In this document: positions 1 through 64,000 of the stretch, piece by piece
Position numbering within the stretch: position 1 is the first letter of the stretch
How the letters are laid out: the number at the start of each line of letters is the position of its first letter
IMG/VR virus record: IMGVR_UViG_3300045988_092551
Location: 1 to 64,000 of that record
DNA: 64,000 bases
Origin: a virus
Reading direction: 5' to 3' (one strand)
Notes under the pieces: model-generated
What the model saw: only the letters and a program-made list of their open reading frames with translations
The model's database searches: none
Told to the model about the DNA's origin: nothing
Translations under genes and position numbers: made by a program

Positions 1-35
1 AGGCACTCACAGGCGAGATTTCTACGAACTCCGCT

Positions 36-332
36 ATGGTAAATGAATTGGAGTCACTTAACTTCCAATACCACGAGGAGATGGACGAGTACGACGATAC
101 GGCGCCTGACCTTAACCCGGAGCTCATAGAAAACTTCAGGCAGGCAGAGAATACTGGCAAGAATGTTTCCATTGAAGCACAGGAATACCTTCTTGCCCTC
201 GGCATGTGCGAGAAGATGTTCAACCAGAAGATATGGGTCAACGAAGATGGCCATATATGCGACGAAGACGGTAACAGACTTTCCGCTGATGGTGAGCATC
301 GGGTATTCGATATCATCAAAGGTGGAAAATAA
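36..332 (+). CDS. hypothetical small acidic protein
   Basis: 98-aa ORF rich in D/E, followed by a strong hairpin terminator. No recognisable motif. Confidence 0.4.
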   Translation: MVNELESLNFQYHEEMDEYDDTAPDLNPELIENFRQAENTGKNVSIEAQEYLLALGMCEKMFNQKIWVNEDGHICDEDGNRLSADGEHRVFDIIKGGK

Positions 333-375
333 TATACATCTAGTTTTCATATACTAGATTTGTTTTAAATGGTTT

Positions 376-410
376 TCCTCTCTTGCCCGTGAGGGTAGGA
401 GAGGATTTTT
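376..410 (+). terminator. Rho-independent terminator
   Basis: 13-bp stem tcctctcttgccc/gggtaggagagga (with G-T pairs), GTGA loop, then TTTTT. Confidence 0.7.
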
Positions 411-483
411 AAAACGGCCCCGATTAGCCAAAAATAGGGAGCTTCGGCTCCTGCAATTATTAACTTTTAAAAAATTAAGAATT

Positions 484-1062
484 ATGGCAAATTGGGCATC
501 AACAAGCTATCGTGTTGAAGGCAACCAGAAGGACCTTCAGGAGTTAAACGACCTTTGCAAGGCGTTTATGAACAAAGAGCGTCCTGTAATGGAGGAAGGA
601 GCATCTGAGAACTGGGAAGGAAACATTATCCTGGCTCTTGGCGAAGAAATCGGTGATAACTACATTCGCGGATTTATCCATACATGCGAGTTATCGGACG
701 GCCTATTAAAAATTTGTGCAGAGGAGGCATGGGGAGCAACGGACTTCAATAAGCTCCTCGAAAAACACTATGGCGGCATGAAAGTGTACTTTATAGTGGA
801 AGAGGAAATGTGTGAGGTCTATGCTACAAACGACGCAGAAGGCAAATACTTCAACTGTCGCTCTGTATTGACTTCGTATGTAGATGGAGAATATCACAGA
901 GAAGAGTTTAAGAATAAAAACGAGGCATTAAAGTATGCAGCGAAACTCATTGGTCGTGATTCTGTCACAAAGTTAGAAGTTGCAAAGTGGAACGAGGAAC
1001 GCAAGAATAAAGGCGTTTTTGAATACATAAACATCAATGGATGTGATATTATTGACGAGTAA
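484..1062 (+). CDS. hypothetical protein; N-terminus resembles DUF1281/Api92-like ferredoxin-fold proteins
   Basis: 192-aa ORF. The N-terminus 'MANWASTSYRVEG' resembles the M-x-NW-C/S-x-N start of DUF1281 proteins, from memory only. Confidence 0.45.
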   Translation: MANWASTSYRVEGNQKDLQELNDLCKAFMNKERPVMEEGASENWEGNIILALGEEIGDNYIRGFIHTCELSDGLLKICAEEAWGATDFNKLLEKHYGGMKVYFIVEEEMCEVYATNDAEGKYFNCRSVLTSYVDGEYHREEFKNKNEALKYAAKLIGRDSVTKLEVAKWNEERKNKGVFEYININGCDIIDE

Positions 1063-1068
1063 TAATTT

Positions 1069-1100
1069 AAGCCCTACGCATCACGGTTAAGCGGAAAAAT
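1069..1100 (+). repeat. conserved intergenic box, copy 1 (aagccctacgcatcacggttaagcg + A-rich spacer + ATG)
   Basis: Near-identical to 1368-1401. Ends directly at the ATG of ORF 1101. Confidence 0.6.
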
Positions 1101-1358
1101 ATGTTAGAAGAAGAGTTGATTAAGACAGGTTATCGTTATCGTGAAAACGATGATAATTCCTTTGATGTATGTTACGACCATAACCAGGATTCATTTTTCA
1201 CGGGTGTCAATATGTATCATGTGGCAACTGTCAAAGAAGATAATGAGTTATGGTATATTAACAATAACGAAGGAGCCGGCTGGGGAGAATATCCAAAGGC
1301 TGATTGGACATTAGCAGATGCTGTCCATGACCAGTGCATCGACGATCACATCAATTAA
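1101..1358 (+). CDS. hypothetical protein
   Basis: 85-aa ORF immediately preceded by conserved box copy 1. Confidence 0.45.
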   Translation: MLEEELIKTGYRYRENDDNSFDVCYDHNQDSFFTGVNMYHVATVKEDNELWYINNNEGAGWGEYPKADWTLADAVHDQCIDDHIN

Positions 1359-1367
1359 TAAACATCT

Positions 1368-1401
1368 AAGCCCTATCGCATCACGGTTAAGCGACAAAAA
1401 T
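1368..1401 (+). repeat. conserved intergenic box, copy 2
   Basis: aagccctatcgcatcacggttaagcgacaaaaat directly precedes the in-frame ATG at 1402. Confidence 0.6.
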
Positions 1402-1704
1402 ATGGAGAATATATTAGAAAAGACGGTGAAGGAAAATGGAAATATCAACTTAAACGAATTAAGTTGGAAGCAGGTCGTTGCACTCCTGAACGCCTGGGAT
1501 TCCAGCTTCGCAAGAAATGAGAACACGTCGTTCTCTGAGATGGTGAAGCGATGCTATAAATCACGTCCATGGCATGAGAATGCGAATATTATCTATTTGC
1601 ATCGAGATAACAAGAAAACTACCATCCTCCCTCACGCCTGTTATAACCTCGACGAAGCAGAGGAAAATATGATATTTAATTTGCTCAAAAAGCAATTAAA
1701 GTGA
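1402..1704 (+). CDS. hypothetical protein (start moved from 1318 to 1402)
   Basis: ATG 1402 is in frame with track ORF 1318..1704. It sits at the same distance from the conserved box as ATG 1101. The 1318 start would overlap the previous gene and translate the box. Confidence 0.45.
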   Translation: MENILEKTVKENGNINLNELSWKQVVALLNAWDSSFARNENTSFSEMVKRCYKSRPWHENANIIYLHRDNKKTTILPHACYNLDEAEENMIFNLLKKQLK

Positions 1705-1731
1705 ATCTCTACGGATGCAGTAGAACGAAAA

Positions 1732-1753
1732 AGCCCCGACCTAAGCCGGGGCT
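1732..1753 (+). terminator. possible terminator hairpin
   Basis: 7-bp stem agccccg/cggggct after the stop at 1704. No T-tract. Confidence 0.3.
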
Positions 1754-1971
1754 ACCACAGACCATTACAGTCTGACATCTACGATAGTAGAAATTTGCTC
1801 TATCAAGAGCGTTTAAATCCACAATTCCGAAGAATTGACCGTCAACGGAAGTATATTTTTATTTCTATTCCATAAAGGTTCGATTGAGGTCTTCCGAAGA
1901 CATGTGCAAAGATAGTGGATTTATTTCAGAAAACAATATTTCTTCAACAACAATTAACGAATTTAACTAAT

Positions 1972-2190
1972 ATGTACAAAGTCATAAGTACAGAATATCA
2001 TTTTTATCCTCATGTCGTGCTAGAATTGCAGGATACCGCCACCAAAGAGACAAAGTGGTGGTGCTACGCTGACTTTCATGACGAGGACCTATGCAAGGAG
2101 CTTGGGGTGAAGGACCTTACCGGTTGTTCCCTTGACAAACAGCCAAGTCACGGGACCTGGATATCCAAGGAGGATATAGGGCATCTGTAA
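1972..2190 (+). CDS. hypothetical protein (ATG 1972 preferred over GTG 1915)
   Basis: Track ORF 1915..2190 starts with GTG. In-frame ATG at 1972 ('MYKVISTEYHF'). Confidence 0.35.
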   Translation: MYKVISTEYHFYPHVVLELQDTATKETKWWCYADFHDEDLCKELGVKDLTGCSLDKQPSHGTWISKEDIGHL

Positions 2191-2210
2191 TCGCAGGTTC
2201 TCATACAACT

Positions 2211-2248
2211 AGCCGCTTATCTACTTGCAGATAGGCGGCTATTTTATT
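2211..2248 (+). terminator. Rho-independent terminator
   Basis: 12-bp stem agccgcttatct/agataggcggct (one G-T pair), loop acttgc, then attttatt. Confidence 0.7.
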
Positions 2249-2441
2249 AAGACAACCGCCGAAAAAGCAACGAAAATCACACATTTTTCTTAAACTACGT
2301 TAATTGTAAATATTCTGTACTTTAATGAATAGCACAAAAATTGTTTTTACTCTAATCGAAACACTTAGCCAAATCAGTACTTTCGAGAGTTCTGTCTTTA
2401 CTTTTTACTTGAATGAGCGAATTTTTGACACAAATCAGGCA

Positions 2442-2473
2442 TTTGGAGGGTAAGAATAATCGTCGTATCTTTG
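2442..2473 (+). promoter_or_regulatory. Bacteroidota sigma-A type promoter (-33 TTTG / -7 TAtcTTTG)
   Basis: TTTG at 2442-2445 and TATCTTTG at 2466-2473, 20 nt apart, in an AT-rich stretch. Confidence 0.55.
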
Positions 2474-2900
2474 CAGTGCTTGTTAGTAGTAGCGCACTAA
2501 ACAACAGACATTGAGTATACAGTGATTATTCACTTCCCTATACGAAACCCTATCCAGAGTTCGGAGCGCTACACGAACAAAGGATAGGGTTTTCACTTTA
2601 CCCTATTCCTTTTTCGGTCGAACAGGTAGTCTTGGTGGCTTGTCGGCTAAATACACTCGGCTACACAGACTATAAACCCACGTCACAAGAGGTGCATGGT
2701 GACACCGCAGGAACTGAAGGCAGAAGGCGGGCAGGGCTAGGCGTACCTAGAAAGCTGCTTAGATTAGGTGCTGTACGATTTGGCAGCCGATCCGACCGAA
2801 GGGGCTCATTATACTGGGTTCATGTAACTTCGAGTGGAATATTCCTACCAAGCTCTCATCGTTTCAATGACTGATGGGGGTAAGGGGGAGAACCACTCTC
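2474..2900 (+). ncRNA. candidate structured RNA or long structured 5' leader of the 2998 operon
   Basis: No credible ORF. Visibly more G+C than its flanks. Hairpin 2545-2555/2582-2592 (11 bp) with an inner 5-bp stem. Nested long-range helices 2613-2620/2793-2800 (8 bp) and 2643-2648/2785-2790 enclose hairpins at 2682-2703, 2705-2730 and 2731-2758. Confidence 0.35.
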
Positions 2901-2997
2901 TCAGAGGTCTATTGCCTGTTTCATATAACCTTTTAAAAAAGGAAAATATTAATTTTAAATAAGTAAACTAGTGGATAATTTTTAATATTTAAATAAT

Positions 2998-3543
2998 ATG
3001 AGTGTAAAAAACATTATTTTGGCATCAGTACTCGCAATAGTAGTACTCGCCGCAGGTTCAGTTATCGGTTGTTATTTCCATTACAACAACCAGGAAATCT
3101 CACTTCGCCAGCAGTCAGAGGCTCAGCGTGGCAAGATTGAGGGTGTTCACGACAAGATGTGGAAGGTTCTTCAGCAGAAGGCACAGGTTACGGATGAGTA
3201 CAAGTCCGCATTCGAGTCCATCTATCCGAAACTTATCGAGGGCAGATACTCAAAGGGAGACGGCTCTCTTATGAAGTGGATCAAGGAAAGTAATCCTAAC
3301 TTCGACGTTTCGCTATACAAGGACCTCATGCAGTCCATAGAGATTCAGCGCTCCGAGTTTCAGACATCGCAGGAGAGAATGCTCGATATCATCCGTGAGC
3401 ACGAGACGCTCGTGAAGACATATCCGGCAAAATGGTTCATCTCCGATACGAAACCTATCGAATACAAGGTTATCTCCTCATCCAAGACAAAGATGATCAT
3501 GCAGCTTGGAGAGGATAACGACGTAGACCTGTTCAAGAAGTAA
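2998..3543 (+). CDS. LemA-like membrane protein
   Basis: N-terminal TM helix followed by a helical domain ('QRGKIEGVHDKMWKVLQQKAQVTDEY...') resembling the LemA family, from memory. Confidence 0.5.
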   Translation: MSVKNIILASVLAIVVLAAGSVIGCYFHYNNQEISLRQQSEAQRGKIEGVHDKMWKVLQQKAQVTDEYKSAFESIYPKLIEGRYSKGDGSLMKWIKESNPNFDVSLYKDLMQSIEIQRSEFQTSQERMLDIIREHETLVKTYPAKWFISDTKPIEYKVISSSKTKMIMQLGEDNDVDLFKK

Positions 3544-3549
3544 CGGCTT

Positions 3550-4665
3550 ATGGAAATATTCATATTCCTAATCCCATTCGTGGTTGCTGCTTTCCTGTTG
3601 ATTTTCTTCAGGAAGCAGACAACCTGGTGGGAATACGCAGTACTCATTGTTCCATCCATCCTCATAGGCATACTCATGGAGTTCGTGTTCAAGCAGTCCA
3701 ATGCTGCCGACACGGAGTATCTCGGAAGTTACGTGACAAGAATCCGTCATTACGATGCCTGGAATGAGTACATACACCGCACGTGTACGAGGACAGTTGG
3801 AAGCGGAAAGCATCAACGTACGGAAACGTATGATTGTTCGTACGTAGACTATCACCCTGAACGTTGGACTTATTTCGATGCTAGGAACAAGGAAGAATAC
3901 TTCATGACCGACAACGAGTTTAATGTAGTCAGAAAGATTCTTGGAACCCGTAGCGTGTTCATTGATATGCACAGGGATTACTACACAAAGGATGGTGATG
4001 CACAGGAATGGGCGTGGGATGGCTCCATTGAAAACTCGTACACATTATCTTCTGAGCATGATTACAAGAATAAAGTGAAAGCCTCACGTTCTATTTTTAA
4101 GTTTGAGGATATTGATTATCAGCAGGCACGAAAGCTTGGACTGTTTGAGTATCCGGATATCGTTCTTTACGACCAGAATCCTGTTCTCGGACTGAAGATC
4201 CCGAAGAACCAGGAGAAGGCGATGAGATGGCTGAACGGATACTATGGTGAACGGAAGCAGTTTAGGGTGTTCGTCCTGTTCTTCACGAACAAGCCGGAAG
4301 AAATCGTTGAAAAGCAGCGCTCATACTGGCAGGGCGGCAACAAGAATGAACTTGTCGTGTGTGTCGGCATCGATAAAAACAAGAATGTAAAGTGGTGCAA
4401 CGCATTTTCATGGTGTGATAGCCCGGTCGTAGGCGTTAAGAGTAGAGACTGGTTTATGAGCAATCCTGTAAATCTCGAAAAGTACGCAGAGTATATCGGT
4501 CCGATTGTAGAAAAGGAATGGCATAGAAAGAAGTTCGAGGATTTCGATTATCTTACAATTGAACTTACAGACGTACAGTACTGGGCCATCATTATTCTCT
4601 TGCTGATATTCAATGTTGTAATGAGCTCCTGGATTATTTCTAACGATTATAAAAACGATTTGTAG
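3550..4665 (+). CDS. membrane protein, unknown function
   Basis: 371 aa. Two N-terminal and one C-terminal hydrophobic segments flank a large soluble domain. Starts 7 nt after the LemA-like gene. Confidence 0.5.
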   Translation: MEIFIFLIPFVVAAFLLIFFRKQTTWWEYAVLIVPSILIGILMEFVFKQSNAADTEYLGSYVTRIRHYDAWNEYIHRTCTRTVGSGKHQRTETYDCSYVDYHPERWTYFDARNKEEYFMTDNEFNVVRKILGTRSVFIDMHRDYYTKDGDAQEWAWDGSIENSYTLSSEHDYKNKVKASRSIFKFEDIDYQQARKLGLFEYPDIVLYDQNPVLGLKIPKNQEKAMRWLNGYYGERKQFRVFVLFFTNKPEEIVEKQRSYWQGGNKNELVVCVGIDKNKNVKWCNAFSWCDSPVVGVKSRDWFMSNPVNLEKYAEYIGPIVEKEWHRKKFEDFDYLTIELTDVQYWAIIILLLIFNVVMSSWIISNDYKNDL

Positions 4666-4668
4666 CGT

Positions 4669-5142
4669 ATGAAAGAAAGATTAAAAATGATTTTCGACCG
4701 CATCGACATCTTTGTCGTGTGCATTGTCATCGGGCTATGCTTCTGTATTGTGGAAGCCTTTCTTGGAATCTGGAACATGTTTGCTGATTGCTTCTTCATA
4801 ACTCTCCTTGCTACCGAATGCTGCTACATCCTCCGCTGCAACGAGAAGCTTCAAATAGAGCTGATAGAGACAAAGGAGAAGCTGAAGGAGGCAGAGAAAG
4901 AGTCGGATACTGCAATCCATCGGATCGTCAAGAAGGGTAGGATTATCCGCCTCTACGACTTCTTACTGGAAATGTTGTGGATGGAAAGATGGTCATGCGA
5001 GCATGCCAAGGTCAATTATTGCAAGCACAAGATAACATTGAGACAACTTGTTGATGCGATGAATCATTTCGATAAGAGGTGTGATGAGATTTCCAATAAA
5101 ATCTCTGAGCTTACCAAGGATTTGAACGAACTCGATAAATAG
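4669..5142 (+). CDS. membrane/coiled-coil protein, unknown function
   Basis: 157 aa with hydrophobic N-terminal segments and a helical charged C-terminal half. Confidence 0.45.
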   Translation: MKERLKMIFDRIDIFVVCIVIGLCFCIVEAFLGIWNMFADCFFITLLATECCYILRCNEKLQIELIETKEKLKEAEKESDTAIHRIVKKGRIIRLYDFLLEMLWMERWSCEHAKVNYCKHKITLRQLVDAMNHFDKRCDEISNKISELTKDLNELDK

Positions 5143-5202
5143 ATACTTGTCATAAAACAACTTTCCCCACGTCATTTGCCGATGGCGTGGGGATTTTCTA
5201 TG

Positions 5203-6381
5203 CTAACCGTTCAGATAGTCGATGACTTTTCGGTTCGCCTCGTCTATCTTCTTATTGTCGAACTGAATATAGAGCGAAGTGGTATCGTTGTCCCACTCGC
5301 TATGCCCCAGAGCCTTGCCGATAACTTCCTTCGGAATATCAATGCTCGCCGCTATGGTAGCCCAGCTTCTTCTGGCCGTATACCATATTATATCCTTGTG
5401 AAGCGGCTTGACTTCCTTCTTGACCAATGCGCCACGCTTGTTCTTCTTCATCTCGGTAGGTCCGATTCTCTTCAGGTAATCGCCTAGCTTTCTTCGGAAG
5501 CTTGATTCTTTCGTTCCATCATCCAGGATACACAGAAGGTGCTTCTTTCCCTTATACTTCCTGATGATCTCCATCGCTTCCGGCTCAACCTTGATGTCGT
5601 AGAGTCTGCCGGTCTTGTTGCGCTTGTATTGGATGCGCCCTCTCTTGATGCAGTCGGCAGGGAGTTCGAGCAGGTCGGAGAGGTTGATGCCTATCAGATA
5701 GAACCCGAGCATAAACAAGTCGCGGTACTTCTCCATAAAAGGCTCTACCGGAAAGTCGCGATACTCCCTCATCTCCTCGACACTCAGATATAGGTACTGC
5801 TGACGCTCCGTCTTGATGGAAAACTTACGGAAAGGATATTTGGTTGTAATCTCGTTGTCTATGGCCCAGTTGAACACCGTACGTATGTTTCTGAGGTCAA
5901 TGGCTATTCCGCCGCTCATACGACCTTTCAGGAGCTCATGTGCCTGGAATCTTTCGAGCCAGTCCCTGTCTATGCTGTCGAAGTTCGCATGCTCATCAAA
6001 AGCTTCAATCCTCTTCCTTGTTCTGAGAAATATTTCCTTGGTGCTGTCCTTGGCCTTGGTCTTGATGAACTCATCGATGTAGTAGAGGATATTCTTCTCT
6101 ATCGATGCAGCCCTTCCGTTGATGATGGCTTTGATTTCGTCCTTCATCCTTGCTGCCGGAAGCTCGCCGTTCATATAGATATATTCCTCCACGGACGCAA
6201 ACAGCCTTGCAAGCATCGCCGTCTTGGCTCTTGCGTTCGGAACACTCTTCGGGAAGATCATCCCGCTGAACTTGACGGTACTCGTGATGCCGGTATAGAC
6301 CTGGAATCTCTTTCCCTGATAACTGATGATAAAGAAAACCTTCAGTGACTTTCCTTCAACGTATGTCTTGATACTATTCAT
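5203..6381 (-). CDS. int: tyrosine recombinase / phage integrase
   Basis: C-terminal catalytic signature 'YTARRSWATIAAS...ALGHSEWDNDTTSLYIQ' (R...HxxR...Y). The N-terminus resembles the arm-binding domain of Bacteroides integrases. Confidence 0.9.
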   Translation of the reverse strand: MNSIKTYVEGKSLKVFFIISYQGKRFQVYTGITSTVKFSGMIFPKSVPNARAKTAMLARLFASVEEYIYMNGELPAARMKDEIKAIINGRAASIEKNILYYIDEFIKTKAKDSTKEIFLRTRKRIEAFDEHANFDSIDRDWLERFQAHELLKGRMSGGIAIDLRNIRTVFNWAIDNEITTKYPFRKFSIKTERQQYLYLSVEEMREYRDFPVEPFMEKYRDLFMLGFYLIGINLSDLLELPADCIKRGRIQYKRNKTGRLYDIKVEPEAMEIIRKYKGKKHLLCILDDGTKESSFRRKLGDYLKRIGPTEMKKNKRGALVKKEVKPLHKDIIWYTARRSWATIAASIDIPKEVIGKALGHSEWDNDTTSLYIQFDNKKIDEANRKVIDYLNG

Positions 6382-6383
6382 AC

Positions 6384-6445
6384 TTACTCACAGATTTTAC
6401 TCACAATTTTACTCACAACTCAATTTTACTCACATATTACTCACA
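6384..6445. repeat. five direct TTACTCACA repeats (putative integrase arm-type sites, P arm)
   Basis: Copies at 6384, 6397, 6409, 6426 and 6437, plus a degenerate ctactcgca at about 6448. Confidence 0.6.
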
Positions 6446-6566
6446 AAACTACTCGCATTGGCGTACATTATGCACGTTTTTGTACCTATTTTGTGGGTGA
6501 AAATGATGGATTTTACTATGTTTTTAATGGTGAAAAATGATGTAAGTTGCTGATTATCAGTATTTG

Positions 6567-6612
6567 AGCGAGATACGGGAGTCGAACCCGCCTCACAGGC
6601 TTGGGAAGACTC
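6567..6612 (-). other. tRNA 3' fragment (T arm, acceptor 3' strand, part of the anticodon arm); putative attP core
   Basis: The reverse complement reads ...ttcccaagcctgtgag gcggg ttcgact cccgt atctcgc t. The T arm is canonical, but there is no matching 5' acceptor or D arm upstream. Confidence 0.6.
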
Positions 6613-6668
6613 TCGTATGTTTTGGTAAATCTCTAACGCTCTGATACTTAGGTTCATCGAATAATACT

Positions 6669-6688
6669 GCACTCACATATTACTCACA
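6669..6688. repeat. two further (T/G)(T/C)ACTCACA repeats on the other side of the core (P' arm)
   Basis: gcactcaca at 6669 and ttactcaca at 6680, in the same orientation as the P-arm copies. Confidence 0.5.
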
Positions 6689-6703
6689 AAAACACTGTTT
6701 TTG

Positions 6704-7393
6704 CTATTTTAATGGCGTATATAACGCTGCCGTTATTCCTTCATAACCAGATATTGTGTTTGTAACGAATATCTGCTTACTTGCTGCGTCAACAGACTTG
6801 GCGTTTATGTAAACGTATCCCTGACTTGCGATGCCACCTAGATACCTTTCGCTCATGAAACGATTCATCATCTGTAATGCCTGGGAAGAGTTTCCGTGCA
6901 TTGTCATCGCAACGAAGGCACTCTCCAGTTTGTCTTTCTTGAAAGAGTATACTACGACATCGATATCCTCGTTCATCGCTGGATAGTAGAAAAGCATTGT
7001 CCTGTCGCTTCTCTTTGTATCAAGGCTTCTGGTCTCGTACCTCATTACATCCTCAGGTGTTGCATTCATCTTGCATAATGGCTCTCTGAAATAATTATAT
7101 AGGCCTCTCACTGTAACGTTACATTGGCTCTTGGATCCTCCGGATATTGCGTATATGGCGGTCTCACCGACGTGATTGGCTGTGACCTCTCCGTCGTTCA
7201 CGGATGCGACAAAGGTGTCTTCAGAAGACCAGGAAGCCTTACCTGTATGGGTGATAGTGTACTTATCTCCCTTTTGTAAGGTGATGGCTCTCTCGTTCAT
7301 TGAGAATGGTTCGTCATCGCTACTGTTACTACTGCAAGAGAAAAATGACACTCCTACCAAAGCAAATGCTGCTGCTAATAATACCTTCTTCAT
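6704..7393 (-). CDS. lipoprotein with Ig-like (Big_2-type) domain
   Basis: Signal plus lipobox 'MKKVLLAAAFALVGVSFFSCSS'. The segment 'ITLQKGDKYTITHTGKASWSSEDTFVASVNDGEVTANHVGETAIYA' matches the Big_2 pattern. Confidence 0.65.
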   Translation of the reverse strand: MKKVLLAAAFALVGVSFFSCSSNSSDDEPFSMNERAITLQKGDKYTITHTGKASWSSEDTFVASVNDGEVTANHVGETAIYAISGGSKSQCNVTVRGLYNYFREPLCKMNATPEDVMRYETRSLDTKRSDRTMLFYYPAMNEDIDVVVYSFKKDKLESAFVAMTMHGNSSQALQMMNRFMSERYLGGIASQGYVYINAKSVDAASKQIFVTNTISGYEGITAALYTPLK

Positions 7394-7414
7394 AATCCTT
7401 ATATATAATTAGTG

Positions 7415-7924
7415 TTATACCTCGATTCCGTTATCAGCAAGAATCTTCCTGAGAAGACGAATCTCGCTGTCCTTAGATCTGATGGTCTCGTTCTGCGCAT
7501 TGATAATCTGAATGAGTTGGGCATTCTTCTCTTTGAACGATTCCTCTTCACGCTCCTTGGCCCGTTCCGTTCCCGTAGTTATGTTTTGGCTATTGTCACC
7601 AACGTTCCCGGCATTTATCAGCTGCGCCATCGGTATGCCGTGCTTAAACGCCTCGTCGATGGACTCTTCTATCTTCTGATGCGTTTCGCCTAGCTGAATT
7701 ACCATATTTCCATTCATACTACCGCTTCCATACTTTAGCCAGCTATAGCTAACCCCGAGAGAATTGCATATTTTACTAATCGTTCCCTCGGATATTGACA
7801 GCTTTCCGCTTCTCATCTTGCCGATGTTGTTTGTTCCTGTAGCCTTCATGAAGGCATTCTCGCTCATCTTCTTAATCTTGATGAGGTAATCTAACCTTTC
7901 TTGTACCGAATTTAATGTTCCCAT
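7415..7924 (-). CDS. CI-like HTH (XRE-family) repressor with coiled-coil C-terminus
   Basis: HTH region 'MSENAFMKATGTNNIGKMRSGKLSISEGTISKICNSLGVSYSWLKYG'. Divergent from the early operon. Confidence 0.7.
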   Translation of the reverse strand: MGTLNSVQERLDYLIKIKKMSENAFMKATGTNNIGKMRSGKLSISEGTISKICNSLGVSYSWLKYGSGSMNGNMVIQLGETHQKIEESIDEAFKHGIPMAQLINAGNVGDNSQNITTGTERAKEREEESFKEKNAQLIQIINAQNETIRSKDSEIRLLRKILADNGIEV

Positions 7925-7974
7925 AATGCTTCTTAGTTATATATACGCAACTAAATCGACTCGAAACGTTAAAA

Positions 7975-8025
7975 TTCGGTAATATACCGAAGTATTTTAC
8001 CGAAACATTAGGTACTTTACCGAAG
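7975..8025. promoter_or_regulatory. operator cluster (ACCGAA half-sites)
   Basis: Perfect 7-3-7 inverted repeat ttcggta-ata-taccgaa (7975-7991), plus tttaccgaa at 7996-8004 and 8016-8024. Confidence 0.5.
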
Positions 8026-8031
8026 TTTTTG

Positions 8032-8039
8032 TACCTTTG
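8032..8039 (+). promoter_or_regulatory. -7 box TAccTTTG of the rightward early promoter
   Basis: Exact TAnnTTTG match immediately downstream of the operator cluster. Confidence 0.5.
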
Positions 8040-8093
8040 CACTCGTTGACGGTCGAGTAACCAACAAAGCCGTTGCAAACGGAGGCTTGTGCG

Positions 8094-8111
8094 ACCGAAA
8101 GTACGTACTTT
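8094..8111. promoter_or_regulatory. additional operator-like palindrome
   Basis: accgaa followed by the perfect 14-bp palindrome aaagtacgtacttt (8098-8111). Confidence 0.4.
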
Positions 8112-8133
8112 ACATTGACACTGCAAATATACG

Positions 8134-8141
8134 ACTTTTTT
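8134..8141 (-). promoter_or_regulatory. -7 box TAtaTTTG (leftward, toward the repressor)
   Basis: Plus-strand caaatata equals TATATTTG on the minus strand. Confidence 0.4.
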
Positions 8142-8183
8142 CGCACAACTCCAAATTTTTAATGAATTATTTAAGTAACCAAG

Positions 8184-8405
8184 ATGAAAAAGGTCGCAAG
8201 AATAACAAAACAGGACATATTGGGCATCAAGCCAGGAAAATTTGAAGTCTTTCTGCTTGAGTCCGCAAGAGCAGTTCGGTCGGCAGTAACATACGCTTAT
8301 CAGCTTGCTCAATACGAAGATTTGCCGAAGGGTGTGCTTAAATACTCAACCTCGGCAGATTACAAGAACCATACAGCGATTATTACCGCTGTTCCGGTTG
8401 AGTAA
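8184..8405 (+). CDS. hypothetical protein, first gene of the early operon (Cro position)
   Basis: 73-aa ORF. Assigned by position only. Confidence 0.4.
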   Translation: MKKVARITKQDILGIKPGKFEVFLLESARAVRSAVTYAYQLAQYEDLPKGVLKYSTSADYKNHTAIITAVPVE

Positions 8406-8426
8406 CAAACTTTAAAAGATTAAAGT

Positions 8427-9182
8427 ATGGAAGAAATTATAAAACTCGGAAGAACCGATACAATGACATCTCTCGAAATTGCAGAGATAACCGGGAAAAA
8501 GCATGCTCATGTGATGCGTGACATTCGCTTCTTGATATTCCAGGGAGTTAACGGATCCAACTTTGGATTGGTTAAATATAAAGATAAAAAAGGAGAGTTG
8601 AGGCCAATGTTTGAGCTAACACCAAAGGGTTGCTTGATTTTGGCGAGCGGCTATGACGCTTTGCTCCGTGAGAAAATCATAAATAAGCTTGAAGAACTTG
8701 AGAAGAAGAATCACTTGGAGCAGTATCAGGTACCTCAGTCTTTCTCTGAGGCCCTTATGCTTGCAGCAAAGCAGCAGGAGAAGATAGAACAACAACAGCT
8801 TGCTCTAGAATCGAAGAGCAAAGAGATTGTACAGCTCTCGGCCACAATCACAGAGATGCAGCCAAAGGTTAGTTATGTTGATACAATCCTTTCGTGCAAG
8901 GAGACCGTTACGACGACACAGATTGCTCAGGACTACGGTCAATCAGCAAAAGCGTTCAATATCTTGCTGAGAAACTTCGGCGTTCAGCATAAAGTTGGCG
9001 GTCAGTGGATTCTCTACGCAAAGTATCTCCCTTGTGGCTATGTCCAGTCAGAAACAGTTTCTATCACTCACCGTGATGGTAGTGTAGGTTCAGTAATGCA
9101 CACAAAGTGGACTCAGAAAGGAAGATTATTCTTGTATAATGAGTTAAAAAAACATGAAATTCTTCCATTAATCGAAAAATAG
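8427..9182 (+). CDS. Rha-family regulator / antirepressor with KilAC domain
   Basis: N-terminus 'MTSLEIAEITGKKHAHVMRDIR' matches the Rha motif. C-terminus 'TTTQIAQDYGQSAKAFNILLRNFGVQHKVGGQWILYAKYLPCGY' matches the KilAC pattern. Confidence 0.8.
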   Translation: MEEIIKLGRTDTMTSLEIAEITGKKHAHVMRDIRFLIFQGVNGSNFGLVKYKDKKGELRPMFELTPKGCLILASGYDALLREKIINKLEELEKKNHLEQYQVPQSFSEALMLAAKQQEKIEQQQLALESKSKEIVQLSATITEMQPKVSYVDTILSCKETVTTTQIAQDYGQSAKAFNILLRNFGVQHKVGGQWILYAKYLPCGYVQSETVSITHRDGSVGSVMHTKWTQKGRLFLYNELKKHEILPLIEK

Positions 9183-9185
9183 CCT

Positions 9186-9389
9186 ATGCCTCGTAAGAAA
9201 GTATCAGTAGAGCCTGTCGAAAAGATATGGCTCTCTACGAAAGAGTTCGCCAAGTATATTGGCATGAGCACTGGTTACATACACGACTTGAGAAAGAGCG
9301 GTCAGATACATCATTATATGATAGGCAATACCGCATTCTTCAAGAAGTCTGATGTAGATGAGCTCATTGAAGGACATAAGGTATGCTGA
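9186..9389 (+). CDS. excisionase-like / MerR-type HTH DNA-binding protein
   Basis: 67 aa. 'LSTKEFAKYIGMSTGYIHDLRKSGQIHHYMIGNTAFFKKSDVDELI' resembles excisionase-family HTH proteins. Confidence 0.55.
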   Translation: MPRKKVSVEPVEKIWLSTKEFAKYIGMSTGYIHDLRKSGQIHHYMIGNTAFFKKSDVDELIEGHKVC

Positions 9390-9555
9390 TGCCCTTCAAG
9401 TTGGTTGAGAAGAATAGAATCATAAGTTTTATTATTTATTTATTTTCGATATTATTTTCTAAAGGCTCGTGAGAGCGTAATTTGAACTTATAATCATATT
9501 ATAATTAATCTACAGCGGTAGATATGGGGTGTTTTTAGGTGTTTACACCCCAACT

Positions 9556-9628
9556 GGCTGAGTAGCTCAGTGGATAGAGCATCGGTTTCCTAAACCGTGG
9601 GCCGTGAGTTCGAACCTCACCTCAGTCA
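9556..9628 (+). tRNA. tRNA-Arg (anticodon CCT)
   Basis: Hand-folded cloverleaf. Acceptor ggctgag/ctcagtc. D arm gctc-agtggat-agagc. Anticodon loop ttCCTaa. T arm gtgag-ttcgaac-ctcac. Confidence 0.85.
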
Positions 9629-10019
9629 CACTCTTTTTAGTTCCTTTTGGTAGATTCTCTCTGAAGACGCAAAGGTAAGTCCACATACCTTATAAAGTAG
9701 GTCGTTCGGGCAGCGACAATCTTGCGTTAGATGAGAGTTTAACAAATCGGATGAAAGAAAAGATCTTTGAAATATTGATGCACAGAAAAGTATGCGTGGA
9801 AAAGAAGTAGCCGGAGAGCATCTATGGATGCCGTGACCTGGCGAAGGGACGCACGACATACGAAAATCCAGTTAGTTCTGCATCAAGTAGGCAGACGAAC
9901 TGCACCGGAACGAAGAATTGTCGGTGCAAGCACTATCGAAAACGTTGCAGTCTGGTGAGCAGGGAAAGCTCTGAAAATCCAAATAAAGTGAGAATCGCAC
10001 ATTTTATATAAAGACAAAG
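9629..10019 (+). ncRNA. candidate structured RNA between tRNA genes
   Basis: No credible ORF. Helices seen: 9672-9677/9686-9691; gtcgt/gcgac around 9700-9716; long-range 9790-9798/9852-9861 enclosing gcatc-tatg-gatgc; 7-bp tgcaccg/cggtgca (9901-9928); gagc/gctc around 9957-9971. Confidence 0.3.
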
Positions 10020-10108
10020 AGGAGACTGGTGTAATTGGAAGCACAGCGACAACTAGATGATACCGTTCTTATCGTCGTGAGATGGGGGTTCGAGTCCTCC
10101 GTCTCCTC
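10020..10108 (+). tRNA. atypical tRNA-like gene with a 16-nt expansion in the anticodon arm
   Basis: Perfect 7-bp acceptor aggagac/gtctcct, U8, D arm gtgt-aattggaa-gcac and T arm ggggg-ttcgagt-cctcc. The stem gcgac/gtcgt encloses 23 nt (aactaga + hairpin gata-ccgttct-tatc). Confidence 0.45.
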
Positions 10109-10182
10109 CAAAAAGTAATTTATTTTATATTCAAATTTATCCGATTTAAATGCAGCTCGTCTGTGAAGATAGGCTGCAACTA

Positions 10183-10253
10183 CGGGGAGATAGCTCAACG
10201 ACAGAGCGACGGCATGAAGCTAGAGTACAGACGTTTGACTCGTCACTCTCCGA
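10183..10253 (+). tRNA. degenerate tRNA-like sequence (no anticodon stem found)
   Basis: tagctcaacgacagagc D arm without GG, T arm gacg-tttgact-cgtc, imperfect acceptor pairing. Possible pseudo-tRNA. Confidence 0.3.
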
Positions 10254-10424
10254 CGACTCTTATAATTCAATTGTATTTTTATAACGTTAAGCGTTAATTG
10301 TTAGTAAGCAATATCCCTGGCGAGGGAAACATTTAAAGGGTTAATATTACTAATCGGCATCTGGTCCGTGTGGATAGGGTGCTTTTAAAAATGTGTTTTA
10401 TATGTCTACTTAATATAATGTTAA

Positions 10425-10498
10425 TGGAGAGTAGCTCAGTAGCAGAGCGCCAGGGGAAGGGTCCTTGGAGGTCGATGGTGCGAATCCATCCTCTCTTC
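10425..10498 (+). tRNA. atypical tRNA-like gene (6-bp anticodon stem or 8-9 nt loop)
   Basis: D arm gctc-agtagca-gagc (no GG). T arm gatgg-tgcgaat-ccatc. Anticodon arm ccaggg-gaagggt-ccttgg is 2 nt longer than canonical. Positions 1-72 are T-T. Confidence 0.4.
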
Positions 10499-10551
10499 CT
10501 AAAAAATTCTTTTCATTTTTCCGTAAAGTATATTTAAATTGGTTAACTGGT

Positions 10552-10622
10552 AGCCCAGTAGCTCAACTGCATAGAGCCGTGGGGCATCCGCGAGGTTGGG
10601 AGTTGGAGTCTCCCCTGGGCAC
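10552..10622 (+). tRNA. atypical tRNA-like gene (short anticodon arm, 5-nt loop)
   Basis: Acceptor gcccag/ctgggc with A-A at 1-72. D loop lacks GG. T arm gggag-ttggagt-ctccc. Anticodon arm cgtgg-ggcat-ccgcg is 3 nt shorter than canonical. Confidence 0.4.
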
Positions 10623-10725
10623 AAGAAAGTAGGTAAATTTTTATAAGTCTTTTTGAATTTTTTCTATTAGGTAGAAATGTTTTGTGTTCCATATCACTCT
10701 TGCTTGGGAAAGTAGGAGTGCATAA

Positions 10726-10797
10726 GCTGCATTAGCTCAGTTGGTCAGAGCGGTCTAAGATACTGTCAGGTCGCAGGTTCGAGTCCTGCATGTAGCT
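10726..10797 (+). tRNA. tRNA-like gene with canonical acceptor, D and T arms but an unresolved anticodon arm
   Basis: Acceptor gctgcat/atgtagc. D arm gctc-agttggtca-gagc. T arm gcagg-ttcgagt-cctgc. Only 21 nt lie between the D and T stems, and no clean 5-bp stem is found. Confidence 0.45.
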
Positions 10798-10972
10798 CGA
10801 GTGTATTTGCCATACATGTGATTTAAATTTTTAGTGGAACAAAAAGGGAGTGAGGTTGTTAAGTCATCCTCCTCCCGATTCTTCGTGTAGGCTGTTTCAA
10901 TAATGTATTCATATACCACGTGGACCACCTCTCCTGCCTTGCGTGGTAGGCTAATCGGAGAGGTTTCTATAG

Positions 10973-11239
10973 ATGAAGGTAATAAAGACTATAAGAATCC
11001 GCAGGGAGAATATAGGTGATATCCGCAAGCTCGAATGCGTAGAGAACGTTGTCGAGAAGGATGGGGATATCAAAGTCACCCTCAAGCCGGAGCATACTGA
11101 CGGCAGGCTAGAAGCCGTCAAGGATGAATATCTCGTGAAGTGGAAAAGCGGTAAATGGCAGCGCTTCGGCGAGACGGCAATCAATAACCTCTACAAGAAT
11201 CCAGGAAAGGAGGCTGGTTCAACATGGGAGGACGAGTAG
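10973..11239 (+). CDS. hypothetical protein
   Basis: 88-aa ORF, the first gene after the tRNA region. Confidence 0.4.
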   Translation: MKVIKTIRIRRENIGDIRKLECVENVVEKDGDIKVTLKPEHTDGRLEAVKDEYLVKWKSGKWQRFGETAINNLYKNPGKEAGSTWEDE

Positions 11240-11691
11240 GTTCGAAGAAGTATTACGCTCCTGACGGGAACATATACGATTCCAGAGAAGAGTATCTGTA
11301 CTTGCAGACCATCCTTGATGATCCTAATATAAGCTGTATTCATAGGCAAGTGACCATCACGGCAATCAAGCCTGTATGGATGCTGAGACCAAAGCAGCTT
11401 AAGACAAAGGTCAAGTATGAGAGAAGGTCACTGCTTTACGGCCACAACTATACTGCCGACTTCGTTTACCGGGAAGGCGAGAAGATTGTGATATGTGATG
11501 TCAAGAGCCTCTACACATCAAAGCTCAGAGAGTTCTCGATAACTACGAAAGCTGTGGTAGCAAGACTTATCGCTCACAATAGGAAACGTCATAACGGCGA
11601 GTCTGTTGTGATATTCCGTAAGGCTATCAAGATAAATAAGGATGAGTGGAAAATCGTTGATTATCCACCGTCCGATTGTGCTATTATATAA
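11224..11691 (+). CDS. DUF1064-like (PD-(D/E)XK-type) nuclease
   Basis: 'KKYYAPDGNIYDSREEYLYLQTIL...YTADFVYREGEKIVICDVKS' matches the DUF1064 pattern (FDS-x-E...Y-x-aDF...eDvKG), from memory. Confidence 0.5.
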   Translation: MGGRVGSKKYYAPDGNIYDSREEYLYLQTILDDPNISCIHRQVTITAIKPVWMLRPKQLKTKVKYERRSLLYGHNYTADFVYREGEKIVICDVKSLYTSKLREFSITTKAVVARLIAHNRKRHNGESVVIFRKAIKINKDEWKIVDYPPSDCAII

Positions 11692-11713
11692 TAAGGTGTA
11701 AAATCTAAAAGAT

Positions 11714-11809
11714 ATGTGTATAATTTTCATTAGTTTACTAACCACAGTAGTTATGTTTGCTGCTGTATCATTCGTAGCACATCTTTTTGGTTGGGACCAG
11801 GAAGACTAG
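11714..11809 (+). CDS. possible 31-aa hydrophobic peptide
   Basis: MCIIFISLLTTVVMFAAVSFVAHLFGWDQED. Below the track's size cutoff. Speculative. Confidence 0.2.
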   Translation: MCIIFISLLTTVVMFAAVSFVAHLFGWDQED

Positions 11810-11833
11810 TTTTAATTCTAAATATTTTAAATT

Positions 11834-12229
11834 ATGAACAAAGACAAGATTTTAGTCAGTGTAGTAATTGACAAGCAGGCTCTTATTGACAGAGCATTCG
11901 CCATCTCGAAGACTCCTTCTGAGTTCAATGAGCTTAAGAAGGTTATCGACGGCAAAAACCAGTTTACTCGTGATATCGACGAGATTGATGATGAACGCAA
12001 GAAGGAGAATAATACGAGCCTCTTCGCCTACATCGCATTGGGCATCACTCTCAGTGATAACCCGGAACTGGCAATCGCCAAGCGCATCAATTCGCTTGAG
12101 GACAAGAAGAACTCTTTCCTCGACAAGATGAAGAAGCTCGATGAGCTCAAGGAGCAACTAAAAAGCGGAGAGATGCCCGCAGTTGAGGGTCTCCGTGAGT
12201 TATTGAAAGTAATAGAGGAGGGCGAGTAA
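11834..12229 (+). CDS. hypothetical protein
   Basis: 131-aa ORF. Its stop overlaps the start of the next gene. Confidence 0.45.
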   Translation: MNKDKILVSVVIDKQALIDRAFAISKTPSEFNELKKVIDGKNQFTRDIDEIDDERKKENNTSLFAYIALGITLSDNPELAIAKRINSLEDKKNSFLDKMKKLDELKEQLKSGEMPAVEGLRELLKVIEEGE

Positions 12230-12438
12230 TGGGCGTAGTATCAAAGTACGGAAACCTGTATGATGTCAAGAAGAACATCATCTGTCACGCTCCTGTCACT
12301 TCTTCACATTTCGGAAGACTTCTGAAGAAGGATAACGTGCTTCCTGTAATGAATGGCGTAACAACACCAAAGTTGTTCGGAATCCATGCGGACAAGAAAT
12401 TTAAGCGTGGATGCTGGCGCCGAGTATTAACACATTAA
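12229..12438 (+). CDS. hypothetical protein
   Basis: 69-aa ORF coupled by ATGA-type overlap. Confidence 0.3.
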   Translation: MGVVSKYGNLYDVKKNIICHAPVTSSHFGRLLKKDNVLPVMNGVTTPKLFGIHADKKFKRGCWRRVLTH

Positions 12439-12449
12439 TTCATATAACA

Positions 12450-12899
12450 ATGGCAAAAGAAAAAGCAACTATTGCAGCAACCCTCGGTCACGAGTATGAG
12501 GACCTGGAGGAGCGTGAGGATTTCCTCGCCAACAACGCGGACTCTGTTGAGAAGATGGAGTTCGTCAAGCGATTCAACTCTGACGAGCTGATGAAGAAGA
12601 AGGATCTGTTTGCTCTTCAGTCTGCACGTGCATCTGACATCGAGGAGGAAATCAAGGATTTCCGTGAGCAGAAAAAGGCAGAGCTGAAGCCTATCAAGAA
12701 AGAGATTTCTTCTCTCCTTAAGGAAATCAAGCAGAAGGGTAGCATGGTTAACGAGAAGGTTTACAAGTTCGTTGACCGTGAAGCAAAGATGACTGCCTTC
12801 TATGACAAGGAGGGTAATCTTGTTTCTTCCCGTCCGGCAACACGTGACGAGCTACCTAAGAATATGTATTCAATCCTCCGTGACAAGCAGGCTATGTAG
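12450..12899 (+). CDS. hypothetical protein (start moved to ATG 12450)
   Basis: In-frame 'MAKEKATIAA' avoids overlap with the previous ORF. Confidence 0.45.
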   Translation: MAKEKATIAATLGHEYEDLEEREDFLANNADSVEKMEFVKRFNSDELMKKKDLFALQSARASDIEEEIKDFREQKKAELKPIKKEISSLLKEIKQKGSMVNEKVYKFVDREAKMTAFYDKEGNLVSSRPATRDELPKNMYSILRDKQAM

Positions 12900-12941
12900 T
12901 CTGCTTTCACTTTGTTTTAACTTTTAGACATCTTATATAAA

Positions 12942-13688
12942 ATGGACAATGAAAAAATGCAAGTAAATTTTGCTCCGGGACAGACTTCTGCGGAGCTTGT
13001 TATCCGTGAGGTTGGTAATGAGAACCCTTATAAGCTTCCTATCAAGGAACCTCTTAACCTTCAGGTGAACGGCGTCATTACCTGTATCTATGCTTTCCTT
13101 GAAAAGCGTTGGGGTACAGAGCAGATTGACAAGGAACATACGCATATTCTTGTTAATCGAGAGGAACTTGTCGTTACTCTTGTAACAAACGAGAACGATG
13201 AGCGAACTACACAGACTATCGTAGGCTCTATTCAGCTGTCTCGTCAGTTTACGGGATTCCATATCAACGATGGAAAGTTGTGGAAGCCGGTACAACTTGG
13301 TGACTTCTTCCGTCTCAACCGTTCTTACTTCGAGACAAAGGAGAAGAACATGGAACTCGTAAATCTCCTCAAGAGCTTTTCAGCAAAGGTTCAGACAACA
13401 ATCAAGAAGGAATTCAGCGATAATGGCTCTGTAACTGACAACTACGAGAAGGCTGTAGACTCTAACCTTCCTTCATCGTTCTTTATCAACGTTCCAATCT
13501 TCAAGGGCGCCGAGCCTGAGAAGCTTTCAATCGAGACTATCGCTCACGTTGAAGGCAATATGGCATTGCTGACGCTTATCTCTGCTGATGCAGAATGTAT
13601 CATCGAAGAATCCCGCGACAAGATCATCAATACGGAGCTTGACAAGATTCGTAAGCTCTGTCCTGAGATTCCTATTATGGAGGTATAA
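12942..13688 (+). CDS. hypothetical protein
   Basis: 248-aa ORF. Confidence 0.5.
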   Translation: MDNEKMQVNFAPGQTSAELVIREVGNENPYKLPIKEPLNLQVNGVITCIYAFLEKRWGTEQIDKEHTHILVNREELVVTLVTNENDERTTQTIVGSIQLSRQFTGFHINDGKLWKPVQLGDFFRLNRSYFETKEKNMELVNLLKSFSAKVQTTIKKEFSDNGSVTDNYEKAVDSNLPSSFFINVPIFKGAEPEKLSIETIAHVEGNMALLTLISADAECIIEESRDKIINTELDKIRKLCPEIPIMEV

Positions 13689-13951
13689 TGAGTAGAATTA
13701 ACGAAATCATCGCATCTATGCCGCCGGGTGAAGCTGCTGCCGTGATCCATCTGAGAGAGGTTCACGCCTGTCTTATGGACATCGACAGAAATCATGCTAG
13801 GACTCTGGCGGCTAGAGCTGTCTACCTCGACTATCTTGAAGGCGAGGGAAGAAAGCTCGGTAATATTCCGCGGCACTATGAAAGAGTCACCTCTAAAGGT
13901 GAAAAGGTGACCGTGAAAACTTACTTCAGTTACATCAATAGAGTACATTAA
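13688..13951 (+). CDS. hypothetical protein
   Basis: 87-aa ORF with start/stop overlap to the previous gene. Confidence 0.4.
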   Translation: MSRINEIIASMPPGEAAAVIHLREVHACLMDIDRNHARTLAARAVYLDYLEGEGRKLGNIPRHYERVTSKGEKVTVKTYFSYINRVH

Positions 13952-13968
13952 TTTTTAATTCTATACAA

Positions 13969-14853
13969 ATGGATATAGAGCAGTTAAACAAAACGCCTCA
14001 TAATCAGATTTGCGATTTGGCAAGAGACAGATTCATCGAGGTGTACAATCAGAAGTTCGGAGAGGGTGGAGACGTATTCTTTGAAGAGCAGAAGGCGTTC
14101 TTCAACGAAGAACTTCTCAATGGTCCGTTCAAAGGCTATCTTGAAAAGGCTCCGTCATTGAATATTCACGATGCCTTCATGAACTTGGCAATTAACGGAT
14201 TGTCTCTCGAAAAGGGAACTACGACACTCTGCTACCTCATGGGCTACAGTAACTACGACAAGAATACCAGACAAACGAATTATACGGCCAAGATCACCTA
14301 TACTGGATATGGCGAGATTCTTCTTCGCCAGCGAGCCGGTCAGATTGTTCGTTGTGACAATCCTGTCGTAGTTTACAATTGTGACGATTTTCGTTTCGGT
14401 GAACGAGACGGTCATAAGTACGTTGATTACGCAAAGACTTATCCTCGACCTGAAAATTCATACATCGTTGCTTGTTACGTGAAGATTATTCTTCCGAACA
14501 ATGCCTACGATTATTTCGTTCTTGACCGCGAAGGTATCGACCGTCTCCGTACGTACTCGGAGAAGTTCGGAGGTAAAGACCACAAAGCCAACGCTCTTTA
14601 CGGCGGAAGCTATGTCGGCAGCGATGGAAGAACGTACTTCAAGGATATTGATACAGGCTTCCTTATCTCGAAGACATGCAAGCATGCGTTCAAGGGCTAT
14701 CCTAAGCTGAAGGTTGGTCTGGGCGCTCTTTTGCAGGCCGATATCGACATGCAGACTCAGCAGAAACCGACTCAGGAAGCCTTTGGCGCCGGAGATACCG
14801 CACCGGAAGACAAAGGCGTCAAGGTAAAGGTTGACAGTGATTCACCATTTTAA
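13969..14853 (+). CDS. RecT-like single-strand annealing protein
   Basis: 'AINGLSLEKGTTTLCYLMGY...ITYTGYGEILLRQRAGQIVRCDNPVVVYNCDDFRF' fits the RecT core pattern, from memory. Confidence 0.6.
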   Translation: MDIEQLNKTPHNQICDLARDRFIEVYNQKFGEGGDVFFEEQKAFFNEELLNGPFKGYLEKAPSLNIHDAFMNLAINGLSLEKGTTTLCYLMGYSNYDKNTRQTNYTAKITYTGYGEILLRQRAGQIVRCDNPVVVYNCDDFRFGERDGHKYVDYAKTYPRPENSYIVACYVKIILPNNAYDYFVLDREGIDRLRTYSEKFGGKDHKANALYGGSYVGSDGRTYFKDIDTGFLISKTCKHAFKGYPKLKVGLGALLQADIDMQTQQKPTQEAFGAGDTAPEDKGVKVKVDSDSPF

Positions 14854-14855
14854 AA

Positions 14856-16334
14856 TTGTTATATATGGCAGAAAATACAGAATTGCAGTTGGTACAACAA
14901 CAAGCCAACAATATTACAAGACAGATTGCAACGCTAAAATCTGATACGGAAAATGCGGTGCAAGCCAACAGGAAATCTTATGAGGCATGCGTGAATGCAG
15001 GTGAGTCTCTGTTGTTTGATATTGGCGTTTCCGGAATGAACGATGCTCTTGACGAGAGAGCCGCTGAGTTTATCAAGAAAGCTAAACTGACAGAGAAAGC
15101 AATGACGGAGAAACGTAAGGGTGTTACCCAAGTGTTCGATATTGTCCGTAAGGGTTTTACTATGATGGAGAACCTTATCTCTATCAAGAACACCGATTCT
15201 GTTGTCTATAAGATTCAGGAGAAACGCAACGAGTATGCGGCATACAAGCTTGAACAGCAGCGTAAGGCTGAGCAGGAACGCCTGCGCCAGGAGCGCATCA
15301 AGGAGGCCAAGATTAAGTTGAAGACTGATACGATTGATATCTTGAACAATCTCCTTACAGAGCATTCTTCTGCTGCTATCAACTCACTTAATAATACGTT
15401 CTCTCTTCTCACCCTTGATAACAAGGATGAAGTTAAGAAACGTATTACAGAGTGTTCTGATGTTCTTGACCTCGGACATCTTTTCGTTAATAACAAGCCT
15501 TCATACTCTTCCGAAATTGATGAGAATGATGCCAAGGATATTATGAATGGAGCCTACAAGGAGGTTTCCGCTTCTCTTCTTGCATCTTATAAGCAGACCG
15601 TAAATGCTACGCGTGATGAGCTTCTTATGAAGTTTGATTCTAAGATTGCTGAACTTCTTGAAATCAAGAAGGCTGAGGAAGAGCGCAAGCGTAAGGAAGA
15701 GGAAGCCCGAAAGGCTGAAGTGGAGCGTAAGCGCAAAGAGGAGGAAGCACGTAAGGCTGCTGAGGAAGAGCGCAAGAAGCAGGAGGAGATTCAGCGTATC
15801 AAGGACGAGGAGGAGCGCAAGCGCAAGGAGGCAGAGCGGAAAGCTGCCGAGGCTGAACGCAAGGCAAAGGAAGCCGAACTGAAGGCTGCTGAGGAAGAGT
15901 GCAAACGTAAGGAAGCAGAAGCTGCCGCTGCTGAGGCTGAACGCAAGGCCAAGGAAGAGGCTATCCGTAAGGCTGATGAAGCCGCCAAGGAAGAGCAGCA
16001 GAGAAAGCTTGCTGCTGAGCAGGAGAAGCGTGATGCAGAGAATGCAGCCCAGCACGCTACTGCACAGGCTCAGTCGCTCTTTGCCCAGACTTCCGTTGGA
16101 GAAACCGGCAAGCAGAAAATCAAGGTAACAAAACGTCTTGTTGTTACCGACAAGAATGCTTGGCTCGACATCATTCAGCAGTGGTGGACGATTGAAGGCT
16201 CCAAGATGTCTCCAGACAAGCTTGCTTCCAGATTAGAGTTCATGCGCAAGGCGTGTGAGAAACACGCAAACAGCGAAGAAGAGTATATCGTTTCTCCTTA
16301 TATTAAATATGAGGATGAGGTAACGGCTAAGTAA
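14856..16334 (+). CDS. coiled-coil protein with a K/E/R/A-rich repeat region
   Basis: 492 aa. The central part is (EERKRKEEEARKAE)-like repeats. Confidence 0.5.
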   Translation: MLYMAENTELQLVQQQANNITRQIATLKSDTENAVQANRKSYEACVNAGESLLFDIGVSGMNDALDERAAEFIKKAKLTEKAMTEKRKGVTQVFDIVRKGFTMMENLISIKNTDSVVYKIQEKRNEYAAYKLEQQRKAEQERLRQERIKEAKIKLKTDTIDILNNLLTEHSSAAINSLNNTFSLLTLDNKDEVKKRITECSDVLDLGHLFVNNKPSYSSEIDENDAKDIMNGAYKEVSASLLASYKQTVNATRDELLMKFDSKIAELLEIKKAEEERKRKEEEARKAEVERKRKEEEARKAAEEERKKQEEIQRIKDEEERKRKEAERKAAEAERKAKEAELKAAEEECKRKEAEAAAAEAERKAKEEAIRKADEAAKEEQQRKLAAEQEKRDAENAAQHATAQAQSLFAQTSVGETGKQKIKVTKRLVVTDKNAWLDIIQQWWTIEGSKMSPDKLASRLEFMRKACEKHANSEEEYIVSPYIKYEDEVTAK

Positions 16335-16335
16335 T

Positions 16336-17016
16336 ATGGCGGAACAACCTTTTGACCCTTATTATTCTCGTGGTGAGGTCTCCAATTCGGACCTCACTGC
16401 GTTGAAGTTTGCCCTGAACCCGCAGCTCAACTTCGTAAAGGAAGAGGACAAGAGAAAGGCTTTCCATCTCGGAACTCTCGTTGACGCTCTCGTTACAGAA
16501 CCAGAAAAGTGCAATCATTACGCCATGACGGTTGATGACGAGAAATATACGGAGAAGGATTGGAAATGGGGTCTAGACCGGCTTGCTGTTCTGAAGAAAC
16601 AGGCAACGAAGGATAGGTTCCTTGATTTCGTCCTGAAGAATGCGGTCGGTCAGAAAACATTCATCAATCCGCACATGAAGATGGAATACCAGGGCTTCGA
16701 GTTCGAGCTTCCGGTACGCTGCAAGTTCGACTGGTGGCTCGGCGAGTTCGGCGGTGATTTGAAGACCACCGCAGCTACGTCACAGGAGCAATTTGAGGCT
16801 CAGATCGATTTCGTCGATTGGGATAGAAGCCGTGCATGGTACATGGACCTTACGCACAGTATAGACCCAAGATACGGAAACCAGGACTTTATCTTTGCGG
16901 TCTCCAAGACCAAGAAGAAAGTATTCTATAAGAAGATTGAACGTGGTGACGAGTTGTATTTGCGTGGTAGGGAGAAGGCTCTTGAATGGGCTTTCCGCAT
17001 GTGGTGTTTATTATAA
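16336..17016 (+). CDS. PD-(D/E)XK exonuclease (RecE C-terminal/DUF3799-like), likely RecT partner
   Basis: 'FHLGTLVDALVTEPEK' and 'KFDWWLGEFGGDLKTT' fit D...(D/E)xK. Located near the RecT-like gene. Confidence 0.55.
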   Translation: MAEQPFDPYYSRGEVSNSDLTALKFALNPQLNFVKEEDKRKAFHLGTLVDALVTEPEKCNHYAMTVDDEKYTEKDWKWGLDRLAVLKKQATKDRFLDFVLKNAVGQKTFINPHMKMEYQGFEFELPVRCKFDWWLGEFGGDLKTTAATSQEQFEAQIDFVDWDRSRAWYMDLTHSIDPRYGNQDFIFAVSKTKKKVFYKKIERGDELYLRGREKALEWAFRMWCLL

Positions 17017-17025
17017 TTTATTATT

Positions 17026-19476
17026 ATGTCAGATAAACCGAAATTATACGATTATCAAGAAGAGGGTGTACGCATGGAACTCGCTATGAAGCGTTGCATC
17101 AATGGCGATGATATGGGAACTGGAAAACAGCAGTCTGTTGATTGTATCGTAAAGACTCCAATTGGTGACAAAAGAATTGGAGACATTCGTATTAATGATA
17201 TTGTCTTTGGTCGAGACGGAAAACCTTACGTAGTTACGGGAGTTTTCCCACAAGGTGTTAAGCCTATGTATAAGGTAACATTCTCTGATGGTGTTAGTAC
17301 AGAAGCTGGTATGGAACATCTTTGGACTGTCCGTGATGACAACAGAAGACGTAGAGGAAATGGTTGGACTGTCAAGACAACATCTGAACTCGTTGAATTA
17401 GGGTTATTCCGAAAGGAAAACAAATGGACTAAGGCTAATGGTTCACTACCATGCAAATGGGAAATTCCGATGTGTGAAGCTGTCGAATACAACGAAAAAG
17501 ATTACCTTATACATCCGTATATTTTAGGTGTTCTAATCGGTGATGGCTCAACAAAGGATGGTGCTGTCTTTTCTAATCCAGACATGGATTGTGATATACA
17601 CGAAAGGGTTCGCGAGCTTTTACCCGATGGATATTGCATGACAGAGGATAGAAGTTCAGCATGTCCGCGCTATCGGATAACTTACCAACAAGCCCACGCA
17701 AACCCATTTATTACAGATATAAAGCGGCTTGGTCTTAACGTGTTATCAAAGGATAAGTTTATTCCAGATACTTATCTGTTTGGAAGTGTTCGGCAGAGAA
17801 AGGAGCTTTTGTATGGACTTATGGATACAGATGGTAGTGTAACTAATCATAATAGGGTTCGTTATAGTACTTATAGTGAGAAGCTTGCAATCGGAATACA
17901 GGAGTTGGTTCATTCGCTCGGAGGTCAAGCGATAGTGAGAAAAAATATAAGAAACAGAAGAGGAAAAATTGAGGTCGAGTTTGATGTAAATATCAGAACT
18001 CCATTCAATCCTTTCTATACCTACAGAAAACATAGCTCTTATCGTATTAAGTCAAAAGTGTTTCCTGTAAGGAAAATAAAGTCTGTTGATTATATAGGGG
18101 AGAAAGAAGCTGTCTGCATTATGGTTGACAACCCAGAACATACCTATCTCACTGATAGTTTCATCGTTACCCACAACACGGTTCAATCCATCGTTGCAAT
18201 TGAACGTGCAAAAGCGACTCCTTGCTTGGTTATTTGCCCTGCTGCCCTCAAAGTCAATTGGGAACGTGAAATCAAGAGATTCACAAATCTTCGTCCGCTT
18301 ATCCTTACGGATTCCGTCAATGCGACATATGGATATCATCTTACTAAGATGAACCTGTATGATGTGGTGATATGCAACTATGAATCGCTTGCAAAATACT
18401 TTGTCGTAAGCCTCGGGCCAAAGCCGTTACGGCTGAACAACTTCCTGTTTCGTGATGAACTGAAGATTATCAAGTCTGTGATTATCGACGAGTCTGCAAG
18501 AGTCAAGGATCCATCAACAAGGCAGTCTAAAATTATCATGGGATTGTGCCAGGGTAAGGAGTATATCTATGAGCTTACAGGTACACCCGTTGTCAATCAC
18601 GCAACAGACCTGGCCTGCCAGCTTGCTATCCTCGGTCGCCTGAACGACGAGTTCGGAGGTTTTGGTGAGTTCTGCAACAGGTACGGTGAGAACGAGAATC
18701 TTGAAGAGCTTAACCGGAAGATACACGAAACGTGTTACTTCCGCAGAGAAAAGAAAGATGTTCTCAAGGATTTGCCGGATCTGACCAGAACGACCATCAG
18801 TGTCGCCCTCGACCCGGAAACGCAGGAAGAGTACGATACCTGTCAGAAAGACCTGCTCACGTTCCTTCTCGAATACAAGAGCTGCTCCGAGGAAGAGGCT
18901 AGGAAAAAGCTTAGAATGAAGGCTCTTGTCAGGTTTATGAACCTTCGCTCGATATCCGGGCGAGGAAAGATGAAGGCGACGATAGAGTTCCTTCATGATA
19001 CCGAAGAGCAGATAATCGTATTTGCCGAACATCGTGATGTCGTTAGTGCAATCAAGAAAGAGTTCCCGGATGAGGTTTGCACCGTAACCGGTTCCGATAG
19101 CCAGCAGCAGAAACAATGGGCTATTGATTCTTTTCAGGCTAAGAAAAAGAGAATCATCATCTGCTCCATCAAGGCAGCCGGCGTAGGCCTTACGCTTACG
19201 GCATCTTCCAATGTGGTGTTCGTCGAGCTCCCATGGACGATGGCAGACTTGTCGCAGTGTGAATGCCGTGCCTATCGTAACGGTCAGAAGAATGCGGTTA
19301 CATCGTGGATTCTCATGGGTGCAAATACCATCGACGGCTATCTTTATAGCTTGATTATGCAGAAAGGCTCAATAGCATCAAAAGTTACAGGTGAGCAGGA
19401 CTCCGCTATCAAGGATGCAGCTTATTTTGACGAGCTGGCTGATTTGGTTTTAAAAAATTCTTTAAACAAAAAATAA
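17026..19476 (+). CDS. SNF2-family helicase containing an intein
   Basis: Motif I is split ('DDMGTGK' ... 'TVQSIVAIE'). Downstream: 'VIIDESARVKD' (motif II, DExx), 'LTGTPVVNH', and the Helicase_C region 'CSIKAAGVGLTLTASSNVVFVELPWTMADLSQCECRAYRNGQ'. Confidence 0.85.
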   Translation: MSDKPKLYDYQEEGVRMELAMKRCINGDDMGTGKQQSVDCIVKTPIGDKRIGDIRINDIVFGRDGKPYVVTGVFPQGVKPMYKVTFSDGVSTEAGMEHLWTVRDDNRRRRGNGWTVKTTSELVELGLFRKENKWTKANGSLPCKWEIPMCEAVEYNEKDYLIHPYILGVLIGDGSTKDGAVFSNPDMDCDIHERVRELLPDGYCMTEDRSSACPRYRITYQQAHANPFITDIKRLGLNVLSKDKFIPDTYLFGSVRQRKELLYGLMDTDGSVTNHNRVRYSTYSEKLAIGIQELVHSLGGQAIVRKNIRNRRGKIEVEFDVNIRTPFNPFYTYRKHSSYRIKSKVFPVRKIKSVDYIGEKEAVCIMVDNPEHTYLTDSFIVTHNTVQSIVAIERAKATPCLVICPAALKVNWEREIKRFTNLRPLILTDSVNATYGYHLTKMNLYDVVICNYESLAKYFVVSLGPKPLRLNNFLFRDELKIIKSVIIDESARVKDPSTRQSKIIMGLCQGKEYIYELTGTPVVNHATDLACQLAILGRLNDEFGGFGEFCNRYGENENLEELNRKIHETCYFRREKKDVLKDLPDLTRTTISVALDPETQEEYDTCQKDLLTFLLEYKSCSEEEARKKLRMKALVRFMNLRSISGRGKMKATIEFLHDTEEQIIVFAEHRDVVSAIKKEFPDEVCTVTGSDSQQQKQWAIDSFQAKKKRIIICSIKAAGVGLTLTASSNVVFVELPWTMADLSQCECRAYRNGQKNAVTSWILMGANTIDGYLYSLIMQKGSIASKVTGEQDSAIKDAAYFDELADLVLKNSLNKK
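17128..18177 (+). mobile_element. 350-aa intein with LAGLIDADG homing-endonuclease domain (class-3-like)
   Basis: Starts 'QQSVDCIVKTPIG' (block A-like). Also 'GMEHLW' (block B), 'LIHPYILGVLIGDGS' and 'LLYGLMDTDGSV' (LAGLIDADG), 'AVCIMVDNPEHTYLTDS' (block F), and ends 'FIVTHN' with Thr at +1. Confidence 0.75.
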
Positions 19477-19971
19477 ATGGAAATTCAAGGAAAAGTAACA
19501 AACATCTTACCGATGCGCTCTGGCGTATCTGCAAGAGGGGAATGGAAGTCACAGGAATTCGTGATTTCCACCGAGGAACAATATCCGAAAATGGTTTGCT
19601 TCCAGGTCTTCGGAGAGGATAGAATCAATAGCTTTGCTCTCCAGATTGGAGAGGCCGTAAAAGTTAGCTTCGATATCTCTGCTCACGAATATCAGGGACA
19701 CTTTTTTAATTCTGTCAACGCATGGAAAGTTGAGAAGCTCATGCCGATTGCACAGAATCCTCCTCTTAACCCTCAACAGAACGCAAATGCTCCGGCAGGC
19801 GGTTACATTCCGCCACAGACAGGTGGATATGTTCCACCACAGGCAGGCGGTAATACAATGCTTGGCGGTGGTACGCCTCCAGGTAATTCGCAAAATCTGT
19901 TTCCACCTGAACAGCAGTCAGCACAGCAGCAAGCACAGCAGCGATGGAACTCTGATGACCTTCCCTACTAG
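19477..19971 (+). CDS. DUF3127-type OB-fold single-stranded DNA-binding protein
   Basis: N-terminus 'MEIQGKVTNILPMRSGVSARGEWKSQEFVI' matches the DUF3127 pattern. It has a G/P/Q-rich linker and the acidic tip 'WNSDDLPY', like the canonical SSB 'DDDIPF'. Confidence 0.7.
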   Translation: MEIQGKVTNILPMRSGVSARGEWKSQEFVISTEEQYPKMVCFQVFGEDRINSFALQIGEAVKVSFDISAHEYQGHFFNSVNAWKVEKLMPIAQNPPLNPQQNANAPAGGYIPPQTGGYVPPQAGGNTMLGGGTPPGNSQNLFPPEQQSAQQQAQQRWNSDDLPY

Positions 19972-20425
19972 TGTAGAATTAATCAAACGAGCATTCAACG
20001 CTTATGTGGTTCAACCTGAAACGTTTAGGACAAAAGTAGCCGAGTTGGAGAACAAAGGTGCGATGGTAGAGCTGAAAGAGAAACGTGGACGTTCTTTGAA
20101 TCAGAATGCCTATCTTCATTTGCTCCTATCTGCATTCGGTCTCCAATACGGCTACACTCTAGACGAAGTTAAGACGCATTTCTATAAGCTGGTAGTGAAC
20201 AAAGATATATTCTTCAGAGAAGGGATTGATAAATTCACAGGAGAATGCTATAAGTATCTTCGTTCTTCTGCTGACCTTACGAGAGACGAAATGAGCAAAT
20301 CAATTTCTGATTTCAAATCGTGGGCAAAAGAGGAAGCTGGATTTGATTTTCCTGATTCTGATGAATATATCGCACTACTTCATATTCAACATGATGTAGA
20401 AAGACAACAAAATTACATACAATAG
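19955..20425 (+). CDS. NinB/Orf-like recombination mediator (start moved to ATG 19955)
   Basis: 'KRGRSLNQNAYLHLLLSAFG' resembles lambda Orf 'RNRSLDQNRKLWACLGDV'. The upstream part of track ORF 19730 is antisense-like overlap with the SSB gene. Confidence 0.6.
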   Translation: MTFPTSVELIKRAFNAYVVQPETFRTKVAELENKGAMVELKEKRGRSLNQNAYLHLLLSAFGLQYGYTLDEVKTHFYKLVVNKDIFFREGIDKFTGECYKYLRSSADLTRDEMSKSISDFKSWAKEEAGFDFPDSDEYIALLHIQHDVERQQNYIQ

Positions 20426-20428
20426 CTT

Positions 20429-20842
20429 ATGATGTTACCAACTAATATACGTCAGAAGTCTAGCGAATTGTTTCCTAATGACGCAGAGAAACAGAGAATA
20501 TTTCTTATGGGTGCTGCATTCTCGTTAGGAAATGATTTGTCGGATTTCGAGATTACTACAGGGCAAAAACAAGAAGAATATTATCCTTGCAAAGAGGCTC
20601 TTGATATGTGGCTTGCATACAAGAAAGAAAAACGTCAGAAGTATCAACCTCGTGGACTTGCGGCTCTTAAAAAGAAGCTTTTAAAGATGTCGAACGGAAA
20701 TCCCGAATACGCAAAGGTTATCGTTGAGCATTCGATGGGAAACAACTATTCCGGGTTGTATGCTCCGAAAAATAATAGCATAAACAGTTATGAACAACAG
20801 AAACGAACTTTCAACAAGATCAACTCAATCCTTGCCGGATGA
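20429..20842 (+). CDS. hypothetical protein
   Basis: 137-aa ORF. Confidence 0.45.
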   Translation: MMLPTNIRQKSSELFPNDAEKQRIFLMGAAFSLGNDLSDFEITTGQKQEEYYPCKEALDMWLAYKKEKRQKYQPRGLAALKKKLLKMSNGNPEYAKVIVEHSMGNNYSGLYAPKNNSINSYEQQKRTFNKINSILAG

Positions 20843-21455
20843 GTACAAAAAGGCAATCGATGAATTTGGCTCGCAATACGCTTTGTTCTTGAATAAATAC
20901 CCGACTCTTCAAAAAAGAATCAGCAGCGTTCCTACGGTGTATGACTCTGTAAAGAACGGCGGACTTTCGTTTGTGGAAATCGACAAGTATTTCAAGGATG
21001 GGGCAAGCGAATGGTGGATTAAAACAATGGTCATAGACTTATTTATGGTCATTGGTGCATTCGATTCTACTACTCCATATCAATTCAAGGCGATTGCACA
21101 GCGTATCAGACAGGAATATTACCATGCATCTCCAGGAGAGCTTACACGATTCTTCTATGAATTCTCAATGGGTGAGTACGGTGAGATTTATGTCGGCAGG
21201 ACTGTAAATCCACAGAAGTTATTCATCGCTCTCGAAAAGTATATGCACAAGGTATACGAAAAGAGAGCCGAAATTGGTAGTCAGAGAAACCTCGACAAGC
21301 AAAAGATAGAGGATGAGAGGGCTAGGATGAACGCTATATCCTACGAAGAGTATTGTTTAAGGAAAGGTGTGGATCCGAAAGAATCACCTCTTGAAAAGCT
21401 AAAGCAAAAACTTGAAAAAGAATCAAAACGAGACCAAAATGGCAGACGTAAGTAA
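20790..21455 (+). CDS. hypothetical protein
   Basis: 221-aa ORF with a 53-nt overlap with the previous gene. Confidence 0.45.
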   Translation: MNNRNELSTRSTQSLPDEYKKAIDEFGSQYALFLNKYPTLQKRISSVPTVYDSVKNGGLSFVEIDKYFKDGASEWWIKTMVIDLFMVIGAFDSTTPYQFKAIAQRIRQEYYHASPGELTRFFYEFSMGEYGEIYVGRTVNPQKLFIALEKYMHKVYEKRAEIGSQRNLDKQKIEDERARMNAISYEEYCLRKGVDPKESPLEKLKQKLEKESKRDQNGRRK

Positions 21456-21561
21456 AATGGCAGAGGAATGGCTCGGTGAGCATCCTGATGCGACAAAGAA
21501 AGAAATATGGTTAGCTGGTTATTGGAAATCTACCGATAACTGGTGCAACCGAACCAAGTAA
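21439..21561 (+). CDS. possible 40-aa ORF
   Basis: MADVSKMAEEWLGEHPDATKKEIWLAGYWKSTDNWCNRTK. Fills a gap. Below the track's size cutoff. Confidence 0.25.
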   Translation: MADVSKMAEEWLGEHPDATKKEIWLAGYWKSTDNWCNRTK

Positions 21562-21571
21562 ATTTAGAATT

Positions 21572-21871
21572 ATGGCAGAAAGAAAAGGTAAAATCGCAGA
21601 AGTTACTAATGCTACCACAAAGCAAGCGGTAGTGTTCATCTGGATCTACTCCTGGGTTATTGTGAGAAATCTAGGAAGAGCAATCAATAAGGCAGTTTAC
21701 AAGCTGCCTTGGTTATTCATCGTGATAACGGTAGTAATCTCATTCATCGTTAGTTTCGTCTTTATCTATAAGGCAAGGGCAGAGCGGGATAGCTATAATC
21801 AGAAGTTAGTTCACGTAACACAGCAGCTTGATAGCTATATGGCTGCATACGGAAACATAAAATCAAAGTAA
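21572..21871 (+). CDS. membrane protein
   Basis: 99 aa with two hydrophobic helices. Confidence 0.4.
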   Translation: MAERKGKIAEVTNATTKQAVVFIWIYSWVIVRNLGRAINKAVYKLPWLFIVITVVISFIVSFVFIYKARAERDSYNQKLVHVTQQLDSYMAAYGNIKSK

Positions 21872-21949
21872 TTATGAAGAGATACAAACATACAATAGTG
21901 ATGGGCTTCTGCATCAGCTGTGCATTGGCCGTAGAGAGGGAGGTGTAGC

Positions 21950-22942
21950 ATGCAGACAGGATGGAACCCGAATTTCTCTAGACCGGTGTTGGCTAAAATT
22001 CCGGTCAAAGTACCAACCGAAGAGCAGGTGAATCGCTTCTATATGCTCTTCTATTCTATGGTCGGCGGTTTCGCATCAATCGTTCAGACGCAAATCACCG
22101 ATACATACAACCTCATCAAGGAGAATAAGAAAATCTTCCGCTTCGATGCCAAGAAGAGAATCACGGAGGCAAAGGAGTGCTCAGACGATCTAATTGATGC
22201 CTTTATGCACTATATGAAGGAATGCGGAATGTCCCAACTCTGGATGGATATGACTGATACCATTGAGGATGACTTGAAGCCGGACGTACAGAAATGCTTC
22301 TATGCCATCGATAATCAGTTTATGAAGCATCACGTCAAAGAGCATAAGATGTACACAATGCTCCTGATGTCGGAACTGATGAGCAGTATGCTTGTAAGCT
22401 CAGTAGAACGCTTTTCCGAGATGATGGATAAGTACAACGGTATTCACGCCGTCAACATCGCAGAACGCTTCACGAATCCTATCCGGGAAGTTTATGCTCG
22501 TATGCGCAATGCTATGGAGATTCTCTACCCGGTCAAGGTTGATGATGAAGTATTCTCCGAATGCCCGGACAAGTTCAACCTCGGCTTCGAGATTATCGGC
22601 CAGAAGGTCCTCGACTGGAAACGCGCAGAGAAAGCCCTGGCGAATGCCTGTATCCTCAACGGATTCAACCTTAATGCTGATGGTGAGTTCCTGGAGAATG
22701 AGCAGGATAACACCGGCACTCCTTGGAATGAGACTCAGACGAGAGCTCTTTCCATCGCTTACCCGAACACTTCAAACAAGAAAATTGCCAGGATCCTCGG
22801 CAGAAGCGTTTACGAGGTTACAAAGCAAGCTAAGAAACTCGGATTGAAGAAATCTGAGGAATACCTTAGAGAAACTAGAATAGCTAACTTAAAATGCAAG
22901 AAAAATGAAAAAGATTCCAAAACTTTACACAAAGAACAGTAA
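21950..22942 (+). CDS. hypothetical protein with C-terminal HTH-like segment
   Basis: 330 aa. 'NKKIARILGRSVYEVTKQAKKLGL' is HTH-like. The SD-like sequence gagggagg lies upstream. Confidence 0.5.
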   Translation: MQTGWNPNFSRPVLAKIPVKVPTEEQVNRFYMLFYSMVGGFASIVQTQITDTYNLIKENKKIFRFDAKKRITEAKECSDDLIDAFMHYMKECGMSQLWMDMTDTIEDDLKPDVQKCFYAIDNQFMKHHVKEHKMYTMLLMSELMSSMLVSSVERFSEMMDKYNGIHAVNIAERFTNPIREVYARMRNAMEILYPVKVDDEVFSECPDKFNLGFEIIGQKVLDWKRAEKALANACILNGFNLNADGEFLENEQDNTGTPWNETQTRALSIAYPNTSNKKIARILGRSVYEVTKQAKKLGLKKSEEYLRETRIANLKCKKNEKDSKTLHKEQ

Positions 22943-23312
22943 AGGTCGCTACGAGGAATACAAGATTCCTGACCTCGATATATCGAAGACGTTCTATCGA
23001 AAGATAAATGGAAAATACGAGCCTGTTAGTATGCTCTCGTATAGCACTCTAGAAGAGGGCGTATGGGTAGTCACTCGCGAAAGTTCGACAATCGAACATA
23101 TCCGTGGCACTTACCTTCGTGAGTGCTTTCATCTTGATAAGGCTGCCGACATTGAGCGTTTTCCTCTGTCTAAGATGGGGCACATCAAGAAGGTTGCAGA
23201 ACGTATCATTGATGAGCTGAGACTTGGTAATACAGACACTAGAGCTATGACAAACCACGAACTTGTCAATTTAGTTGTCGGGCTTGTTTACAAATACAAC
23301 GAGGAGGTCTAA
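22905..23312 (+). CDS. hypothetical protein
   Basis: 135-aa ORF. Confidence 0.45.
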   Translation: MKKIPKLYTKNSKGRYEEYKIPDLDISKTFYRKINGKYEPVSMLSYSTLEEGVWVVTRESSTIEHIRGTYLRECFHLDKAADIERFPLSKMGHIKKVAERIIDELRLGNTDTRAMTNHELVNLVVGLVYKYNEEV

Positions 23313-23314
23313 TT

Positions 23315-23494
23315 ATGGAAGATTTACCTGTAGGCGCAGAAGTCACATTAAAGGTGGTTGAAGCGGAGAATTGCGATGGCTGTTTCTTTGATGAGCTAAC
23401 ATGCAATATGTATGACAACATTTGTAAACGAATTAAGTGCGATAGACTAGAGCGCAAAGACGGAAAGGCTGTTCAATTCAAAAGAGTAAAGTAA
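23315..23494 (+). CDS. small Cys-rich protein (CDGCFF family, copy 1); not in the ORF track
   Basis: 59 aa: MEDLPVGAEVTLKVVEAENCDGCFFDELTCNMYDNICKRIKCDRLERKDGKAVQFKRVK. Paralogous to ORF 25806. GAGGAGG lies 8 nt upstream. Confidence 0.45.
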   Translation: MEDLPVGAEVTLKVVEAENCDGCFFDELTCNMYDNICKRIKCDRLERKDGKAVQFKRVK

Positions 23495-23495
23495 T

Positions 23496-24488
23496 ATGGA
23501 AGAAAAGATTAATATAGCGAAAATATTAAAGAATAAGCCAGAGAAGACAATCTTGTATGACGCAATGCGTGATATTAATGTATCTCTTTATGTTGTCGAA
23601 AAACAAAATGGGGAGACCAATATCTTCTGTGATGGTATAAAGAAGTTTAAAGGATGTAATTTTGTGTATTCTGATACAGGAGCAGATTATATATTCCGAA
23701 AAGGAATGCAACTTCTTAAACCATCCAAGGAAATGCAAGATTGGGAGAAGTTTTCTTGGAAGAGAGGCGATGTGCTTATCAGTGATTGTGGATTTGTGTG
23801 CATCTTCAAAGAATGGGCATCTGATGACTATACTAAATTCAACGGATGTTATTTTGATGGTATGCCAAATGCAGAAACGGCTAAGTATAGCAAGTTAGAT
23901 AACAATACCGCCTATGGTTATATCAGAGAGCTTGAGAATAGATGTGGCGGTAAGTTAAACCTTGAAACTTTGAAAATTGAAAAACAGACTGAGTTCAAGG
24001 ATGGGGATGTTGTAGTAACGGATGCTGTTCCTTCTTTGTATTATTCTAAATGTATTTTCATATTAAAGGGGGATTTAAATACAGATGAAAGTTGTGCAAA
24101 CTCTTATATTTTTTACAATATAAATAATAATGATTTTTGTTTCGATGTACTTGATACGGAAATAAGAGACCGCAATATTCACCTTGCCACAGACTCAGAA
24201 AAGCAGCAGCTCTTTGATGCCCTCGCAAAGAAAGGCAAGGCTTGGGATGCTGAGAAGAAGCAGATTGTGGATTTGAAGCCAAAGTGCGAGTTTAAGCCAT
24301 TCGATAAAGTGTTGGGGCGAAATGAGAAATGTGAGGTATGGGAAGCTGAACTCTTTTCTCATTATAAAGAAGAATCACGATATCCTTTTTGTTGTATCGG
24401 ATTTAGTCGTAAGTATTGTATTCCTTACAACAAAGAGACAGCACATCTACTAGGAACGACTGATGATTGGGAGGGAGGTGAGCAATGA
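23496..24488 (+). CDS. hypothetical protein
   Basis: 330-aa ORF. Confidence 0.5.
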   Translation: MEEKINIAKILKNKPEKTILYDAMRDINVSLYVVEKQNGETNIFCDGIKKFKGCNFVYSDTGADYIFRKGMQLLKPSKEMQDWEKFSWKRGDVLISDCGFVCIFKEWASDDYTKFNGCYFDGMPNAETAKYSKLDNNTAYGYIRELENRCGGKLNLETLKIEKQTEFKDGDVVVTDAVPSLYYSKCIFILKGDLNTDESCANSYIFYNINNNDFCFDVLDTEIRDRNIHLATDSEKQQLFDALAKKGKAWDAEKKQIVDLKPKCEFKPFDKVLGRNEKCEVWEAELFSHYKEESRYPFCCIGFSRKYCIPYNKETAHLLGTTDDWEGGEQ

Positions 24489-24703
24489 TTAGAGACGATG
24501 CAAAGATAATTGTAACACCAACTGGTGTATCACTTAAAGAAGCCTTGATTAAAGAAGTAGTTAAGGCACTCAATGAAGAAGCTTCCATCTATATGAATTA
24601 TGAAATCCCAGAAGTAAAACTTGGTGGCAACCCTCCTAGTGGTAAGGAAAGCCGTAGAACTAGGAGAATGCAGGAACTTAGAAGAAGAAAGGGTAGATTA
24701 TGA
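24485..24703 (+). CDS. hypothetical protein
   Basis: 72 aa. ATGA overlap. SD-like gggagggagg upstream. Confidence 0.4.
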   Translation: MIRDDAKIIVTPTGVSLKEALIKEVVKALNEEASIYMNYEIPEVKLGGNPPSGKESRRTRRMQELRRRKGRL

Positions 24704-24885
24704 ATGATGAAAGCATAGATGTTAACATTAGTTTTATCAATACTGATTATTTCTCAGTATCTGTAAGGGATGGGGCTATTTCAGTTATTGGTAGAATAAC
24801 CAAGTTAGAGATGGAAAATTTTGTAAAGGCTCAATATTTCGAGATTAAAGAGGTATTGGATAAAAATAGTAAGAAAGGAAGATAA
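24700..24885 (+). CDS. hypothetical protein
   Basis: 61 aa. ATGA overlap. Confidence 0.35.
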   Translation: MNDESIDVNISFINTDYFSVSVRDGAISVIGRITKLEMENFVKAQYFEIKEVLDKNSKKGR

Positions 24886-24887
24886 TT

Positions 24888-25214
24888 ATGATAGACGATA
24901 AGAAAATAGAAGAAGCAAAGAAATCATTTATTGCCGACAAGAAGATTTTAGGTGTTATGGCTATGAATGATTTGGCTTGTGGTTTCAAAGAAGGTGCTAA
25001 CTGGGCTATTAATGAGCTTCTAAAGGATTTGCTTCATCCTGCTAGCGAAGTTCCTAGAAATGACAATGGCAAGATTCTCGCATTCTCAAAAGAAATCGGT
25101 CATAGAAAACTCTACGACATGAACGCTATGCTTGATGAAACTACTTGTAACACATATCAAGAAATGTGGGAAGTAGAAGTTATGGTGTACCGTTTTACTA
25201 TTGGATATTCGTAG
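24888..25214 (+). CDS. hypothetical protein
   Basis: 108-aa ORF. Confidence 0.4.
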   Translation: MIDDKKIEEAKKSFIADKKILGVMAMNDLACGFKEGANWAINELLKDLLHPASEVPRNDNGKILAFSKEIGHRKLYDMNAMLDETTCNTYQEMWEVEVMVYRFTIGYS

Positions 25215-25250
25215 ATGAATTGTTAGACTTGATTACGAAAGGAGGCAATC

Positions 25251-25487
25251 ATGATTAAGGAAGTAAAAATGTACTCTGTTGTATGTGATAGATGTGGAAA
25301 GACATTCATAGATGAGTTTAATGGCATTATGGCTTGGCTAGACGAAGGAACTGCAAAAGAGCAAGCAATGGAAAGTGAATGGGCAGAGATAGGCGATAAG
25401 CACTACTGCCCAGACTGCTATGAGTTTGACGATGAGTTAGATGAGTATGTTCCTAAAAAGAAAGGAGGAAGCAATGAAAGAACTTAA
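25251..25487 (+). CDS. zinc-ribbon protein
   Basis: Two CxxC pairs: 'CDRCGK' ... 'CPDCY'. AAAGGAGG upstream. Confidence 0.45.
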   Translation: MIKEVKMYSVVCDRCGKTFIDEFNGIMAWLDEGTAKEQAMESEWAEIGDKHYCPDCYEFDDELDEYVPKKKGGSNERT

Positions 25488-25803
25488 AGATTTGGTTGCT
25501 GGTGACAAGGTTGTTGTTTTCGACAGATACGACAACAGAAGAATTGCTATTGTTGAAAGAATAACAAAAACTTTGGTCGTTGTAAACAATATTAAATATC
25601 GGAAGTCTAACGGATTTCAATTTGGAGTATCATCTTATATCCTCTCTCGTAGAATTGAAATACCTAAAGATGAGGAGCAGATTAAGGCAATAGAATTAGA
25701 ATACCGTAAGCGAATTATCATTCATAGAATACATAATCTCAATCTGAATGATTATCCGTTAGAAGTGTTGGAAAAAGTCTATATTGAATTAGGAGGAAAT
25801 TAA
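25474..25803 (+). CDS. hypothetical protein (start at ATG 25474)
   Basis: In-frame 'MKELKDL' preceded by aaaggagga. Confidence 0.4.
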   Translation: MKELKDLVAGDKVVVFDRYDNRRIAIVERITKTLVVVNNIKYRKSNGFQFGVSSYILSRRIEIPKDEEQIKAIELEYRKRIIIHRIHNLNLNDYPLEVLEKVYIELGGN

Positions 25804-25805
25804 AT

Positions 25806-26009
25806 ATGGCAGAATTTAAAGTTGGAGAAAGATTTATTCTTCCAGATGGCGATGATGGACATTTGATTGAAGTTCAAGAACGAGACCGTCATTCTTTATG
25901 TGATGGATGTTTTTTTAATGATTTCACCTGTATGAATAGAGGATTTGGATATTGTGATTTTGAGAGACGCTCAGACCATAAAAGTGTAATCTTTAAAGAA
26001 GTAAAGTAA
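25806..26009 (+). CDS. small Cys-rich protein (CDGCFF family, copy 2)
   Basis: 'SLCDGCFFNDFTCMNRGFGYCDFERRSDHKSVIFKEVK' aligns with the 23315 ORF. Confidence 0.45.
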   Translation: MAEFKVGERFILPDGDDGHLIEVQERDRHSLCDGCFFNDFTCMNRGFGYCDFERRSDHKSVIFKEVK

Positions 26010-26014
26010 AGCGT

Positions 26015-26542
26015 ATGGATAAGTTAGAATATATTCCAGGAGATTTGGTGATGACAAACGGAGTACCGCTAGGTACTGCCAAAGATGTTGTTTACCGAGT
26101 AACATCATCAGACCCAACAAAGACTTTGGAGTTGGATGATGGAACAGTGCTGAAAGGTGTTGTATGCTTAGAGAACATCGAAGGTGCGGAATTTGGAGAT
26201 AAAGGCTATCTCTCAGGTGACTGCTGTGCTTGGGTTAAGGATATTGTTCCTATTAATCTTGTTCCCGCAATTTTGGAGAAGAATGGATGGGATAAATCCA
26301 CAGCATGGTCTTACGTTGGCAGTGGAAAGCGTGGCTATCAGTTTTCCAAGGAACTAGATGATAAATGGGTTGAACTTGATAGAATGACTTATGGTGACTT
26401 ACAAATCTGTCAATGTGAAAATCTTAGAGATTGGAGCTATATAAATGAATGCAATCACTATTTTCATTTTGAATTTACCTATGTTCACGAACTCCAACAT
26501 TTATTATATGCCTTGCATATAGATAGTAACTTAAAAATATAA
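26015..26542 (+). CDS. hypothetical protein
   Basis: 175-aa ORF. Confidence 0.45.
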   Translation: MDKLEYIPGDLVMTNGVPLGTAKDVVYRVTSSDPTKTLELDDGTVLKGVVCLENIEGAEFGDKGYLSGDCCAWVKDIVPINLVPAILEKNGWDKSTAWSYVGSGKRGYQFSKELDDKWVELDRMTYGDLQICQCENLRDWSYINECNHYFHFEFTYVHELQHLLYALHIDSNLKI

Positions 26543-26546
26543 TGAT

Positions 26547-26669
26547 ATGACAGAAGAAGAGGCAAGAAGAAGAGACGAAGAAGCTGGGCTAGGATGCGCT
26601 ATATGGGGAATTATAATAATATTTTCTATCATTGGTAGTGCTATCTTAACATATATTATTAATAACTAA
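26547..26669 (+). CDS. possible 40-aa membrane peptide
   Basis: MTEEEARRRDEEAGLGCAIWGIIIIFSIIGSAILTYIINN. Below the track's size cutoff. Confidence 0.25.
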   Translation: MTEEEARRRDEEAGLGCAIWGIIIIFSIIGSAILTYIINN

Positions 26670-26694
26670 CGCCTTCGGGTATAATTTTAAAGAT

Positions 26695-26931
26695 ATGACA
26701 AAAGAAGAATTAAAAGTAAAGGTTGCCAAGCAACAAAGTATTATCAATGATGCTAACAATCAGATTTGTTCTGATGTGAAGGAGTACATCGAAACTCTAC
26801 CATACAAGGTTGGTGATAAAATCGTGCAATTCCACCTTGAAACAAGTGACAACATCATGCTTATAAAGACGGATGAATTAAACAAAACAGAGCGCGGCGA
26901 CAATGGCTACGGCTCTTCTGACAAAAAGTAA
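26695..26931 (+). CDS. hypothetical protein
   Basis: 78-aa ORF. Confidence 0.4.
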   Translation: MTKEELKVKVAKQQSIINDANNQICSDVKEYIETLPYKVGDKIVQFHLETSDNIMLIKTDELNKTERGDNGYGSSDKK

Positions 26932-26932
26932 T

Positions 26933-27565
26933 ATGAACGTACTCACAGACGAACAGAAAAATTACATAAAGGAGCATCCGGATGAATCTCCATACGCAAT
27001 GTCTAGGAAATTCGGATGCGCTGTGCAGACCGTATACTGGTGGCTGCATAAGTTACACGGAGACTCGTTTAAGGATGCGCGGGAAAGACGCAGGAACGAA
27101 ATCCATGAGTCTGTCCGCAATATGTATCCAGAAATGTCTTCGTCTGAGATCTCAAAGGTGCTCGGAATAACGAAGTCCTGCGTTGCTAATATAGCAAAAT
27201 CACTCGGTGTCACACATACCAGGGAAACTGAAGAAAGGCTTAGGCTGAAATGCGCTCAGGCAATAGTAAGACCTGAGATAATAGCTAAACGTTCAGAATC
27301 TCTAAAAAAGACGCTGAGGCTTGATAGATACAGAGCAGCGAACGGAATTAAACAGAAGACACGACGCAAGTTCAAGACGATTCCGAGCAGATGCCTATGC
27401 GCTAGGAACTACCTGTGCAACAAGTACAACTACTTCTACGACAAGGACTACGGAGAGCTGCTGACTATATTCTACGACAGTGAAACGAGAATGCTGACCG
27501 AAGATCAGCAGAAACATTATGAGAAGAAGTATGGTATCAAGTTCCTCCAGGGAGCTGAAGAATAA
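26933..27565 (+). CDS. DNA-binding protein with two HTH-like segments (start at ATG 26933)
   Basis: 'SPYAMSRKFGCAVQTVYWWLHKL' and 'SSSEISKVLGITKSCVANIAKSLGV'. Last gene of the rightward block. Confidence 0.5.
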   Translation: MNVLTDEQKNYIKEHPDESPYAMSRKFGCAVQTVYWWLHKLHGDSFKDARERRRNEIHESVRNMYPEMSSSEISKVLGITKSCVANIAKSLGVTHTRETEERLRLKCAQAIVRPEIIAKRSESLKKTLRLDRYRAANGIKQKTRRKFKTIPSRCLCARNYLCNKYNYFYDKDYGELLTIFYDSETRMLTEDQQKHYEKKYGIKFLQGAEE

Positions 27566-27592
27566 TTTCTGTGCATTATTATCTATATGTTT

Positions 27593-27628
27593 AGAGGCGG
27601 CTATCCATCACGGACGGTCGCCTCTTTT
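27593..27628. terminator. bidirectional terminator between convergent early and late blocks
   Basis: 7-bp stem agaggcg/cgcctct followed by TTTT. Lies between the + stop at 27565 and the - stop at 27682. Confidence 0.5.
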
Positions 27629-27681
27629 CATTTAAACTAATAAATAAACATTAACTAAACCAAATGTTATGAAAAGAAAAC

Positions 27682-28278
27682 TTAAGAATGTTTATGTAAT
27701 TTTACCTTGCGGTATATCCAACCAATAAATGCGAGAATACCCATGAAAAGACAAACTGATGCTATCTTACCTATTTTCAAGAAAGCTCTGTCGGTCTTTG
27801 ATAGTTGCTTCTCGACATATACTTTATCTTTCGATATTTCGTTTATCACCGACATCAAGGAGTCACACTTACTGTGATATATCGACGTGCTATCCTTGTA
27901 TTCTTTGAGGATCGAAATACTGTCTCTCAGTATCTGTACGTCTTCATGTGATATTTCGTGATATTCGTAGTGAAATCTGTCTTCTCCAACTTTGTTACCA
28001 TTGGCATCATACTTGGATGCTGTGCTATCTTTGACGTGCGTCTTTTCCTTTGTGGTTGACTTCACGGATTCCTTGTGAGATGCTTTATATAACTCCAACT
28101 CTTTAATAAGCCTTGCGTTAAAGAGTGAATCCCACTTGGCATCATTGCGCTTGTCAGTGATGTACGTCTGTTTCTCTACCAGTCGTTCTTTAGCCTTGCA
28201 TCTACAGAACATTGATAGAATCAGCATCGCTACTGCAATGGTAATTACAACCTTTGTTATCTTACCTATCAGTTTCAT
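27682..28278 (-). CDS. membrane protein with N-terminal signal/Cys and C-terminal TM (unimolecular-spanin-like architecture)
   Basis: 'VVITIAVAMLILSMFCRC' at the N-terminus, 'IASVCLFMGILAFIGWIY' at the C-terminus. Last gene of the lysis cassette. Confidence 0.4.
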   Translation of the reverse strand: MKLIGKITKVVITIAVAMLILSMFCRCKAKERLVEKQTYITDKRNDAKWDSLFNARLIKELELYKASHKESVKSTTKEKTHVKDSTASKYDANGNKVGEDRFHYEYHEISHEDVQILRDSISILKEYKDSTSIYHSKCDSLMSVINEISKDKVYVEKQLSKTDRAFLKIGKIASVCLFMGILAFIGWIYRKVKLHKHS

Positions 28279-28281
28279 AAG

Positions 28282-28716
28282 CTACTGAATTACAATCGTT
28301 ACTTTTTCCTTTTTATCCCAAGCCGTTTTCATTGCCTGAATGAGCTTGTTTGTCCAGAATCGAGAATCGCTAACCCAACCTTTCTTGTTATTTTTCCCCA
28401 CTAAGATACAGCCCAGTGTGTCTTTTGCAGAGTTACCGGAATGAATACGGATGCCATCGAACCCTGGCACATCCTTTAATAATGGGAGCATCTTCTTGAA
28501 TCTGTTAGAGTAGGTATATACGCATTCATAGCTGCCGCTTGGTATTGCAGTCTGCCCATAAACCTTTTTCTTCTTGATTTCGCACAAATCCATTCTTTGG
28601 TTCAATCCTCTGTCTGTATCTTCAAGGGTATTGCAGCCAAACAAATTGCCATTCACGAACAGACGACTAATAGTATAGCCATCCTTTTTCCAAGCCCTAT
28701 CAATTAGTACTTCCAT
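28282..28716 (-). CDS. putative endolysin / cell-wall enzyme (YkuD-like, DUF5675-like)
   Basis: 'GIRIHSGNSAKDTLGCILVG' resembles the H...GC catalytic motif of YkuD-fold enzymes. Start moved to 'MEVLIDR'. Confidence 0.45.
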   Translation of the reverse strand: MEVLIDRAWKKDGYTISRLFVNGNLFGCNTLEDTDRGLNQRMDLCEIKKKKVYGQTAIPSGSYECVYTYSNRFKKMLPLLKDVPGFDGIRIHSGNSAKDTLGCILVGKNNKKGWVSDSRFWTNKLIQAMKTAWDKKEKVTIVIQ

Positions 28717-29215
28717 TTTTGTTTTCCTCCTCTTTTTTATCAAACTCCTGATTCAATCTCTCCAATATCGGTCTCCAATAACTCGGCAATGCCTTCGCAA
28801 ACTCAAACCTGAGAATGTAATAAATAACTCTGAATGCGACATTCTTAGGGTATGCCTTAATGAGATTTTTGAACGCATTGCATATATACACATAGCAGAA
28901 TATGTACGTAAGCATCTTAATTGCAAATAAAGCTTCCGTGCCATCATTACAACCTAACATGATGCCGTATATCACATAGACGATAGCTACATAGAGCAAC
29001 ATTTCCAAAATTGCGTTCTTGAACTTCGATACAGAAAAGTTCTTGCATCGTACAACACTCACGCCGTCAGCTCTCATACCACAGAAGATATTGAAGCCAA
29101 AGGCAATAATCAACGCCAAGACAAAACCTTCTGTTGGCGTCGCAAAGGCAAGTATAGCGGAGAAAATAGTAACCCCTATCTGCCGAATCTGTGAAGAATC
29201 TAATAAATCTGTCAT
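28700..29215 (-). CDS. holin-like multi-pass membrane protein
   Basis: 171 aa with about four hydrophobic helices. Overlaps the start of the endolysin-like gene. Confidence 0.45.
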   Translation of the reverse strand: MTDLLDSSQIRQIGVTIFSAILAFATPTEGFVLALIIAFGFNIFCGMRADGVSVVRCKNFSVSKFKNAILEMLLYVAIVYVIYGIMLGCNDGTEALFAIKMLTYIFCYVYICNAFKNLIKAYPKNVAFRVIYYILRFEFAKALPSYWRPILERLNQEFDKKEEENKNGSTN

Positions 29216-29265
29216 AATCTGTTATCCTGAATAATTAATAAAAATAAAGTTTCGGTCTCTTTCTG

Positions 29266-29273
29266 CAAAGATA
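29266..29273 (-). promoter_or_regulatory. -7 box TAtcTTTG upstream of the holin-like gene
   Basis: Plus-strand caaagata. Lies inside the loop of the 9-bp helix 29247-29255/29284-29292. Confidence 0.4.
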
Positions 29274-29312
29274 GCAAAAAAAACCGAAACTTCATTCAGA
29301 ATAACGAAAAAA

Positions 29313-29741
29313 TCATATATTCAGATCATAATATGGCATTCCTCCGTTTTCCAGGAAAGAAACGCATTCGTCGAAAATCTTACGTTCGTAGTCGAGCGCA
29401 TTGATTTTCGGAAACCATTTCTTAATCTTTGCGTCATTGCGTTTAACCATTTCGCCCCAAAGAACGCACCAGTCTTCGAGATTGATGTTGTCATTCTTGA
29501 CTTCGTGCCAGTAGTCTTTTGCAACATCTTTTGTGTGGAGCTGGTTAATGAGGCAAAGATGCATATCTGCCATTTCTTCGTCATAATGACATGCGCCAAT
29601 TTCTCCCTTGACCTGCTTCATCATATCAAGCATTACGCTGTCATTCATTCCCACTTCGCAACAATCTGCCATTATTGTGACACAGTTCTTGATAGCCTGT
29701 ATGTCATTGCTAGCTATAATGTCTTCGAATACCTTTTTCAT
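29313..29741 (-). CDS. hypothetical protein
   Basis: 142-aa ORF. Confidence 0.45.
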   Translation of the reverse strand: MKKVFEDIIASNDIQAIKNCVTIMADCCEVGMNDSVMLDMMKQVKGEIGACHYDEEMADMHLCLINQLHTKDVAKDYWHEVKNDNINLEDWCVLWGEMVKRNDAKIKKWFPKINALDYERKIFDECVSFLENGGMPYYDLNI

Positions 29742-29759
29742 AACCGTATATTTTTGATG

Positions 29760-30266
29760 CTACTTCAGAAAATACTCTCTGATATCGTACACGCCATCCT
29801 TATCTTTCAACAAGTCGAGTGCAAGGCTGTGGGCGTACTTAACCAGATGCTCAGTACCAATGTCCTTCACGTCTTCCTTGCCGAGTATCTTTGCGATGGT
29901 GCATCCGTGATCGCTTACGACCTGGTTCATGGCAACGTACAAAGCGTAGTCGTTGTAATAAGGTTTCTCCTCTGTTGCAAGTCCGAGACCGGTCATAGCA
30001 TTGAGCCATGTCTGCATATCCCAGGTTACAGGTGGATTCATACCGTTTACAATCTCAGAAGCCTCCTTCTTGGTGAGATAGTTCTTCCACTTGATAGCGC
30101 ACAGCTTATCAAGATATTCTTGCGCCAACTCAGGGTGCTTCGATGCCATATCCTTCATCATGCAGCGCATCGTGTTACCGAATACGTGCATATACTTTAC
30201 GTTTGCTGATGATGCCATCATTCCATACAGCTCATCAAATTTACTCATAATCTCTTTTGCTTCCAT
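29760..30266 (-). CDS. hypothetical protein
   Basis: 168-aa ORF. Confidence 0.45.
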   Translation of the reverse strand: MEAKEIMSKFDELYGMMASSANVKYMHVFGNTMRCMMKDMASKHPELAQEYLDKLCAIKWKNYLTKKEASEIVNGMNPPVTWDMQTWLNAMTGLGLATEEKPYYNDYALYVAMNQVVSDHGCTIAKILGKEDVKDIGTEHLVKYAHSLALDLLKDKDGVYDIREYFLK

Positions 30267-30279
30267 ATCTTATATATTT

Positions 30280-30711
30280 TTAAGCTATTATCAAATCTTT
30301 CAACTCTACAAAGTCCTCCTCTGTGAAGTTGATGCTTCGCTTGCTTCCAAAGAGGATAGCAGTAGCAATTCCATCTGGCAGGTCAATAGACACAACTCCT
30401 TTGTCGATATGTCCGTGAATTAAACCTACATCGAATTTGTAATCTTCCACGGATTTTAGCATCTGCATCATATCTTCAAATATCGTGTTGGCATCTATGT
30501 TGCCGTCTTCATCAGCAATGAATAGGGTAGCGTTGTCAATACTCTTTCCCCAACTATCCTTGTGCTTTGCGATGATGTTATGTGAAGCTCGCTTCATATA
30601 CACGGAAGGGATAGCTAGCGCAGGGTTCTCCTTCACCATATCACTTATTCTAGCATCTGCCCACAAATCAAGCGATGTAAGCAGTTTCTCTTTAAGTTCT
30701 GTTACGTTCAT
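30280..30711 (-). CDS. hypothetical protein
   Basis: 143-aa ORF. Confidence 0.45.
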   Translation of the reverse strand: MNVTELKEKLLTSLDLWADARISDMVKENPALAIPSVYMKRASHNIIAKHKDSWGKSIDNATLFIADEDGNIDANTIFEDMMQMLKSVEDYKFDVGLIHGHIDKGVVSIDLPDGIATAILFGSKRSINFTEEDFVELKDLIIA

Positions 30712-31208
30712 TTCTTAGTTTCTCCTTTCTTTGTCTTATTGTACCAAACAAGATATTCTTGCCAAGTTTTATCGCTATGATTAGTCATATAATCGTTGAG
30801 CATAGCAGATTTCTGTTCTTCTGCTTGCGCTACTTCTTTTCTCAGTCGTTGCATCAGAGATAGGTGCTTCTTCAATGCTTCCTGTCCTTGCTGAGTGCTT
30901 TCAATACGAGGGCGTATGATGCGCAATTCCTCATCTTGTACTAGCTTAGAGACATATTGCAAGCTATTAACGTATTCCTGATTCTGCATCAAGTACTGAC
31001 GTTGCGCCCCTGTAAGATTGTCTTCAATCTTGTCGATTTCATCCCATAAAGGGGTGGAAGACTGCTGTGCTTGCATGTTGATAGATGCTCGCTTCTGTTG
31101 TATTGCTTCGTACATCTTCTGTAGCTCGGCATCCATCATCTGCGGCTGCTGCTGATTTGTACCCATATCCAATAATGGGCTGTTACCAAAATTCATCATA
31201 ACAATCAA
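30708..31208 (-). CDS. hypothetical Q-rich coiled-coil protein
   Basis: 166-aa ORF with ATGA overlap to the downstream gene. Confidence 0.45.
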   Translation of the reverse strand: MIVMMNFGNSPLLDMGTNQQQPQMMDAELQKMYEAIQQKRASINMQAQQSSTPLWDEIDKIEDNLTGAQRQYLMQNQEYVNSLQYVSKLVQDEELRIIRPRIESTQQGQEALKKHLSLMQRLRKEVAQAEEQKSAMLNDYMTNHSDKTWQEYLVWYNKTKKGETKK

Positions 31209-31324
31209 ATATCTTTAAAGTTGGTGATATATTATAGAGAGGTGAGAGGGCATCCACCAACGAGGGCAAACGCCCCTCACCAACTCATTTTTTCTTAGTC
31301 TTTTTTACGGACTTTCTTGCTCTG

Positions 31325-31942
31325 TTACGCTCCTGTAGTGGGAGTGGAAGGAGCAGTACCGTTACAGCAATAGCTGCCGTAGCCCGAAATTACTGGCGTA
31401 GATGGGAGTATCAACTGACCACGCAAGCAATTGCATGTCTTTTCGTTAACGTAAGCCATCATCAGCTTCTCCTTGTAAGGAGTAAGAGCCTCCATCACGG
31501 CTACCTTCTTGTCAAGGTCGCTATACTTAGCCTGTAGTGCGTCATACTGGTCTCTCTGATTCTTGTACAAACCAAAGTCAGCATCAATCTGAGACTTATA
31601 CAAACCGAACTCAGCCTGCATTGCACGGCGGTTCTCAGCGTTGATAGCATCTACCTGCGACTTGTAAAGACCGAATTTCTCGGCAACATCTGTCTCACGC
31701 ATAGCATAGAACTTGTTAGCGGTGTCGAGCTTCAAACCGAACATGTCGGTAAGCAACTTCACCTCGTCAGCACATTCCTTCTCCATTACCTGTAAGGCGG
31801 TTGGCTGATTGGAACTTGAATTAGCTCCGTAGGTATTGATGTTCACGTTCTCAGGCATATTGCTGCCGAGTGAACCGAATACGCTGCGGTTATTACCGCC
31901 AAGCAACCAAGCACCAGCACCGAGTGCTGTGCCAATAATCAC
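31325..31942 (-). CDS. hypothetical protein with Gly-zipper N-terminus and FGLYK(S/N)Q repeats
   Basis: 205 aa, GTG start. Has three 'FGLYKSQ(V/I)DA'-type repeats. Confidence 0.45.
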   Translation of the reverse strand: MIIGTALGAGAWLLGGNNRSVFGSLGSNMPENVNINTYGANSSSNQPTALQVMEKECADEVKLLTDMFGLKLDTANKFYAMRETDVAEKFGLYKSQVDAINAENRRAMQAEFGLYKSQIDADFGLYKNQRDQYDALQAKYSDLDKKVAVMEALTPYKEKLMMAYVNEKTCNCLRGQLILPSTPVISGYGSYCCNGTAPSTPTTGA

Positions 31943-32093
31943 TAACTTTCGATAAGGTACGCAACCACCTTACCCGTTCTCTAATGAACTGCTGTATGTT
32001 ACCATACAGATAAGACTATATCTTTATCTCTCACGAGATACTCTCCATTTCCACTCGCTTGAGTGTACTCCCTTTCGGGATAGTCGTTGAACC

Positions 32094-32549
32094 TTATTGT
32101 GCATATTTCCATTTGTAACCTTTGCATGTAATGTAATGCCTACCAGATGGAGATACATAACCTCTACATACCTTTACAATTTCGGAGTTTAATTTTGAAT
32201 TACCTAGACTTTCTCCAGCTTCTAAAGCGGAATTAAACCTTTTCAAAACTTCTCCACTTGCCGCATCTATCTGCAAAACAGGCTTACTATTTGCTGTAGA
32301 TATAGCATTTTTAGCTTTATTCGTATGCTTTTTGTTGAAAAAAGGATTTTTGCTTCCTTTTCTTTCTTTGGCACACTTACTCAGTATAGCTTTTTGCTTA
32401 TCGGATAGATGTTTACCATACATAGGTGCTCTCTCTCCAGTTCTATTCTTGGCTAACTCACTAAGGTAAGCCCTCATGTCTTCTGAATGCTTTTTTCCTT
32501 TAAAAGGATTGCTATGACTTTTATAGTAATCTTTGAGGTGATTTATCAT
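32094..32549 (-). CDS. homing-endonuclease DNA-binding half (NUMOD3 repeats plus C-terminal HTH-like domain)
   Basis: 'NPFKGKKHSEDMRAYLS', 'APMYGKHLSDKQKAILS', 'NPFFNKKHTNKAKNAIS' are NUMOD3-type repeats as found in I-TevI-like enzymes. Confidence 0.7.
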   Translation of the reverse strand: MINHLKDYYKSHSNPFKGKKHSEDMRAYLSELAKNRTGERAPMYGKHLSDKQKAILSKCAKERKGSKNPFFNKKHTNKAKNAISTANSKPVLQIDAASGEVLKRFNSALEAGESLGNSKLNSEIVKVCRGYVSPSGRHYITCKGYKWKYAQ

Positions 32550-32567
32550 ATTTTCTTTAGATTTTCC

Positions 32568-32888
32568 TTATAATGTATGACCCCTAACACCTTCTCCGCC
32601 TAAAGTCATATTATACCCATTTCTGTAAGAATCATACTTCTCTATGAAATACGATTCTTTTTCATTAAGAACGGGAATAGCATCCTCTTTAGAATCAAAA
32701 TCATCCGAGAAAAGCACTTCGTACTTAAAATTATGTACTCCATATTTGCGTATAGCATTATCAAAGCGAGTTCCGCTGTAGCAACAGTTATTGAAAAAAC
32801 ATCTTCTTCTATGTTTCTCATCTGTTGTCTGACCTACATAGGACTTTCTCGATGGGGATTCGTACCTATAAATTATACCTTTTACCAT
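32568..32888 (-). CDS. GIY-YIG nuclease catalytic half
   Basis: 'GIIYRYESPSRKSYVGQT' (GIY...YVG), 'R...FDNAIRKYG', 'E.YFIEKYDS...GYNMTLGGEG'. Confidence 0.8.
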   Translation of the reverse strand: MVKGIIYRYESPSRKSYVGQTTDEKHRRRCFFNNCCYSGTRFDNAIRKYGVHNFKYEVLFSDDFDSKEDAIPVLNEKESYFIEKYDSYRNGYNMTLGGEGVRGHTL

Positions 32889-32892
32889 ACTG

Positions 32893-32900
32893 CAAAGTTA
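32893..32900 (-). promoter_or_regulatory. -7 box TAacTTTG abutting the GIY-YIG start codon
   Basis: Plus-strand caaagtta, 4 nt from the ATG at 32888. Implies a leaderless or near-leaderless transcript. Confidence 0.35.
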
Positions 32901-32991
32901 CAAAAAATATTTCAAAGAACGCACAATCTTGGCTGCTGATTGTCCTGTTTTTTAAGGAGTTCCCAGCAATTAAGAGAGTTTATACTGAGCA

Positions 32992-33111
32992 TTATTTTTG
33001 TTTACCCAGTGTCAAGCCAGCATTACCTGTTGCCTTAGAAGCATAATCATCGTGCTTCTTTCCCTCTTCGTAGATTTTCTTCTCTACGACCTTTGCATCT
33101 GTCATTTCCAT
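32992..33111 (-). CDS. possible 39-aa ORF
   Basis: MEMTDAKVVEKKIYEEGKKHDDYASKATGNAGLTLGKQK. Downstream of the -7 box at 33170. Confidence 0.25.
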   Translation of the reverse strand: MEMTDAKVVEKKIYEEGKKHDDYASKATGNAGLTLGKQK

Positions 33112-33169
33112 GATACAATCTTTTTAAGTTATTCTTATATTAACTAACACTATTGTAACGTTACGGATG

Positions 33170-33177
33170 CAAAGGTA
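33170..33177 (-). promoter_or_regulatory. -7 box TAccTTTG
   Basis: Plus-strand caaaggta. Confidence 0.4.
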
Positions 33178-33273
33178 CGAAGAAAAGGGGAGAGCAAATA
33201 TAACTCTATCACACTTTCTTTTATTGCTTGATTATCAGTGATTTAAGGTGATAGGAGGTAGTATCATAAATAA

Positions 33274-33305
33274 CAAAAAAAAGAGAGGCAATCACTTACC
33301 TCTCT
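33274..33305 (-). terminator. Rho-independent terminator ending the moron cassette
   Basis: On the minus strand: stem agagagg/cctctct followed by T8. The stem overlaps the last codons of the 33292 gene. Confidence 0.6.
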
Positions 33306-33636
33306 TACTCTTAATGAAGTGCAGAATATCCCACTTCTTCCAATACCTAGTGTGCCCACGCTTCTTGCACTCGCCGTTCGGAATATCACCCCTAGCCACC
33401 ATCCTGTTAAGGGTAGCATCAGAAACTCGCAATTTTTCCTTGACCTCCTCGGTGCTCAACATAGGGTTGAGAGCATACGGCAGATAGTTCTCACAAAGGT
33501 CTTCTATCTCATCGCTACTCATTCCGCAAGCAGTTACCTTCTCCCCTCTCTTCTCTTGCTCGTCTGCTCGAAAACAAGAATCCGATAACGATTTTAATAA
33601 CACTCCCAAGGTGTGATAACCAAATAACTTTCCCAT
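33292..33636 (-). CDS. HTH DNA-binding protein (excisionase/AlpA-like C-terminus)
   Basis: 'LRVSDATLNRMVARGDIPNGECKKRGHTRYWKKWDILHFIKS'. Confidence 0.55.
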   Translation of the reverse strand: MGKLFGYHTLGVLLKSLSDSCFRADEQEKRGEKVTACGMSSDEIEDLCENYLPYALNPMLSTEEVKEKLRVSDATLNRMVARGDIPNGECKKRGHTRYWKKWDILHFIKSKRGK

Positions 33637-33640
33637 ATCA

Positions 33641-34192
33641 TTATAATCTAGAGATTAAACTTTGACAGCCCTTGCCTGAGAAATACTTATCGGCAAAACC
33701 ATATACATAAAATATAATGGTCATTACAAGTATTACAACATTAGCTTCCACCATTTCGTTGGTGGTAAAAACATTCCAGTATACGATATGAATAGCATTT
33801 ATCCCAAATAGGTAGATTATCATCGGAATACGCCATCTGTAGCAGAGCCAAAAGAATCTGCTCGCAAGTATAAGCACAAGCGGATGGATGTAAACAGAGA
33901 AATAGATAAATGCTGCCGATACCCAATTCTCCCTAAACCATACGCACATTTCTTTTTCATGAGACGCAAATGTTACCATGCATGCAATATGAAAAAGCAT
34001 GATAAACAGAGGCATCACTTCACAATAATACTTAAACCAAGTGAGTAGCTTTATGCTGTAGCCTCTACCTGCAAGGATAATGACGTTTATAATTTCGCTA
34101 ACGTCCATGTCCTTAAACATTACTCTTGACAACTGTACAACACCGACTGATTGAACTAACCGATGGACTTCGTCTTTTTGTTCTTCTGTCAT
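33641..34192 (-). CDS. multi-pass membrane protein
   Basis: 183 aa with at least five hydrophobic helices. Has its own promoter box at 34258. Confidence 0.45.
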   Translation of the reverse strand: MTEEQKDEVHRLVQSVGVVQLSRVMFKDMDVSEIINVIILAGRGYSIKLLTWFKYYCEVMPLFIMLFHIACMVTFASHEKEMCVWFRENWVSAAFIYFSVYIHPLVLILASRFFWLCYRWRIPMIIYLFGINAIHIVYWNVFTTNEMVEANVVILVMTIIFYVYGFADKYFSGKGCQSLISRL

Positions 34193-34257
34193 TGAAATAC
34201 CTCCTTTTGTCTATAGTTAATTGTTCATAATTCGTTGATTTAAATTAAATGATGGTG

Positions 34258-34265
34258 CAAAGATA
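34258..34265 (-). promoter_or_regulatory. -7 box TAtcTTTG
   Basis: Plus-strand caaagata, 66 nt upstream of the ATG at 34192. Confidence 0.45.
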
Positions 34266-34351
34266 CCCTTTTCCGCACAAAATTAACGAAAATGAGAATA
34301 TTTTTGTGTTAAACTTTACAAAAAGTAACAATCTGAAAGTTTTTGCTAGCA

Positions 34352-34385
34352 AAAAGAAAGGCGGCTACATGTTGTAAACCGCCTT
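34352..34385 (-). terminator. Rho-independent terminator after the tail-fibre operon
   Basis: On the minus strand: stem aaggcgg/ccgcctt, then cttttt. Lies directly after the stop at 34391. Confidence 0.6.
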
Positions 34386-34390
34386 AACAT

Positions 34391-34717
34391 TTAAAATACA
34401 TACGAAAGCCAATGGTAACGCTTTCTTCCCTCACGGTACGTAAGGTTGGTTTGATTATCATAAGCCTCCTGCTCAAAGGAAATGGCACGGTAAGCTTTAT
34501 GACTGTCTCTGAGGATGATAAGCCTGGCAAGCCATTCGATGAGATACCACAGATAGAAGAACACATAAAGCATTTCCTTCATTTGCTCGGTATGTATCTG
34601 TTCATGATTGAGCGATACATCACTGATTGGCTTGTCTCTTCTTGTGAAGAGAACCCCGAATAGGTTCACGTAACTGAAACCTCTAGGGGGAATGAATCTG
34701 TTCTTTACTATCTTCAT
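34391..34717 (-). CDS. small protein with HExxH motif (start moved to 'MKIVKNRF')
   Basis: 'SLNHEQIHTEQMKEM' contains HEQIH and is followed by a hydrophobic helix. The 34798 start would overlap the upstream gene. Confidence 0.45.
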   Translation of the reverse strand: MKIVKNRFIPPRGFSYVNLFGVLFTRRDKPISDVSLNHEQIHTEQMKEMLYVFFYLWYLIEWLARLIILRDSHKAYRAISFEQEAYDNQTNLTYREGRKRYHWLSYVF

Positions 34718-34728
34718 ATCTTCATCTT

Positions 34729-35289
34729 TTAAATAATTGACATTAATAAATACGTGAGGAACACGTCTGCAAACCCTGCTATCTCCAGCCAATACCAAGG
34801 GTGGAACTTGATGCTGCCGATATACCAGAAGCTACTGGTCACCTTGAAGAAATCAGTGGCAACAAGGTAGATGGTATATAGGAGGGCTATCACGAACGTT
34901 ATCCACCAGCATACCGACAAACACCAGCCTACACAACCTGCCGCTGCCACGATAGCTGCTGTCTTATGCACGGAATAGGCATCACGGTCGCAGTAATTCG
35001 GGGCAAAGCCTACGAAGCACAATCCTGCACAACCAAGGAAGGCAAGAAACTGAATGCCCATGCCTGTATCGAGCAGGCAGATAAGCATGAGGAAAGCTAC
35101 CGCAACCATGATTAGCGAGAAGAGCCAACCCATGTTGCGAGGCTGCTTGAAAGGAGCGATTTCGCTGCCCGTAGTAGGCTGCAACTGATAGTATGTATCG
35201 CTCACCATATTAGGGATGCCGAAGCGCAAAGCCATCAACAGTAGATACCCTCCAAGAAGGAGGAATGAGATAAATGCAAGATACCACAT
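34729..35289 (-). CDS. multi-pass membrane protein
   Basis: 186 aa, about six hydrophobic helices. Confidence 0.5.
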   Translation of the reverse strand: MWYLAFISFLLLGGYLLLMALRFGIPNMVSDTYYQLQPTTGSEIAPFKQPRNMGWLFSLIMVAVAFLMLICLLDTGMGIQFLAFLGCAGLCFVGFAPNYCDRDAYSVHKTAAIVAAAGCVGWCLSVCWWITFVIALLYTIYLVATDFFKVTSSFWYIGSIKFHPWYWLEIAGFADVFLTYLLMSII

Positions 35290-35293
35290 AAGC

Positions 35294-35932
35294 CTACACC
35301 TCCATCTTTAACTTGTCAGGATAGCCTGCACGATAATCATAGGTCAGGACACCTTCGATATTATCCAACTCGCTCACTGCCTTCTTGTGCGCTGCCGTCA
35401 CATTGAAGCACTCCAGGGCATACATTTCGAGGGCTGAGAGCAACTGTATAGCCTTGTCGCAGTCTACTTCGAGCTGATAGCTTCCCAGCCAGAGCGTAGT
35501 CTTCTGCTGTCCCATGCTCTTGGCAATGCTGGTAGAGTTCATCAGTCCTACTCTGGTAGCCTTGTCGAGCCATACCTCCATGCCGTTCAGCAGGAAGGAA
35601 TTGACGGACGAAGAAGCATCGTACTTTTCAATGTAGGCAAGCATCGCCTTCTTCATGTATTCCAATGGCTCTGCGCCAAGACCCTCACTAATCTCTTTAA
35701 TCTCTTCCATGCTTGCCTGTTCTCCACTCGACAAGATGTCGTTCAAGACAAATTCCATACTAGGCTTGTAGTCATACCGCTCAAGCATATAATCACACAG
35801 GGAGGATTCCTTTTCCTGCCCATCCTCTGTTTTTTCAACCTGCATGGTCTTAGCCCATGCCACTCTGTAGATGTCACCATCTATCACCCTAAAAGCCGCA
35901 AAATCGGCTGATTCACCAAATGTTTTAACCAT
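35294..35932 (-). CDS. hypothetical protein downstream of the tail fibre (possible fibre-assembly/DUF4376-like)
   Basis: 212 aa. Based on position and a weak remembered resemblance only. Confidence 0.4.
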   Translation of the reverse strand: MVKTFGESADFAAFRVIDGDIYRVAWAKTMQVEKTEDGQEKESSLCDYMLERYDYKPSMEFVLNDILSSGEQASMEEIKEISEGLGAEPLEYMKKAMLAYIEKYDASSSVNSFLLNGMEVWLDKATRVGLMNSTSIAKSMGQQKTTLWLGSYQLEVDCDKAIQLLSALEMYALECFNVTAAHKKAVSELDNIEGVLTYDYRAGYPDKLKMEV

Positions 35933-36024
35933 ATTATTACAATATAATTTCGTTTTTAAATATATTCTCCATTACTACCTTTTTCTTGCTTAAAGAAATG
36001 TGGTAAAATAACAAAGTCTAAGTG

Positions 36025-39000
36025 TTAAACAGAGCACACGGGACGGACACGATATACAGCTACCTTATCGTAATAATCAAAACGATTATTTAATACATTT
36101 AATGCCCATGCGTTGTCTATGTCTCCCTGAGTAGAAGTCCAATATAACCCACCATCAAATGTAGTAGAGCCAATAATATCAAATGCCTCATTAATTTTAG
36201 AAATATTATTACTAGCATCCTTTGCTTCGCCTAGCGACCACAGATAACCTATATTACCATTCTTGAATATATAATTGCGACAATACGCAGCAGCAGCAGC
36301 TTCTGTACCGAATCGTGCAATAATCTTTTCTGTATTCAATTTTCCTGCATAGTCTTTTATTGCATTTTCTTTATTAGTAGATGTTACAATTCCAGATACT
36401 TGAACAGAATCTCCCCAATAGTATGTCTCGTCAGAACGTGTTAAAGCAATTATAAACTTACTATTCTCTGTACCTACATATACACCTACAACCTTGCTAT
36501 TGTTGGCAGTATCCCAATTCTCAGAGAGCGTAAAGTGTCCATCTGTATCGTATATATATATACCAAGCGGTAATTTAGAATAAGTCATTATTACATTTCT
36601 ACTTGTACTAATACCTGCTGTGTAAGACTGACTTACAGGTGTAGCATATTCACTTATTCTACTTACACTTACTGTATACGTATTAACCGAAGGAATCTTG
36701 AACACAAGCGGTGTTCCCTTCCAGGTCTGCGTCTGTGTCTCTCCATTCATCGTGTTCTTGACGGTCACAACAGCACCGTTCAGCTTGCTATCTGACGATG
36801 ATACTGTACTTTTGAGCGTCACCGTCACGGTCTCATAGTAACCACCTCCACTAATCTCTCCCCACGTAGCCTTGCCGTTCGCTATGTTGTAGAGCTGATA
36901 GAATTTATATCCATGCTCGGCAGAGCTGTCCGCTACTCGGCACATATATCCTACCTTGAATGAGCGTGTCGTTCCGTTATCACTGAAGGTCAGCGTGCTT
37001 GATGTAGGAGCAGATGAGAGCGTAGGAATCACATATTCCGTATCAGTGAATTTGGCATTCGCTGGCACATTTGCATAGACGGTATGACCATTAACTTTGG
37101 AAGCATTATCCGCAATTGATGCGCTCGCTGCTTTTGCTGTTTTCTCAAGATATTTACTGTCTGCATCAGCAGTTTTAAGATATGCTGCCAAACTTTGATG
37201 AGAGGTAAGGAATCCGCTATCGTTAGTGAGTTGTGATACCTTAGTTGGTATTTGCGAAGTCTTGGCGTAGCCTGCGAGAGACTGATGTGAGGTAAGATAG
37301 TTACCCAAATCCACAGGTGTGCCACCAGTGGCAGAAATCGTCTTAGTCACACCATTAATCTTAACACTGTGAGTGTGAGTTTTATCACTCTTTCCGCTAA
37401 TATCTTGATGTGAGGTAAGATAATTACCCTTAGGCTGATACTTGGCTGCTGCGTCAGCATCTGTGATATACTTCAACCCCTTGACCCAGCTCTCAGTTGC
37501 ATATCCTGCGAGAGACTGATGTGAGGTAAGATAGTTACCCAAATCCACAGGTGTGCCACCAGTGGCAGGAATCGTCTTAATTACACCATTAATCTTAACA
37601 CTGTGAGTGTGAGTTTTATCACTCTTTCCGCTAATATCTTGATGTGAGGTAAGATAGTTACCTCTAGGCTGATACTTGGCGGCTGCGTCAGCATCGGTGA
37701 TATACTTCAACCCCTTGACCCAGCTCTCAGTTGCATATCCTGCGAGACTCTGATGTGAGGTGAGGAATGTTGCACCTTTTACAATAGCTAACGTCTTTCC
37801 GCTCTTTGTGATTGCTGTCACCGCATTGCCCGAACCGCTTACGTTTATAGCATTCACGTATCCGTCTAGCGACTGATGGGAGGTCAGATAATTGCCTATC
37901 GGCTGATAGGTCTGTCTTGCAACCTCAGTGGTAAGATACGCTGCGAGGATAGTTGCAACCTCCTTCTTGGTATAGGTATCGGTTATTCCGTATCCTCCGA
38001 GCGTAGTTGACTTATCAGCCTTCTTAGCAATAGCTTCCTCGATTGCCTTGTGAAGATTATCATCCTTTGCTAACTTGTCTGCAATCTCTTTCAGTGTATC
38101 AAGTGATTCAGGCGCTCCACCGACAAGATCAGCTATAGCCTTGCGGAATGAACCCTCAACTGTTGATGCACCGTTGATGATGTCAATGATGGCTTGCAAA
38201 GATGCCTCCTTTGCGGTCGCACGCTGCATTTCTTCCGTAAGCGATGTTCCCAGCGCATACTTGCTGTGAGTGTGTGACGTGATGTCACCAGTAAGCACTT
38301 TTTCTACCTTCTCCTTTGTAAGCTGATAGGAAGAAGAGACGGACACACCGCTGTCAATAAACTCACCCTGTGCGTCATCATATATCCACCAGTTGCCGTT
38401 TTGCACGTAAGGGGATTTTCCGTTTTCGCCCTTATCGCCCTTTACACCTTGCTCACCTTGAATACCCTGCTCACCTTGGATACCTTGTTCGCCTTGAATA
38501 CCCTGTTCACCTTGGATACCCTGCTCTCCCTTATCGCCTTTGTCACCTTTTTCGCCCTTTACATAGATATTGCTCTTTACGTAAGATTTCGAGTCCTTAT
38601 CCCATGCGTATACATAGTTGTCTTCCCCGATATATGTAGGATGGTTGGCAGTATCATTAGCATTATCAGCGGCATCAAGAGCTGCCTGCTTAGATGTAGC
38701 AAAATCAGTCTCTCGCTTTGATTCCGCAGCGACACGACCTTCCTCTGCCTTAACCCTCAATGCCTCGGCATTGGTGATGGAAGTGTTTACCTCGTTGGCT
38801 TTTCTTGCTTCACTGTTAGCGTTATCGGCAGCTGCGTTCGCTCTGTTTGCGGCATCAATGGCTGCTTGCTTCTGCTCTGTAATGTCCGTGATAGAAGCAT
38901 CTACTCTGTCAGCAGCTTCGTTTGCTTTTTGCGCTGCAACCTCCGCAGACTTCGCCTTTGCATCGGCATTGGCGGCAGATTTATTAGCCTTATCAGCCGC

Positions 39001-40044
39001 ATTGTTGGCATTTGTCGTTGCGGTGTTCGCATTCTCGGTCGCAGTATTCGCATTCTCAGTTGCGGCATTGGCGTTATCGGTTGCGGTCTTACATGCTTCG
39101 GTCTGTGTCCTGGATTCCGCAGCGGCATCGGTAGCAGGCTTCATCAGCTCTGCCTTGTCACTTTCCGTGAGGTCGGCAAAGCGGAGACGGATTCCCTTTG
39201 GAATACCGAGGTTCAGCTTGTAGACAGGGTTTCCGTCGGTATCTGTGCCCGAAGCTGATACGGAAGCCGTAGCTTCTGCGTCCTCGGCTAGGGTAGTCAC
39301 ATTGCCGATGAGAAACTGAGGGGTCTTGCCCGTAAAGCCACGGAAACCGCTCATATCTACAAGATAGGAGTAGAACTTCCGTCCTTGCTCATTAAGAGCA
39401 ACAACATAAAGTTTGGCGTTATCCTCGTCCTCCACATTAGCGGTATTGATGAGAATGAAATCATTCTCTGCAAAGGTGTTTACGTCCGTAGCATTCATCG
39501 CTGAAACGGAAGCGAATACCTTCTTAATCTGAAAAGCCTTACCAGTAAGGTTCACGTCCGTCTTGTCATAGCTATCAGTTGTCACATTCCATTTGTAATA
39601 GTAACCATCTGCGTCTACATAAGGAGGATGCGAGTAGGTAGACAATGCCTTTCTCGTTGCATCGTCCGCACTAGTTTTTGACTGTTTGAAGTCAATCTCA
39701 CGCTTCTTCTCAGCTTCCACACGGTTAGCCTCGGCAGCGCGACGCATCTTCTCAGCAGATTCACGTGACTTCTCTGCCTCCGTCACCTTATCGGAAAGCA
39801 CCTGCGCCTTGCTGATAGCCATCTGTGCTTTGTCGATAGCCTCAGACAAATCTACACCCTTATCCCACCAGTCGGTATCCGTAAGAGGATGACCGACACT
39901 TGTCATAGTGTTTGGGTCTACCCGTTTACAGATATATACAGTTACACTATCAATAACGATGTAGTCGAGCAACTGATACGCATAAGTAGGACTATAGGCT
40001 GTACCCACCTTAGTTGGGATAATTTTAATTACTTTCTTAGCCAT
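36025..40044 (-). CDS. tail fibre with collagen-like region, repeated GNYLTSHQ modules and DUF1566-like C-terminal domain
   Basis: The Gly-X-Y run 'GEKGDKGDKGEQGIQGEQGIQGEQGIQGEQGIQGEQGVKGDKGENG'. About eight 'GNYLTSHQ(S/D)' motifs. The C-terminus 'LYWTSTQ...AWALN...YRVRPV'. Confidence 0.8.
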   Translation of the reverse strand: MAKKVIKIIPTKVGTAYSPTYAYQLLDYIVIDSVTVYICKRVDPNTMTSVGHPLTDTDWWDKGVDLSEAIDKAQMAISKAQVLSDKVTEAEKSRESAEKMRRAAEANRVEAEKKREIDFKQSKTSADDATRKALSTYSHPPYVDADGYYYKWNVTTDSYDKTDVNLTGKAFQIKKVFASVSAMNATDVNTFAENDFILINTANVEDEDNAKLYVVALNEQGRKFYSYLVDMSGFRGFTGKTPQFLIGNVTTLAEDAEATASVSASGTDTDGNPVYKLNLGIPKGIRLRFADLTESDKAELMKPATDAAAESRTQTEACKTATDNANAATENANTATENANTATTNANNAADKANKSAANADAKAKSAEVAAQKANEAADRVDASITDITEQKQAAIDAANRANAAADNANSEARKANEVNTSITNAEALRVKAEEGRVAAESKRETDFATSKQAALDAADNANDTANHPTYIGEDNYVYAWDKDSKSYVKSNIYVKGEKGDKGDKGEQGIQGEQGIQGEQGIQGEQGIQGEQGVKGDKGENGKSPYVQNGNWWIYDDAQGEFIDSGVSVSSSYQLTKEKVEKVLTGDITSHTHSKYALGTSLTEEMQRATAKEASLQAIIDIINGASTVEGSFRKAIADLVGGAPESLDTLKEIADKLAKDDNLHKAIEEAIAKKADKSTTLGGYGITDTYTKKEVATILAAYLTTEVARQTYQPIGNYLTSHQSLDGYVNAINVSGSGNAVTAITKSGKTLAIVKGATFLTSHQSLAGYATESWVKGLKYITDADAAAKYQPRGNYLTSHQDISGKSDKTHTHSVKINGVIKTIPATGGTPVDLGNYLTSHQSLAGYATESWVKGLKYITDADAAAKYQPKGNYLTSHQDISGKSDKTHTHSVKINGVTKTISATGGTPVDLGNYLTSHQSLAGYAKTSQIPTKVSQLTNDSGFLTSHQSLAAYLKTADADSKYLEKTAKAASASIADNASKVNGHTVYANVPANAKFTDTEYVIPTLSSAPTSSTLTFSDNGTTRSFKVGYMCRVADSSAEHGYKFYQLYNIANGKATWGEISGGGYYETVTVTLKSTVSSSDSKLNGAVVTVKNTMNGETQTQTWKGTPLVFKIPSVNTYTVSVSRISEYATPVSQSYTAGISTSRNVIMTYSKLPLGIYIYDTDGHFTLSENWDTANNSKVVGVYVGTENSKFIIALTRSDETYYWGDSVQVSGIVTSTNKENAIKDYAGKLNTEKIIARFGTEAAAAAYCRNYIFKNGNIGYLWSLGEAKDASNNISKINEAFDIIGSTTFDGGLYWTSTQGDIDNAWALNVLNNRFDYYDKVAVYRVRPVCSV
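37271..37738. repeat. 234-bp tandem duplication inside the tail-fibre gene
   Basis: 37271-37504 and 37505-37738 differ at about 8 positions by eye. Each copy encodes a 78-aa module. Confidence 0.8.
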
Positions 40045-40097
40045 AATATTTTACTTTTACATATTATATACATATATGATTCTTGTAATACTGATAT

Positions 40098-40370
40098 TTA
40101 ACTGTCTATAGACAGACATCCAGACTTCGGGTCAAACGAAACCGTAAATTTAGAAATGGTTTTAACCTGCTCTTGCCACTCCACGAAAGTACCTTCATAT
40201 CCTGCATCCCTAGCAACCTCGTATGCCGATTTTCCACGAAAATCAGAACCTGCTATTCTGTAGCACTTTTGTGATTCACCTTCTTTACGTATAAGAAGTA
40301 AGGTGTCTGTATCATTGAGCTTGTCTACTGCGGACAGCTCAGTTACATTAATTGTTCCTGTTATTTCCAT
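40098..40370 (-). CDS. hypothetical protein
   Basis: 90-aa ORF between the giant tail protein and the fibre. Confidence 0.4.
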   Translation of the reverse strand: MEITGTINVTELSAVDKLNDTDTLLLIRKEGESQKCYRIAGSDFRGKSAYEVARDAGYEGTFVEWQEQVKTISKFTVSFDPKSGCLSIDS

Positions 40371-40395
40371 AAGCTTATTTATATTTTATAATTAT

Positions 40396-43300
40396 TTACG
40401 CATTTCTATGCGAACCGTTGAAGTAAGCATAACACCAATTCTCTCCATCAAAAATGAAATAGGTAAAAGTACCTGCTCTACCTATCTCTATTTTAGTCTG
40501 CAAACTGCCATCTGAATACATCTTCCCTGTACCGTAACCACCAGAACTGTCATACTCGATATACACGTTTGACGACACTTTAGAGTAAATCAGCAAAGTC
40601 TGACCTACAACAGGACCAGCAGGCAATTTTAGTGTAATACCACCTTTCGTAACTATCACTATACAATCAGAGCTACTTATTTGCCCGCTATAATTCATAA
40701 TTCTCAGATTAGGAGCAATAACTCCTTGTATAGCACCGTTTGTCTGCAAAGCCGTTGGTGTACCTGTAAAACCCTTGGCAATAACATTTATAGCCAACGC
40801 AGGCGAATCTTTCTTACTCTGTTCAGAATAAATATACTGCACTGGTTCGTATTGGGTATTATAAGCATAATTTGTTGGAAGATTCATGTTGTTATTCGAA
40901 CCTTTACAGACAGTTCTTGCAGCCATTCCAAACCACACGGCATTAAAATGATCCGCAGATGACTGATATGAAAACTCCGTACAGGACGTACCTACGCGAA
41001 AATAATCAGTATAAAGTGAACCACCTCGGATAAATAACGGGCAATACTGAATACCAGATACAACAGTTGCACCATTATATTCTGTACCCTTCGCTTGCAT
41101 AATATCCCCCCAATTATCATCCTTTTTAATGCTCCATATTCCGATTTTGCTATCTCCTGTGACATTAAGCTTAGTAGCTGTAATCTCCTGAGCATTGATA
41201 CCTTTAGCTACGACGTCTCCTGCATTAATGAATTTCGCATTGAGCTTTCCATTTTGGAACATAGCAGCTTCGTCATAGCCCTCAGAAGGATTGGCTTTCG
41301 GGGTTTTTACCTGTACTTTGTTTCCGTACAAGGTGACTTGTTCGCTCGTAATCTCTATACCAGCCTTCTTCAAGCTCGCCTTGTCAACCAAATCAGTTTT
41401 TCGCTCGGTGTACTCGGTCATGGTTGCACCTACCTCCAACTTAGGTTGGCAGACATATACATCATTACCGTTATTGCATCGTATAAGCAGATTCTCGGGA
41501 AGAGGGTGTTCGCTTGATGTATTAAGATGATAGTGTACCCAATAGCGTTTCCATTCGTTTGTTAGCTTGAAATCAACATTGCCATCTGTCGATACGGCAT
41601 CATGTTTATTGTTAGAACTCTCTACAAAGAAACGAGGTGTTCCATCCTTCCAAAGATAAGTACTAACCACACCCGTGCCCTTAGCGAGGAAAGAGAACAT
41701 ATAGTCTTGCCCATCATTGATGCGCCCGACCATATTCCATTGTAGCATTTCAATATACGTACTTGTTGTGTTGTTAGAATGAGCAACGGCATAAGCGTAT
41801 TCGTAACCTTCATTGATAATTTCGCTACTCTCTATTTTAAGATTACCACTCTTTTCCAATGACCTTGTATTATCAAGGATGTTGCCGCCAACATAATCGT
41901 AATCGTTATCCGATAACGTCCAACCGCCATACGTATCGCCCTCTTCCATCATAGGCTTACAGATATAAGCGTGGCATGTAGGATAATCAGTCGCACCAGT
42001 TGCGTCAGTTACCTTTGGAACGTTCTTATTATTGCTCCAGAAGTTCACGGCTAAGAATTCGGTTGCTTTTGCGTTGTTGGTATCAAGCACACAACTAATT
42101 TTCTCCCACTTATTCTTTTCGTGAACCTTGAAAGCAACACTTATCGCACTATCCACATTGTCTCTGCTCTGCTGATTGATGCTCTTCATGTAGAGGCATT
42201 CGATGTTAAACGTCAAGTCTAAGTTGTCGCTCTTTATCCAACATGAAAATACATACTTCTTACCCTTGACGATAGGAATGTTTGTAACAACACTATTTCC
42301 CTGTGTCGAATCCCAAAAAGCACCGATGTAGTTGCCCTCTCCTGTTCCCGAATACTTATCCGAGCTGTAAATGCAGTTTACGCCATCAACGCCTGTATTC
42401 TTCTCGATGCGAGCTACTGAATTTATAAACACGCTGTCCTGATTGCGGAATGCGCTATTCACCAAGAGATTGCGCCTTCCAATAGACTTTTCGCTTACAG
42501 AGAGGGAGATTTCTCTTGCCGTCTGTATGATAGAGCTTTTCCACTCCTTTAGTTCATTGCCTGTCGGCAAACCATCCAGCTTACCCGACATATCATTCAC
42601 CTTACCCGATATTTCAGAATACTGAGAAGTCAAAGTCTTATTATTGCTATACACATGGGCTACAAACTTGGTGATATTAACCTGGAATTTTACATAAGCG
42701 TAGTGTAATCCACCATGTTCGTCTGTAATCTGAACCTGAGCATATCCATTCTGAGCGGGCATTGTAATCCCGTCTACAGTAACATTAGTTATATTCTGGA
42801 TAATAACCATGTTCTTTTTTTGACCAGGACCAGGAGTGCAATTTAAATGATGGTTGTTGGTAAGCGAAAAACCACAATTGTTCGTTACATCCTGACCGTT
42901 ACGATAACATTTAATCTCAGCCGACTGCTTGGGAGTGAGAAGTTTCCCTTCATCGTTAGTATCAAATATAACCACCTCTGGAATTATCTGATATTCGAAC
43001 TCACTGCCGATAGTATAATTACCTATAGCTAATTGCTCGTCACCGTCTTTCTGCTTCAGAATAATATCAATAGTCTTAGCTGACGGGAAAGCCAAAAGGT
43101 CAATATAGCTATCACTCATCACGTCACTGTCCTTATACGCAAGATATTCTCCGTTAATGTATACATTACACGTCAGCGTATTATTCCACTTGCTAATAAG
43201 GTGTGTTATATTAGTTTTCTCCTGTATCTTATGAACATAGATATAGACTTTTTTCTCCTGCAACAAGAAATCTACAGTATAAGTGACTGGGGAAACTCCA

Positions 43301-46300
43301 GCAACGCCAGGGTCGCCTTTTTCACCCTTGTCGCCTTGCTCACCCTTAATCTTGCTCCAAGTGTACTTGGTAACGTTCGTAGAGTCTTTCTGTTCATAGT
43401 CGGTGTACTGACCTATCCAGCTGCCAGGTGTCTCGCCGTCGTTGACAGTCAGTGTCTGACCACCATCATTTGAGTATTTGATATGCAGGTAACTGGTACG
43501 TCCATCTGCACCATTCTTGCCTGGTATGCCGTTCGTGCCGTCCTTACCCTGCAAACCCTCAAATCTGCTCCAAGTGTAAACGTTAGGGTCTGTAGAGTCG
43601 TTAGGAAGGAAGTCCACATACGTACCGATATACGTATTTGGAGTTTCAGTCATCTGTGCCGCTGTAGTAGGGTTGGCTTCAGAAGAATACTTGATATGGA
43701 AATAAGTAGTCTTGCCGTCCTTGCCTGGAGTACCAGGAATACCCTGCTCACCAGTCTCACCTTGCAGACCACGCAAGCCCTGCTCACCTTGCTCGCCTTT
43801 ATCTCCTTTGTCACCTTTTTCTCCTTTATCGCCATCTTTGAGTACAGGAATATCCATAGTTGCAAGAAGCACGTCCCCACGATGTTTAGTTCCATCAGCT
43901 GTTACTGAAAGCGTATAACAATCCAGTGTAAAATAGGCAGGGAGATTCTGAGCGGCAGCATCATTCGTTTGCAAATCTGTTCTACCTGTATATGGAGAAT
44001 CTATCTTAATATCCTGACAAGACGATTCCCACCAGCATTCATCAAGCACATCTTTCGTATCTCCCATCACCTTGTAGCAGCAAACAGACACTTTTGCAGT
44101 GCCGTTTTCTACATTATCACCATACAACCTACCACTAGAGCCAACACGGAACATACCGTTAGTTTCGATATTATAAAACACCGTGATAGGAGAGAAAGGT
44201 TTTTCAGGGTCTTCTGTAAACCACATGAAATTATTAGCATTGAACTTCACCTGCTCTGGCGATATAACACACGTGCAGGTCTTCCATTGATATGGACTGA
44301 TAATTTCCATACCAGCAGAATCCTTTTTTCCCGTAGAATACAGTGCTCCTAAGTTATGATACATAGTGATTGCCGGAGCATTATCGGTAGCATTGTCCTC
44401 GGTCGATGTAGAGATTTTAATGAGATTACCGCGGCTCTTCCAGCATATCTGGTCACCAACTTGTACAATGACATCACCTTCCGCTGGAGCATCTTGAGCA
44501 ATACCACTCTCATAGCCGTAGAAATAGCGGTTAGCTATTAAGTTCCCACCTTCATCTGTCTCCTTATCTTCAAGTTTCATAAGTATACCAGCCATGCTAC
44601 CCATGCTTTCAGCAGCAGACACCTCTATGCCATAATCTCCGAATACAAGCATATTAGTTCCATCTGCCGTTACCAATTTATTTGCATAAGTCGGCACGAT
44701 AGACTCAGAACCAAGAAACTTTTCCTTATTAGATAGCACCACGTAGTCATAGAGCTTACCATCATCCAGTATCTCCTGACCTACGCCAACGACAAGTCGC
44801 CAATAATATCTATTTTGCAATTTTTCATTTTTGCCAGCTTTAACATTAAAGGTCTGACAAAGTGCCATCATGCCTATACGCCACCAGTTCATGGTCCTGG
44901 TAGTACCATCATCGGCACACGCATAGCACTTATATCCTATACAATTACCATCAGCATCGAAAATTACTGACACCTTAGCAAGCGTACTACCTGCATTCGA
45001 GAATATCGTAGTTCCACCCGAATAACTTATCTTTCGTATCTCTGCGGAAGAGGCGAAAAACTTCTGTCGAACGACAATATTATCGAGGTACATATGTGAC
45101 TTTCCGTCATCGCCCATATAGAGGTCGAAACCTTGAGCACCAATAATAACTCTATCTGAAGGCGTAGAGGCAGCATCATGAATGCGGTCAACAACAACGT
45201 CGGAGAGACTTGCGCCACCATTCTTATCAATATAATGCTTTCCAGACTCACCTATAGCAAGCCCTTGCAAGAACTTCTGCACCTTCTCCCAAGTTACTGT
45301 ACCCTTTGCGGTGTCGTCGGTTATCTTTGAGACGAAGTACTTACTTCCCTCTGCCGCAACCTGGTTCTTGACCTGTGTAGTTGTCAAGCCTGCACCAGTT
45401 CCTCCATTTCCGCTTTGAAGCGACGAAATCTGCTGCTGAATCTTTTGGATAGTTCCAACCTCCTTATCCTCGCGAAGAGTTATATCGTAGGTAGGAATCT
45501 TACCGTCATCTTCCTTGATTATAAGCTGATCGATAGAAATGGTCCCACCGATTCTAAGGTCAGTATCCTCAAACTCCATCAGATCGCCAGCTTTGAGCGT
45601 ATCATGAAGGCTCTTAATGACTCCTGTATCATCTGCCTGTGCTTGGTCATGCTGCCTTGCCATGAAAAGCTCATCAACCTTTGGCTGGTATACATATCTT
45701 GTATAGTCGTTCTTATCAAGATACGCTATTGCGTACTTAAGGAGCTTCAGAGACGCAGCATTGACATACGAATCAGGAAGTGTGATGCCGGTAAGAACGA
45801 AATGGTCACCTTTCCTGATAGGATAGTCCTTGTATGGGAACCAAAGCTCAAGAGCATCGTCCTTGATTCGCTCGATAGTGAGCCTCCATCTCCCATCAAC
45901 CTTGGTTGCGGATGCTACCTTGAACGTTCGGCCACCGCACATACCATCTTTCATGGAGATTGAGAAATCATCGTCCTTCAAGTCGTTAATATCGAAATCG
46001 ACAGCCTTACTGAGGTAGATATCAACGTTCTTGACATTTTCGTTATCATTGAATCTGCCATCATCATCCGGAGATACACCCTCATCAATCTCATCAACAC
46101 GCACGCCACCGATAACCATTTCTTCGATTGTAGGGTAGATTTCGATGATTCCATTTGTTTTATCGTCTGTATCAAAGAACTGCGATGCCGAACGGAGCCC
46201 AATCTGGTCGATATTAACAGAGTCGATATATGGCCTATGTGGATCTGTAGAGAATTTGTGTTGCTTCCCGGTAGGATTCACATACTTTTTATTTGTTTCC

Positions 46301-47592
46301 GTGAGCGAATTATAGAAGTCGCTCAGAGACACATGTGGAAAACCTGGCAACATAAGTCTGTTGATGGACATATTGTTCGGGAGATTCTCTGCATACTCCT
46401 TCATGGATGACGGAATGACCTTCTTGTTGAGACCAGACGTGATATACAGCTTTGTATTTCCGGCCTTGACCTGCGCAATAAACGCATCAAGCTTCTCCTT
46501 TGATTCCTCATCTCCGGTGTCAGTCTGTGTTCCCTTCAGCTCAGAATAGAATCTACATTTTTTAGAGTCGTATGCCTGTGTTACATAACCGGTGATGACA
46601 GTCTGAAAATCGAACGTTACCTGAAGAACCCAACCAAAAGACTGCTCCTGTGACTCGCCGGAAACAACGTACTTTCTCTTATTCTTAAAATATGTCTCGA
46701 TATAATCGATATCCAGTTCAAGCTCAACATTTGTGCTAGCTGTAACCACTTTCGTGATATTCGCCACGTACTTGACACCGAGGTCCGCATAGTAATGAGA
46801 AGGAAGATTCTTCTCCGAACCATAAGCTCTCAGTCTCGTAACGACACTCTGGTCGGAATCAGCGTTCTGAACAATCTCATATAACCCATTACCGAGGCCA
46901 TACTTGAAGATATGCTTTGCCTGTATTCCGGTAGTACCGACATATACGTTTCTTCCTCTGACGATGAAGTTTATGTCCCACTTCTCGTTCACAAGCGCAA
47001 GGGCCTGCCAACAGGTCTGTGAATCCACTGTGATAGACATCGATTCGATGACGTTATCGCTTGTTCCTTCGCCGTACATTGACATCCACTCGCTTTCCAG
47101 GGCACCACGCTGCAAGGAACGCTCCATGTTCCTGGAGTAAATCTTCCAAAGACCCTTACCAATCTGCTCGTCGAGGTTCGCCTGAATCCTGTCGAGTAAA
47201 TCATCCAGAGTCTGTACGTAGAATGGGAATTTCGGTAGGGCGGTGTAGTGGAGTTCGTTGTCATTCAATACCACATCGAGGAACTCAGCCCTAGAAAGCT
47301 CATCCTGCAATGCGTTGAACTTTACACTGTCATAAACGAAGCCCTCACCGTAGGTGTCAGGTCTTGCCTGCTTATCTTTGCCCGGCTCGTAGTTGAGTTC
47401 AAACCGCTCGTCACGATAGACAATATAGTCGCCTATCTGAAAGTTGATAGGCTCTTCATGCTTGAAGCTGATAGTCAAAAAACACTCACCCATCCAGGAA
47501 TCAGAGTATTCCAATCCATGAACGGTTATCTGCTCTCCGTTAACGTCTGTCAGCTTCGAGCCATCCTTATGATAAATATTCCAAGTGCTCAT
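40396..47592 (-). CDS. giant tail-tip / receptor-binding structural protein (Tal-like N-terminus, collagen-like modules)
   Basis: 2398 aa, lying after the Dit-like gene. Has three Gly-X-Y runs (e.g. 'GDKGEKGDKGDKGEQGEQGLRGLQGETGEQGIPGTPGKDG') that alternate with 'Y(F/L)HIKYS...YTWS' modules. Confidence 0.75.
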   Translation of the reverse strand: MSTWNIYHKDGSKLTDVNGEQITVHGLEYSDSWMGECFLTISFKHEEPINFQIGDYIVYRDERFELNYEPGKDKQARPDTYGEGFVYDSVKFNALQDELSRAEFLDVVLNDNELHYTALPKFPFYVQTLDDLLDRIQANLDEQIGKGLWKIYSRNMERSLQRGALESEWMSMYGEGTSDNVIESMSITVDSQTCWQALALVNEKWDINFIVRGRNVYVGTTGIQAKHIFKYGLGNGLYEIVQNADSDQSVVTRLRAYGSEKNLPSHYYADLGVKYVANITKVVTASTNVELELDIDYIETYFKNKRKYVVSGESQEQSFGWVLQVTFDFQTVITGYVTQAYDSKKCRFYSELKGTQTDTGDEESKEKLDAFIAQVKAGNTKLYITSGLNKKVIPSSMKEYAENLPNNMSINRLMLPGFPHVSLSDFYNSLTETNKKYVNPTGKQHKFSTDPHRPYIDSVNIDQIGLRSASQFFDTDDKTNGIIEIYPTIEEMVIGGVRVDEIDEGVSPDDDGRFNDNENVKNVDIYLSKAVDFDINDLKDDDFSISMKDGMCGGRTFKVASATKVDGRWRLTIERIKDDALELWFPYKDYPIRKGDHFVLTGITLPDSYVNAASLKLLKYAIAYLDKNDYTRYVYQPKVDELFMARQHDQAQADDTGVIKSLHDTLKAGDLMEFEDTDLRIGGTISIDQLIIKEDDGKIPTYDITLREDKEVGTIQKIQQQISSLQSGNGGTGAGLTTTQVKNQVAAEGSKYFVSKITDDTAKGTVTWEKVQKFLQGLAIGESGKHYIDKNGGASLSDVVVDRIHDAASTPSDRVIIGAQGFDLYMGDDGKSHMYLDNIVVRQKFFASSAEIRKISYSGGTTIFSNAGSTLAKVSVIFDADGNCIGYKCYACADDGTTRTMNWWRIGMMALCQTFNVKAGKNEKLQNRYYWRLVVGVGQEILDDGKLYDYVVLSNKEKFLGSESIVPTYANKLVTADGTNMLVFGDYGIEVSAAESMGSMAGILMKLEDKETDEGGNLIANRYFYGYESGIAQDAPAEGDVIVQVGDQICWKSRGNLIKISTSTEDNATDNAPAITMYHNLGALYSTGKKDSAGMEIISPYQWKTCTCVISPEQVKFNANNFMWFTEDPEKPFSPITVFYNIETNGMFRVGSSGRLYGDNVENGTAKVSVCCYKVMGDTKDVLDECWWESSCQDIKIDSPYTGRTDLQTNDAAAQNLPAYFTLDCYTLSVTADGTKHRGDVLLATMDIPVLKDGDKGEKGDKGDKGEQGEQGLRGLQGETGEQGIPGTPGKDGKTTYFHIKYSSEANPTTAAQMTETPNTYIGTYVDFLPNDSTDPNVYTWSRFEGLQGKDGTNGIPGKNGADGRTSYLHIKYSNDGGQTLTVNDGETPGSWIGQYTDYEQKDSTNVTKYTWSKIKGEQGDKGEKGDPGVAGVSPVTYTVDFLLQEKKVYIYVHKIQEKTNITHLISKWNNTLTCNVYINGEYLAYKDSDVMSDSYIDLLAFPSAKTIDIILKQKDGDEQLAIGNYTIGSEFEYQIIPEVVIFDTNDEGKLLTPKQSAEIKCYRNGQDVTNNCGFSLTNNHHLNCTPGPGQKKNMVIIQNITNVTVDGITMPAQNGYAQVQITDEHGGLHYAYVKFQVNITKFVAHVYSNNKTLTSQYSEISGKVNDMSGKLDGLPTGNELKEWKSSIIQTAREISLSVSEKSIGRRNLLVNSAFRNQDSVFINSVARIEKNTGVDGVNCIYSSDKYSGTGEGNYIGAFWDSTQGNSVVTNIPIVKGKKYVFSCWIKSDNLDLTFNIECLYMKSINQQSRDNVDSAISVAFKVHEKNKWEKISCVLDTNNAKATEFLAVNFWSNNKNVPKVTDATGATDYPTCHAYICKPMMEEGDTYGGWTLSDNDYDYVGGNILDNTRSLEKSGNLKIESSEIINEGYEYAYAVAHSNNTTSTYIEMLQWNMVGRINDGQDYMFSFLAKGTGVVSTYLWKDGTPRFFVESSNNKHDAVSTDGNVDFKLTNEWKRYWVHYHLNTSSEHPLPENLLIRCNNGNDVYVCQPKLEVGATMTEYTERKTDLVDKASLKKAGIEITSEQVTLYGNKVQVKTPKANPSEGYDEAAMFQNGKLNAKFINAGDVVAKGINAQEITATKLNVTGDSKIGIWSIKKDDNWGDIMQAKGTEYNGATVVSGIQYCPLFIRGGSLYTDYFRVGTSCTEFSYQSSADHFNAVWFGMAARTVCKGSNNNMNLPTNYAYNTQYEPVQYIYSEQSKKDSPALAINVIAKGFTGTPTALQTNGAIQGVIAPNLRIMNYSGQISSSDCIVIVTKGGITLKLPAGPVVGQTLLIYSKVSSNVYIEYDSSGGYGTGKMYSDGSLQTKIEIGRAGTFTYFIFDGENWCYAYFNGSHRNA

Positions 47593-47601
47593 GTGTCAGT
47601 A

Positions 47602-48090
47602 TTATCCTAAATTTGAAATTCCGCCCTGTGCATCCATGATTGGCTTGATGTCAGTAACAGGGTCGTTAAACTTGAAAGTTATAGAGAGAATAAGCAAGTC
47701 CTCGCTGCCCGGATATCTGTATAGGTCCGGATCAATGCCCTTCAGTCTTACATGTTGCCTTCCGATCTTATTGAAGTCACAGTACATTTTCATCATGCCG
47801 GACTTACGGAGATAGCCAATGAAAGCCTTACACTTCTCATTTGCGCCGAAGGCATCACCTTTAAACAGAAACTTGACCTTGTTCTCGTATGCTGCCATAT
47901 AAAGTCCATCCTTTCCGATATATTCGTCATCACCATGTTCATCGTGCCACTCCCTTTTTATAGGCTCCTTGACGGCATCGCATGGTTTGAACGGATTCTC
48001 GCTAACATACATGCCGAAGTCGGCGATGGAGTCCTTCACCTCGTTCCCATCGCCTTCCTTCTGCATGTATATCCTGAAATAATCTTTCAT
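47602..48090 (-). CDS. putative distal tail protein
   Basis: 162 aa, located between the tape measure and the tail-tip protein. Assignment is positional. Confidence 0.4.
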   Translation of the reverse strand: MKDYFRIYMQKEGDGNEVKDSIADFGMYVSENPFKPCDAVKEPIKREWHDEHGDDEYIGKDGLYMAAYENKVKFLFKGDAFGANEKCKAFIGYLRKSGMMKMYCDFNKIGRQHVRLKGIDPDLYRYPGSEDLLILSITFKFNDPVTDIKPIMDAQGGISNLG

Positions 48091-48115
48091 ACCTTAAATC
48101 AACTTTTTATAATTG

Positions 48116-48123
48116 CAAATATA
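48116..48123 (-). promoter_or_regulatory. -7 box TAtaTTTG (internal late promoter)
   Basis: Plus-strand caaatata in the 124-nt gap after the tape measure gene. Confidence 0.35.
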
Positions 48124-48214
48124 CGAAATAATACATAAATATGCAAGAAATATCCGATTAAAAATGTATAAATATACCAAAGAGGGCACAGATATACATC
48201 CGCGCCCCCGATTA

Positions 48215-51200
48215 TTACTTCATCTTCAATGATTTTGTTCCGTTAAGAACTCTATTGAAGTTGTCGTTATACTCAACGAATATACTTTCAATCCTCTCGG
48301 CCGCATCCGCATTGCGTAACGTATTTCGAGAAATTGCATCGAGTTGTGTCAGCTGAGACTTGGCAATCTCGCTCATCTCTGGATAATACTTAGCTTGTTC
48401 TGCTCTCATGACAGAGCAATCGAGCCTAATTGCGTTGAGGTATGAGGCAATCAAGTCTCCTGTTTCCTCCGTAATGCTCTTGACGGAGTTCCTTGATGAC
48501 GAACTACTGTTGTCGGACCATCCATATACTTTCTTAAGATAGTCACGAGTAGCTTCTATCTGCTTTGAGAGCTCATCTGTGCTGTTCTTTACGTCGGCAT
48601 ACTCGGCTCCTGTGTATTCTGAAATAACATTTCCGTTGGAATCCTTAATCTTGTCACCATTCTCAGCGTACCCCTGAGTCTTCTTCAAAAGAGCCTTAAT
48701 CTTGTCTCCATATATATTCTCAATCATGGAGTTCAAGATGGTCTTCTTCAGGTTGTCCTCAAAGTGCTCAACGAGATTATCTGACGAATTCGCCATCGTT
48801 GCCATTGCGTCACCCCAGGAAGACACCAGGTCAGAGAACTTGTTACCGGTCAGCTTTTCAGTCACCGCCTCAATCATGTCATCAGCCTTCTCGCCATACT
48901 GGATGAGTTTTTCCAGGTAATCCCTGAACTCTGAGTCCATGTTAGCCCAAAGACCAGTGTAATCCTTCTTAATCTTTGACAATGTATCAGCGTTCATGTT
49001 GAGCATGTCTTCCATGCCGTTGAACTGGACTCCGTACTTCGAAGAGATTTCTCCGGCAACATCACGCCAGTTCTGGCCATTGTATTTGTACGAACCTTTC
49101 CACATTCGATACCAGATGGAGTGGGAGCCAGCTGACGAACCAGAGTTGAGCCTCTTCTGGGCTATAACCTTAGTCTGTTCAATCTCGGCTTTGAGCATTT
49201 CCTGAGCTTCCTTGTATGCCTCTGTAGCCTCAGTACCCCAATGGATATTCATATACTCAGTCTTCTTGGAAATGAGGGAATCCCAAATGGATGTAAGGTT
49301 GTCGTACTCAGCCTTCGCCTTTTCGTAACTGCTGTAGTCTGCGCCGAATGCCTTGATAAGAGAACCACCAATACTCAACGCTGCGGAAGCGGCTGCCGCG
49401 TATGGACCAGCCCCCTCAAGGAATCCAAGACCCTTCATTTTACTTAGGGTGTCAAAGGCTCCAGCTGTACTTGCTGCCGAAGAGAATGCGCCTGATGCTC
49501 CACCAACAATTTGACCAAGGATTGAATCCTCTTCGCCCATAGCCTTAAACAGATTGATTACCGGGTCAAGAACCGTATTGAGTGCCTGCATCTTCGTCGC
49601 AAGTTCAGAGATTGCTTTAGACGAGTCGGCGTACGCTGACTGCTGATCGTTCTTCAGACTCGCCTTGGTTCTTACGCCGCCTGCGATTCCAAGTCTCGAA
49701 GCCTCCTCCTTACTAACGAATATCTTCGCAGTATCGTCCTTACCGCCAAGACGCTCATTTATGAACTTCCCGATAGCCTTACCGCGATTAACTCCTCCGA
49801 AGATGAAGCCGAACGGATTCCTGCTAATCTGCTCATTTCTGAGCTTATCCAATGCATCCCTCAACTGCTTGATTGATTCTACAGACAGACCGGTAGTCAT
49901 GGAGAACTGGTCAATCTTTTCAATCATCGAGTTGATTGTTGCCGAGGACACCCTATCGAGGTCATCGAAGATAGCAACCCAATCAGATTCCTGCTTGAAC
50001 TGCTCGAACTGAAGCTTTGCCACGTTCTCGCTGTGAGTCTTTGTGGCTCCGGCCTTGGCTCTGTCTCTCATCTGCGGGTCTTCTATACCATTGATGAGTT
50101 CAAGCTGTCTCTCATATTTTCGGTTTTCATCCTCAATTTGCTGGGCGATGGTTGCATTCTTTTCAATCAGACTAGCCATCAGGTCGATGGTCTCCTTCTT
50201 GATCTTGTTATTCTCATCTTCCAGCTTCTTGCGGATATCGTAAACACGAGTCTCCTCGCCATACTTATCCTTAACATTTTCAAGACTCATTCCCTTAACC
50301 TCGTCCATGGTCAAGTTAAGGCCGGACTGAACGTTGTCGTGCTTTACCGCAATATCGAGCTGCGCCTCCAGGAACCTCTTGTATGTATCAAACTGAACAG
50401 TTCCTCCGAAAGCTATGTTTTCTGAACCCTTCTTGTTTCCTGTCAGCTCATATATCTTCTTGTATGTCTCATACTGCTCGGATATAACATCAAGCTGCTT
50501 GTTGAGCACATTCAGCTCATCTCTTCGCTGGTCTTCAAGAAGCTTTCGGTTTTCAGTCTGAATACCGGCCTTCTCGTTTGCAGCGTAGTCCAATCTGTCC
50601 TTCGTTGACGCAGGGAGAGTCTTCAAGAGCTCCTTGATGGAAGTCTCGTAGTTGGTATAATCAGAGATAGGGAATCTCTTCTTGTCACCAAAGATAGCCT
50701 CAAACTCTCCGTCGTTGGCAAGTTGACCGAGAGCACCCTCACCGTAAAGTTCCTTGAACTTCTTGATTTCAGCGTACATTTTCTTATACAAGTCGATGCG
50801 ATCACGGAGATCCTTCAACTGTTTATCTTCTTTGCGACCTGAATTTCTATTTTTCCCTTTCGGAACCTTATTGGACTTCTTTCCGCTTCCGTCATAGTCG
50901 TAATAAAGCAAATCTTTTGCGGCCTGCTTTACCGTCTGCCAAGCCGTATAGAGCTCATCGGATTTTTTTGCTTTAGAAGCCTTAGCAGAAAGATACTCGT
51001 TCTTGGCTTTATCAATATCAGACTGCGCTGAATTTCTAGCGGAATACCAGCTATCCTCTTTGCCCCACTTTTCTGCAAACGCTTTGTACTTTCCTGATGT
51101 CTCGCTCATAATGAGACCGCTATATCTGCTTGGTATTCTTTTCACAAGCTCACTCTGCAAGTTATTCAGCTTTTCGCCACCGTCAAGAACGAGCCTGATA

Positions 51201-54200
51201 ACAGCCTGGAAGTTTGATGCAGCAAGCATATTCTGAAGAGTACGTTCCAGTTCCGGATATTGTCTGATGAGACCGTTCTTGGCATCATTCATCAGCTCTT
51301 TCACCTTCGCCTTCTCCGCGTCGTTAAGTGGAATACTTGCCTTTATCTTCTCGCCAATCATCGGGAAAGACTTATCAATCAAAGCAATCATACTATTAGA
51401 TACCTCTGCCTGTAGCCATGCACTCTTGTCCCCACACCCGAATGCCTGTAAGATAGATGTTCTGATAATATCAGCCTTATCCTCTGGAATACCCATTGAG
51501 GAGAATATACCACTCATAGCCTGCATCGCGGCCTCACGCATTTTTTCATCTTTCCCGATATCGCCGAACCTCTTTGCAAGCTCCTTCTTTAGTGATTCTA
51601 TATAGTTGTCGTATGCAGTTTCATTAGCATACAACTCCTTATCTCCCGTGGAAGCGTCAGAGGCCATAGCTGCTACACGCATCTCTTCTCTCTTCTTGAA
51701 GGCATCAATAACATCTTCCGTTGCATCACTCAAATCCGAATAATAACCTCTGTTGCTGAGCTTTGTGCTCGCAATATCATTGGCTTCTTTTAGCAGCTTA
51801 ATCTCTTGCTCAAGATACTTAAGACGATCAGCGTGACTTTTCTTTTCTTCTGCCGTCATCAGCATATTCTTGTAACTATAAGGGGCAAGTTCTTTCAACT
51901 TTTCCTTGTAGCTATCAATCATATTATCAATCTCCTTTGTGTCGCCACCGGATATTGCAATGTTCACGTTGTTATCACGGAGAAAATCTCTTATCTGCTT
52001 GTTTTTATCGGCTATTTCGTCTTGCGTCTGCTTTATCTTTTGACTGAGCTCCTGATACTCACTAATAGCGTATGTGATGCCAAAAGTAACAGCTGTAATG
52101 ATAAGGCCAGGTAAACCTCCTATAGCTGACCAGATTCCAGCTGCAAGAGTCTTAGCTCCTGTACCTATAACTCTAAATGCAGCCAAAGCCGATGCCTGGA
52201 ATCCTGTCCACACATTCTTTACAGAAGACAAAGTGGTAGTAAGAGACATAGAGCGCATTGTCGCCAATGTGCGCAGCATTTCCATCCTAATAGTCTTCTC
52301 GCCGGTCTGTCTCAGCACAATACCTCTATATATGCTATATTGCTCGGCGGTGATTTTGCCAGATAATCGCAACTGATTGAGCTTCTCGGTCGTCAATGCT
52401 CTAGCGTTAGCCAGTGCTCTCAGGTCTGCTCCTGTAATCTGATTCTTCGTTGCGAGAATCCTTTGCTCTATCTGTGTTAGGGCCTGGCCCTGCAACACCT
52501 TATTCTGAATATTAGATGCGAGATTTGCCTTATTCGAAAGAAAGCCGGAAGCCACATTGCCAGCCGCCATCTTCTTGAATGCGTAGCCGGCGAATATTGC
52601 GCCCATAGGCATCGCAAGAGTGTGCAGGGACTGAACCAGAGCAGTTGCTCCATCAATTGCGGTCTTGAAGAACTTACCAACGAGCGCATCACCACTCGCA
52701 AACTCGGCAAGCATGATTTCCCAGGCATCTTTCAACTTGTTATATCGTCCGAGCAAAGTCTCACTCAGAACCTGCTGCATATTATAGAACTGACCGCCTG
52801 CATCTGTCATCTGCCAAAAGATAGACTTCACATCATCGAAGCTAACCTCTCTGTTTGAAATTCGGGTCTTAATCTCTGATGTTGAAACATTTCGACCCTC
52901 TTGCTTAGAGTAAAACTTTGACAACTTATCAAGCAAAGGAATGCCGGCGTATGCAATCTGACGAAGTTCCTTGCCATCGAGCCAACCGCGAGCCTGTACC
53001 TGGCCAAACGCCAATGCGATACGGTCAAAGCTAACACCAAGACCGGAAGACATATCCGCAAGCCTCTTGGTTGTGTCATAGAGCTGGTCGTACTCAACTC
53101 CATACGCAGCCAACTGCTTAACATCTCGGTTCAACTCAGAGAACGTAAATGGCGAATTAAGAGCGAGTTCCTTAATCTGATTGAACATTGTATTCGCATT
53201 CTGCATATCACCAAGGATTGACTGGAGAGCAATATGCTGCTTCTCCATCTCACCACCAGTAGTGATGATGCTCATAGCGAACTGCTGTGCGCCGAACACA
53301 AGACCTCCCTGCAAGAAAAGTGACTTCAAATCCTGTACGGTTGAATTCAGCTTTCCTGCATGACTGTTGGCTCTCTCGAAGCCGCGGACCAAATCAGACT
53401 GAACCTTTGCAGCCGTCTGAGCAATCTCCTGCTGACGCTTCTGCTCCAGCTCAATGCCTCTTTGAACCTCTCGGTTTACTGCTTTCTGGTCTTGAAGAAC
53501 CCTTGATGCCAATGTGGTATCGTGACCGCTACCGATGTTGCCAAGCTGGCCAAGATAACCCTTCCATCCTATAGGAGACGAAAGGCTGTCTTTTATATTT
53601 TGCAGCTGTCTCATTATAGAAATGAGTCTATGTATTTCAGCCTCCGTCTTGCTTACATCTGCACCGATAGAGATACCCCTGCTGTATTCCGAACGAAGCT
53701 GACGAACCTTGTTGCCGAGAGAATCGTATCGGCGTTCGGTGTTCTTCAACTCGTTCTGACGCTGCTTCTCATTTGCTTTTGCCTCGCGTGCTGCGTCTGC
53801 CTCGTCTTTCTTTCGCTTTTTCTCAGCATCTTGTTCTGTCTTGTATCTTTCTAAGATAGCATTCTTTACAACTTTAGCATAAGTCTTTGCTTCATCTATA
53901 GCATTGAGATATCCGGCACTCTTTACGACATCAGATGCTGTGAGTCCGGTAATAGGATGAATACCTCCGTTATTCCTAATCTGTTCTAACTCAGTCCTGT
54001 ATTTAGACAGCTCTGACAACGACTGACGTATGTTGCTCGTTGAATCGACGCCAAACATCTGTATTCCTTCACCATGGCGTTTGTTGATTTCGTCAATAAT
54101 AGAAGATAACTTATGAAGTTCTCTCTCTGCCTTGTTTGCCTCAGTGGAAACACTGTTAGGGAATATGTTGAATCCAGCACCTTCCTTAGACACCTCTCCG

Positions 54201-54520
54201 AGTATGCGGCCTATTTTGTACAACCCGTCCTGGACAGACTCCAACTGCTGGAGTTTTTTTGGACTAAAGAAATCTTCGCTTGAAAATACACCAATGTTAC
54301 GATGTAATTCTTTAACGAAGTTGTTTAGCTTTTCAAAACTACGACCTCCCTTATCTCCAATACCTTTTGTTGCTTCGGATATTGCTTCCAAAGCATTCTG
54401 TGCCTGCTTACCAGTAGCATCAATCTTGTTTAATTCTTTGGTAATCTTTTTGGTTTCCTCTTCAATTCTCGATTTGAGAGTGAGCGAGAAACTGAGGTCT
54501 CCCATATTTCCACCTGCCAT
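48215..54520 (-). CDS. tail tape measure protein
   Basis: 2101 aa and highly helical. The core 'FGAQQFAMSIITTGGEMEKQHIALQSILGD...LNSPFTFSEL...AYG' matches the tape-measure core pattern. Lies downstream of the frameshifted chaperone. Confidence 0.9.
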   Translation of the reverse strand: MAGGNMGDLSFSLTLKSRIEEETKKITKELNKIDATGKQAQNALEAISEATKGIGDKGGRSFEKLNNFVKELHRNIGVFSSEDFFSPKKLQQLESVQDGLYKIGRILGEVSKEGAGFNIFPNSVSTEANKAERELHKLSSIIDEINKRHGEGIQMFGVDSTSNIRQSLSELSKYRTELEQIRNNGGIHPITGLTASDVVKSAGYLNAIDEAKTYAKVVKNAILERYKTEQDAEKKRKKDEADAAREAKANEKQRQNELKNTERRYDSLGNKVRQLRSEYSRGISIGADVSKTEAEIHRLISIMRQLQNIKDSLSSPIGWKGYLGQLGNIGSGHDTTLASRVLQDQKAVNREVQRGIELEQKRQQEIAQTAAKVQSDLVRGFERANSHAGKLNSTVQDLKSLFLQGGLVFGAQQFAMSIITTGGEMEKQHIALQSILGDMQNANTMFNQIKELALNSPFTFSELNRDVKQLAAYGVEYDQLYDTTKRLADMSSGLGVSFDRIALAFGQVQARGWLDGKELRQIAYAGIPLLDKLSKFYSKQEGRNVSTSEIKTRISNREVSFDDVKSIFWQMTDAGGQFYNMQQVLSETLLGRYNKLKDAWEIMLAEFASGDALVGKFFKTAIDGATALVQSLHTLAMPMGAIFAGYAFKKMAAGNVASGFLSNKANLASNIQNKVLQGQALTQIEQRILATKNQITGADLRALANARALTTEKLNQLRLSGKITAEQYSIYRGIVLRQTGEKTIRMEMLRTLATMRSMSLTTTLSSVKNVWTGFQASALAAFRVIGTGAKTLAAGIWSAIGGLPGLIITAVTFGITYAISEYQELSQKIKQTQDEIADKNKQIRDFLRDNNVNIAISGGDTKEIDNMIDSYKEKLKELAPYSYKNMLMTAEEKKSHADRLKYLEQEIKLLKEANDIASTKLSNRGYYSDLSDATEDVIDAFKKREEMRVAAMASDASTGDKELYANETAYDNYIESLKKELAKRFGDIGKDEKMREAAMQAMSGIFSSMGIPEDKADIIRTSILQAFGCGDKSAWLQAEVSNSMIALIDKSFPMIGEKIKASIPLNDAEKAKVKELMNDAKNGLIRQYPELERTLQNMLAASNFQAVIRLVLDGGEKLNNLQSELVKRIPSRYSGLIMSETSGKYKAFAEKWGKEDSWYSARNSAQSDIDKAKNEYLSAKASKAKKSDELYTAWQTVKQAAKDLLYYDYDGSGKKSNKVPKGKNRNSGRKEDKQLKDLRDRIDLYKKMYAEIKKFKELYGEGALGQLANDGEFEAIFGDKKRFPISDYTNYETSIKELLKTLPASTKDRLDYAANEKAGIQTENRKLLEDQRRDELNVLNKQLDVISEQYETYKKIYELTGNKKGSENIAFGGTVQFDTYKRFLEAQLDIAVKHDNVQSGLNLTMDEVKGMSLENVKDKYGEETRVYDIRKKLEDENNKIKKETIDLMASLIEKNATIAQQIEDENRKYERQLELINGIEDPQMRDRAKAGATKTHSENVAKLQFEQFKQESDWVAIFDDLDRVSSATINSMIEKIDQFSMTTGLSVESIKQLRDALDKLRNEQISRNPFGFIFGGVNRGKAIGKFINERLGGKDDTAKIFVSKEEASRLGIAGGVRTKASLKNDQQSAYADSSKAISELATKMQALNTVLDPVINLFKAMGEEDSILGQIVGGASGAFSSAASTAGAFDTLSKMKGLGFLEGAGPYAAAASAALSIGGSLIKAFGADYSSYEKAKAEYDNLTSIWDSLISKKTEYMNIHWGTEATEAYKEAQEMLKAEIEQTKVIAQKRLNSGSSAGSHSIWYRMWKGSYKYNGQNWRDVAGEISSKYGVQFNGMEDMLNMNADTLSKIKKDYTGLWANMDSEFRDYLEKLIQYGEKADDMIEAVTEKLTGNKFSDLVSSWGDAMATMANSSDNLVEHFEDNLKKTILNSMIENIYGDKIKALLKKTQGYAENGDKIKDSNGNVISEYTGAEYADVKNSTDELSKQIEATRDYLKKVYGWSDNSSSSSRNSVKSITEETGDLIASYLNAIRLDCSVMRAEQAKYYPEMSEIAKSQLTQLDAISRNTLRNADAAERIESIFVEYNDNFNRVLNGTKSLKMK

Positions 54521-54538
54521 ATCCTGAATATTTTAAAA

Positions 54539-55266
54539 TTAGAGTTTATTGTTTAAGTAATCAGCAAGATTTATCTTCTTGCCAACAAGACTTCCTTCTT
54601 TCTTCTTTTTCTCCATCCATCTGTCGTAGAGATCATCCATCTCCTTCTTGGTGTGCTTCTTTGGACCGCCTTCCTTTTTTGTCTTTGGATAGACGACAAG
54701 AGGCTGGTCTGCAACCATGAGGTCAATCTGTGCCGATGAATAGCCCCACCAGTAGTCGTAGGCTGCAATGAAGTACTTGCGCTGAAAGAGGAAACCGAAC
54801 TTCTCCGCTAGAGAGAAGGCTGCTCCCCAGCTGGTTCTGCTTGGATAGCTTTTGCTTCGCTCCTCGTCATCGTCATCATCACGTCCGTCATCCCGGTCGC
54901 TAATATGGTAGCCAGTGAGAATGCGTTCGATGGAATTTTTTTTTTAGAAACATCGAGGACTCTCAGAACCTCGGCAACATCCACATCCTTGATGTAGTAG
55001 AGCCAGCGCCAGTAGATCCAATACAGGAATCTAATCTTCCAGATGTTGTTGAGGAGAATGCAGACGCAAATCTTGACGTTGCGTTTCCATTCGTTCTTCT
55101 CCTTCGCCCTGATATGAGAACACCTGCTCATGGTTCCCTTGCGAAGCCAGCCGAGCTTGTGCTTCTTTCCACGGAACACGAACTCGGTAGGCTCGTCGTG
55201 CAGTACGCTGTCGAGTAACTCCTGTAAGTCCACCGAAGGCTGCTCAATTTTCTTTTCTTCTGCCAT
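54539..55266 (-). CDS. tail assembly chaperone -1 frameshift fusion (GT-like), predicted
   Basis: The -1 frame entered at the A10 tract stays open for 132 codons ('NSIERILTGY...FGFLFQRKYFIAAYDYWWGY...NLADYLNNKL') and stops 18 nt before the tape measure ATG. Confidence 0.5.
54808..55266 (-). CDS. tail assembly chaperone (G-like, zero frame)
   Basis: 152 aa, between the tail tube and the tape measure. Contains the A10 tract. Confidence 0.6.
   Translation of the reverse strand: MAEEKKIEQPSVDLQELLDSVLHDEPTEFVFRGKKHKLGWLRKGTMSRCSHIRAKEKNEWKRNVKICVCILLNNIWKIRFLYWIYWRWLYYIKDVDVAEVLRVLDVSKKKIPSNAFSLATILATGMTDVMMTMTRSEAKAIQAEPAGEQPSL
54936..54945 (-). promoter_or_regulatory. slippery A10 tract (TCT AAA AAA AAA ATT)
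   Basis: Ten T on the plus strand. The frame was verified against the track translation '...LDVSKKKIPSN...'. Confidence 0.6.
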
Positions 55267-55290
55267 GATTGTATGCTATTAAATGAAGAA

Positions 55291-55322
55291 GGGCGGCACG
55301 GCTGTTGATTAGCCTGCCGCCC
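55291..55322 (-). terminator. hairpin (attenuator/terminator) after the tail tube gene
   Basis: 8-bp G+C-rich stem gggcggca/tgccgccc, followed by a T-rich stretch on the minus strand. Confidence 0.45.
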
Positions 55323-55370
55323 AACGGTTTGTTATCCTGAATCTAATTACCTAAAGAAGCCTTTACTTGA

Positions 55371-55982
55371 TTAACCGCCAATGCCTGGTTCACCAGCAGC
55401 TGGAGCCTTAGTAAGCCAAGCGATACTGCGCTTACCTGCACCCTCGATAGAACCAGAGAACTTGAATGCAACCGGCTCTGTACCTGAGTTGTCCCACTGC
55501 AAGGTAGCGTAGAGAGCGATATTGGTGATAACCATGAGGTTCTCCTTCTCGTCGTCAACGATAACGATAGTGCCCTTGATCTTGAACTTCTTAGGCTCTA
55601 CAGCGATACCTGTAAAGCCGGTAGTAGCGTCGAGAGTAGCGTCACCTGTACCCTTAAGGGTAACCTTGGTCAGCTCGGTGATAGCATCCTCGCCGAACAT
55701 AATTGTCAGCAAGTCCTTTGCCTTTGAAGGAACAACGAACTCTACGTTGAAGTCGCCGAGCTCTGCGGTAGTTGCCCAGTCGCCTGCAAGACCGATAACC
55801 TTGTAGTGGTTGATGGTTGGGTCATCCATAGTCGCCTTCAGCGAGTCAACGGTAACCGGAAGTTCAACCTCTGGGGTGATGTCAACTGTAGCCTTGCTCA
55901 AATCGGTAATAGCCTTTGAGTAGAGTAGAGTTTTAGGACCATTGAAAATGTCCTTCATCTTGTCAATAGTTGTCATAGCCAT
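55371..55982 (-). CDS. putative major tail (tube) protein
   Basis: 203 aa, beta-rich, immediately upstream of the chaperone/tape measure pair. Confidence 0.55.
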   Translation of the reverse strand: MAMTTIDKMKDIFNGPKTLLYSKAITDLSKATVDITPEVELPVTVDSLKATMDDPTINHYKVIGLAGDWATTAELGDFNVEFVVPSKAKDLLTIMFGEDAITELTKVTLKGTGDATLDATTGFTGIAVEPKKFKIKGTIVIVDDEKENLMVITNIALYATLQWDNSGTEPVAFKFSGSIEGAGKRSIAWLTKAPAAGEPGIGG

Positions 55983-56017
55983 AATCTAAAATATTTTAAA
56001 TTGTTATACCTGAATAC

Positions 56018-56425
56018 TTATCTAGTACGTAACCTTCCCTGTATGATCGTCACGGAAAAACCTGCGCCGTCGTCAGCCTGGATAGCAACGTTCGGTCTAG
56101 TAACGATGATGTTTTCTGTAGAAATCGGGAATCTTTCGAGGACCGCCTTGACTTTCTTATCCATTTCCGCAGGACTGAAACCATTAGGATTCGCCGAGGA
56201 GGCCTTATCTCTTACATACACCTCTATCTGGATAGTGGTAGTATAGTCGTTGTAGGAGCCATCGTAGTTCATCTCGTTGTTCCTGATAGTGTACGGAGCA
56301 CTTACGACGATGTAGCTACCTATTTTGGTATCCACAGCCTTAGGACGATTCCTGGGGTACACCTTGTCGCATATACCCTTTACGGCGTTTCCTAAGTCGA
56401 AATATATCTGCTTGATATCTACCAT
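56018..56425 (-). CDS. head-tail joining / tail terminator candidate
   Basis: 135 aa. Positional. Confidence 0.4.
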   Translation of the reverse strand: MVDIKQIYFDLGNAVKGICDKVYPRNRPKAVDTKIGSYIVVSAPYTIRNNEMNYDGSYNDYTTTIQIEVYVRDKASSANPNGFSPAEMDKKVKAVLERFPISTENIIVTRPNVAIQADDGAGFSVTIIQGRLRTR

Positions 56426-56428
56426 AGC

Positions 56429-57001
56429 TTACAGTTTGTTAAAAGTTGAACTATTGGCGTACACTACGCAGGCATCGAACATATCCGGAAGAGACTCGTA
56501 TGTGTTGTAAACTGTCTCGAAAATGCGGTTCTCCTTGTCGAATACCGCATATTCAACAGGACATATCGCAACGAGTGCCCAGTCTTTCCCGGTAGATTTC
56601 ACCTTTCCGATACGTCCGTAGATAAGGTTAGGACCCCATTGGTGACCACCACCGACTTTACCGGTATAGCCTTTGTTTTCACCTCCGTCGTAGTAGAACG
56701 GGAGATTATATTTTTCTCCCTCCGCCAGGGTTACTCGCGTTGGTGCTTTTTCACCTTTTGAGGCACGCACCATGTAAATGAGCTTGCCTTTGTAATACAC
56801 TGCTGCATAGAACGAAGTATATGCGTTACCAGTGATATTGTAGAACGTCCTGTTCTCTTTGAAATAGTTGACGGTTCTGTGAGCAAGTTCCTGCATAATC
56901 GCAAGCATCTTGTCATACGCCAGCTTTTCGACCCTTGGCTTAATCTGATGTTCGAACTGCGCTCCAAGAGACAGACGCTTTCCGCTAAAGTATTTTGCCA
57001 T
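56429..57001 (-). CDS. head-tail joining candidate
   Basis: 190 aa. Positional. Confidence 0.4.
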   Translation of the reverse strand: MAKYFSGKRLSLGAQFEHQIKPRVEKLAYDKMLAIMQELAHRTVNYFKENRTFYNITGNAYTSFYAAVYYKGKLIYMVRASKGEKAPTRVTLAEGEKYNLPFYYDGGENKGYTGKVGGGHQWGPNLIYGRIGKVKSTGKDWALVAICPVEYAVFDKENRIFETVYNTYESLPDMFDACVVYANSSTFNKL

Positions 57002-57004
57002 AAC

Positions 57005-57382
57005 CTAAACCCTAGTGAGATTCCAGTAAACGACAGTCCTGTTATTATCCGGTTCGCAGTCCTTGACCATACCTACCTCGGTATTGTTGCCGACAGTGGA
57101 GTAGATGGTGTCGCCGTCAAGAGGACATCTGTCAGCTTCCCATTCGTCATATCTGACCGGAATCGATGCCTTCCTCTTGTTCTGGTCGACATTCTTGTCT
57201 CCCTCTGTAGTAGTATCGGTGTAGCTGCGGCCTTCGCCATAGTAGAGAATGATTTCCTTGTCCTCACCAACTGGAGCATCATCATCGGCAAACGGGTCAT
57301 CAGGGTCGGCTTTTCCGACGACCTTCCTCACGATCTTGATGATGTGAGGGTATCTTGGGTTTCTGATGTTTTCCTTTTCCAT
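57005..57382 (-). CDS. head-tail joining candidate
   Basis: 125 aa. Positional. Confidence 0.4.
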   Translation of the reverse strand: MEKENIRNPRYPHIIKIVRKVVGKADPDDPFADDDAPVGEDKEIILYYGEGRSYTDTTTEGDKNVDQNKRKASIPVRYDEWEADRCPLDGDTIYSTVGNNTEVGMVKDCEPDNNRTVVYWNLTRV

Positions 57383-57387
57383 ACGCC

Positions 57388-57822
57388 TTATTTGATGATG
57401 TGAGGGAGAGGTTCTCCCCAGGGAGAATAATTCGCCCTCTTTACTCCGTGGGAGGTCACCCGGAAGGTGGACTTCTTCTTGAGCATCGAATCAGGCTCCA
57501 GCTCCGCATATATAGCGTTAGCCTCTGCCTTCATCTCGCTCCTGTCGTTGTCCGACATATCATATCCACCTCCCGAATGAGTCCATCCGTTATCGGAATC
57601 GGAGGTGTTGTTCACCTTACTCGGACCAAGAACAAACCATTTCAGCATGTCGGCATAGGCAAGTCTTACCTTGTCCTTGTCGCAGGCTTCGAGGTCGATG
57701 CCATTTTCAAGCTCCCTGTCGTGCATGATGCCCAACAGAGCCTTCATCGGCATCTCGAACTTCACCTTATTAATAAGGTAGTCGTTCACAGTGTAAATGT
57801 TCATCTCCGAATCCATAGTCAT
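57388..57822 (-). CDS. head-tail connector candidate
   Basis: 144 aa. Positional. Confidence 0.4.
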   Translation of the reverse strand: MTMDSEMNIYTVNDYLINKVKFEMPMKALLGIMHDRELENGIDLEACDKDKVRLAYADMLKWFVLGPSKVNNTSDSDNGWTHSGGGYDMSDNDRSEMKAEANAIYAELEPDSMLKKKSTFRVTSHGVKRANYSPWGEPLPHIIK

Positions 57823-57844
57823 ACAATCTTGTTACGTTAAAGAA

Positions 57845-59026
57845 TTAACCCTTCTTGGTAATGTCGATAATCCAACGGTAAGGAGAATCGAGCATGGCAG
57901 GAACAGAAGCGAGGAACAAGTCTGTCTTGAACTCCTGGAACATACCGTTCGCTGTGACCATGTTACGAAGCAAACCGAGGCGGTTGTTGGTCTGTGCCCA
58001 AGCAACATCCACGAGCTTGTTACCGAGAGTGTCGAAAATTCGCTTATCGAGAATTTCCTTGCGCATGAAACGCAAAGGCTTGCCAGCAGGGCGAAGAACG
58101 ACTGTTCCGTCTGCCCAACCACGAATCTCTGTAACTGTGCCATCGAAGCGCTTGTTGTGCTCAACCTCATCGACAATCTCGATAGGAGAAAGACCGTTGA
58201 GGTCAACAACAGACTTCAAGAACATTGCGTTGTTTGGACCGTAGTTCTGCAAAACTGCCACAAAGTTAGCGTTCGCCCAGCTCTTGTACAACTCAGCAAT
58301 CTGCTTGTTCTTCAAGAATACGTTATTGTAGTCGTTCTTAGTCATCTGCCATACGAGAGGTACACTGCGGTACTCGATGTTCTCCTTGCGCCAATCCTCC
58401 TCAAACTTGCGCATCTGCTCAAGCAAGTCGCAGTTTGGATCGTTCCAGGCAAGTGTACCCGCCTTTTTGAAGTTCTTCTTTGGAACCTTTGCGTCATACA
58501 GAGGCTCCTGGATACCACGACCAATCTTGTCGTAGTCGATGAAACCGGTCGAACTCAACTGGGCTGACATGTAGGTCATAGTCATGTCGAGTGAGTCGTA
58601 CAATACCTGTACCTTGTCGAGGTAAGCATCAACCAGGTCAGCGTCGTTGCCGAACTCATCCTGGAGAAGCTTCATCTTGTGGTAACGCTCTGTCGCAGTC
58701 TCACGGAAGCCGTCAGCAGCGAAGTCTGGAATTGAAGCGGTGTACCACTCAATACCCTCATGGTCGTTCTGATAGCCCTCGCCGAGAGGAGCACGGAGGT
58801 TCATCAAGGTTGCAGGGTTCAATGTACGTGTGCGAACCTTGAAGGTTGCATCACCATTGTTAGATGTAGGGGTGAGATTTGGATCAATGTCACCCTGTGT
58901 CAGATACCAGCCGTTGTTACAGCGAAGTACGCCGTCACGATTGACGAACTTCTGAAGGTAAGTGTTGTTACCCTTACCAGTGAAGAACTTCGCAAGCTGC
59001 TCGACACCAATATCAATTTTTGCCAT
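57845..59026 (-). CDS. major capsid protein (lambda E-like size and position)
   Basis: 393 aa, preceded by scaffold-like and auxiliary genes. The gene looks highly expressed (codon-biased, short spacers). Confidence 0.65.
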   Translation of the reverse strand: MAKIDIGVEQLAKFFTGKGNNTYLQKFVNRDGVLRCNNGWYLTQGDIDPNLTPTSNNGDATFKVRTRTLNPATLMNLRAPLGEGYQNDHEGIEWYTASIPDFAADGFRETATERYHKMKLLQDEFGNDADLVDAYLDKVQVLYDSLDMTMTYMSAQLSSTGFIDYDKIGRGIQEPLYDAKVPKKNFKKAGTLAWNDPNCDLLEQMRKFEEDWRKENIEYRSVPLVWQMTKNDYNNVFLKNKQIAELYKSWANANFVAVLQNYGPNNAMFLKSVVDLNGLSPIEIVDEVEHNKRFDGTVTEIRGWADGTVVLRPAGKPLRFMRKEILDKRIFDTLGNKLVDVAWAQTNNRLGLLRNMVTANGMFQEFKTDLFLASVPAMLDSPYRWIIDITKKG

Positions 59027-59061
59027 AATCCTGAATCAATCTTTTTACGTTATACAATAGG

Positions 59062-59835
59062 TTAAATATGCCAGAACTCTGGGTAGAGTGACTTGTTCAT
59101 CGCCTTGACAGCAGGAGGAACAGGACCCATACGGTCAAGCCACATAACGCAGTCTGGATTCAACATACAGAAGTTGATGTTTGTACGAGGCTTGTGGTAC
59201 TTGTCGCCGCCGGCATCGAAATAAGGGAAGTCGTTGTCGCTCGGAGCAAAGCAGTTAGGGTTGGTAACCATAGGCAATACGGATTCGCCTGCACTTGCAG
59301 CCTCAACCAATACGTCACCTACCTTCAATGCGCCGAGAGCAGCAGAAAGAGTAACCTTCCAAACATCACCTGCGGTGTCGTCAGTCGTAGCCTCAACGGC
59401 AGAGACAGTCACGCCCTTTGCTTTTGTCTTAAAGTCCTTCTGACCGACCATGATGGTGTCGCCAGGGAACGGGATGTGAACAAAGCCGTTACGAACGATG
59501 TAGATGTCTGTGTCTGTAGCCGCAGCGGTAGCCTTTGCCACGCCGTAAGCCTTCAGAATCTTGATGGTAGCACCAGGACCATCGTTGCCTGCTGTAAAGC
59601 CAAGGTCGTGCTCGATCAAGTCACCGGCATAAATCTTAGCCTGGCCCTTGAATGGGTTGACAAGCTTACCACCAATAGGTGGGTGAACGAAGGCATTCTT
59701 GATGAGTGCCTCAAGGCCAGCAAACACGTATCGGGTTCCACCGACCTTACCTTCTGTCTGAACAATGGTTGCGCCGTGGTTCAGCATACCACGAGTACCC
59801 ATCTGTTCCATGTAGGAAATAGAAGTGTTGTCCAT
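59062..59835 (-). CDS. capsid-associated protein (decoration/auxiliary candidate)
   Basis: 257 aa, between the scaffold-like gene and the capsid gene. Confidence 0.35.
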   Translation of the reverse strand: MDNTSISYMEQMGTRGMLNHGATIVQTEGKVGGTRYVFAGLEALIKNAFVHPPIGGKLVNPFKGQAKIYAGDLIEHDLGFTAGNDGPGATIKILKAYGVAKATAAATDTDIYIVRNGFVHIPFPGDTIMVGQKDFKTKAKGVTVSAVEATTDDTAGDVWKVTLSAALGALKVGDVLVEAASAGESVLPMVTNPNCFAPSDNDFPYFDAGGDKYHKPRTNINFCMLNPDCVMWLDRMGPVPPAVKAMNKSLYPEFWHI

Positions 59836-59870
59836 AATCTTTTTACCTTTTTAAAATTGTTATCCTGAAA

Positions 59871-60566
59871 TTACTTCTTGTCTCCACCGCCGAATCTCTT
59901 CTTTCGACGCTCGGCCACTTCTTCCATAAACTTGTCATCATCTGTGGACGTGCCTCCGCTAGACGTGCGACTGCCTTTTGCAGGAATACCGTTTTCACCG
60001 GTAGCCTCCTTGTACTCTGCGGTGTAGATATTCTCAGCCTTAGAAACCAGGTCGTCGATGTTGGCATCTTCGTCCGGAATCTCCAGCTTTGCGATTGCAG
60101 CATTGAGGAAGTAGTTCTTCATTTCAAGGTTTGCCTTGTCGAACTTATCCTTCAAACCTGCCTTTACAGACTCGATGGTCGCCTTCCTTGCAGCCTTCTT
60201 GTCTCTTTCTGCGTTAGCTTCCTTGAGGGCTTTGATTTCTTTGAGAAGCTCGTTGTATTTGTCGGCAGGATCGCCATTCTTGGCGGCCTCCTTACGCTTG
60301 CGCTCCTCTTCCTCTTCCTTCTTCTTGCGTTCAGCCTCCTCCTTGCTCTTCTTTACCTCGTCAGAGATATTCTTGCGCAAGTTGCCGTTGATACGCTTCA
60401 GACGGTTTGCTAACTTGGTAACCAACTTGGAATTTGCTTCCTCGTCATCACCGAAATCTTCCAAAACATCATCAAGTTCCTCATCGATGGTCTTTTGGCT
60501 AAGTTCTTTGAACTTGGTGGTATCAACCTCCTTGTTCACTAATGCTAAGAGTTCCTCTCTTGTCAT
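59871..60566 (-). CDS. scaffolding protein candidate
   Basis: 231 aa, highly charged and helical (runs of E/K). First gene of the leftward head operon. Confidence 0.5.
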   Translation of the reverse strand: MTREELLALVNKEVDTTKFKELSQKTIDEELDDVLEDFGDDEEANSKLVTKLANRLKRINGNLRKNISDEVKKSKEEAERKKKEEEEERKRKEAAKNGDPADKYNELLKEIKALKEANAERDKKAARKATIESVKAGLKDKFDKANLEMKNYFLNAAIAKLEIPDEDANIDDLVSKAENIYTAEYKEATGENGIPAKGSRTSSGGTSTDDDKFMEEVAERRKKRFGGGDKK

Positions 60567-60643
60567 GTTGTTTTTTGATTAAAAATGTTATCCCGAAAGT
60601 GGTCCCTCCACCTCGAAAACGTATAAATATACCTTTTATTTTG

Positions 60644-60651
60644 CAAATATA
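60644..60651 (-). promoter_or_regulatory. -7 box TAtaTTTG for the leftward head/tail operon
   Basis: Plus-strand caaatata in the 146-bp divergent region. Confidence 0.45.
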
Positions 60652-60685
60652 TGAATAAATATGCAATTATCAAAGAAAAATTGTA

Positions 60686-60693
60686 TATTTTTG
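60686..60693 (+). promoter_or_regulatory. -7 box TAttTTTG for the terminase/portal operon
   Basis: tatttttg, 20 nt upstream of the ATG at 60713. Confidence 0.45.
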
Positions 60694-60712
60694 CAGTATT
60701 AAATGTATATTT

Positions 60713-62356
60713 ATGCAGAAAGATGTATTTTCAGGATTAAAATTGGATAACGGAGAGCCTATTTACACTCAAGAGTATATCCAATCATTAAGAGACGCCG
60801 ACAAGAAGCATCCCGACAAGCTGAAGATTATAGCTCAGCGTGGCGGTCAGGAACGCATGCTGTCTATAGACGCTGATATTAAGATAGTTGGCGGTTCGCG
60901 AGGCGGCTCAAAATCGTTCTCTTCCCTAATGGAAGTTCTGAAGGATATTAAAAATCCAGATTTTCATGCAACAATTCTTCGTAACGAAAAAGACGACTTA
61001 CAGTCCTTAGTGACAGACTCTTATAAATTGTTCTCCCAATTTGGAACTTACAATAAGTCACAAAATGATATGACCTGGAACTTCGATAACGGAGGATGGC
61101 TCAAATTCTCGTACTATGCTGGAGCCTATCAGGACTTCAAGACACGATTCCAGGGTCGCCAGTATGCCTATGTCTGCATCGATGAGGGTACTCAGTGTCC
61201 ATACAAGAAGTTCAAGTATCTCTTGACCAACAACCGAAATGCAGCGCATATCCGAAACCGCTTCTGGATTACCTGTAACCCGGACCCGGAATCTTGGGTG
61301 AGAAAGTTTATCGACTGGTGGGTTGACGAGAACGGATACATCATACCGGAACGTGACGGAGTTATACGATACTGCTTCATGGACGGCGATACGCCTGACT
61401 CAATATACTGGGGTAACACGAGAGAAGAGGTGTACGAGCTGTGCAAGGGCATCATCGATAGCCTCTGGAAGGACAGCTACGAGGAACTTGGATACACAAA
61501 GCTCGAAATGTTCATCAAGTCGGCAACATTCATCCGTGCAGATGTATCTGAGAACATCAAGCTTATCTCTACAGATGCGTCATATCTCGCCAACCTTGCC
61601 CAGCAGGACGAGGAACAGCGCATGCGAGACCTGGAAGCTAACTGGAACTGGAAAGCTGCCGGAGATGACATGATCAAGATGGAAGACCTTGATGAAATCT
61701 ACGACAACTCAGAACAAACAGGAGACGGAAAGCGCAGAGCTTCTGCCGATATCGCATTCACCGGCGGCGATAACTTCGTGATGTGGCTCTGGGAAGGATG
61801 GCACTGCAAAGACTTGGTTGTTCTGAGGCTGGACCCAAAGACTCTTGTTTCGGTAGTTGAGGCTAAGCTGAGAGAGTGGGGTGTAGAAGAATGCAACTTC
61901 ACTTACGATATGCAGGGTATCGGTCAGTACTTCAAGGGATTTTTCAAGGATGCCGTCCCATTCAACAACCAGGCAGCACCTATCGCTCAGAGCCATCAGG
62001 AAGAGGAAGGAATCAAATACCTTTACAAGGACTTGAAATCCCAGTGTGCATTCCTGTTCTATAAGATGATAAAAGAGAAGCAGATTTCCATCGACTCAGC
62101 CCTGCTTGAAAGAAAGTATTCCGGAAACGGATTCGACAAGGTTCCTCTCAGACAGATTCTTCAGAAGGAGCGTAAGATGCTCAGACGTGACGAGAATAGC
62201 GATGATAGGGGATTCAAGCTATTACCTAAGAAGATTGCCAAGAAATATGTCGGGCACTCGCCTGACTTCTTTGAATCTTGGTTCTATGTAATGATATTCA
62301 GTTTAACAAAAAAGAAAAATAAAAAGGTAAAAGGATTATGGATGCTATCAAGGTAA
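60713..62356 (+). CDS. terL: terminase large subunit
   Basis: Walker A 'VGGSRGGSKS' and Walker B 'YVCIDEGTQ', with a nuclease-domain-sized C-terminus. Confidence 0.85.
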   Translation: MQKDVFSGLKLDNGEPIYTQEYIQSLRDADKKHPDKLKIIAQRGGQERMLSIDADIKIVGGSRGGSKSFSSLMEVLKDIKNPDFHATILRNEKDDLQSLVTDSYKLFSQFGTYNKSQNDMTWNFDNGGWLKFSYYAGAYQDFKTRFQGRQYAYVCIDEGTQCPYKKFKYLLTNNRNAAHIRNRFWITCNPDPESWVRKFIDWWVDENGYIIPERDGVIRYCFMDGDTPDSIYWGNTREEVYELCKGIIDSLWKDSYEELGYTKLEMFIKSATFIRADVSENIKLISTDASYLANLAQQDEEQRMRDLEANWNWKAAGDDMIKMEDLDEIYDNSEQTGDGKRRASADIAFTGGDNFVMWLWEGWHCKDLVVLRLDPKTLVSVVEAKLREWGVEECNFTYDMQGIGQYFKGFFKDAVPFNNQAAPIAQSHQEEEGIKYLYKDLKSQCAFLFYKMIKEKQISIDSALLERKYSGNGFDKVPLRQILQKERKMLRRDENSDDRGFKLLPKKIAKKYVGHSPDFFESWFYVMIFSLTKKKNKKVKGLWMLSR

Positions 62357-64000
62357 CAAATTTCAGAAAGATTCTGGTAAAGAAGCCTTTCTTTGAACTC
62401 ACGCCAAAGGGGTACATGAACCACGATGGCTATTGCGGGAACGAGGTGTCCGATAATGAAGACCCTCAGATGCCGCAAGATACATTGTACAGAGTGATTA
62501 AGACTCAGAAGGACTTCCTTCGTGAGTTCTATCCTACGTCCCACAAAATCTTCGACAAGGTTCTCTACCCTGACATCTGGAGAAAGAACCCGGAAGACGG
62601 GAAATGGTATGTCCAGGAGATTCAAAGAACGGCATTTGCTTTTCAGCAGGTTATTCATACGAAGCACGTTCTCCACATGACAGGTAACGATATTCAGTTT
62701 GAGCTTGCCGGTGATCCTGAGATGAAGAAACAGGAAGAGTATATTAATCTCCTTGCCAAGTTCAAGAAGGGATGGTATATGCACGATATGGAGATTCGTC
62801 ACTATGAGGCTGTAAGTTCGTACATGAAGGTTGCTGAGGCTGCTGTAGTCGGATTCTTCGATAAAAACAAGAAATTCGGTACTCGCACATTGGCTTTCGA
62901 TAGAGGAGACACATTGTATCCTCAGTTCGACCCTCTTACTGGTGAACTCGTTGTGTTTGCTCGCAAGTATTACGACTTCGACGAGGAAGGTAATGAAAAG
63001 ATTGAATGGGTAGAGGTGTGGGATGACAAGACATTCTACCGCTTCAAGAAGCAAGTTAACGAAGGCAGGGTCAAGGAGACTATCAAGAGAATTGCCAAGA
63101 TATTCGGAATCGACGACTACACTTGCGTTGAAGAGAAAGCTCACGGCTTCCCATTTCTCCCTGTTGCATACGTAAGAAACGATGACGGACCATGCTGGTC
63201 TGTTGTACAGAAGAACATCGAGGACTACGAGGAAGCTTTCTCTTATCTCTGCGAGAACAACAAGGCTTACGCCTTCCCTATAATGAAGTTGAAGGGCGAT
63301 GGTGACGACATTACCGTTGTTGGAGATACAGACGGAGCGGCTAAGATGATTCAGATTACCGATACGAATGGTGATGCTGACTTCATTAACGGAACAGACG
63401 CTTCCAATGCATTTGCGACACAGCTCAACAAGTCGTATGACCTCATCTATGAGCTTTCGTTCACAGTGAAGCCGCCGGAGCTTAAGTCGGGTGACCTTCC
63501 GGGCGTTGCCATTAAGCTGCTCTATTCTCCTGCCATCGAGGTTGCAGAGAACGATGCTAAGAAGATGCATCCGTTCCTGGATCAACTTGTTCGTATCTCA
63601 AAGTATGGTATCGGAGTTGAAGAAAACTGCATGGCCACTATGACCGGTCTTCCTATTCACGCTTGGGTGGAAATCTATGTGCATCAGAATAAATCTGAAA
63701 TAATTACGAACTTAGCGACAGCTGTTCAGAACAACTTCCTCTCAAAGCAGACTGCATCTGAGCGTTGTCCAGACTTCCCAGTTAACGATGAATACGACCG
63801 CATTATGCGAGAGAAGAAGGAGGAAGACCAGCAGGACCTCCTCATGGATATGCAACGTGCGGATAACGAAACTCAAAATGCAATCGAGGAGCAGAAAGCT
63901 ACTTTGAATATTCAGAATGGAGGTAGTGGAAACGTACGTACGGGTCGCGGAGCTGGACGCCCAAATAAGTCAGGAACCAAATGGGACGAGAATCGGAACG
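62338..64000 (+). CDS. portal protein (SPP1 gp6-like), 3'-truncated by the window end; absent from the ORF track
   Basis: I translated from ATG 62338 ('MDAIKVTNFRKILVKKPFFELTPKG...') and found no stop to position 64000. It overlaps the terL stop by 19 nt. 'SGDLPGVAIKLLYSPAIEVAENDAKK' is portal-like. Confidence 0.75.
   Translation, partial: MDAIKVTNFRKILVKKPFFELTPKGYMNHDGYCGNEVSDNEDPQMPQDTLYRVIKTQKDFLREFYPTSHKIFDKVLYPDIWRKNPEDGKWYVQEIQRTAFAFQQVIHTKHVLHMTGNDIQFELAGDPEMKKQEEYINLLAKFKKGWYMHDMEIRHYEAVSSYMKVAEAAVVGFFDKNKKFGTRTLAFDRGDTLYPQFDPLTGELVVFARKYYDFDEEGNEKIEWVEVWDDKTFYRFKKQVNEGRVKETIKRIAKIFGIDDYTCVEEKAHGFPFLPVAYVRNDDGPCWSVVQKNIEDYEEAFSYLCENNKAYAFPIMKLKGDGDDITVVGDTDGAAKMIQITDTNGDADFINGTDASNAFATQLNKSYDLIYELSFTVKPPELKSGDLPGVAIKLLYSPAIEVAENDAKKMHPFLDQLVRISKYGIGVEENCMATMTGLPIHAWVEIYVHQNKSEIITNLATAVQNNFLSKQTASERCPDFPVNDEYDRIMREKKEEDQQDLLMDMQRADNETQNAIEEQKATLNIQNGGSGNVRTGRGAGRPNKSGTKWDENRN

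Follow-up and report, generated by a model that had tools for sequence, protein, structure and literature searches.

Class 3 inteins are defined by a Trp-Cys-Thr (WCT) triplet and by the lack of a nucleophile at residue 1 (Tori et al. 2010, PMC2807308; PMC3196547), and their splicing mechanism has been published along with this definition (PMC2807308, PMC3196547, PMC5222942, PMC5050341). Their occurrence within SNF2 proteins and at P-loops has been reported, as has a phage origin (PMC2807308, PMC3196547, PMC5050341), and inteins are also known from Bacteroidota phages (PMC7886860). Here we describe a locus in a stretch of 64,000 nucleotides (positions 1 to 64,000 of record IMGVR_UViG_3300045988_092551), which we refer to as the window. 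We conclude that positions 17128-18177 very probably encode a class 3 intein that contains a LAGLIDADG homing endonuclease and interrupts the P-loop of an SNF2 helicase encoded by a temperate Segatella copri phage.

The founding member of class 3 is the "DnaB" intein of mycobacteriophage Bethlehem, also named TerL1-c (PMC2807308, PMC5050341). The Bethlehem and window inteins are 341 and 350 amino acids long, respectively, and both contain a central LAGLIDADG endonuclease, are phage-encoded and interrupt a P-loop NTPase. The Bethlehem residues His65, Trp67, Cys320, Thr339-His340-Asn341 and Thr+1 correspond to His64, Trp66, Cys330, Thr348-His349-Asn350 and Thr+1 in the window, and residue 1 is non-nucleophilic in both (Pro1 and Gln1). 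However, the 2 inteins are only 26% identical, the Bethlehem host is an actinobacterium, and the protein that contains the Bethlehem intein is the large terminase subunit rather than an SNF2 protein. The Bethlehem intein is inserted after a Gln, in a region of the ATPase domain with lower conservation (TerL1-c), whereas the window intein is located within the Walker A motif, at GK/T (the slash marks the insertion point). The intein in gp206 of mycobacteriophage Catera, a validated class 3 intein (PMC3196547) that also has a LAGLIDADG domain, is 28% identical to the window intein, and its AEHLW, VRCITV and VPTHN/T strings pair with MEHLW, AVCIMV and VTHN/T in the window, but the host protein and the phylum of the host are different.

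The Snf2 intein of Deinococcus radiodurans is also of class 3 and sits in an SNF2-family protein, a likeness that is drawn here from its description. A block F branched intermediate was detected for this intein (Brace et al. 2010, as cited in PMC3196547 and PMC4031507), which is described from a bacterial chromosome, whereas the window intein belongs to a Bacteroidota phage. Among the solved structures, the best matches to the Hint halves were Msm DnaBi1 (PDB 6BS8) and MchDnaB1 (PDB 6RIX/6RIY), in which the HxW motif, the block F Cys and the THN motif paired with those of the window intein. The MsmDnaB1 intein is located after the Gly-Lys of the host DnaB protein, as read from a cloning primer sequence (PMC7664689). 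In contrast to the window intein, the mycobacterial DnaB-1 inteins are mini-inteins and carry no endonuclease. Across the whole chain, the fold was matched best by PI-SceI, the archetypal class 1 intein with a LAGLIDADG endonuclease (yeast VMA1), and its LAGLIDADG motifs and catalytic Lys pair with those of the window intein. It differs from the latter in having a Cys1 nucleophile, an Asp-type block F and Cys+1, in being eukaryotic and in being only 17% to 20% identical in sequence.

The Walker A Motif of an SNF2 Helicase Is Interrupted in Frame

The following features were assigned to the helicase gene.

17026-19476, + strand: SNF2 helicase ORF of 816 amino acids (ORF list and translation)
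17026-17127, + strand: N-extein coding region, residues 1-34, with the Walker A (motif I) string DDMGTGK34 at its end
17128-18177, + strand: probable complete intein of 350 amino acids (Gln1 to Asn350), corresponding to 1050 bases that are missing from related alleles
18178-19476, + strand: C-extein, residues 385-816 and stop codon, with the Pfam domains SNF2-rel_dom and Helicase_C
18178-18180, + strand: Thr+1 (Thr385), the start of the C-extein, serving as the Walker A Thr and as the putative acceptor nucleophile

The junctions in the translated ORF read DDMGTGK34 / Q35QSVDCIVKTPIG ... SFIVTHN384 / T385VQSIVAIE. The insert thus comprises 350 codons placed in frame between Lys34 and Thr385, with Q35 beginning at 17128 and N384 finishing at 18177. 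An earlier note on this DNA had placed the insert at the same coordinates and quoted the strings LIHPYILGVLIGDGS, LLYGLMDTDGSV, EHLW and AVCIMVDN, all of which were present as it reported, and the Gln as first residue, the terminal HN and the Thr at +1 that it listed could likewise be seen in the translation. The joined exteins are 466 amino acids long, and their junction reads GTGK-T. With the insert, the Pfam SNF2-rel_dom profile scored 78.8 bits over profile positions 52-282, as compared to 98.5 bits (4.8e-28) over positions 1-282 for the joined exteins, which also matched Helicase_C (3.4e-16). The proposal in the note that deleting the 350 residues would restore motif I is thereby supported, and the comparison of the joined exteins with the SNF2 and Helicase_C profiles, which it had suggested, recovered both domains. 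The host protein displays the features of the SNF2 family, namely an N-terminal ATPase domain, Helicase_C and the Walker A motif GxGKT.

Four independent records lacked exactly positions 17128-18177 and read DDMGTGK/TVQSI, as judged from alignments that covered the window up to 17126 and again from 18175. These intein-less alleles were found in GenBank record MT838381.1 (L001), in the chromosome of Segatella copri HDD04 (NZ_CP152484, at around 852,965-853,200; L010) and in 2 contigs from metagenome-assembled genomes, and the coding regions for the N-extein and the C-extein were contiguous in L001, L009, L010 and L011. The DNA of the intein-less phage and prophage alleles was approximately 90% to 96% identical to the window on both flanks, and the coding DNA at the intein-less site was GGAACCGGTAAG/ACGGTTCAGTC (also given as GGAACCGGTAAG/ACGGTTCAG). 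Near-identical intein-less proteins were P0218, with 99% identity, and P0242, which is named as being from Prevotella copri. The host, in which the note had seen a Bacteroidota phage, was accordingly read as a Segatella (Prevotella) copri prophage. The insertion is thus in frame in a conserved host protein, the sequence of which is restored upon removal, and the natural empty sites provide an independent confirmation of the intein boundaries.

We also considered a group I intron and a free-standing homing endonuclease gene but rejected both, because the insert is in frame, contains neither a stop codon nor a start signal of its own, and has Hint halves on both sides. No second copy of the intein was detected in any of the 6 reading frames of the window with the family HMM.

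The Splicing Domain Contains the Class 3 Signature

The 2 halves of the splicing domain and the residues assigned to catalysis are listed below, with conservation given as the number of relatives out of 108.

17128-17337, + strand: N-terminal Hint half, residues 1-70, blocks A and B, which aligns with the gp41-1, MchDnaB1 and MsmDnaB1 inteins
17317-17319, + strand: His64 (B:10), 108/108
17323-17325, + strand: Trp66 (B:12), 2 residues past His64, 106/108
18058-18177, + strand: C-terminal Hint half, residues about 311-350, blocks F and G, from conservation and the Bethlehem and MchDnaB1 alignments
18115-18117, + strand: Cys330 (F:4), the proposed initiating nucleophile, within E-A-V-C-I-M-V, 108/108
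18169-18177, + strand: Thr348-His349-Asn350, each 108/108, with Thr348 corresponding to G:5

The Trp-Cys-Thr signature pointed out in the earlier note was found at the canonical B:12, F:4 and G:5 positions and is invariant or nearly so among the 108 relatives. Residue 1, by contrast, is variable (A75/S13/E8/D4/C3/Q2/P2/G1), and with Gln1 the window intein has no N-terminal nucleophile. At +1, 101 relatives have Thr and 7 have Ser, and the window has Thr385. The intein thus combines a non-nucleophilic residue 1 and the WCT triplet with a Thr at +1, where class 3 inteins have Thr, Ser or, rarely, Cys, and the block residues that characterize inteins in general (His B:10, the C-terminal His-Asn and Thr+1) are aligned with those of solved inteins. 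The window intein departs from the family at residues 60 and 61, close ahead of the block B His, in having Ala-Gly in place of the Cys-Cys or Cys-Ser found in most relatives.

The sequence similarity clearly exceeds chance expectation. The family HMM matched the ORF at 17026-19476 with 426 bits (E 3e-129) and had no other match in the window, although the score is partly circular, since the model was built from 107 relatives and the window sequence itself. The profile search that the note had proposed gave a divided result in that Pfam LAGLIDADG_3 passed its cut-off (32 bits against 22.5, 1.5e-7), whereas Pfam Hom_end_hint (28.9 bits against 32.1) and NCBIfam intein_Cterm (TIGR01443; 11.7 bits against 15.6) gave partial matches below theirs. 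The NCBIfam models for intein-containing DnaB, GyrA and RecA also yielded sub-threshold matches only. The Hom_end_hint and intein_Cterm profiles do not define an intein.

Sequence searches of the PDB identified inteins with E-values down to 1.5e-9, and the best matches among the mini-inteins were the class 3 inteins MchDnaB1 and MsmDnaB1, and gp41-1. In these searches, the C-terminal Hint half aligned with VRCVEVDNPAHLYL...THN of MchDnaB1. An AlphaFold model of the intein had a pLDDT of 96.3 and a pTM of 0.93, with β-strands at residues 7-69 in the N-terminal Hint half. Foldseek comparisons of this model gave TM-scores of 0.72 to 0.74 for PI-SceI and target TM-scores of 0.82 to 0.83 for the class 3 inteins MchDnaB1 and MsmDnaB1, and the predicted fold is therefore that of a Hint domain.

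The tblastn match to the Bethlehem TerL intein ("MP-Be DnaB") extended over residues 3-350 (E 1e-24) and paired all catalytic residues, such that the alignment to the Bethlehem "DnaB" intein suggested in the note resulted in a full-length match. The match to Catera gp206 was also end to end (E 2e-24), and nothing besides gp206 matched in the 49-kb Catera segment that was searched. No tblastn match was obtained to the intein of Bethlehem gp52, which appears to be of the Cys1 (class 1) type. Indirect support for placement in the monophyletic class 3 clade comes from these searches and from the PDB matches among mini-inteins. The Bethlehem "DnaB" intein was also sought in a right-arm helicase gene, but no match was obtained in the 30 to 52 kb region; it was found in the gp11 terminase in the left arm, in agreement with PMC5050341.

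The family is very large: at E<=1e-10 it comprised 13,115 representative clusters, and members were present in 846 GenBank phage records, with the GK/T of P-loops as the predominant insertion site. The closest cultured relative that was found resides in the terminase of a Bacteroides phage.

The Central Region Is a LAGLIDADG Endonuclease Domain

The region between the Hint halves contains the following features.

17338-18057, + strand: central insertion, residues about 71-310, LAGLIDADG endonuclease domain (Pfam LAGLIDADG_3 and PI-SceI alignment)
17542-17544, + strand: Asp139 of motif 1, YILGVLIGDG, which pairs with the PI-SceI motif
17755-17757, + strand: Lys210 of KFIP, which pairs with the lysine of KNIP in PI-SceI
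17830-17832, + strand: Asp235 of motif 2, LLYGLMDTDG, which pairs with the PI-SceI motif

Both of the LAGLIDADG motifs that the earlier note had recognized are present, with the catalytic Asp, Lys and Asp in place, and each of these 3 residues is at least 90% conserved in the family. An acidic residue closes each motif, and Foldseek matched the model to PI-SceI and I-DmoI, in keeping with the αββαββα pseudo-dimer fold of two-motif LAGLIDADG endonucleases. In comparison with P0202, most of the differences in the intein were located in this central region.

Flanking Tracts and Selection Suggest a Mobile Intein

The intein differs in composition from the surrounding gene, with a GC3 value of 0.32 as compared to 0.52 for the exteins. 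Elevated divergence from the intein-less alleles was observed on either side of the insert.

17052-17127, + strand: upstream divergent flank, a possible co-conversion tract, with a raised density of synonymous differences
18178-18430, + strand: downstream divergent flank, a possible co-conversion tract, enriched in differences that are mostly synonymous

The last 75 nt upstream contained 11 mismatches to L010, all of which were synonymous, whereas the 3.1 kb compared had an average of 2.8 per 75 nt. About 3% of the upstream 75-nt segments were as divergent as the one adjacent to the junction. The first 225 nt downstream contained 13, 15, and 8 mismatches per 75 nt, as compared to 0 to 6 further on, and 2 intein-less alleles differed from each other at only 2 to 3 positions per 75 nt in the same region. 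Within the first 300 nt downstream, 35 of the codon changes were synonymous and 3 were nonsynonymous. These tracts could instead have arisen through ordinary phage mosaicism. P0202 (L002) was rejected as a donor of the flanking tracts, since the window agreed with it at only 3 of the 11 and 6 of the 40 differing flank positions. The identity to P0202 was 64% for the intein and 60% for the extein, which is uninformative with regard to horizontal transfer.

The presence or absence of the intein was polymorphic within a single cluster of helicase proteins with 90% identity. In comparison with P0245, a second allele that contains the intein, dS was 0.08 for the intein and 0.29 for the extein. The intein in this pair had an omega value of 0.14 (Hint part, 0.075; endonuclease part, 0.18), an estimate that rests on only 26 substitutions. 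The extein value was 0.025, indicating strong constraint on the helicase. The exact 816-residue protein was found in 5 contigs from several samples. From the low GC3, the synonymous changes in the flanking tracts, the polymorphism and the purifying selection (omega about 0.14), we infer that the intein is probably functional and was probably acquired by homing.

Proposed Splicing Pathway and Alternative Explanations

By homology to the studied class 3 inteins, the splicing reaction would proceed as follows. The 816-residue precursor, in which the P-loop is split, should lack ATPase activity. Cys330 (F:4), aided by His64 and Trp66, would attack the Lys34-Gln35 bond to form a thioester branched intermediate, and the N-extein would then be moved to the hydroxyl of Thr+1 (Thr385). 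Cyclization of Asn350, assisted by His349, would release the 350-residue intein, and an O-to-N acyl shift would produce the 466-residue helicase with an intact GTGKT motif. The free intein or the precursor may act as a homing endonuclease that cuts intein-less helicase alleles in related phages and prophages at the GK/T site, whereupon recombinational repair would copy the intein and some flanking sequence into the empty allele. Both the splicing chemistry and the endonuclease activity are in this sense predictions, and the chemistry is predicted from homology.

An intein that splices by the class 3 route but has an inactive endonuclease, and that is inherited vertically or by general recombination with no ongoing homing, is an unlikely alternative. 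Decayed endonucleases are common among inteins as part of the homing cycle, and the endonuclease domain is less conserved here than the Hint halves (omega 0.18 versus 0.075), with most of the differences from P0202 falling in its region. However, a value of 0.18 still means constraint. Asp139, Lys210 and Asp235 are in place, as are both LAGLIDADG helices, and conservation across the family is at least 90%. The polymorphism within one 90%-identity helicase cluster, the lower dS of the intein than of the extein and the divergent tracts that adjoin both junctions also argue against this explanation. It is very improbable that the insert is a degenerate remnant that no longer splices, such that the helicase is either permanently broken or works with a large inserted domain. 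The class 3-like intein in Arth_1007 of Arthrobacter FB24 is a documented pseudogene (PMC3196547), and the Pfam and NCBIfam Hint models were under their cut-offs for the window intein. But Arth_1007 lacks His B:10 and Cys F:4, whereas the window intein has every catalytic residue, its 350 codons are open, its omega value is 0.14 and the identical protein recurs across samples. Furthermore, the helicase evolves under strong constraint (extein omega 0.025) and would be destroyed by an insert between its Walker A Lys and Thr.

We also assign a very low probability to splicing without a block F branch, either by a direct attack of Thr+1, as in class 2, or with Cys6 as the nucleophile and a shifted boundary, as in class 1. 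Direct attack is chemically possible, as demonstrated by the class 2 inteins (PMC4031507), and there is indeed a Cys at position 6 of the insert (QQSVDC). The known class 2 inteins are, however, all KlbA orthologs with Cys+1 and Ser at G:6 that lack the WCT triplet (PMC4031507, PMC2807308). A start at Cys6 conflicts with the empty-site alleles, which set the N-terminal boundary at Gln35, so that splicing from Cys40 would leave QQSVD in the P-loop. Moreover, position 6 is S51/A27/T12/E8/C7/N3 in the relatives and is thus not a conserved nucleophile. Both routes are also at odds with the finding that the homologous Bethlehem intein cannot dispense with its block F Cys (PMC2807308).

A class 3 intein with an endonuclease in the SNF2 P-loop therefore remains our preferred reading. 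The earlier note had also placed an intein in the P-loop of the SNF2 helicase, which is upheld by the exact empty sites and the homology to validated class 3 inteins.

Since the sole initiating nucleophile is an internal cysteine, as in the mycobacterial class 3 intein DnaBi1, in which splicing through the block F cysteine is stopped by oxidants and zinc, one may also imagine a post-translational switch on the replication and recombination helicase of the phage. Helicase activation would then be gated by redox state or metals in the strictly anaerobic Segatella, coupling prophage induction or replication to the physiology of the host, but we consider such a role very unlikely. The redox partner Cys48 of Msm DnaBi1 appears to correspond to Met47 in the window intein, as judged from the MchDnaB1 alignment. 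With both Cys60 and the equivalent of Cys48 in DnaBi1 missing in this lineage, any control would differ from the published disulfide trap.

Implications

The intein is real, looks intact and belongs to a very large family that has already been described. The novelty implied in the earlier note was overstated, since SNF2 proteins and P-loops were already known as sites of class 3 inteins, a phage origin had been published for them, and inteins had been reported from Bacteroidota phages. The current understanding of inteins is unchanged, with publications already covering the chemistry of class 3, insertion into P-loops, hosts of the SNF2 family and origin from phages. The main value of the finding lies in annotation, in that the 816-residue ORF should be read as a 466-residue SNF2 helicase and a 350-residue class 3 intein with an endonuclease, and not as a novel large helicase. 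As a well-folded class 3 member with Gln1 and Thr+1, the window intein could extend the toolbox. It also provides a clean natural example of an intein that is polymorphic for presence and absence, in a phage lineage of Segatella (Prevotella) copri that is abundant in the human gut and in which homing is directly testable with the one empty-site and 2 filled alleles that are at hand.

The helicase insertion is absent from closely related alleles

The ORF at 17026-19476 (+) was translated into a protein of 816 amino acids that reads ...CINGDDMGTGK34/Q35QSVDCIVKTPIGDKRIGDI...YLTDSFIVTHN384/T385VQSIVAIERAK... (slashes mark the insertion boundaries). The codon for Q35 starts at 17128 and that for N384 ends at 18177, so that exactly 350 codons are bracketed, as claimed in the earlier note, and the motifs quoted there (EHLW, LIHPYILGVLIGDGS, LLYGLMDTDGSV and AVCIMVDN) were all found in the insert. 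The whole protein matched the Pfam domains SNF2-rel_dom (5e-22) and Helicase_C (8e-16), and the insert matched LAGLIDADG_3 (1.5e-7, passing the cut-off) and Hom_end_hint (1.4e-6, slightly short of it). Removal of the insert restored the SNF2 motif, as had been proposed: with the exteins joined, the SNF2-rel_dom score rose from 78.8 to 98.5 bits, and the match, which had covered profile positions 52-282, now spanned 1-282.

MT838381.1, a GenBank fragment of human faecal origin, aligned to window positions 16975-17126 and 18175-19554 as one contiguous sequence, with about 93% identity in both flanks. The same alignment was obtained with a prophage of Segatella copri HDD04 (complete chromosome NZ_CP152484), and 2 MAG contigs were likewise contiguous across the site; all of these intein-less records read DDMGTGK/TVQSI. 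The insert was also absent from close homologs of the joined exteins (87% to 99% identical, about 450 to 480 amino acids). The 816-amino acid protein belonged to a 90%-identity cluster of 2559 members that included short, insert-free forms, one of which, named a Prevotella copri helicase, was found on 108 contigs, as well as 2 more intein-bearing variants of 829 and 800 amino acids. The exact protein was present on 5 contigs from several samples, and one of these contigs departs from the window only downstream of 20022. Because of the empty-site alleles, the shared cluster and the recurrence in several samples, we conclude that the insert is real rather than an assembly artefact, and that its presence is polymorphic among naturally occurring phages that infect a Bacteroidota species.

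Cys6 of the insert was considered as the true N-terminus and rejected, since the empty-site alleles place QQSVD inside the insert; most relatives carry Ser or Ala at position 6.

Genomic context

The following features were annotated in the window, which represents a prophage or the genome of a temperate phage:

5203-6381, integrase
9556-10798, tRNA cluster
13969-14853, RecT-like protein
16336-17016, exonuclease VIII-like/DUF3799 protein
17026-19476 (+), SNF2 helicase
19477-19971, SSB
36025-40044, tail protein
57845-59026, major head protein
60713-62356, terminase large subunit

In this setting, the gene split by the intein encodes the helicase of the phage recombination and replication module. 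An ENA contig (L006) was identical to the window through the helicase and SSB region, save one base at 16448. Starting at 20022 the two sequences diverge, which is suggestive of a module exchange immediately downstream from the SSB gene. Between the RecT-like and exonuclease VIII-like/DUF3799 genes, at 14856-16334, is an ORF of 492 amino acids with a long repetitive stretch rich in Glu, Lys, Arg and Ala (EERKRKEEEARKAE...), whose product had no Pfam match on record. Two very large ORFs on the minus strand (40396-47592 and 48215-54520; 2398 and 2101 amino acids) are located upstream of the tail-protein-like ORF of 1339 amino acids. ARAGORN called 4 tRNA genes at 9556-10798 (Arg-CCT, Ser-ACT, Pro-AGG and Leu-AAG). 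The anticodon starts with A in 3 of these, and the anticodons were reported at unusual positions (32 or 33). The Rfam tRNA model supported only 9556-9628 and 10726-10797, and the other 2 calls may be degenerate or false.

Intein fold and endonuclease domain

The top matches in a PDB sequence search were the gp41-1 intein, including a variant grafted with the Trp-Cys-Thr (WCT) triplet (6RIZ), the class 3 DnaB-1 inteins of Mycobacterium chimaera (6RIX, 6RIY) and M. smegmatis (6BS8) (entries identified according to PMC7664689), and PI-SceI, which matched the central part of the insert. EHLW was paired with AHQW and AVCIMVDNPEHTYL with VRCVEVDNPAHLYL, and the terminal THN had an identical counterpart. 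An AlphaFold model of the insert, built from 82 aligned sequences, had a mean pLDDT of 96.3 and a pTM of 0.93. Its Foldseek matches were PI-SceI and further inteins that contain an endonuclease (query TM 0.72 to 0.74); among mini-inteins, the class 3 MchDnaB1 and MsmDnaB1 ranked first (target TM 0.82 to 0.83), and I-DmoI was also matched by the central domain. In the PI-SceI alignment, YILGVLIGDG, KFIP and LLYGLMDTDG of the window were placed opposite YLLGLWIGDG, KNIP and LAGLIDSDG, so that the catalytic Asp139, Lys210 and Asp235 of the endonuclease are in place; family-wide conservation of each is 90% or higher.

Assignment to class 3

Class 3 inteins need no N-terminal nucleophile and carry the WCT triplet at B:12, F:4 and G:5, usually with Thr or Ser at +1 (PMC2807308, PMC3196547, PMC5050341). 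In the window intein, His64 corresponds to B:10, Trp66 to B:12, Cys330 to F:4 (in E-A-V-C-I-M-V) and Thr348 to G:5, followed by His349-Asn350 and Thr+1.

Residues in the alignment of 108 rows (107 full-length relatives and the window sequence)
Position 1: A75, S13, E8, D4, C3, Q2, P2, G1
His64: 108/108
Trp66: 106/108
Cys330: 108/108
Thr348, His349, Asn350: each 108/108
+1 residue: Thr 101, Ser 7

A variable position 1 combined with an invariant internal Cys is, at the level of sequence, the class 3 pattern, and the class-3-like reading of the earlier note is upheld by a triplet that is near-invariant at the expected positions while position 1 is free.

Validated class 3 inteins were taken from their own GenBank records. 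The mycobacteriophage Bethlehem intein, known from Tori et al. as "MP-Be DnaB" and located in the terminase gene, aligned to residues 3-350 (E = 1e-24), with its His65, Trp67, Cys320, Thr339-His340-Asn341 and Thr+1 opposite their window counterparts. The Catera gp206 intein (E = 2e-24) gave the same pairings. Indirectly, the window intein can thereby be placed, putatively, in the monophyletic class 3 clade. The other Bethlehem intein, in gp52 (apparent Cys1), gave no match to the window intein and no relation at the BLAST level. It is an intein-like insert (CSWTNARAV...IHLTGN/S) in a gene annotated as a phosphoesterase (7578-9296 of the Bethlehem locus), and probably corresponds to the intein that PMC5050341, with different gene numbering, lists as "gp51 RDF".

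Position 60 is Cys in 92/108 rows, and position 61, right before the block B His, is Cys or Ser in most relatives. The window intein (17305-17310) has Ala-Gly here, as does its closest relative, P0202. The redox partner Cys48 of M. smegmatis DnaBi1 appears equivalent to Met47 of the window intein.

Signs of mobility, selection and possible repeated invasion

The GC3 value was 0.32 for the intein versus 0.52 for the exteins. Compared with the HDD04 allele, the final 75 nucleotides before the insert contained 11 mismatches, versus a mean of 2.8 over the 3.1 kb compared, where 3% of the 75-nucleotide segments equaled this divergence. Downstream, there were 13, 15 and 8 mismatches per 75 nucleotides over the first 225 nucleotides, then 0 to 6; the 2 intein-less alleles differed from each other by only 2 to 3 per 75 nucleotides in this region. 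Nearly all flank differences were synonymous (11/11 changed codons upstream, 35/38 downstream). Such a pattern is what co-conversion would leave, and would fit homing from a diverged donor. Ordinary mosaic recombination may also account for the flank divergence. A second intein-bearing allele, P0245, had a flank pattern unlike that of the window. The P0245 intein is about 97% identical in protein sequence, and its flanks are nearer to the intein-less alleles than those of the window.

Between the window and P0245 alleles, dS was 0.08 for the intein and 0.29 for the exteins. The omega value of the intein was 0.14 overall (Hint halves 0.075, endonuclease 0.18), on the basis of 17 synonymous and 9 non-synonymous changes. 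Judged from the low omega and the lower dS, the intein is under purifying selection and appears to have been shared more recently than the host gene.

Inteins also occupied the same GK/T site in more distantly related helicases (exteins about 60% identical). That of P0202 represents the same lineage (64% identical, starting with QQSVDC), and those of P0200 and P0205 a different class 3 lineage (starting with EQPY), with the motifs HHLW/KHLW and QRCI and the end VTHN/T. The presence of 2 class 3 lineages at one helicase site suggests repeated independent invasion.

Abundance of the family and proposed mechanism

When 1.84 billion cluster representatives were searched exhaustively, the numbers of matching proteins were 18,313 (E<=1e-3), 13,115 (E<=1e-10) and 4,940 (E<=1e-30). 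Some carry 2 to 5 copies of the intein family, among them P0316, P0267 and P0334 with 2 to 5 separate matching stretches, and such proteins of 900 to 2200 amino acids are candidate multi-intein hosts. The relatives in the first homology search resided in SNF2, PhoH, AAA_24, IstB-like and PDDEXK proteins. Of the 108 aligned sequences, 82 were inserted after the Walker A Lys and 22 after an Arg, as in the PhoH motif MRGR/T. A tblastn search of GenBank phages matched 846 records (809 with at least 80% query coverage), including 299 mycobacteriophages and many Salmonella, Vibrio, Klebsiella and Enterococcus phages, with the terminase of Bacteroides phage BS-TP3 as the top match (43% identity). WCT inteins are known from DnaB, RecG, SNF2 and terminase, mostly in P-loops (PMC2807308), where Lys/Thr is the "classic" insertion site (PMC5050341). 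A phage origin of class 3 inteins is probable (PMC3196547, PMC4031507), and inteins are present in crAss-like phages of Bacteroidota (PMC7886860).

We propose that the helicase precursor would be produced with a split Walker A loop. By homology with the Bethlehem, Catera and mycobacterial DnaB inteins, Cys330 would attack the Lys34-Gln35 bond, Thr385 would receive the N-extein, and Asn350 cyclization and an acyl shift would yield GTGK-TVQS. Because the catalytic residues are intact and because of the population pattern, the released LAGLIDADG protein could cut empty alleles during co-infection or infection of a lysogen, whereupon repair would copy the intein in.

The observation in the earlier note and its interpretation are both upheld by the empty sites, the intein matches in the PDB, the modeled fold and the class 3 residue set. 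The element is an intact class 3 intein, probably both active and mobile, of modest significance because this kind of intein is already well described and very abundant.
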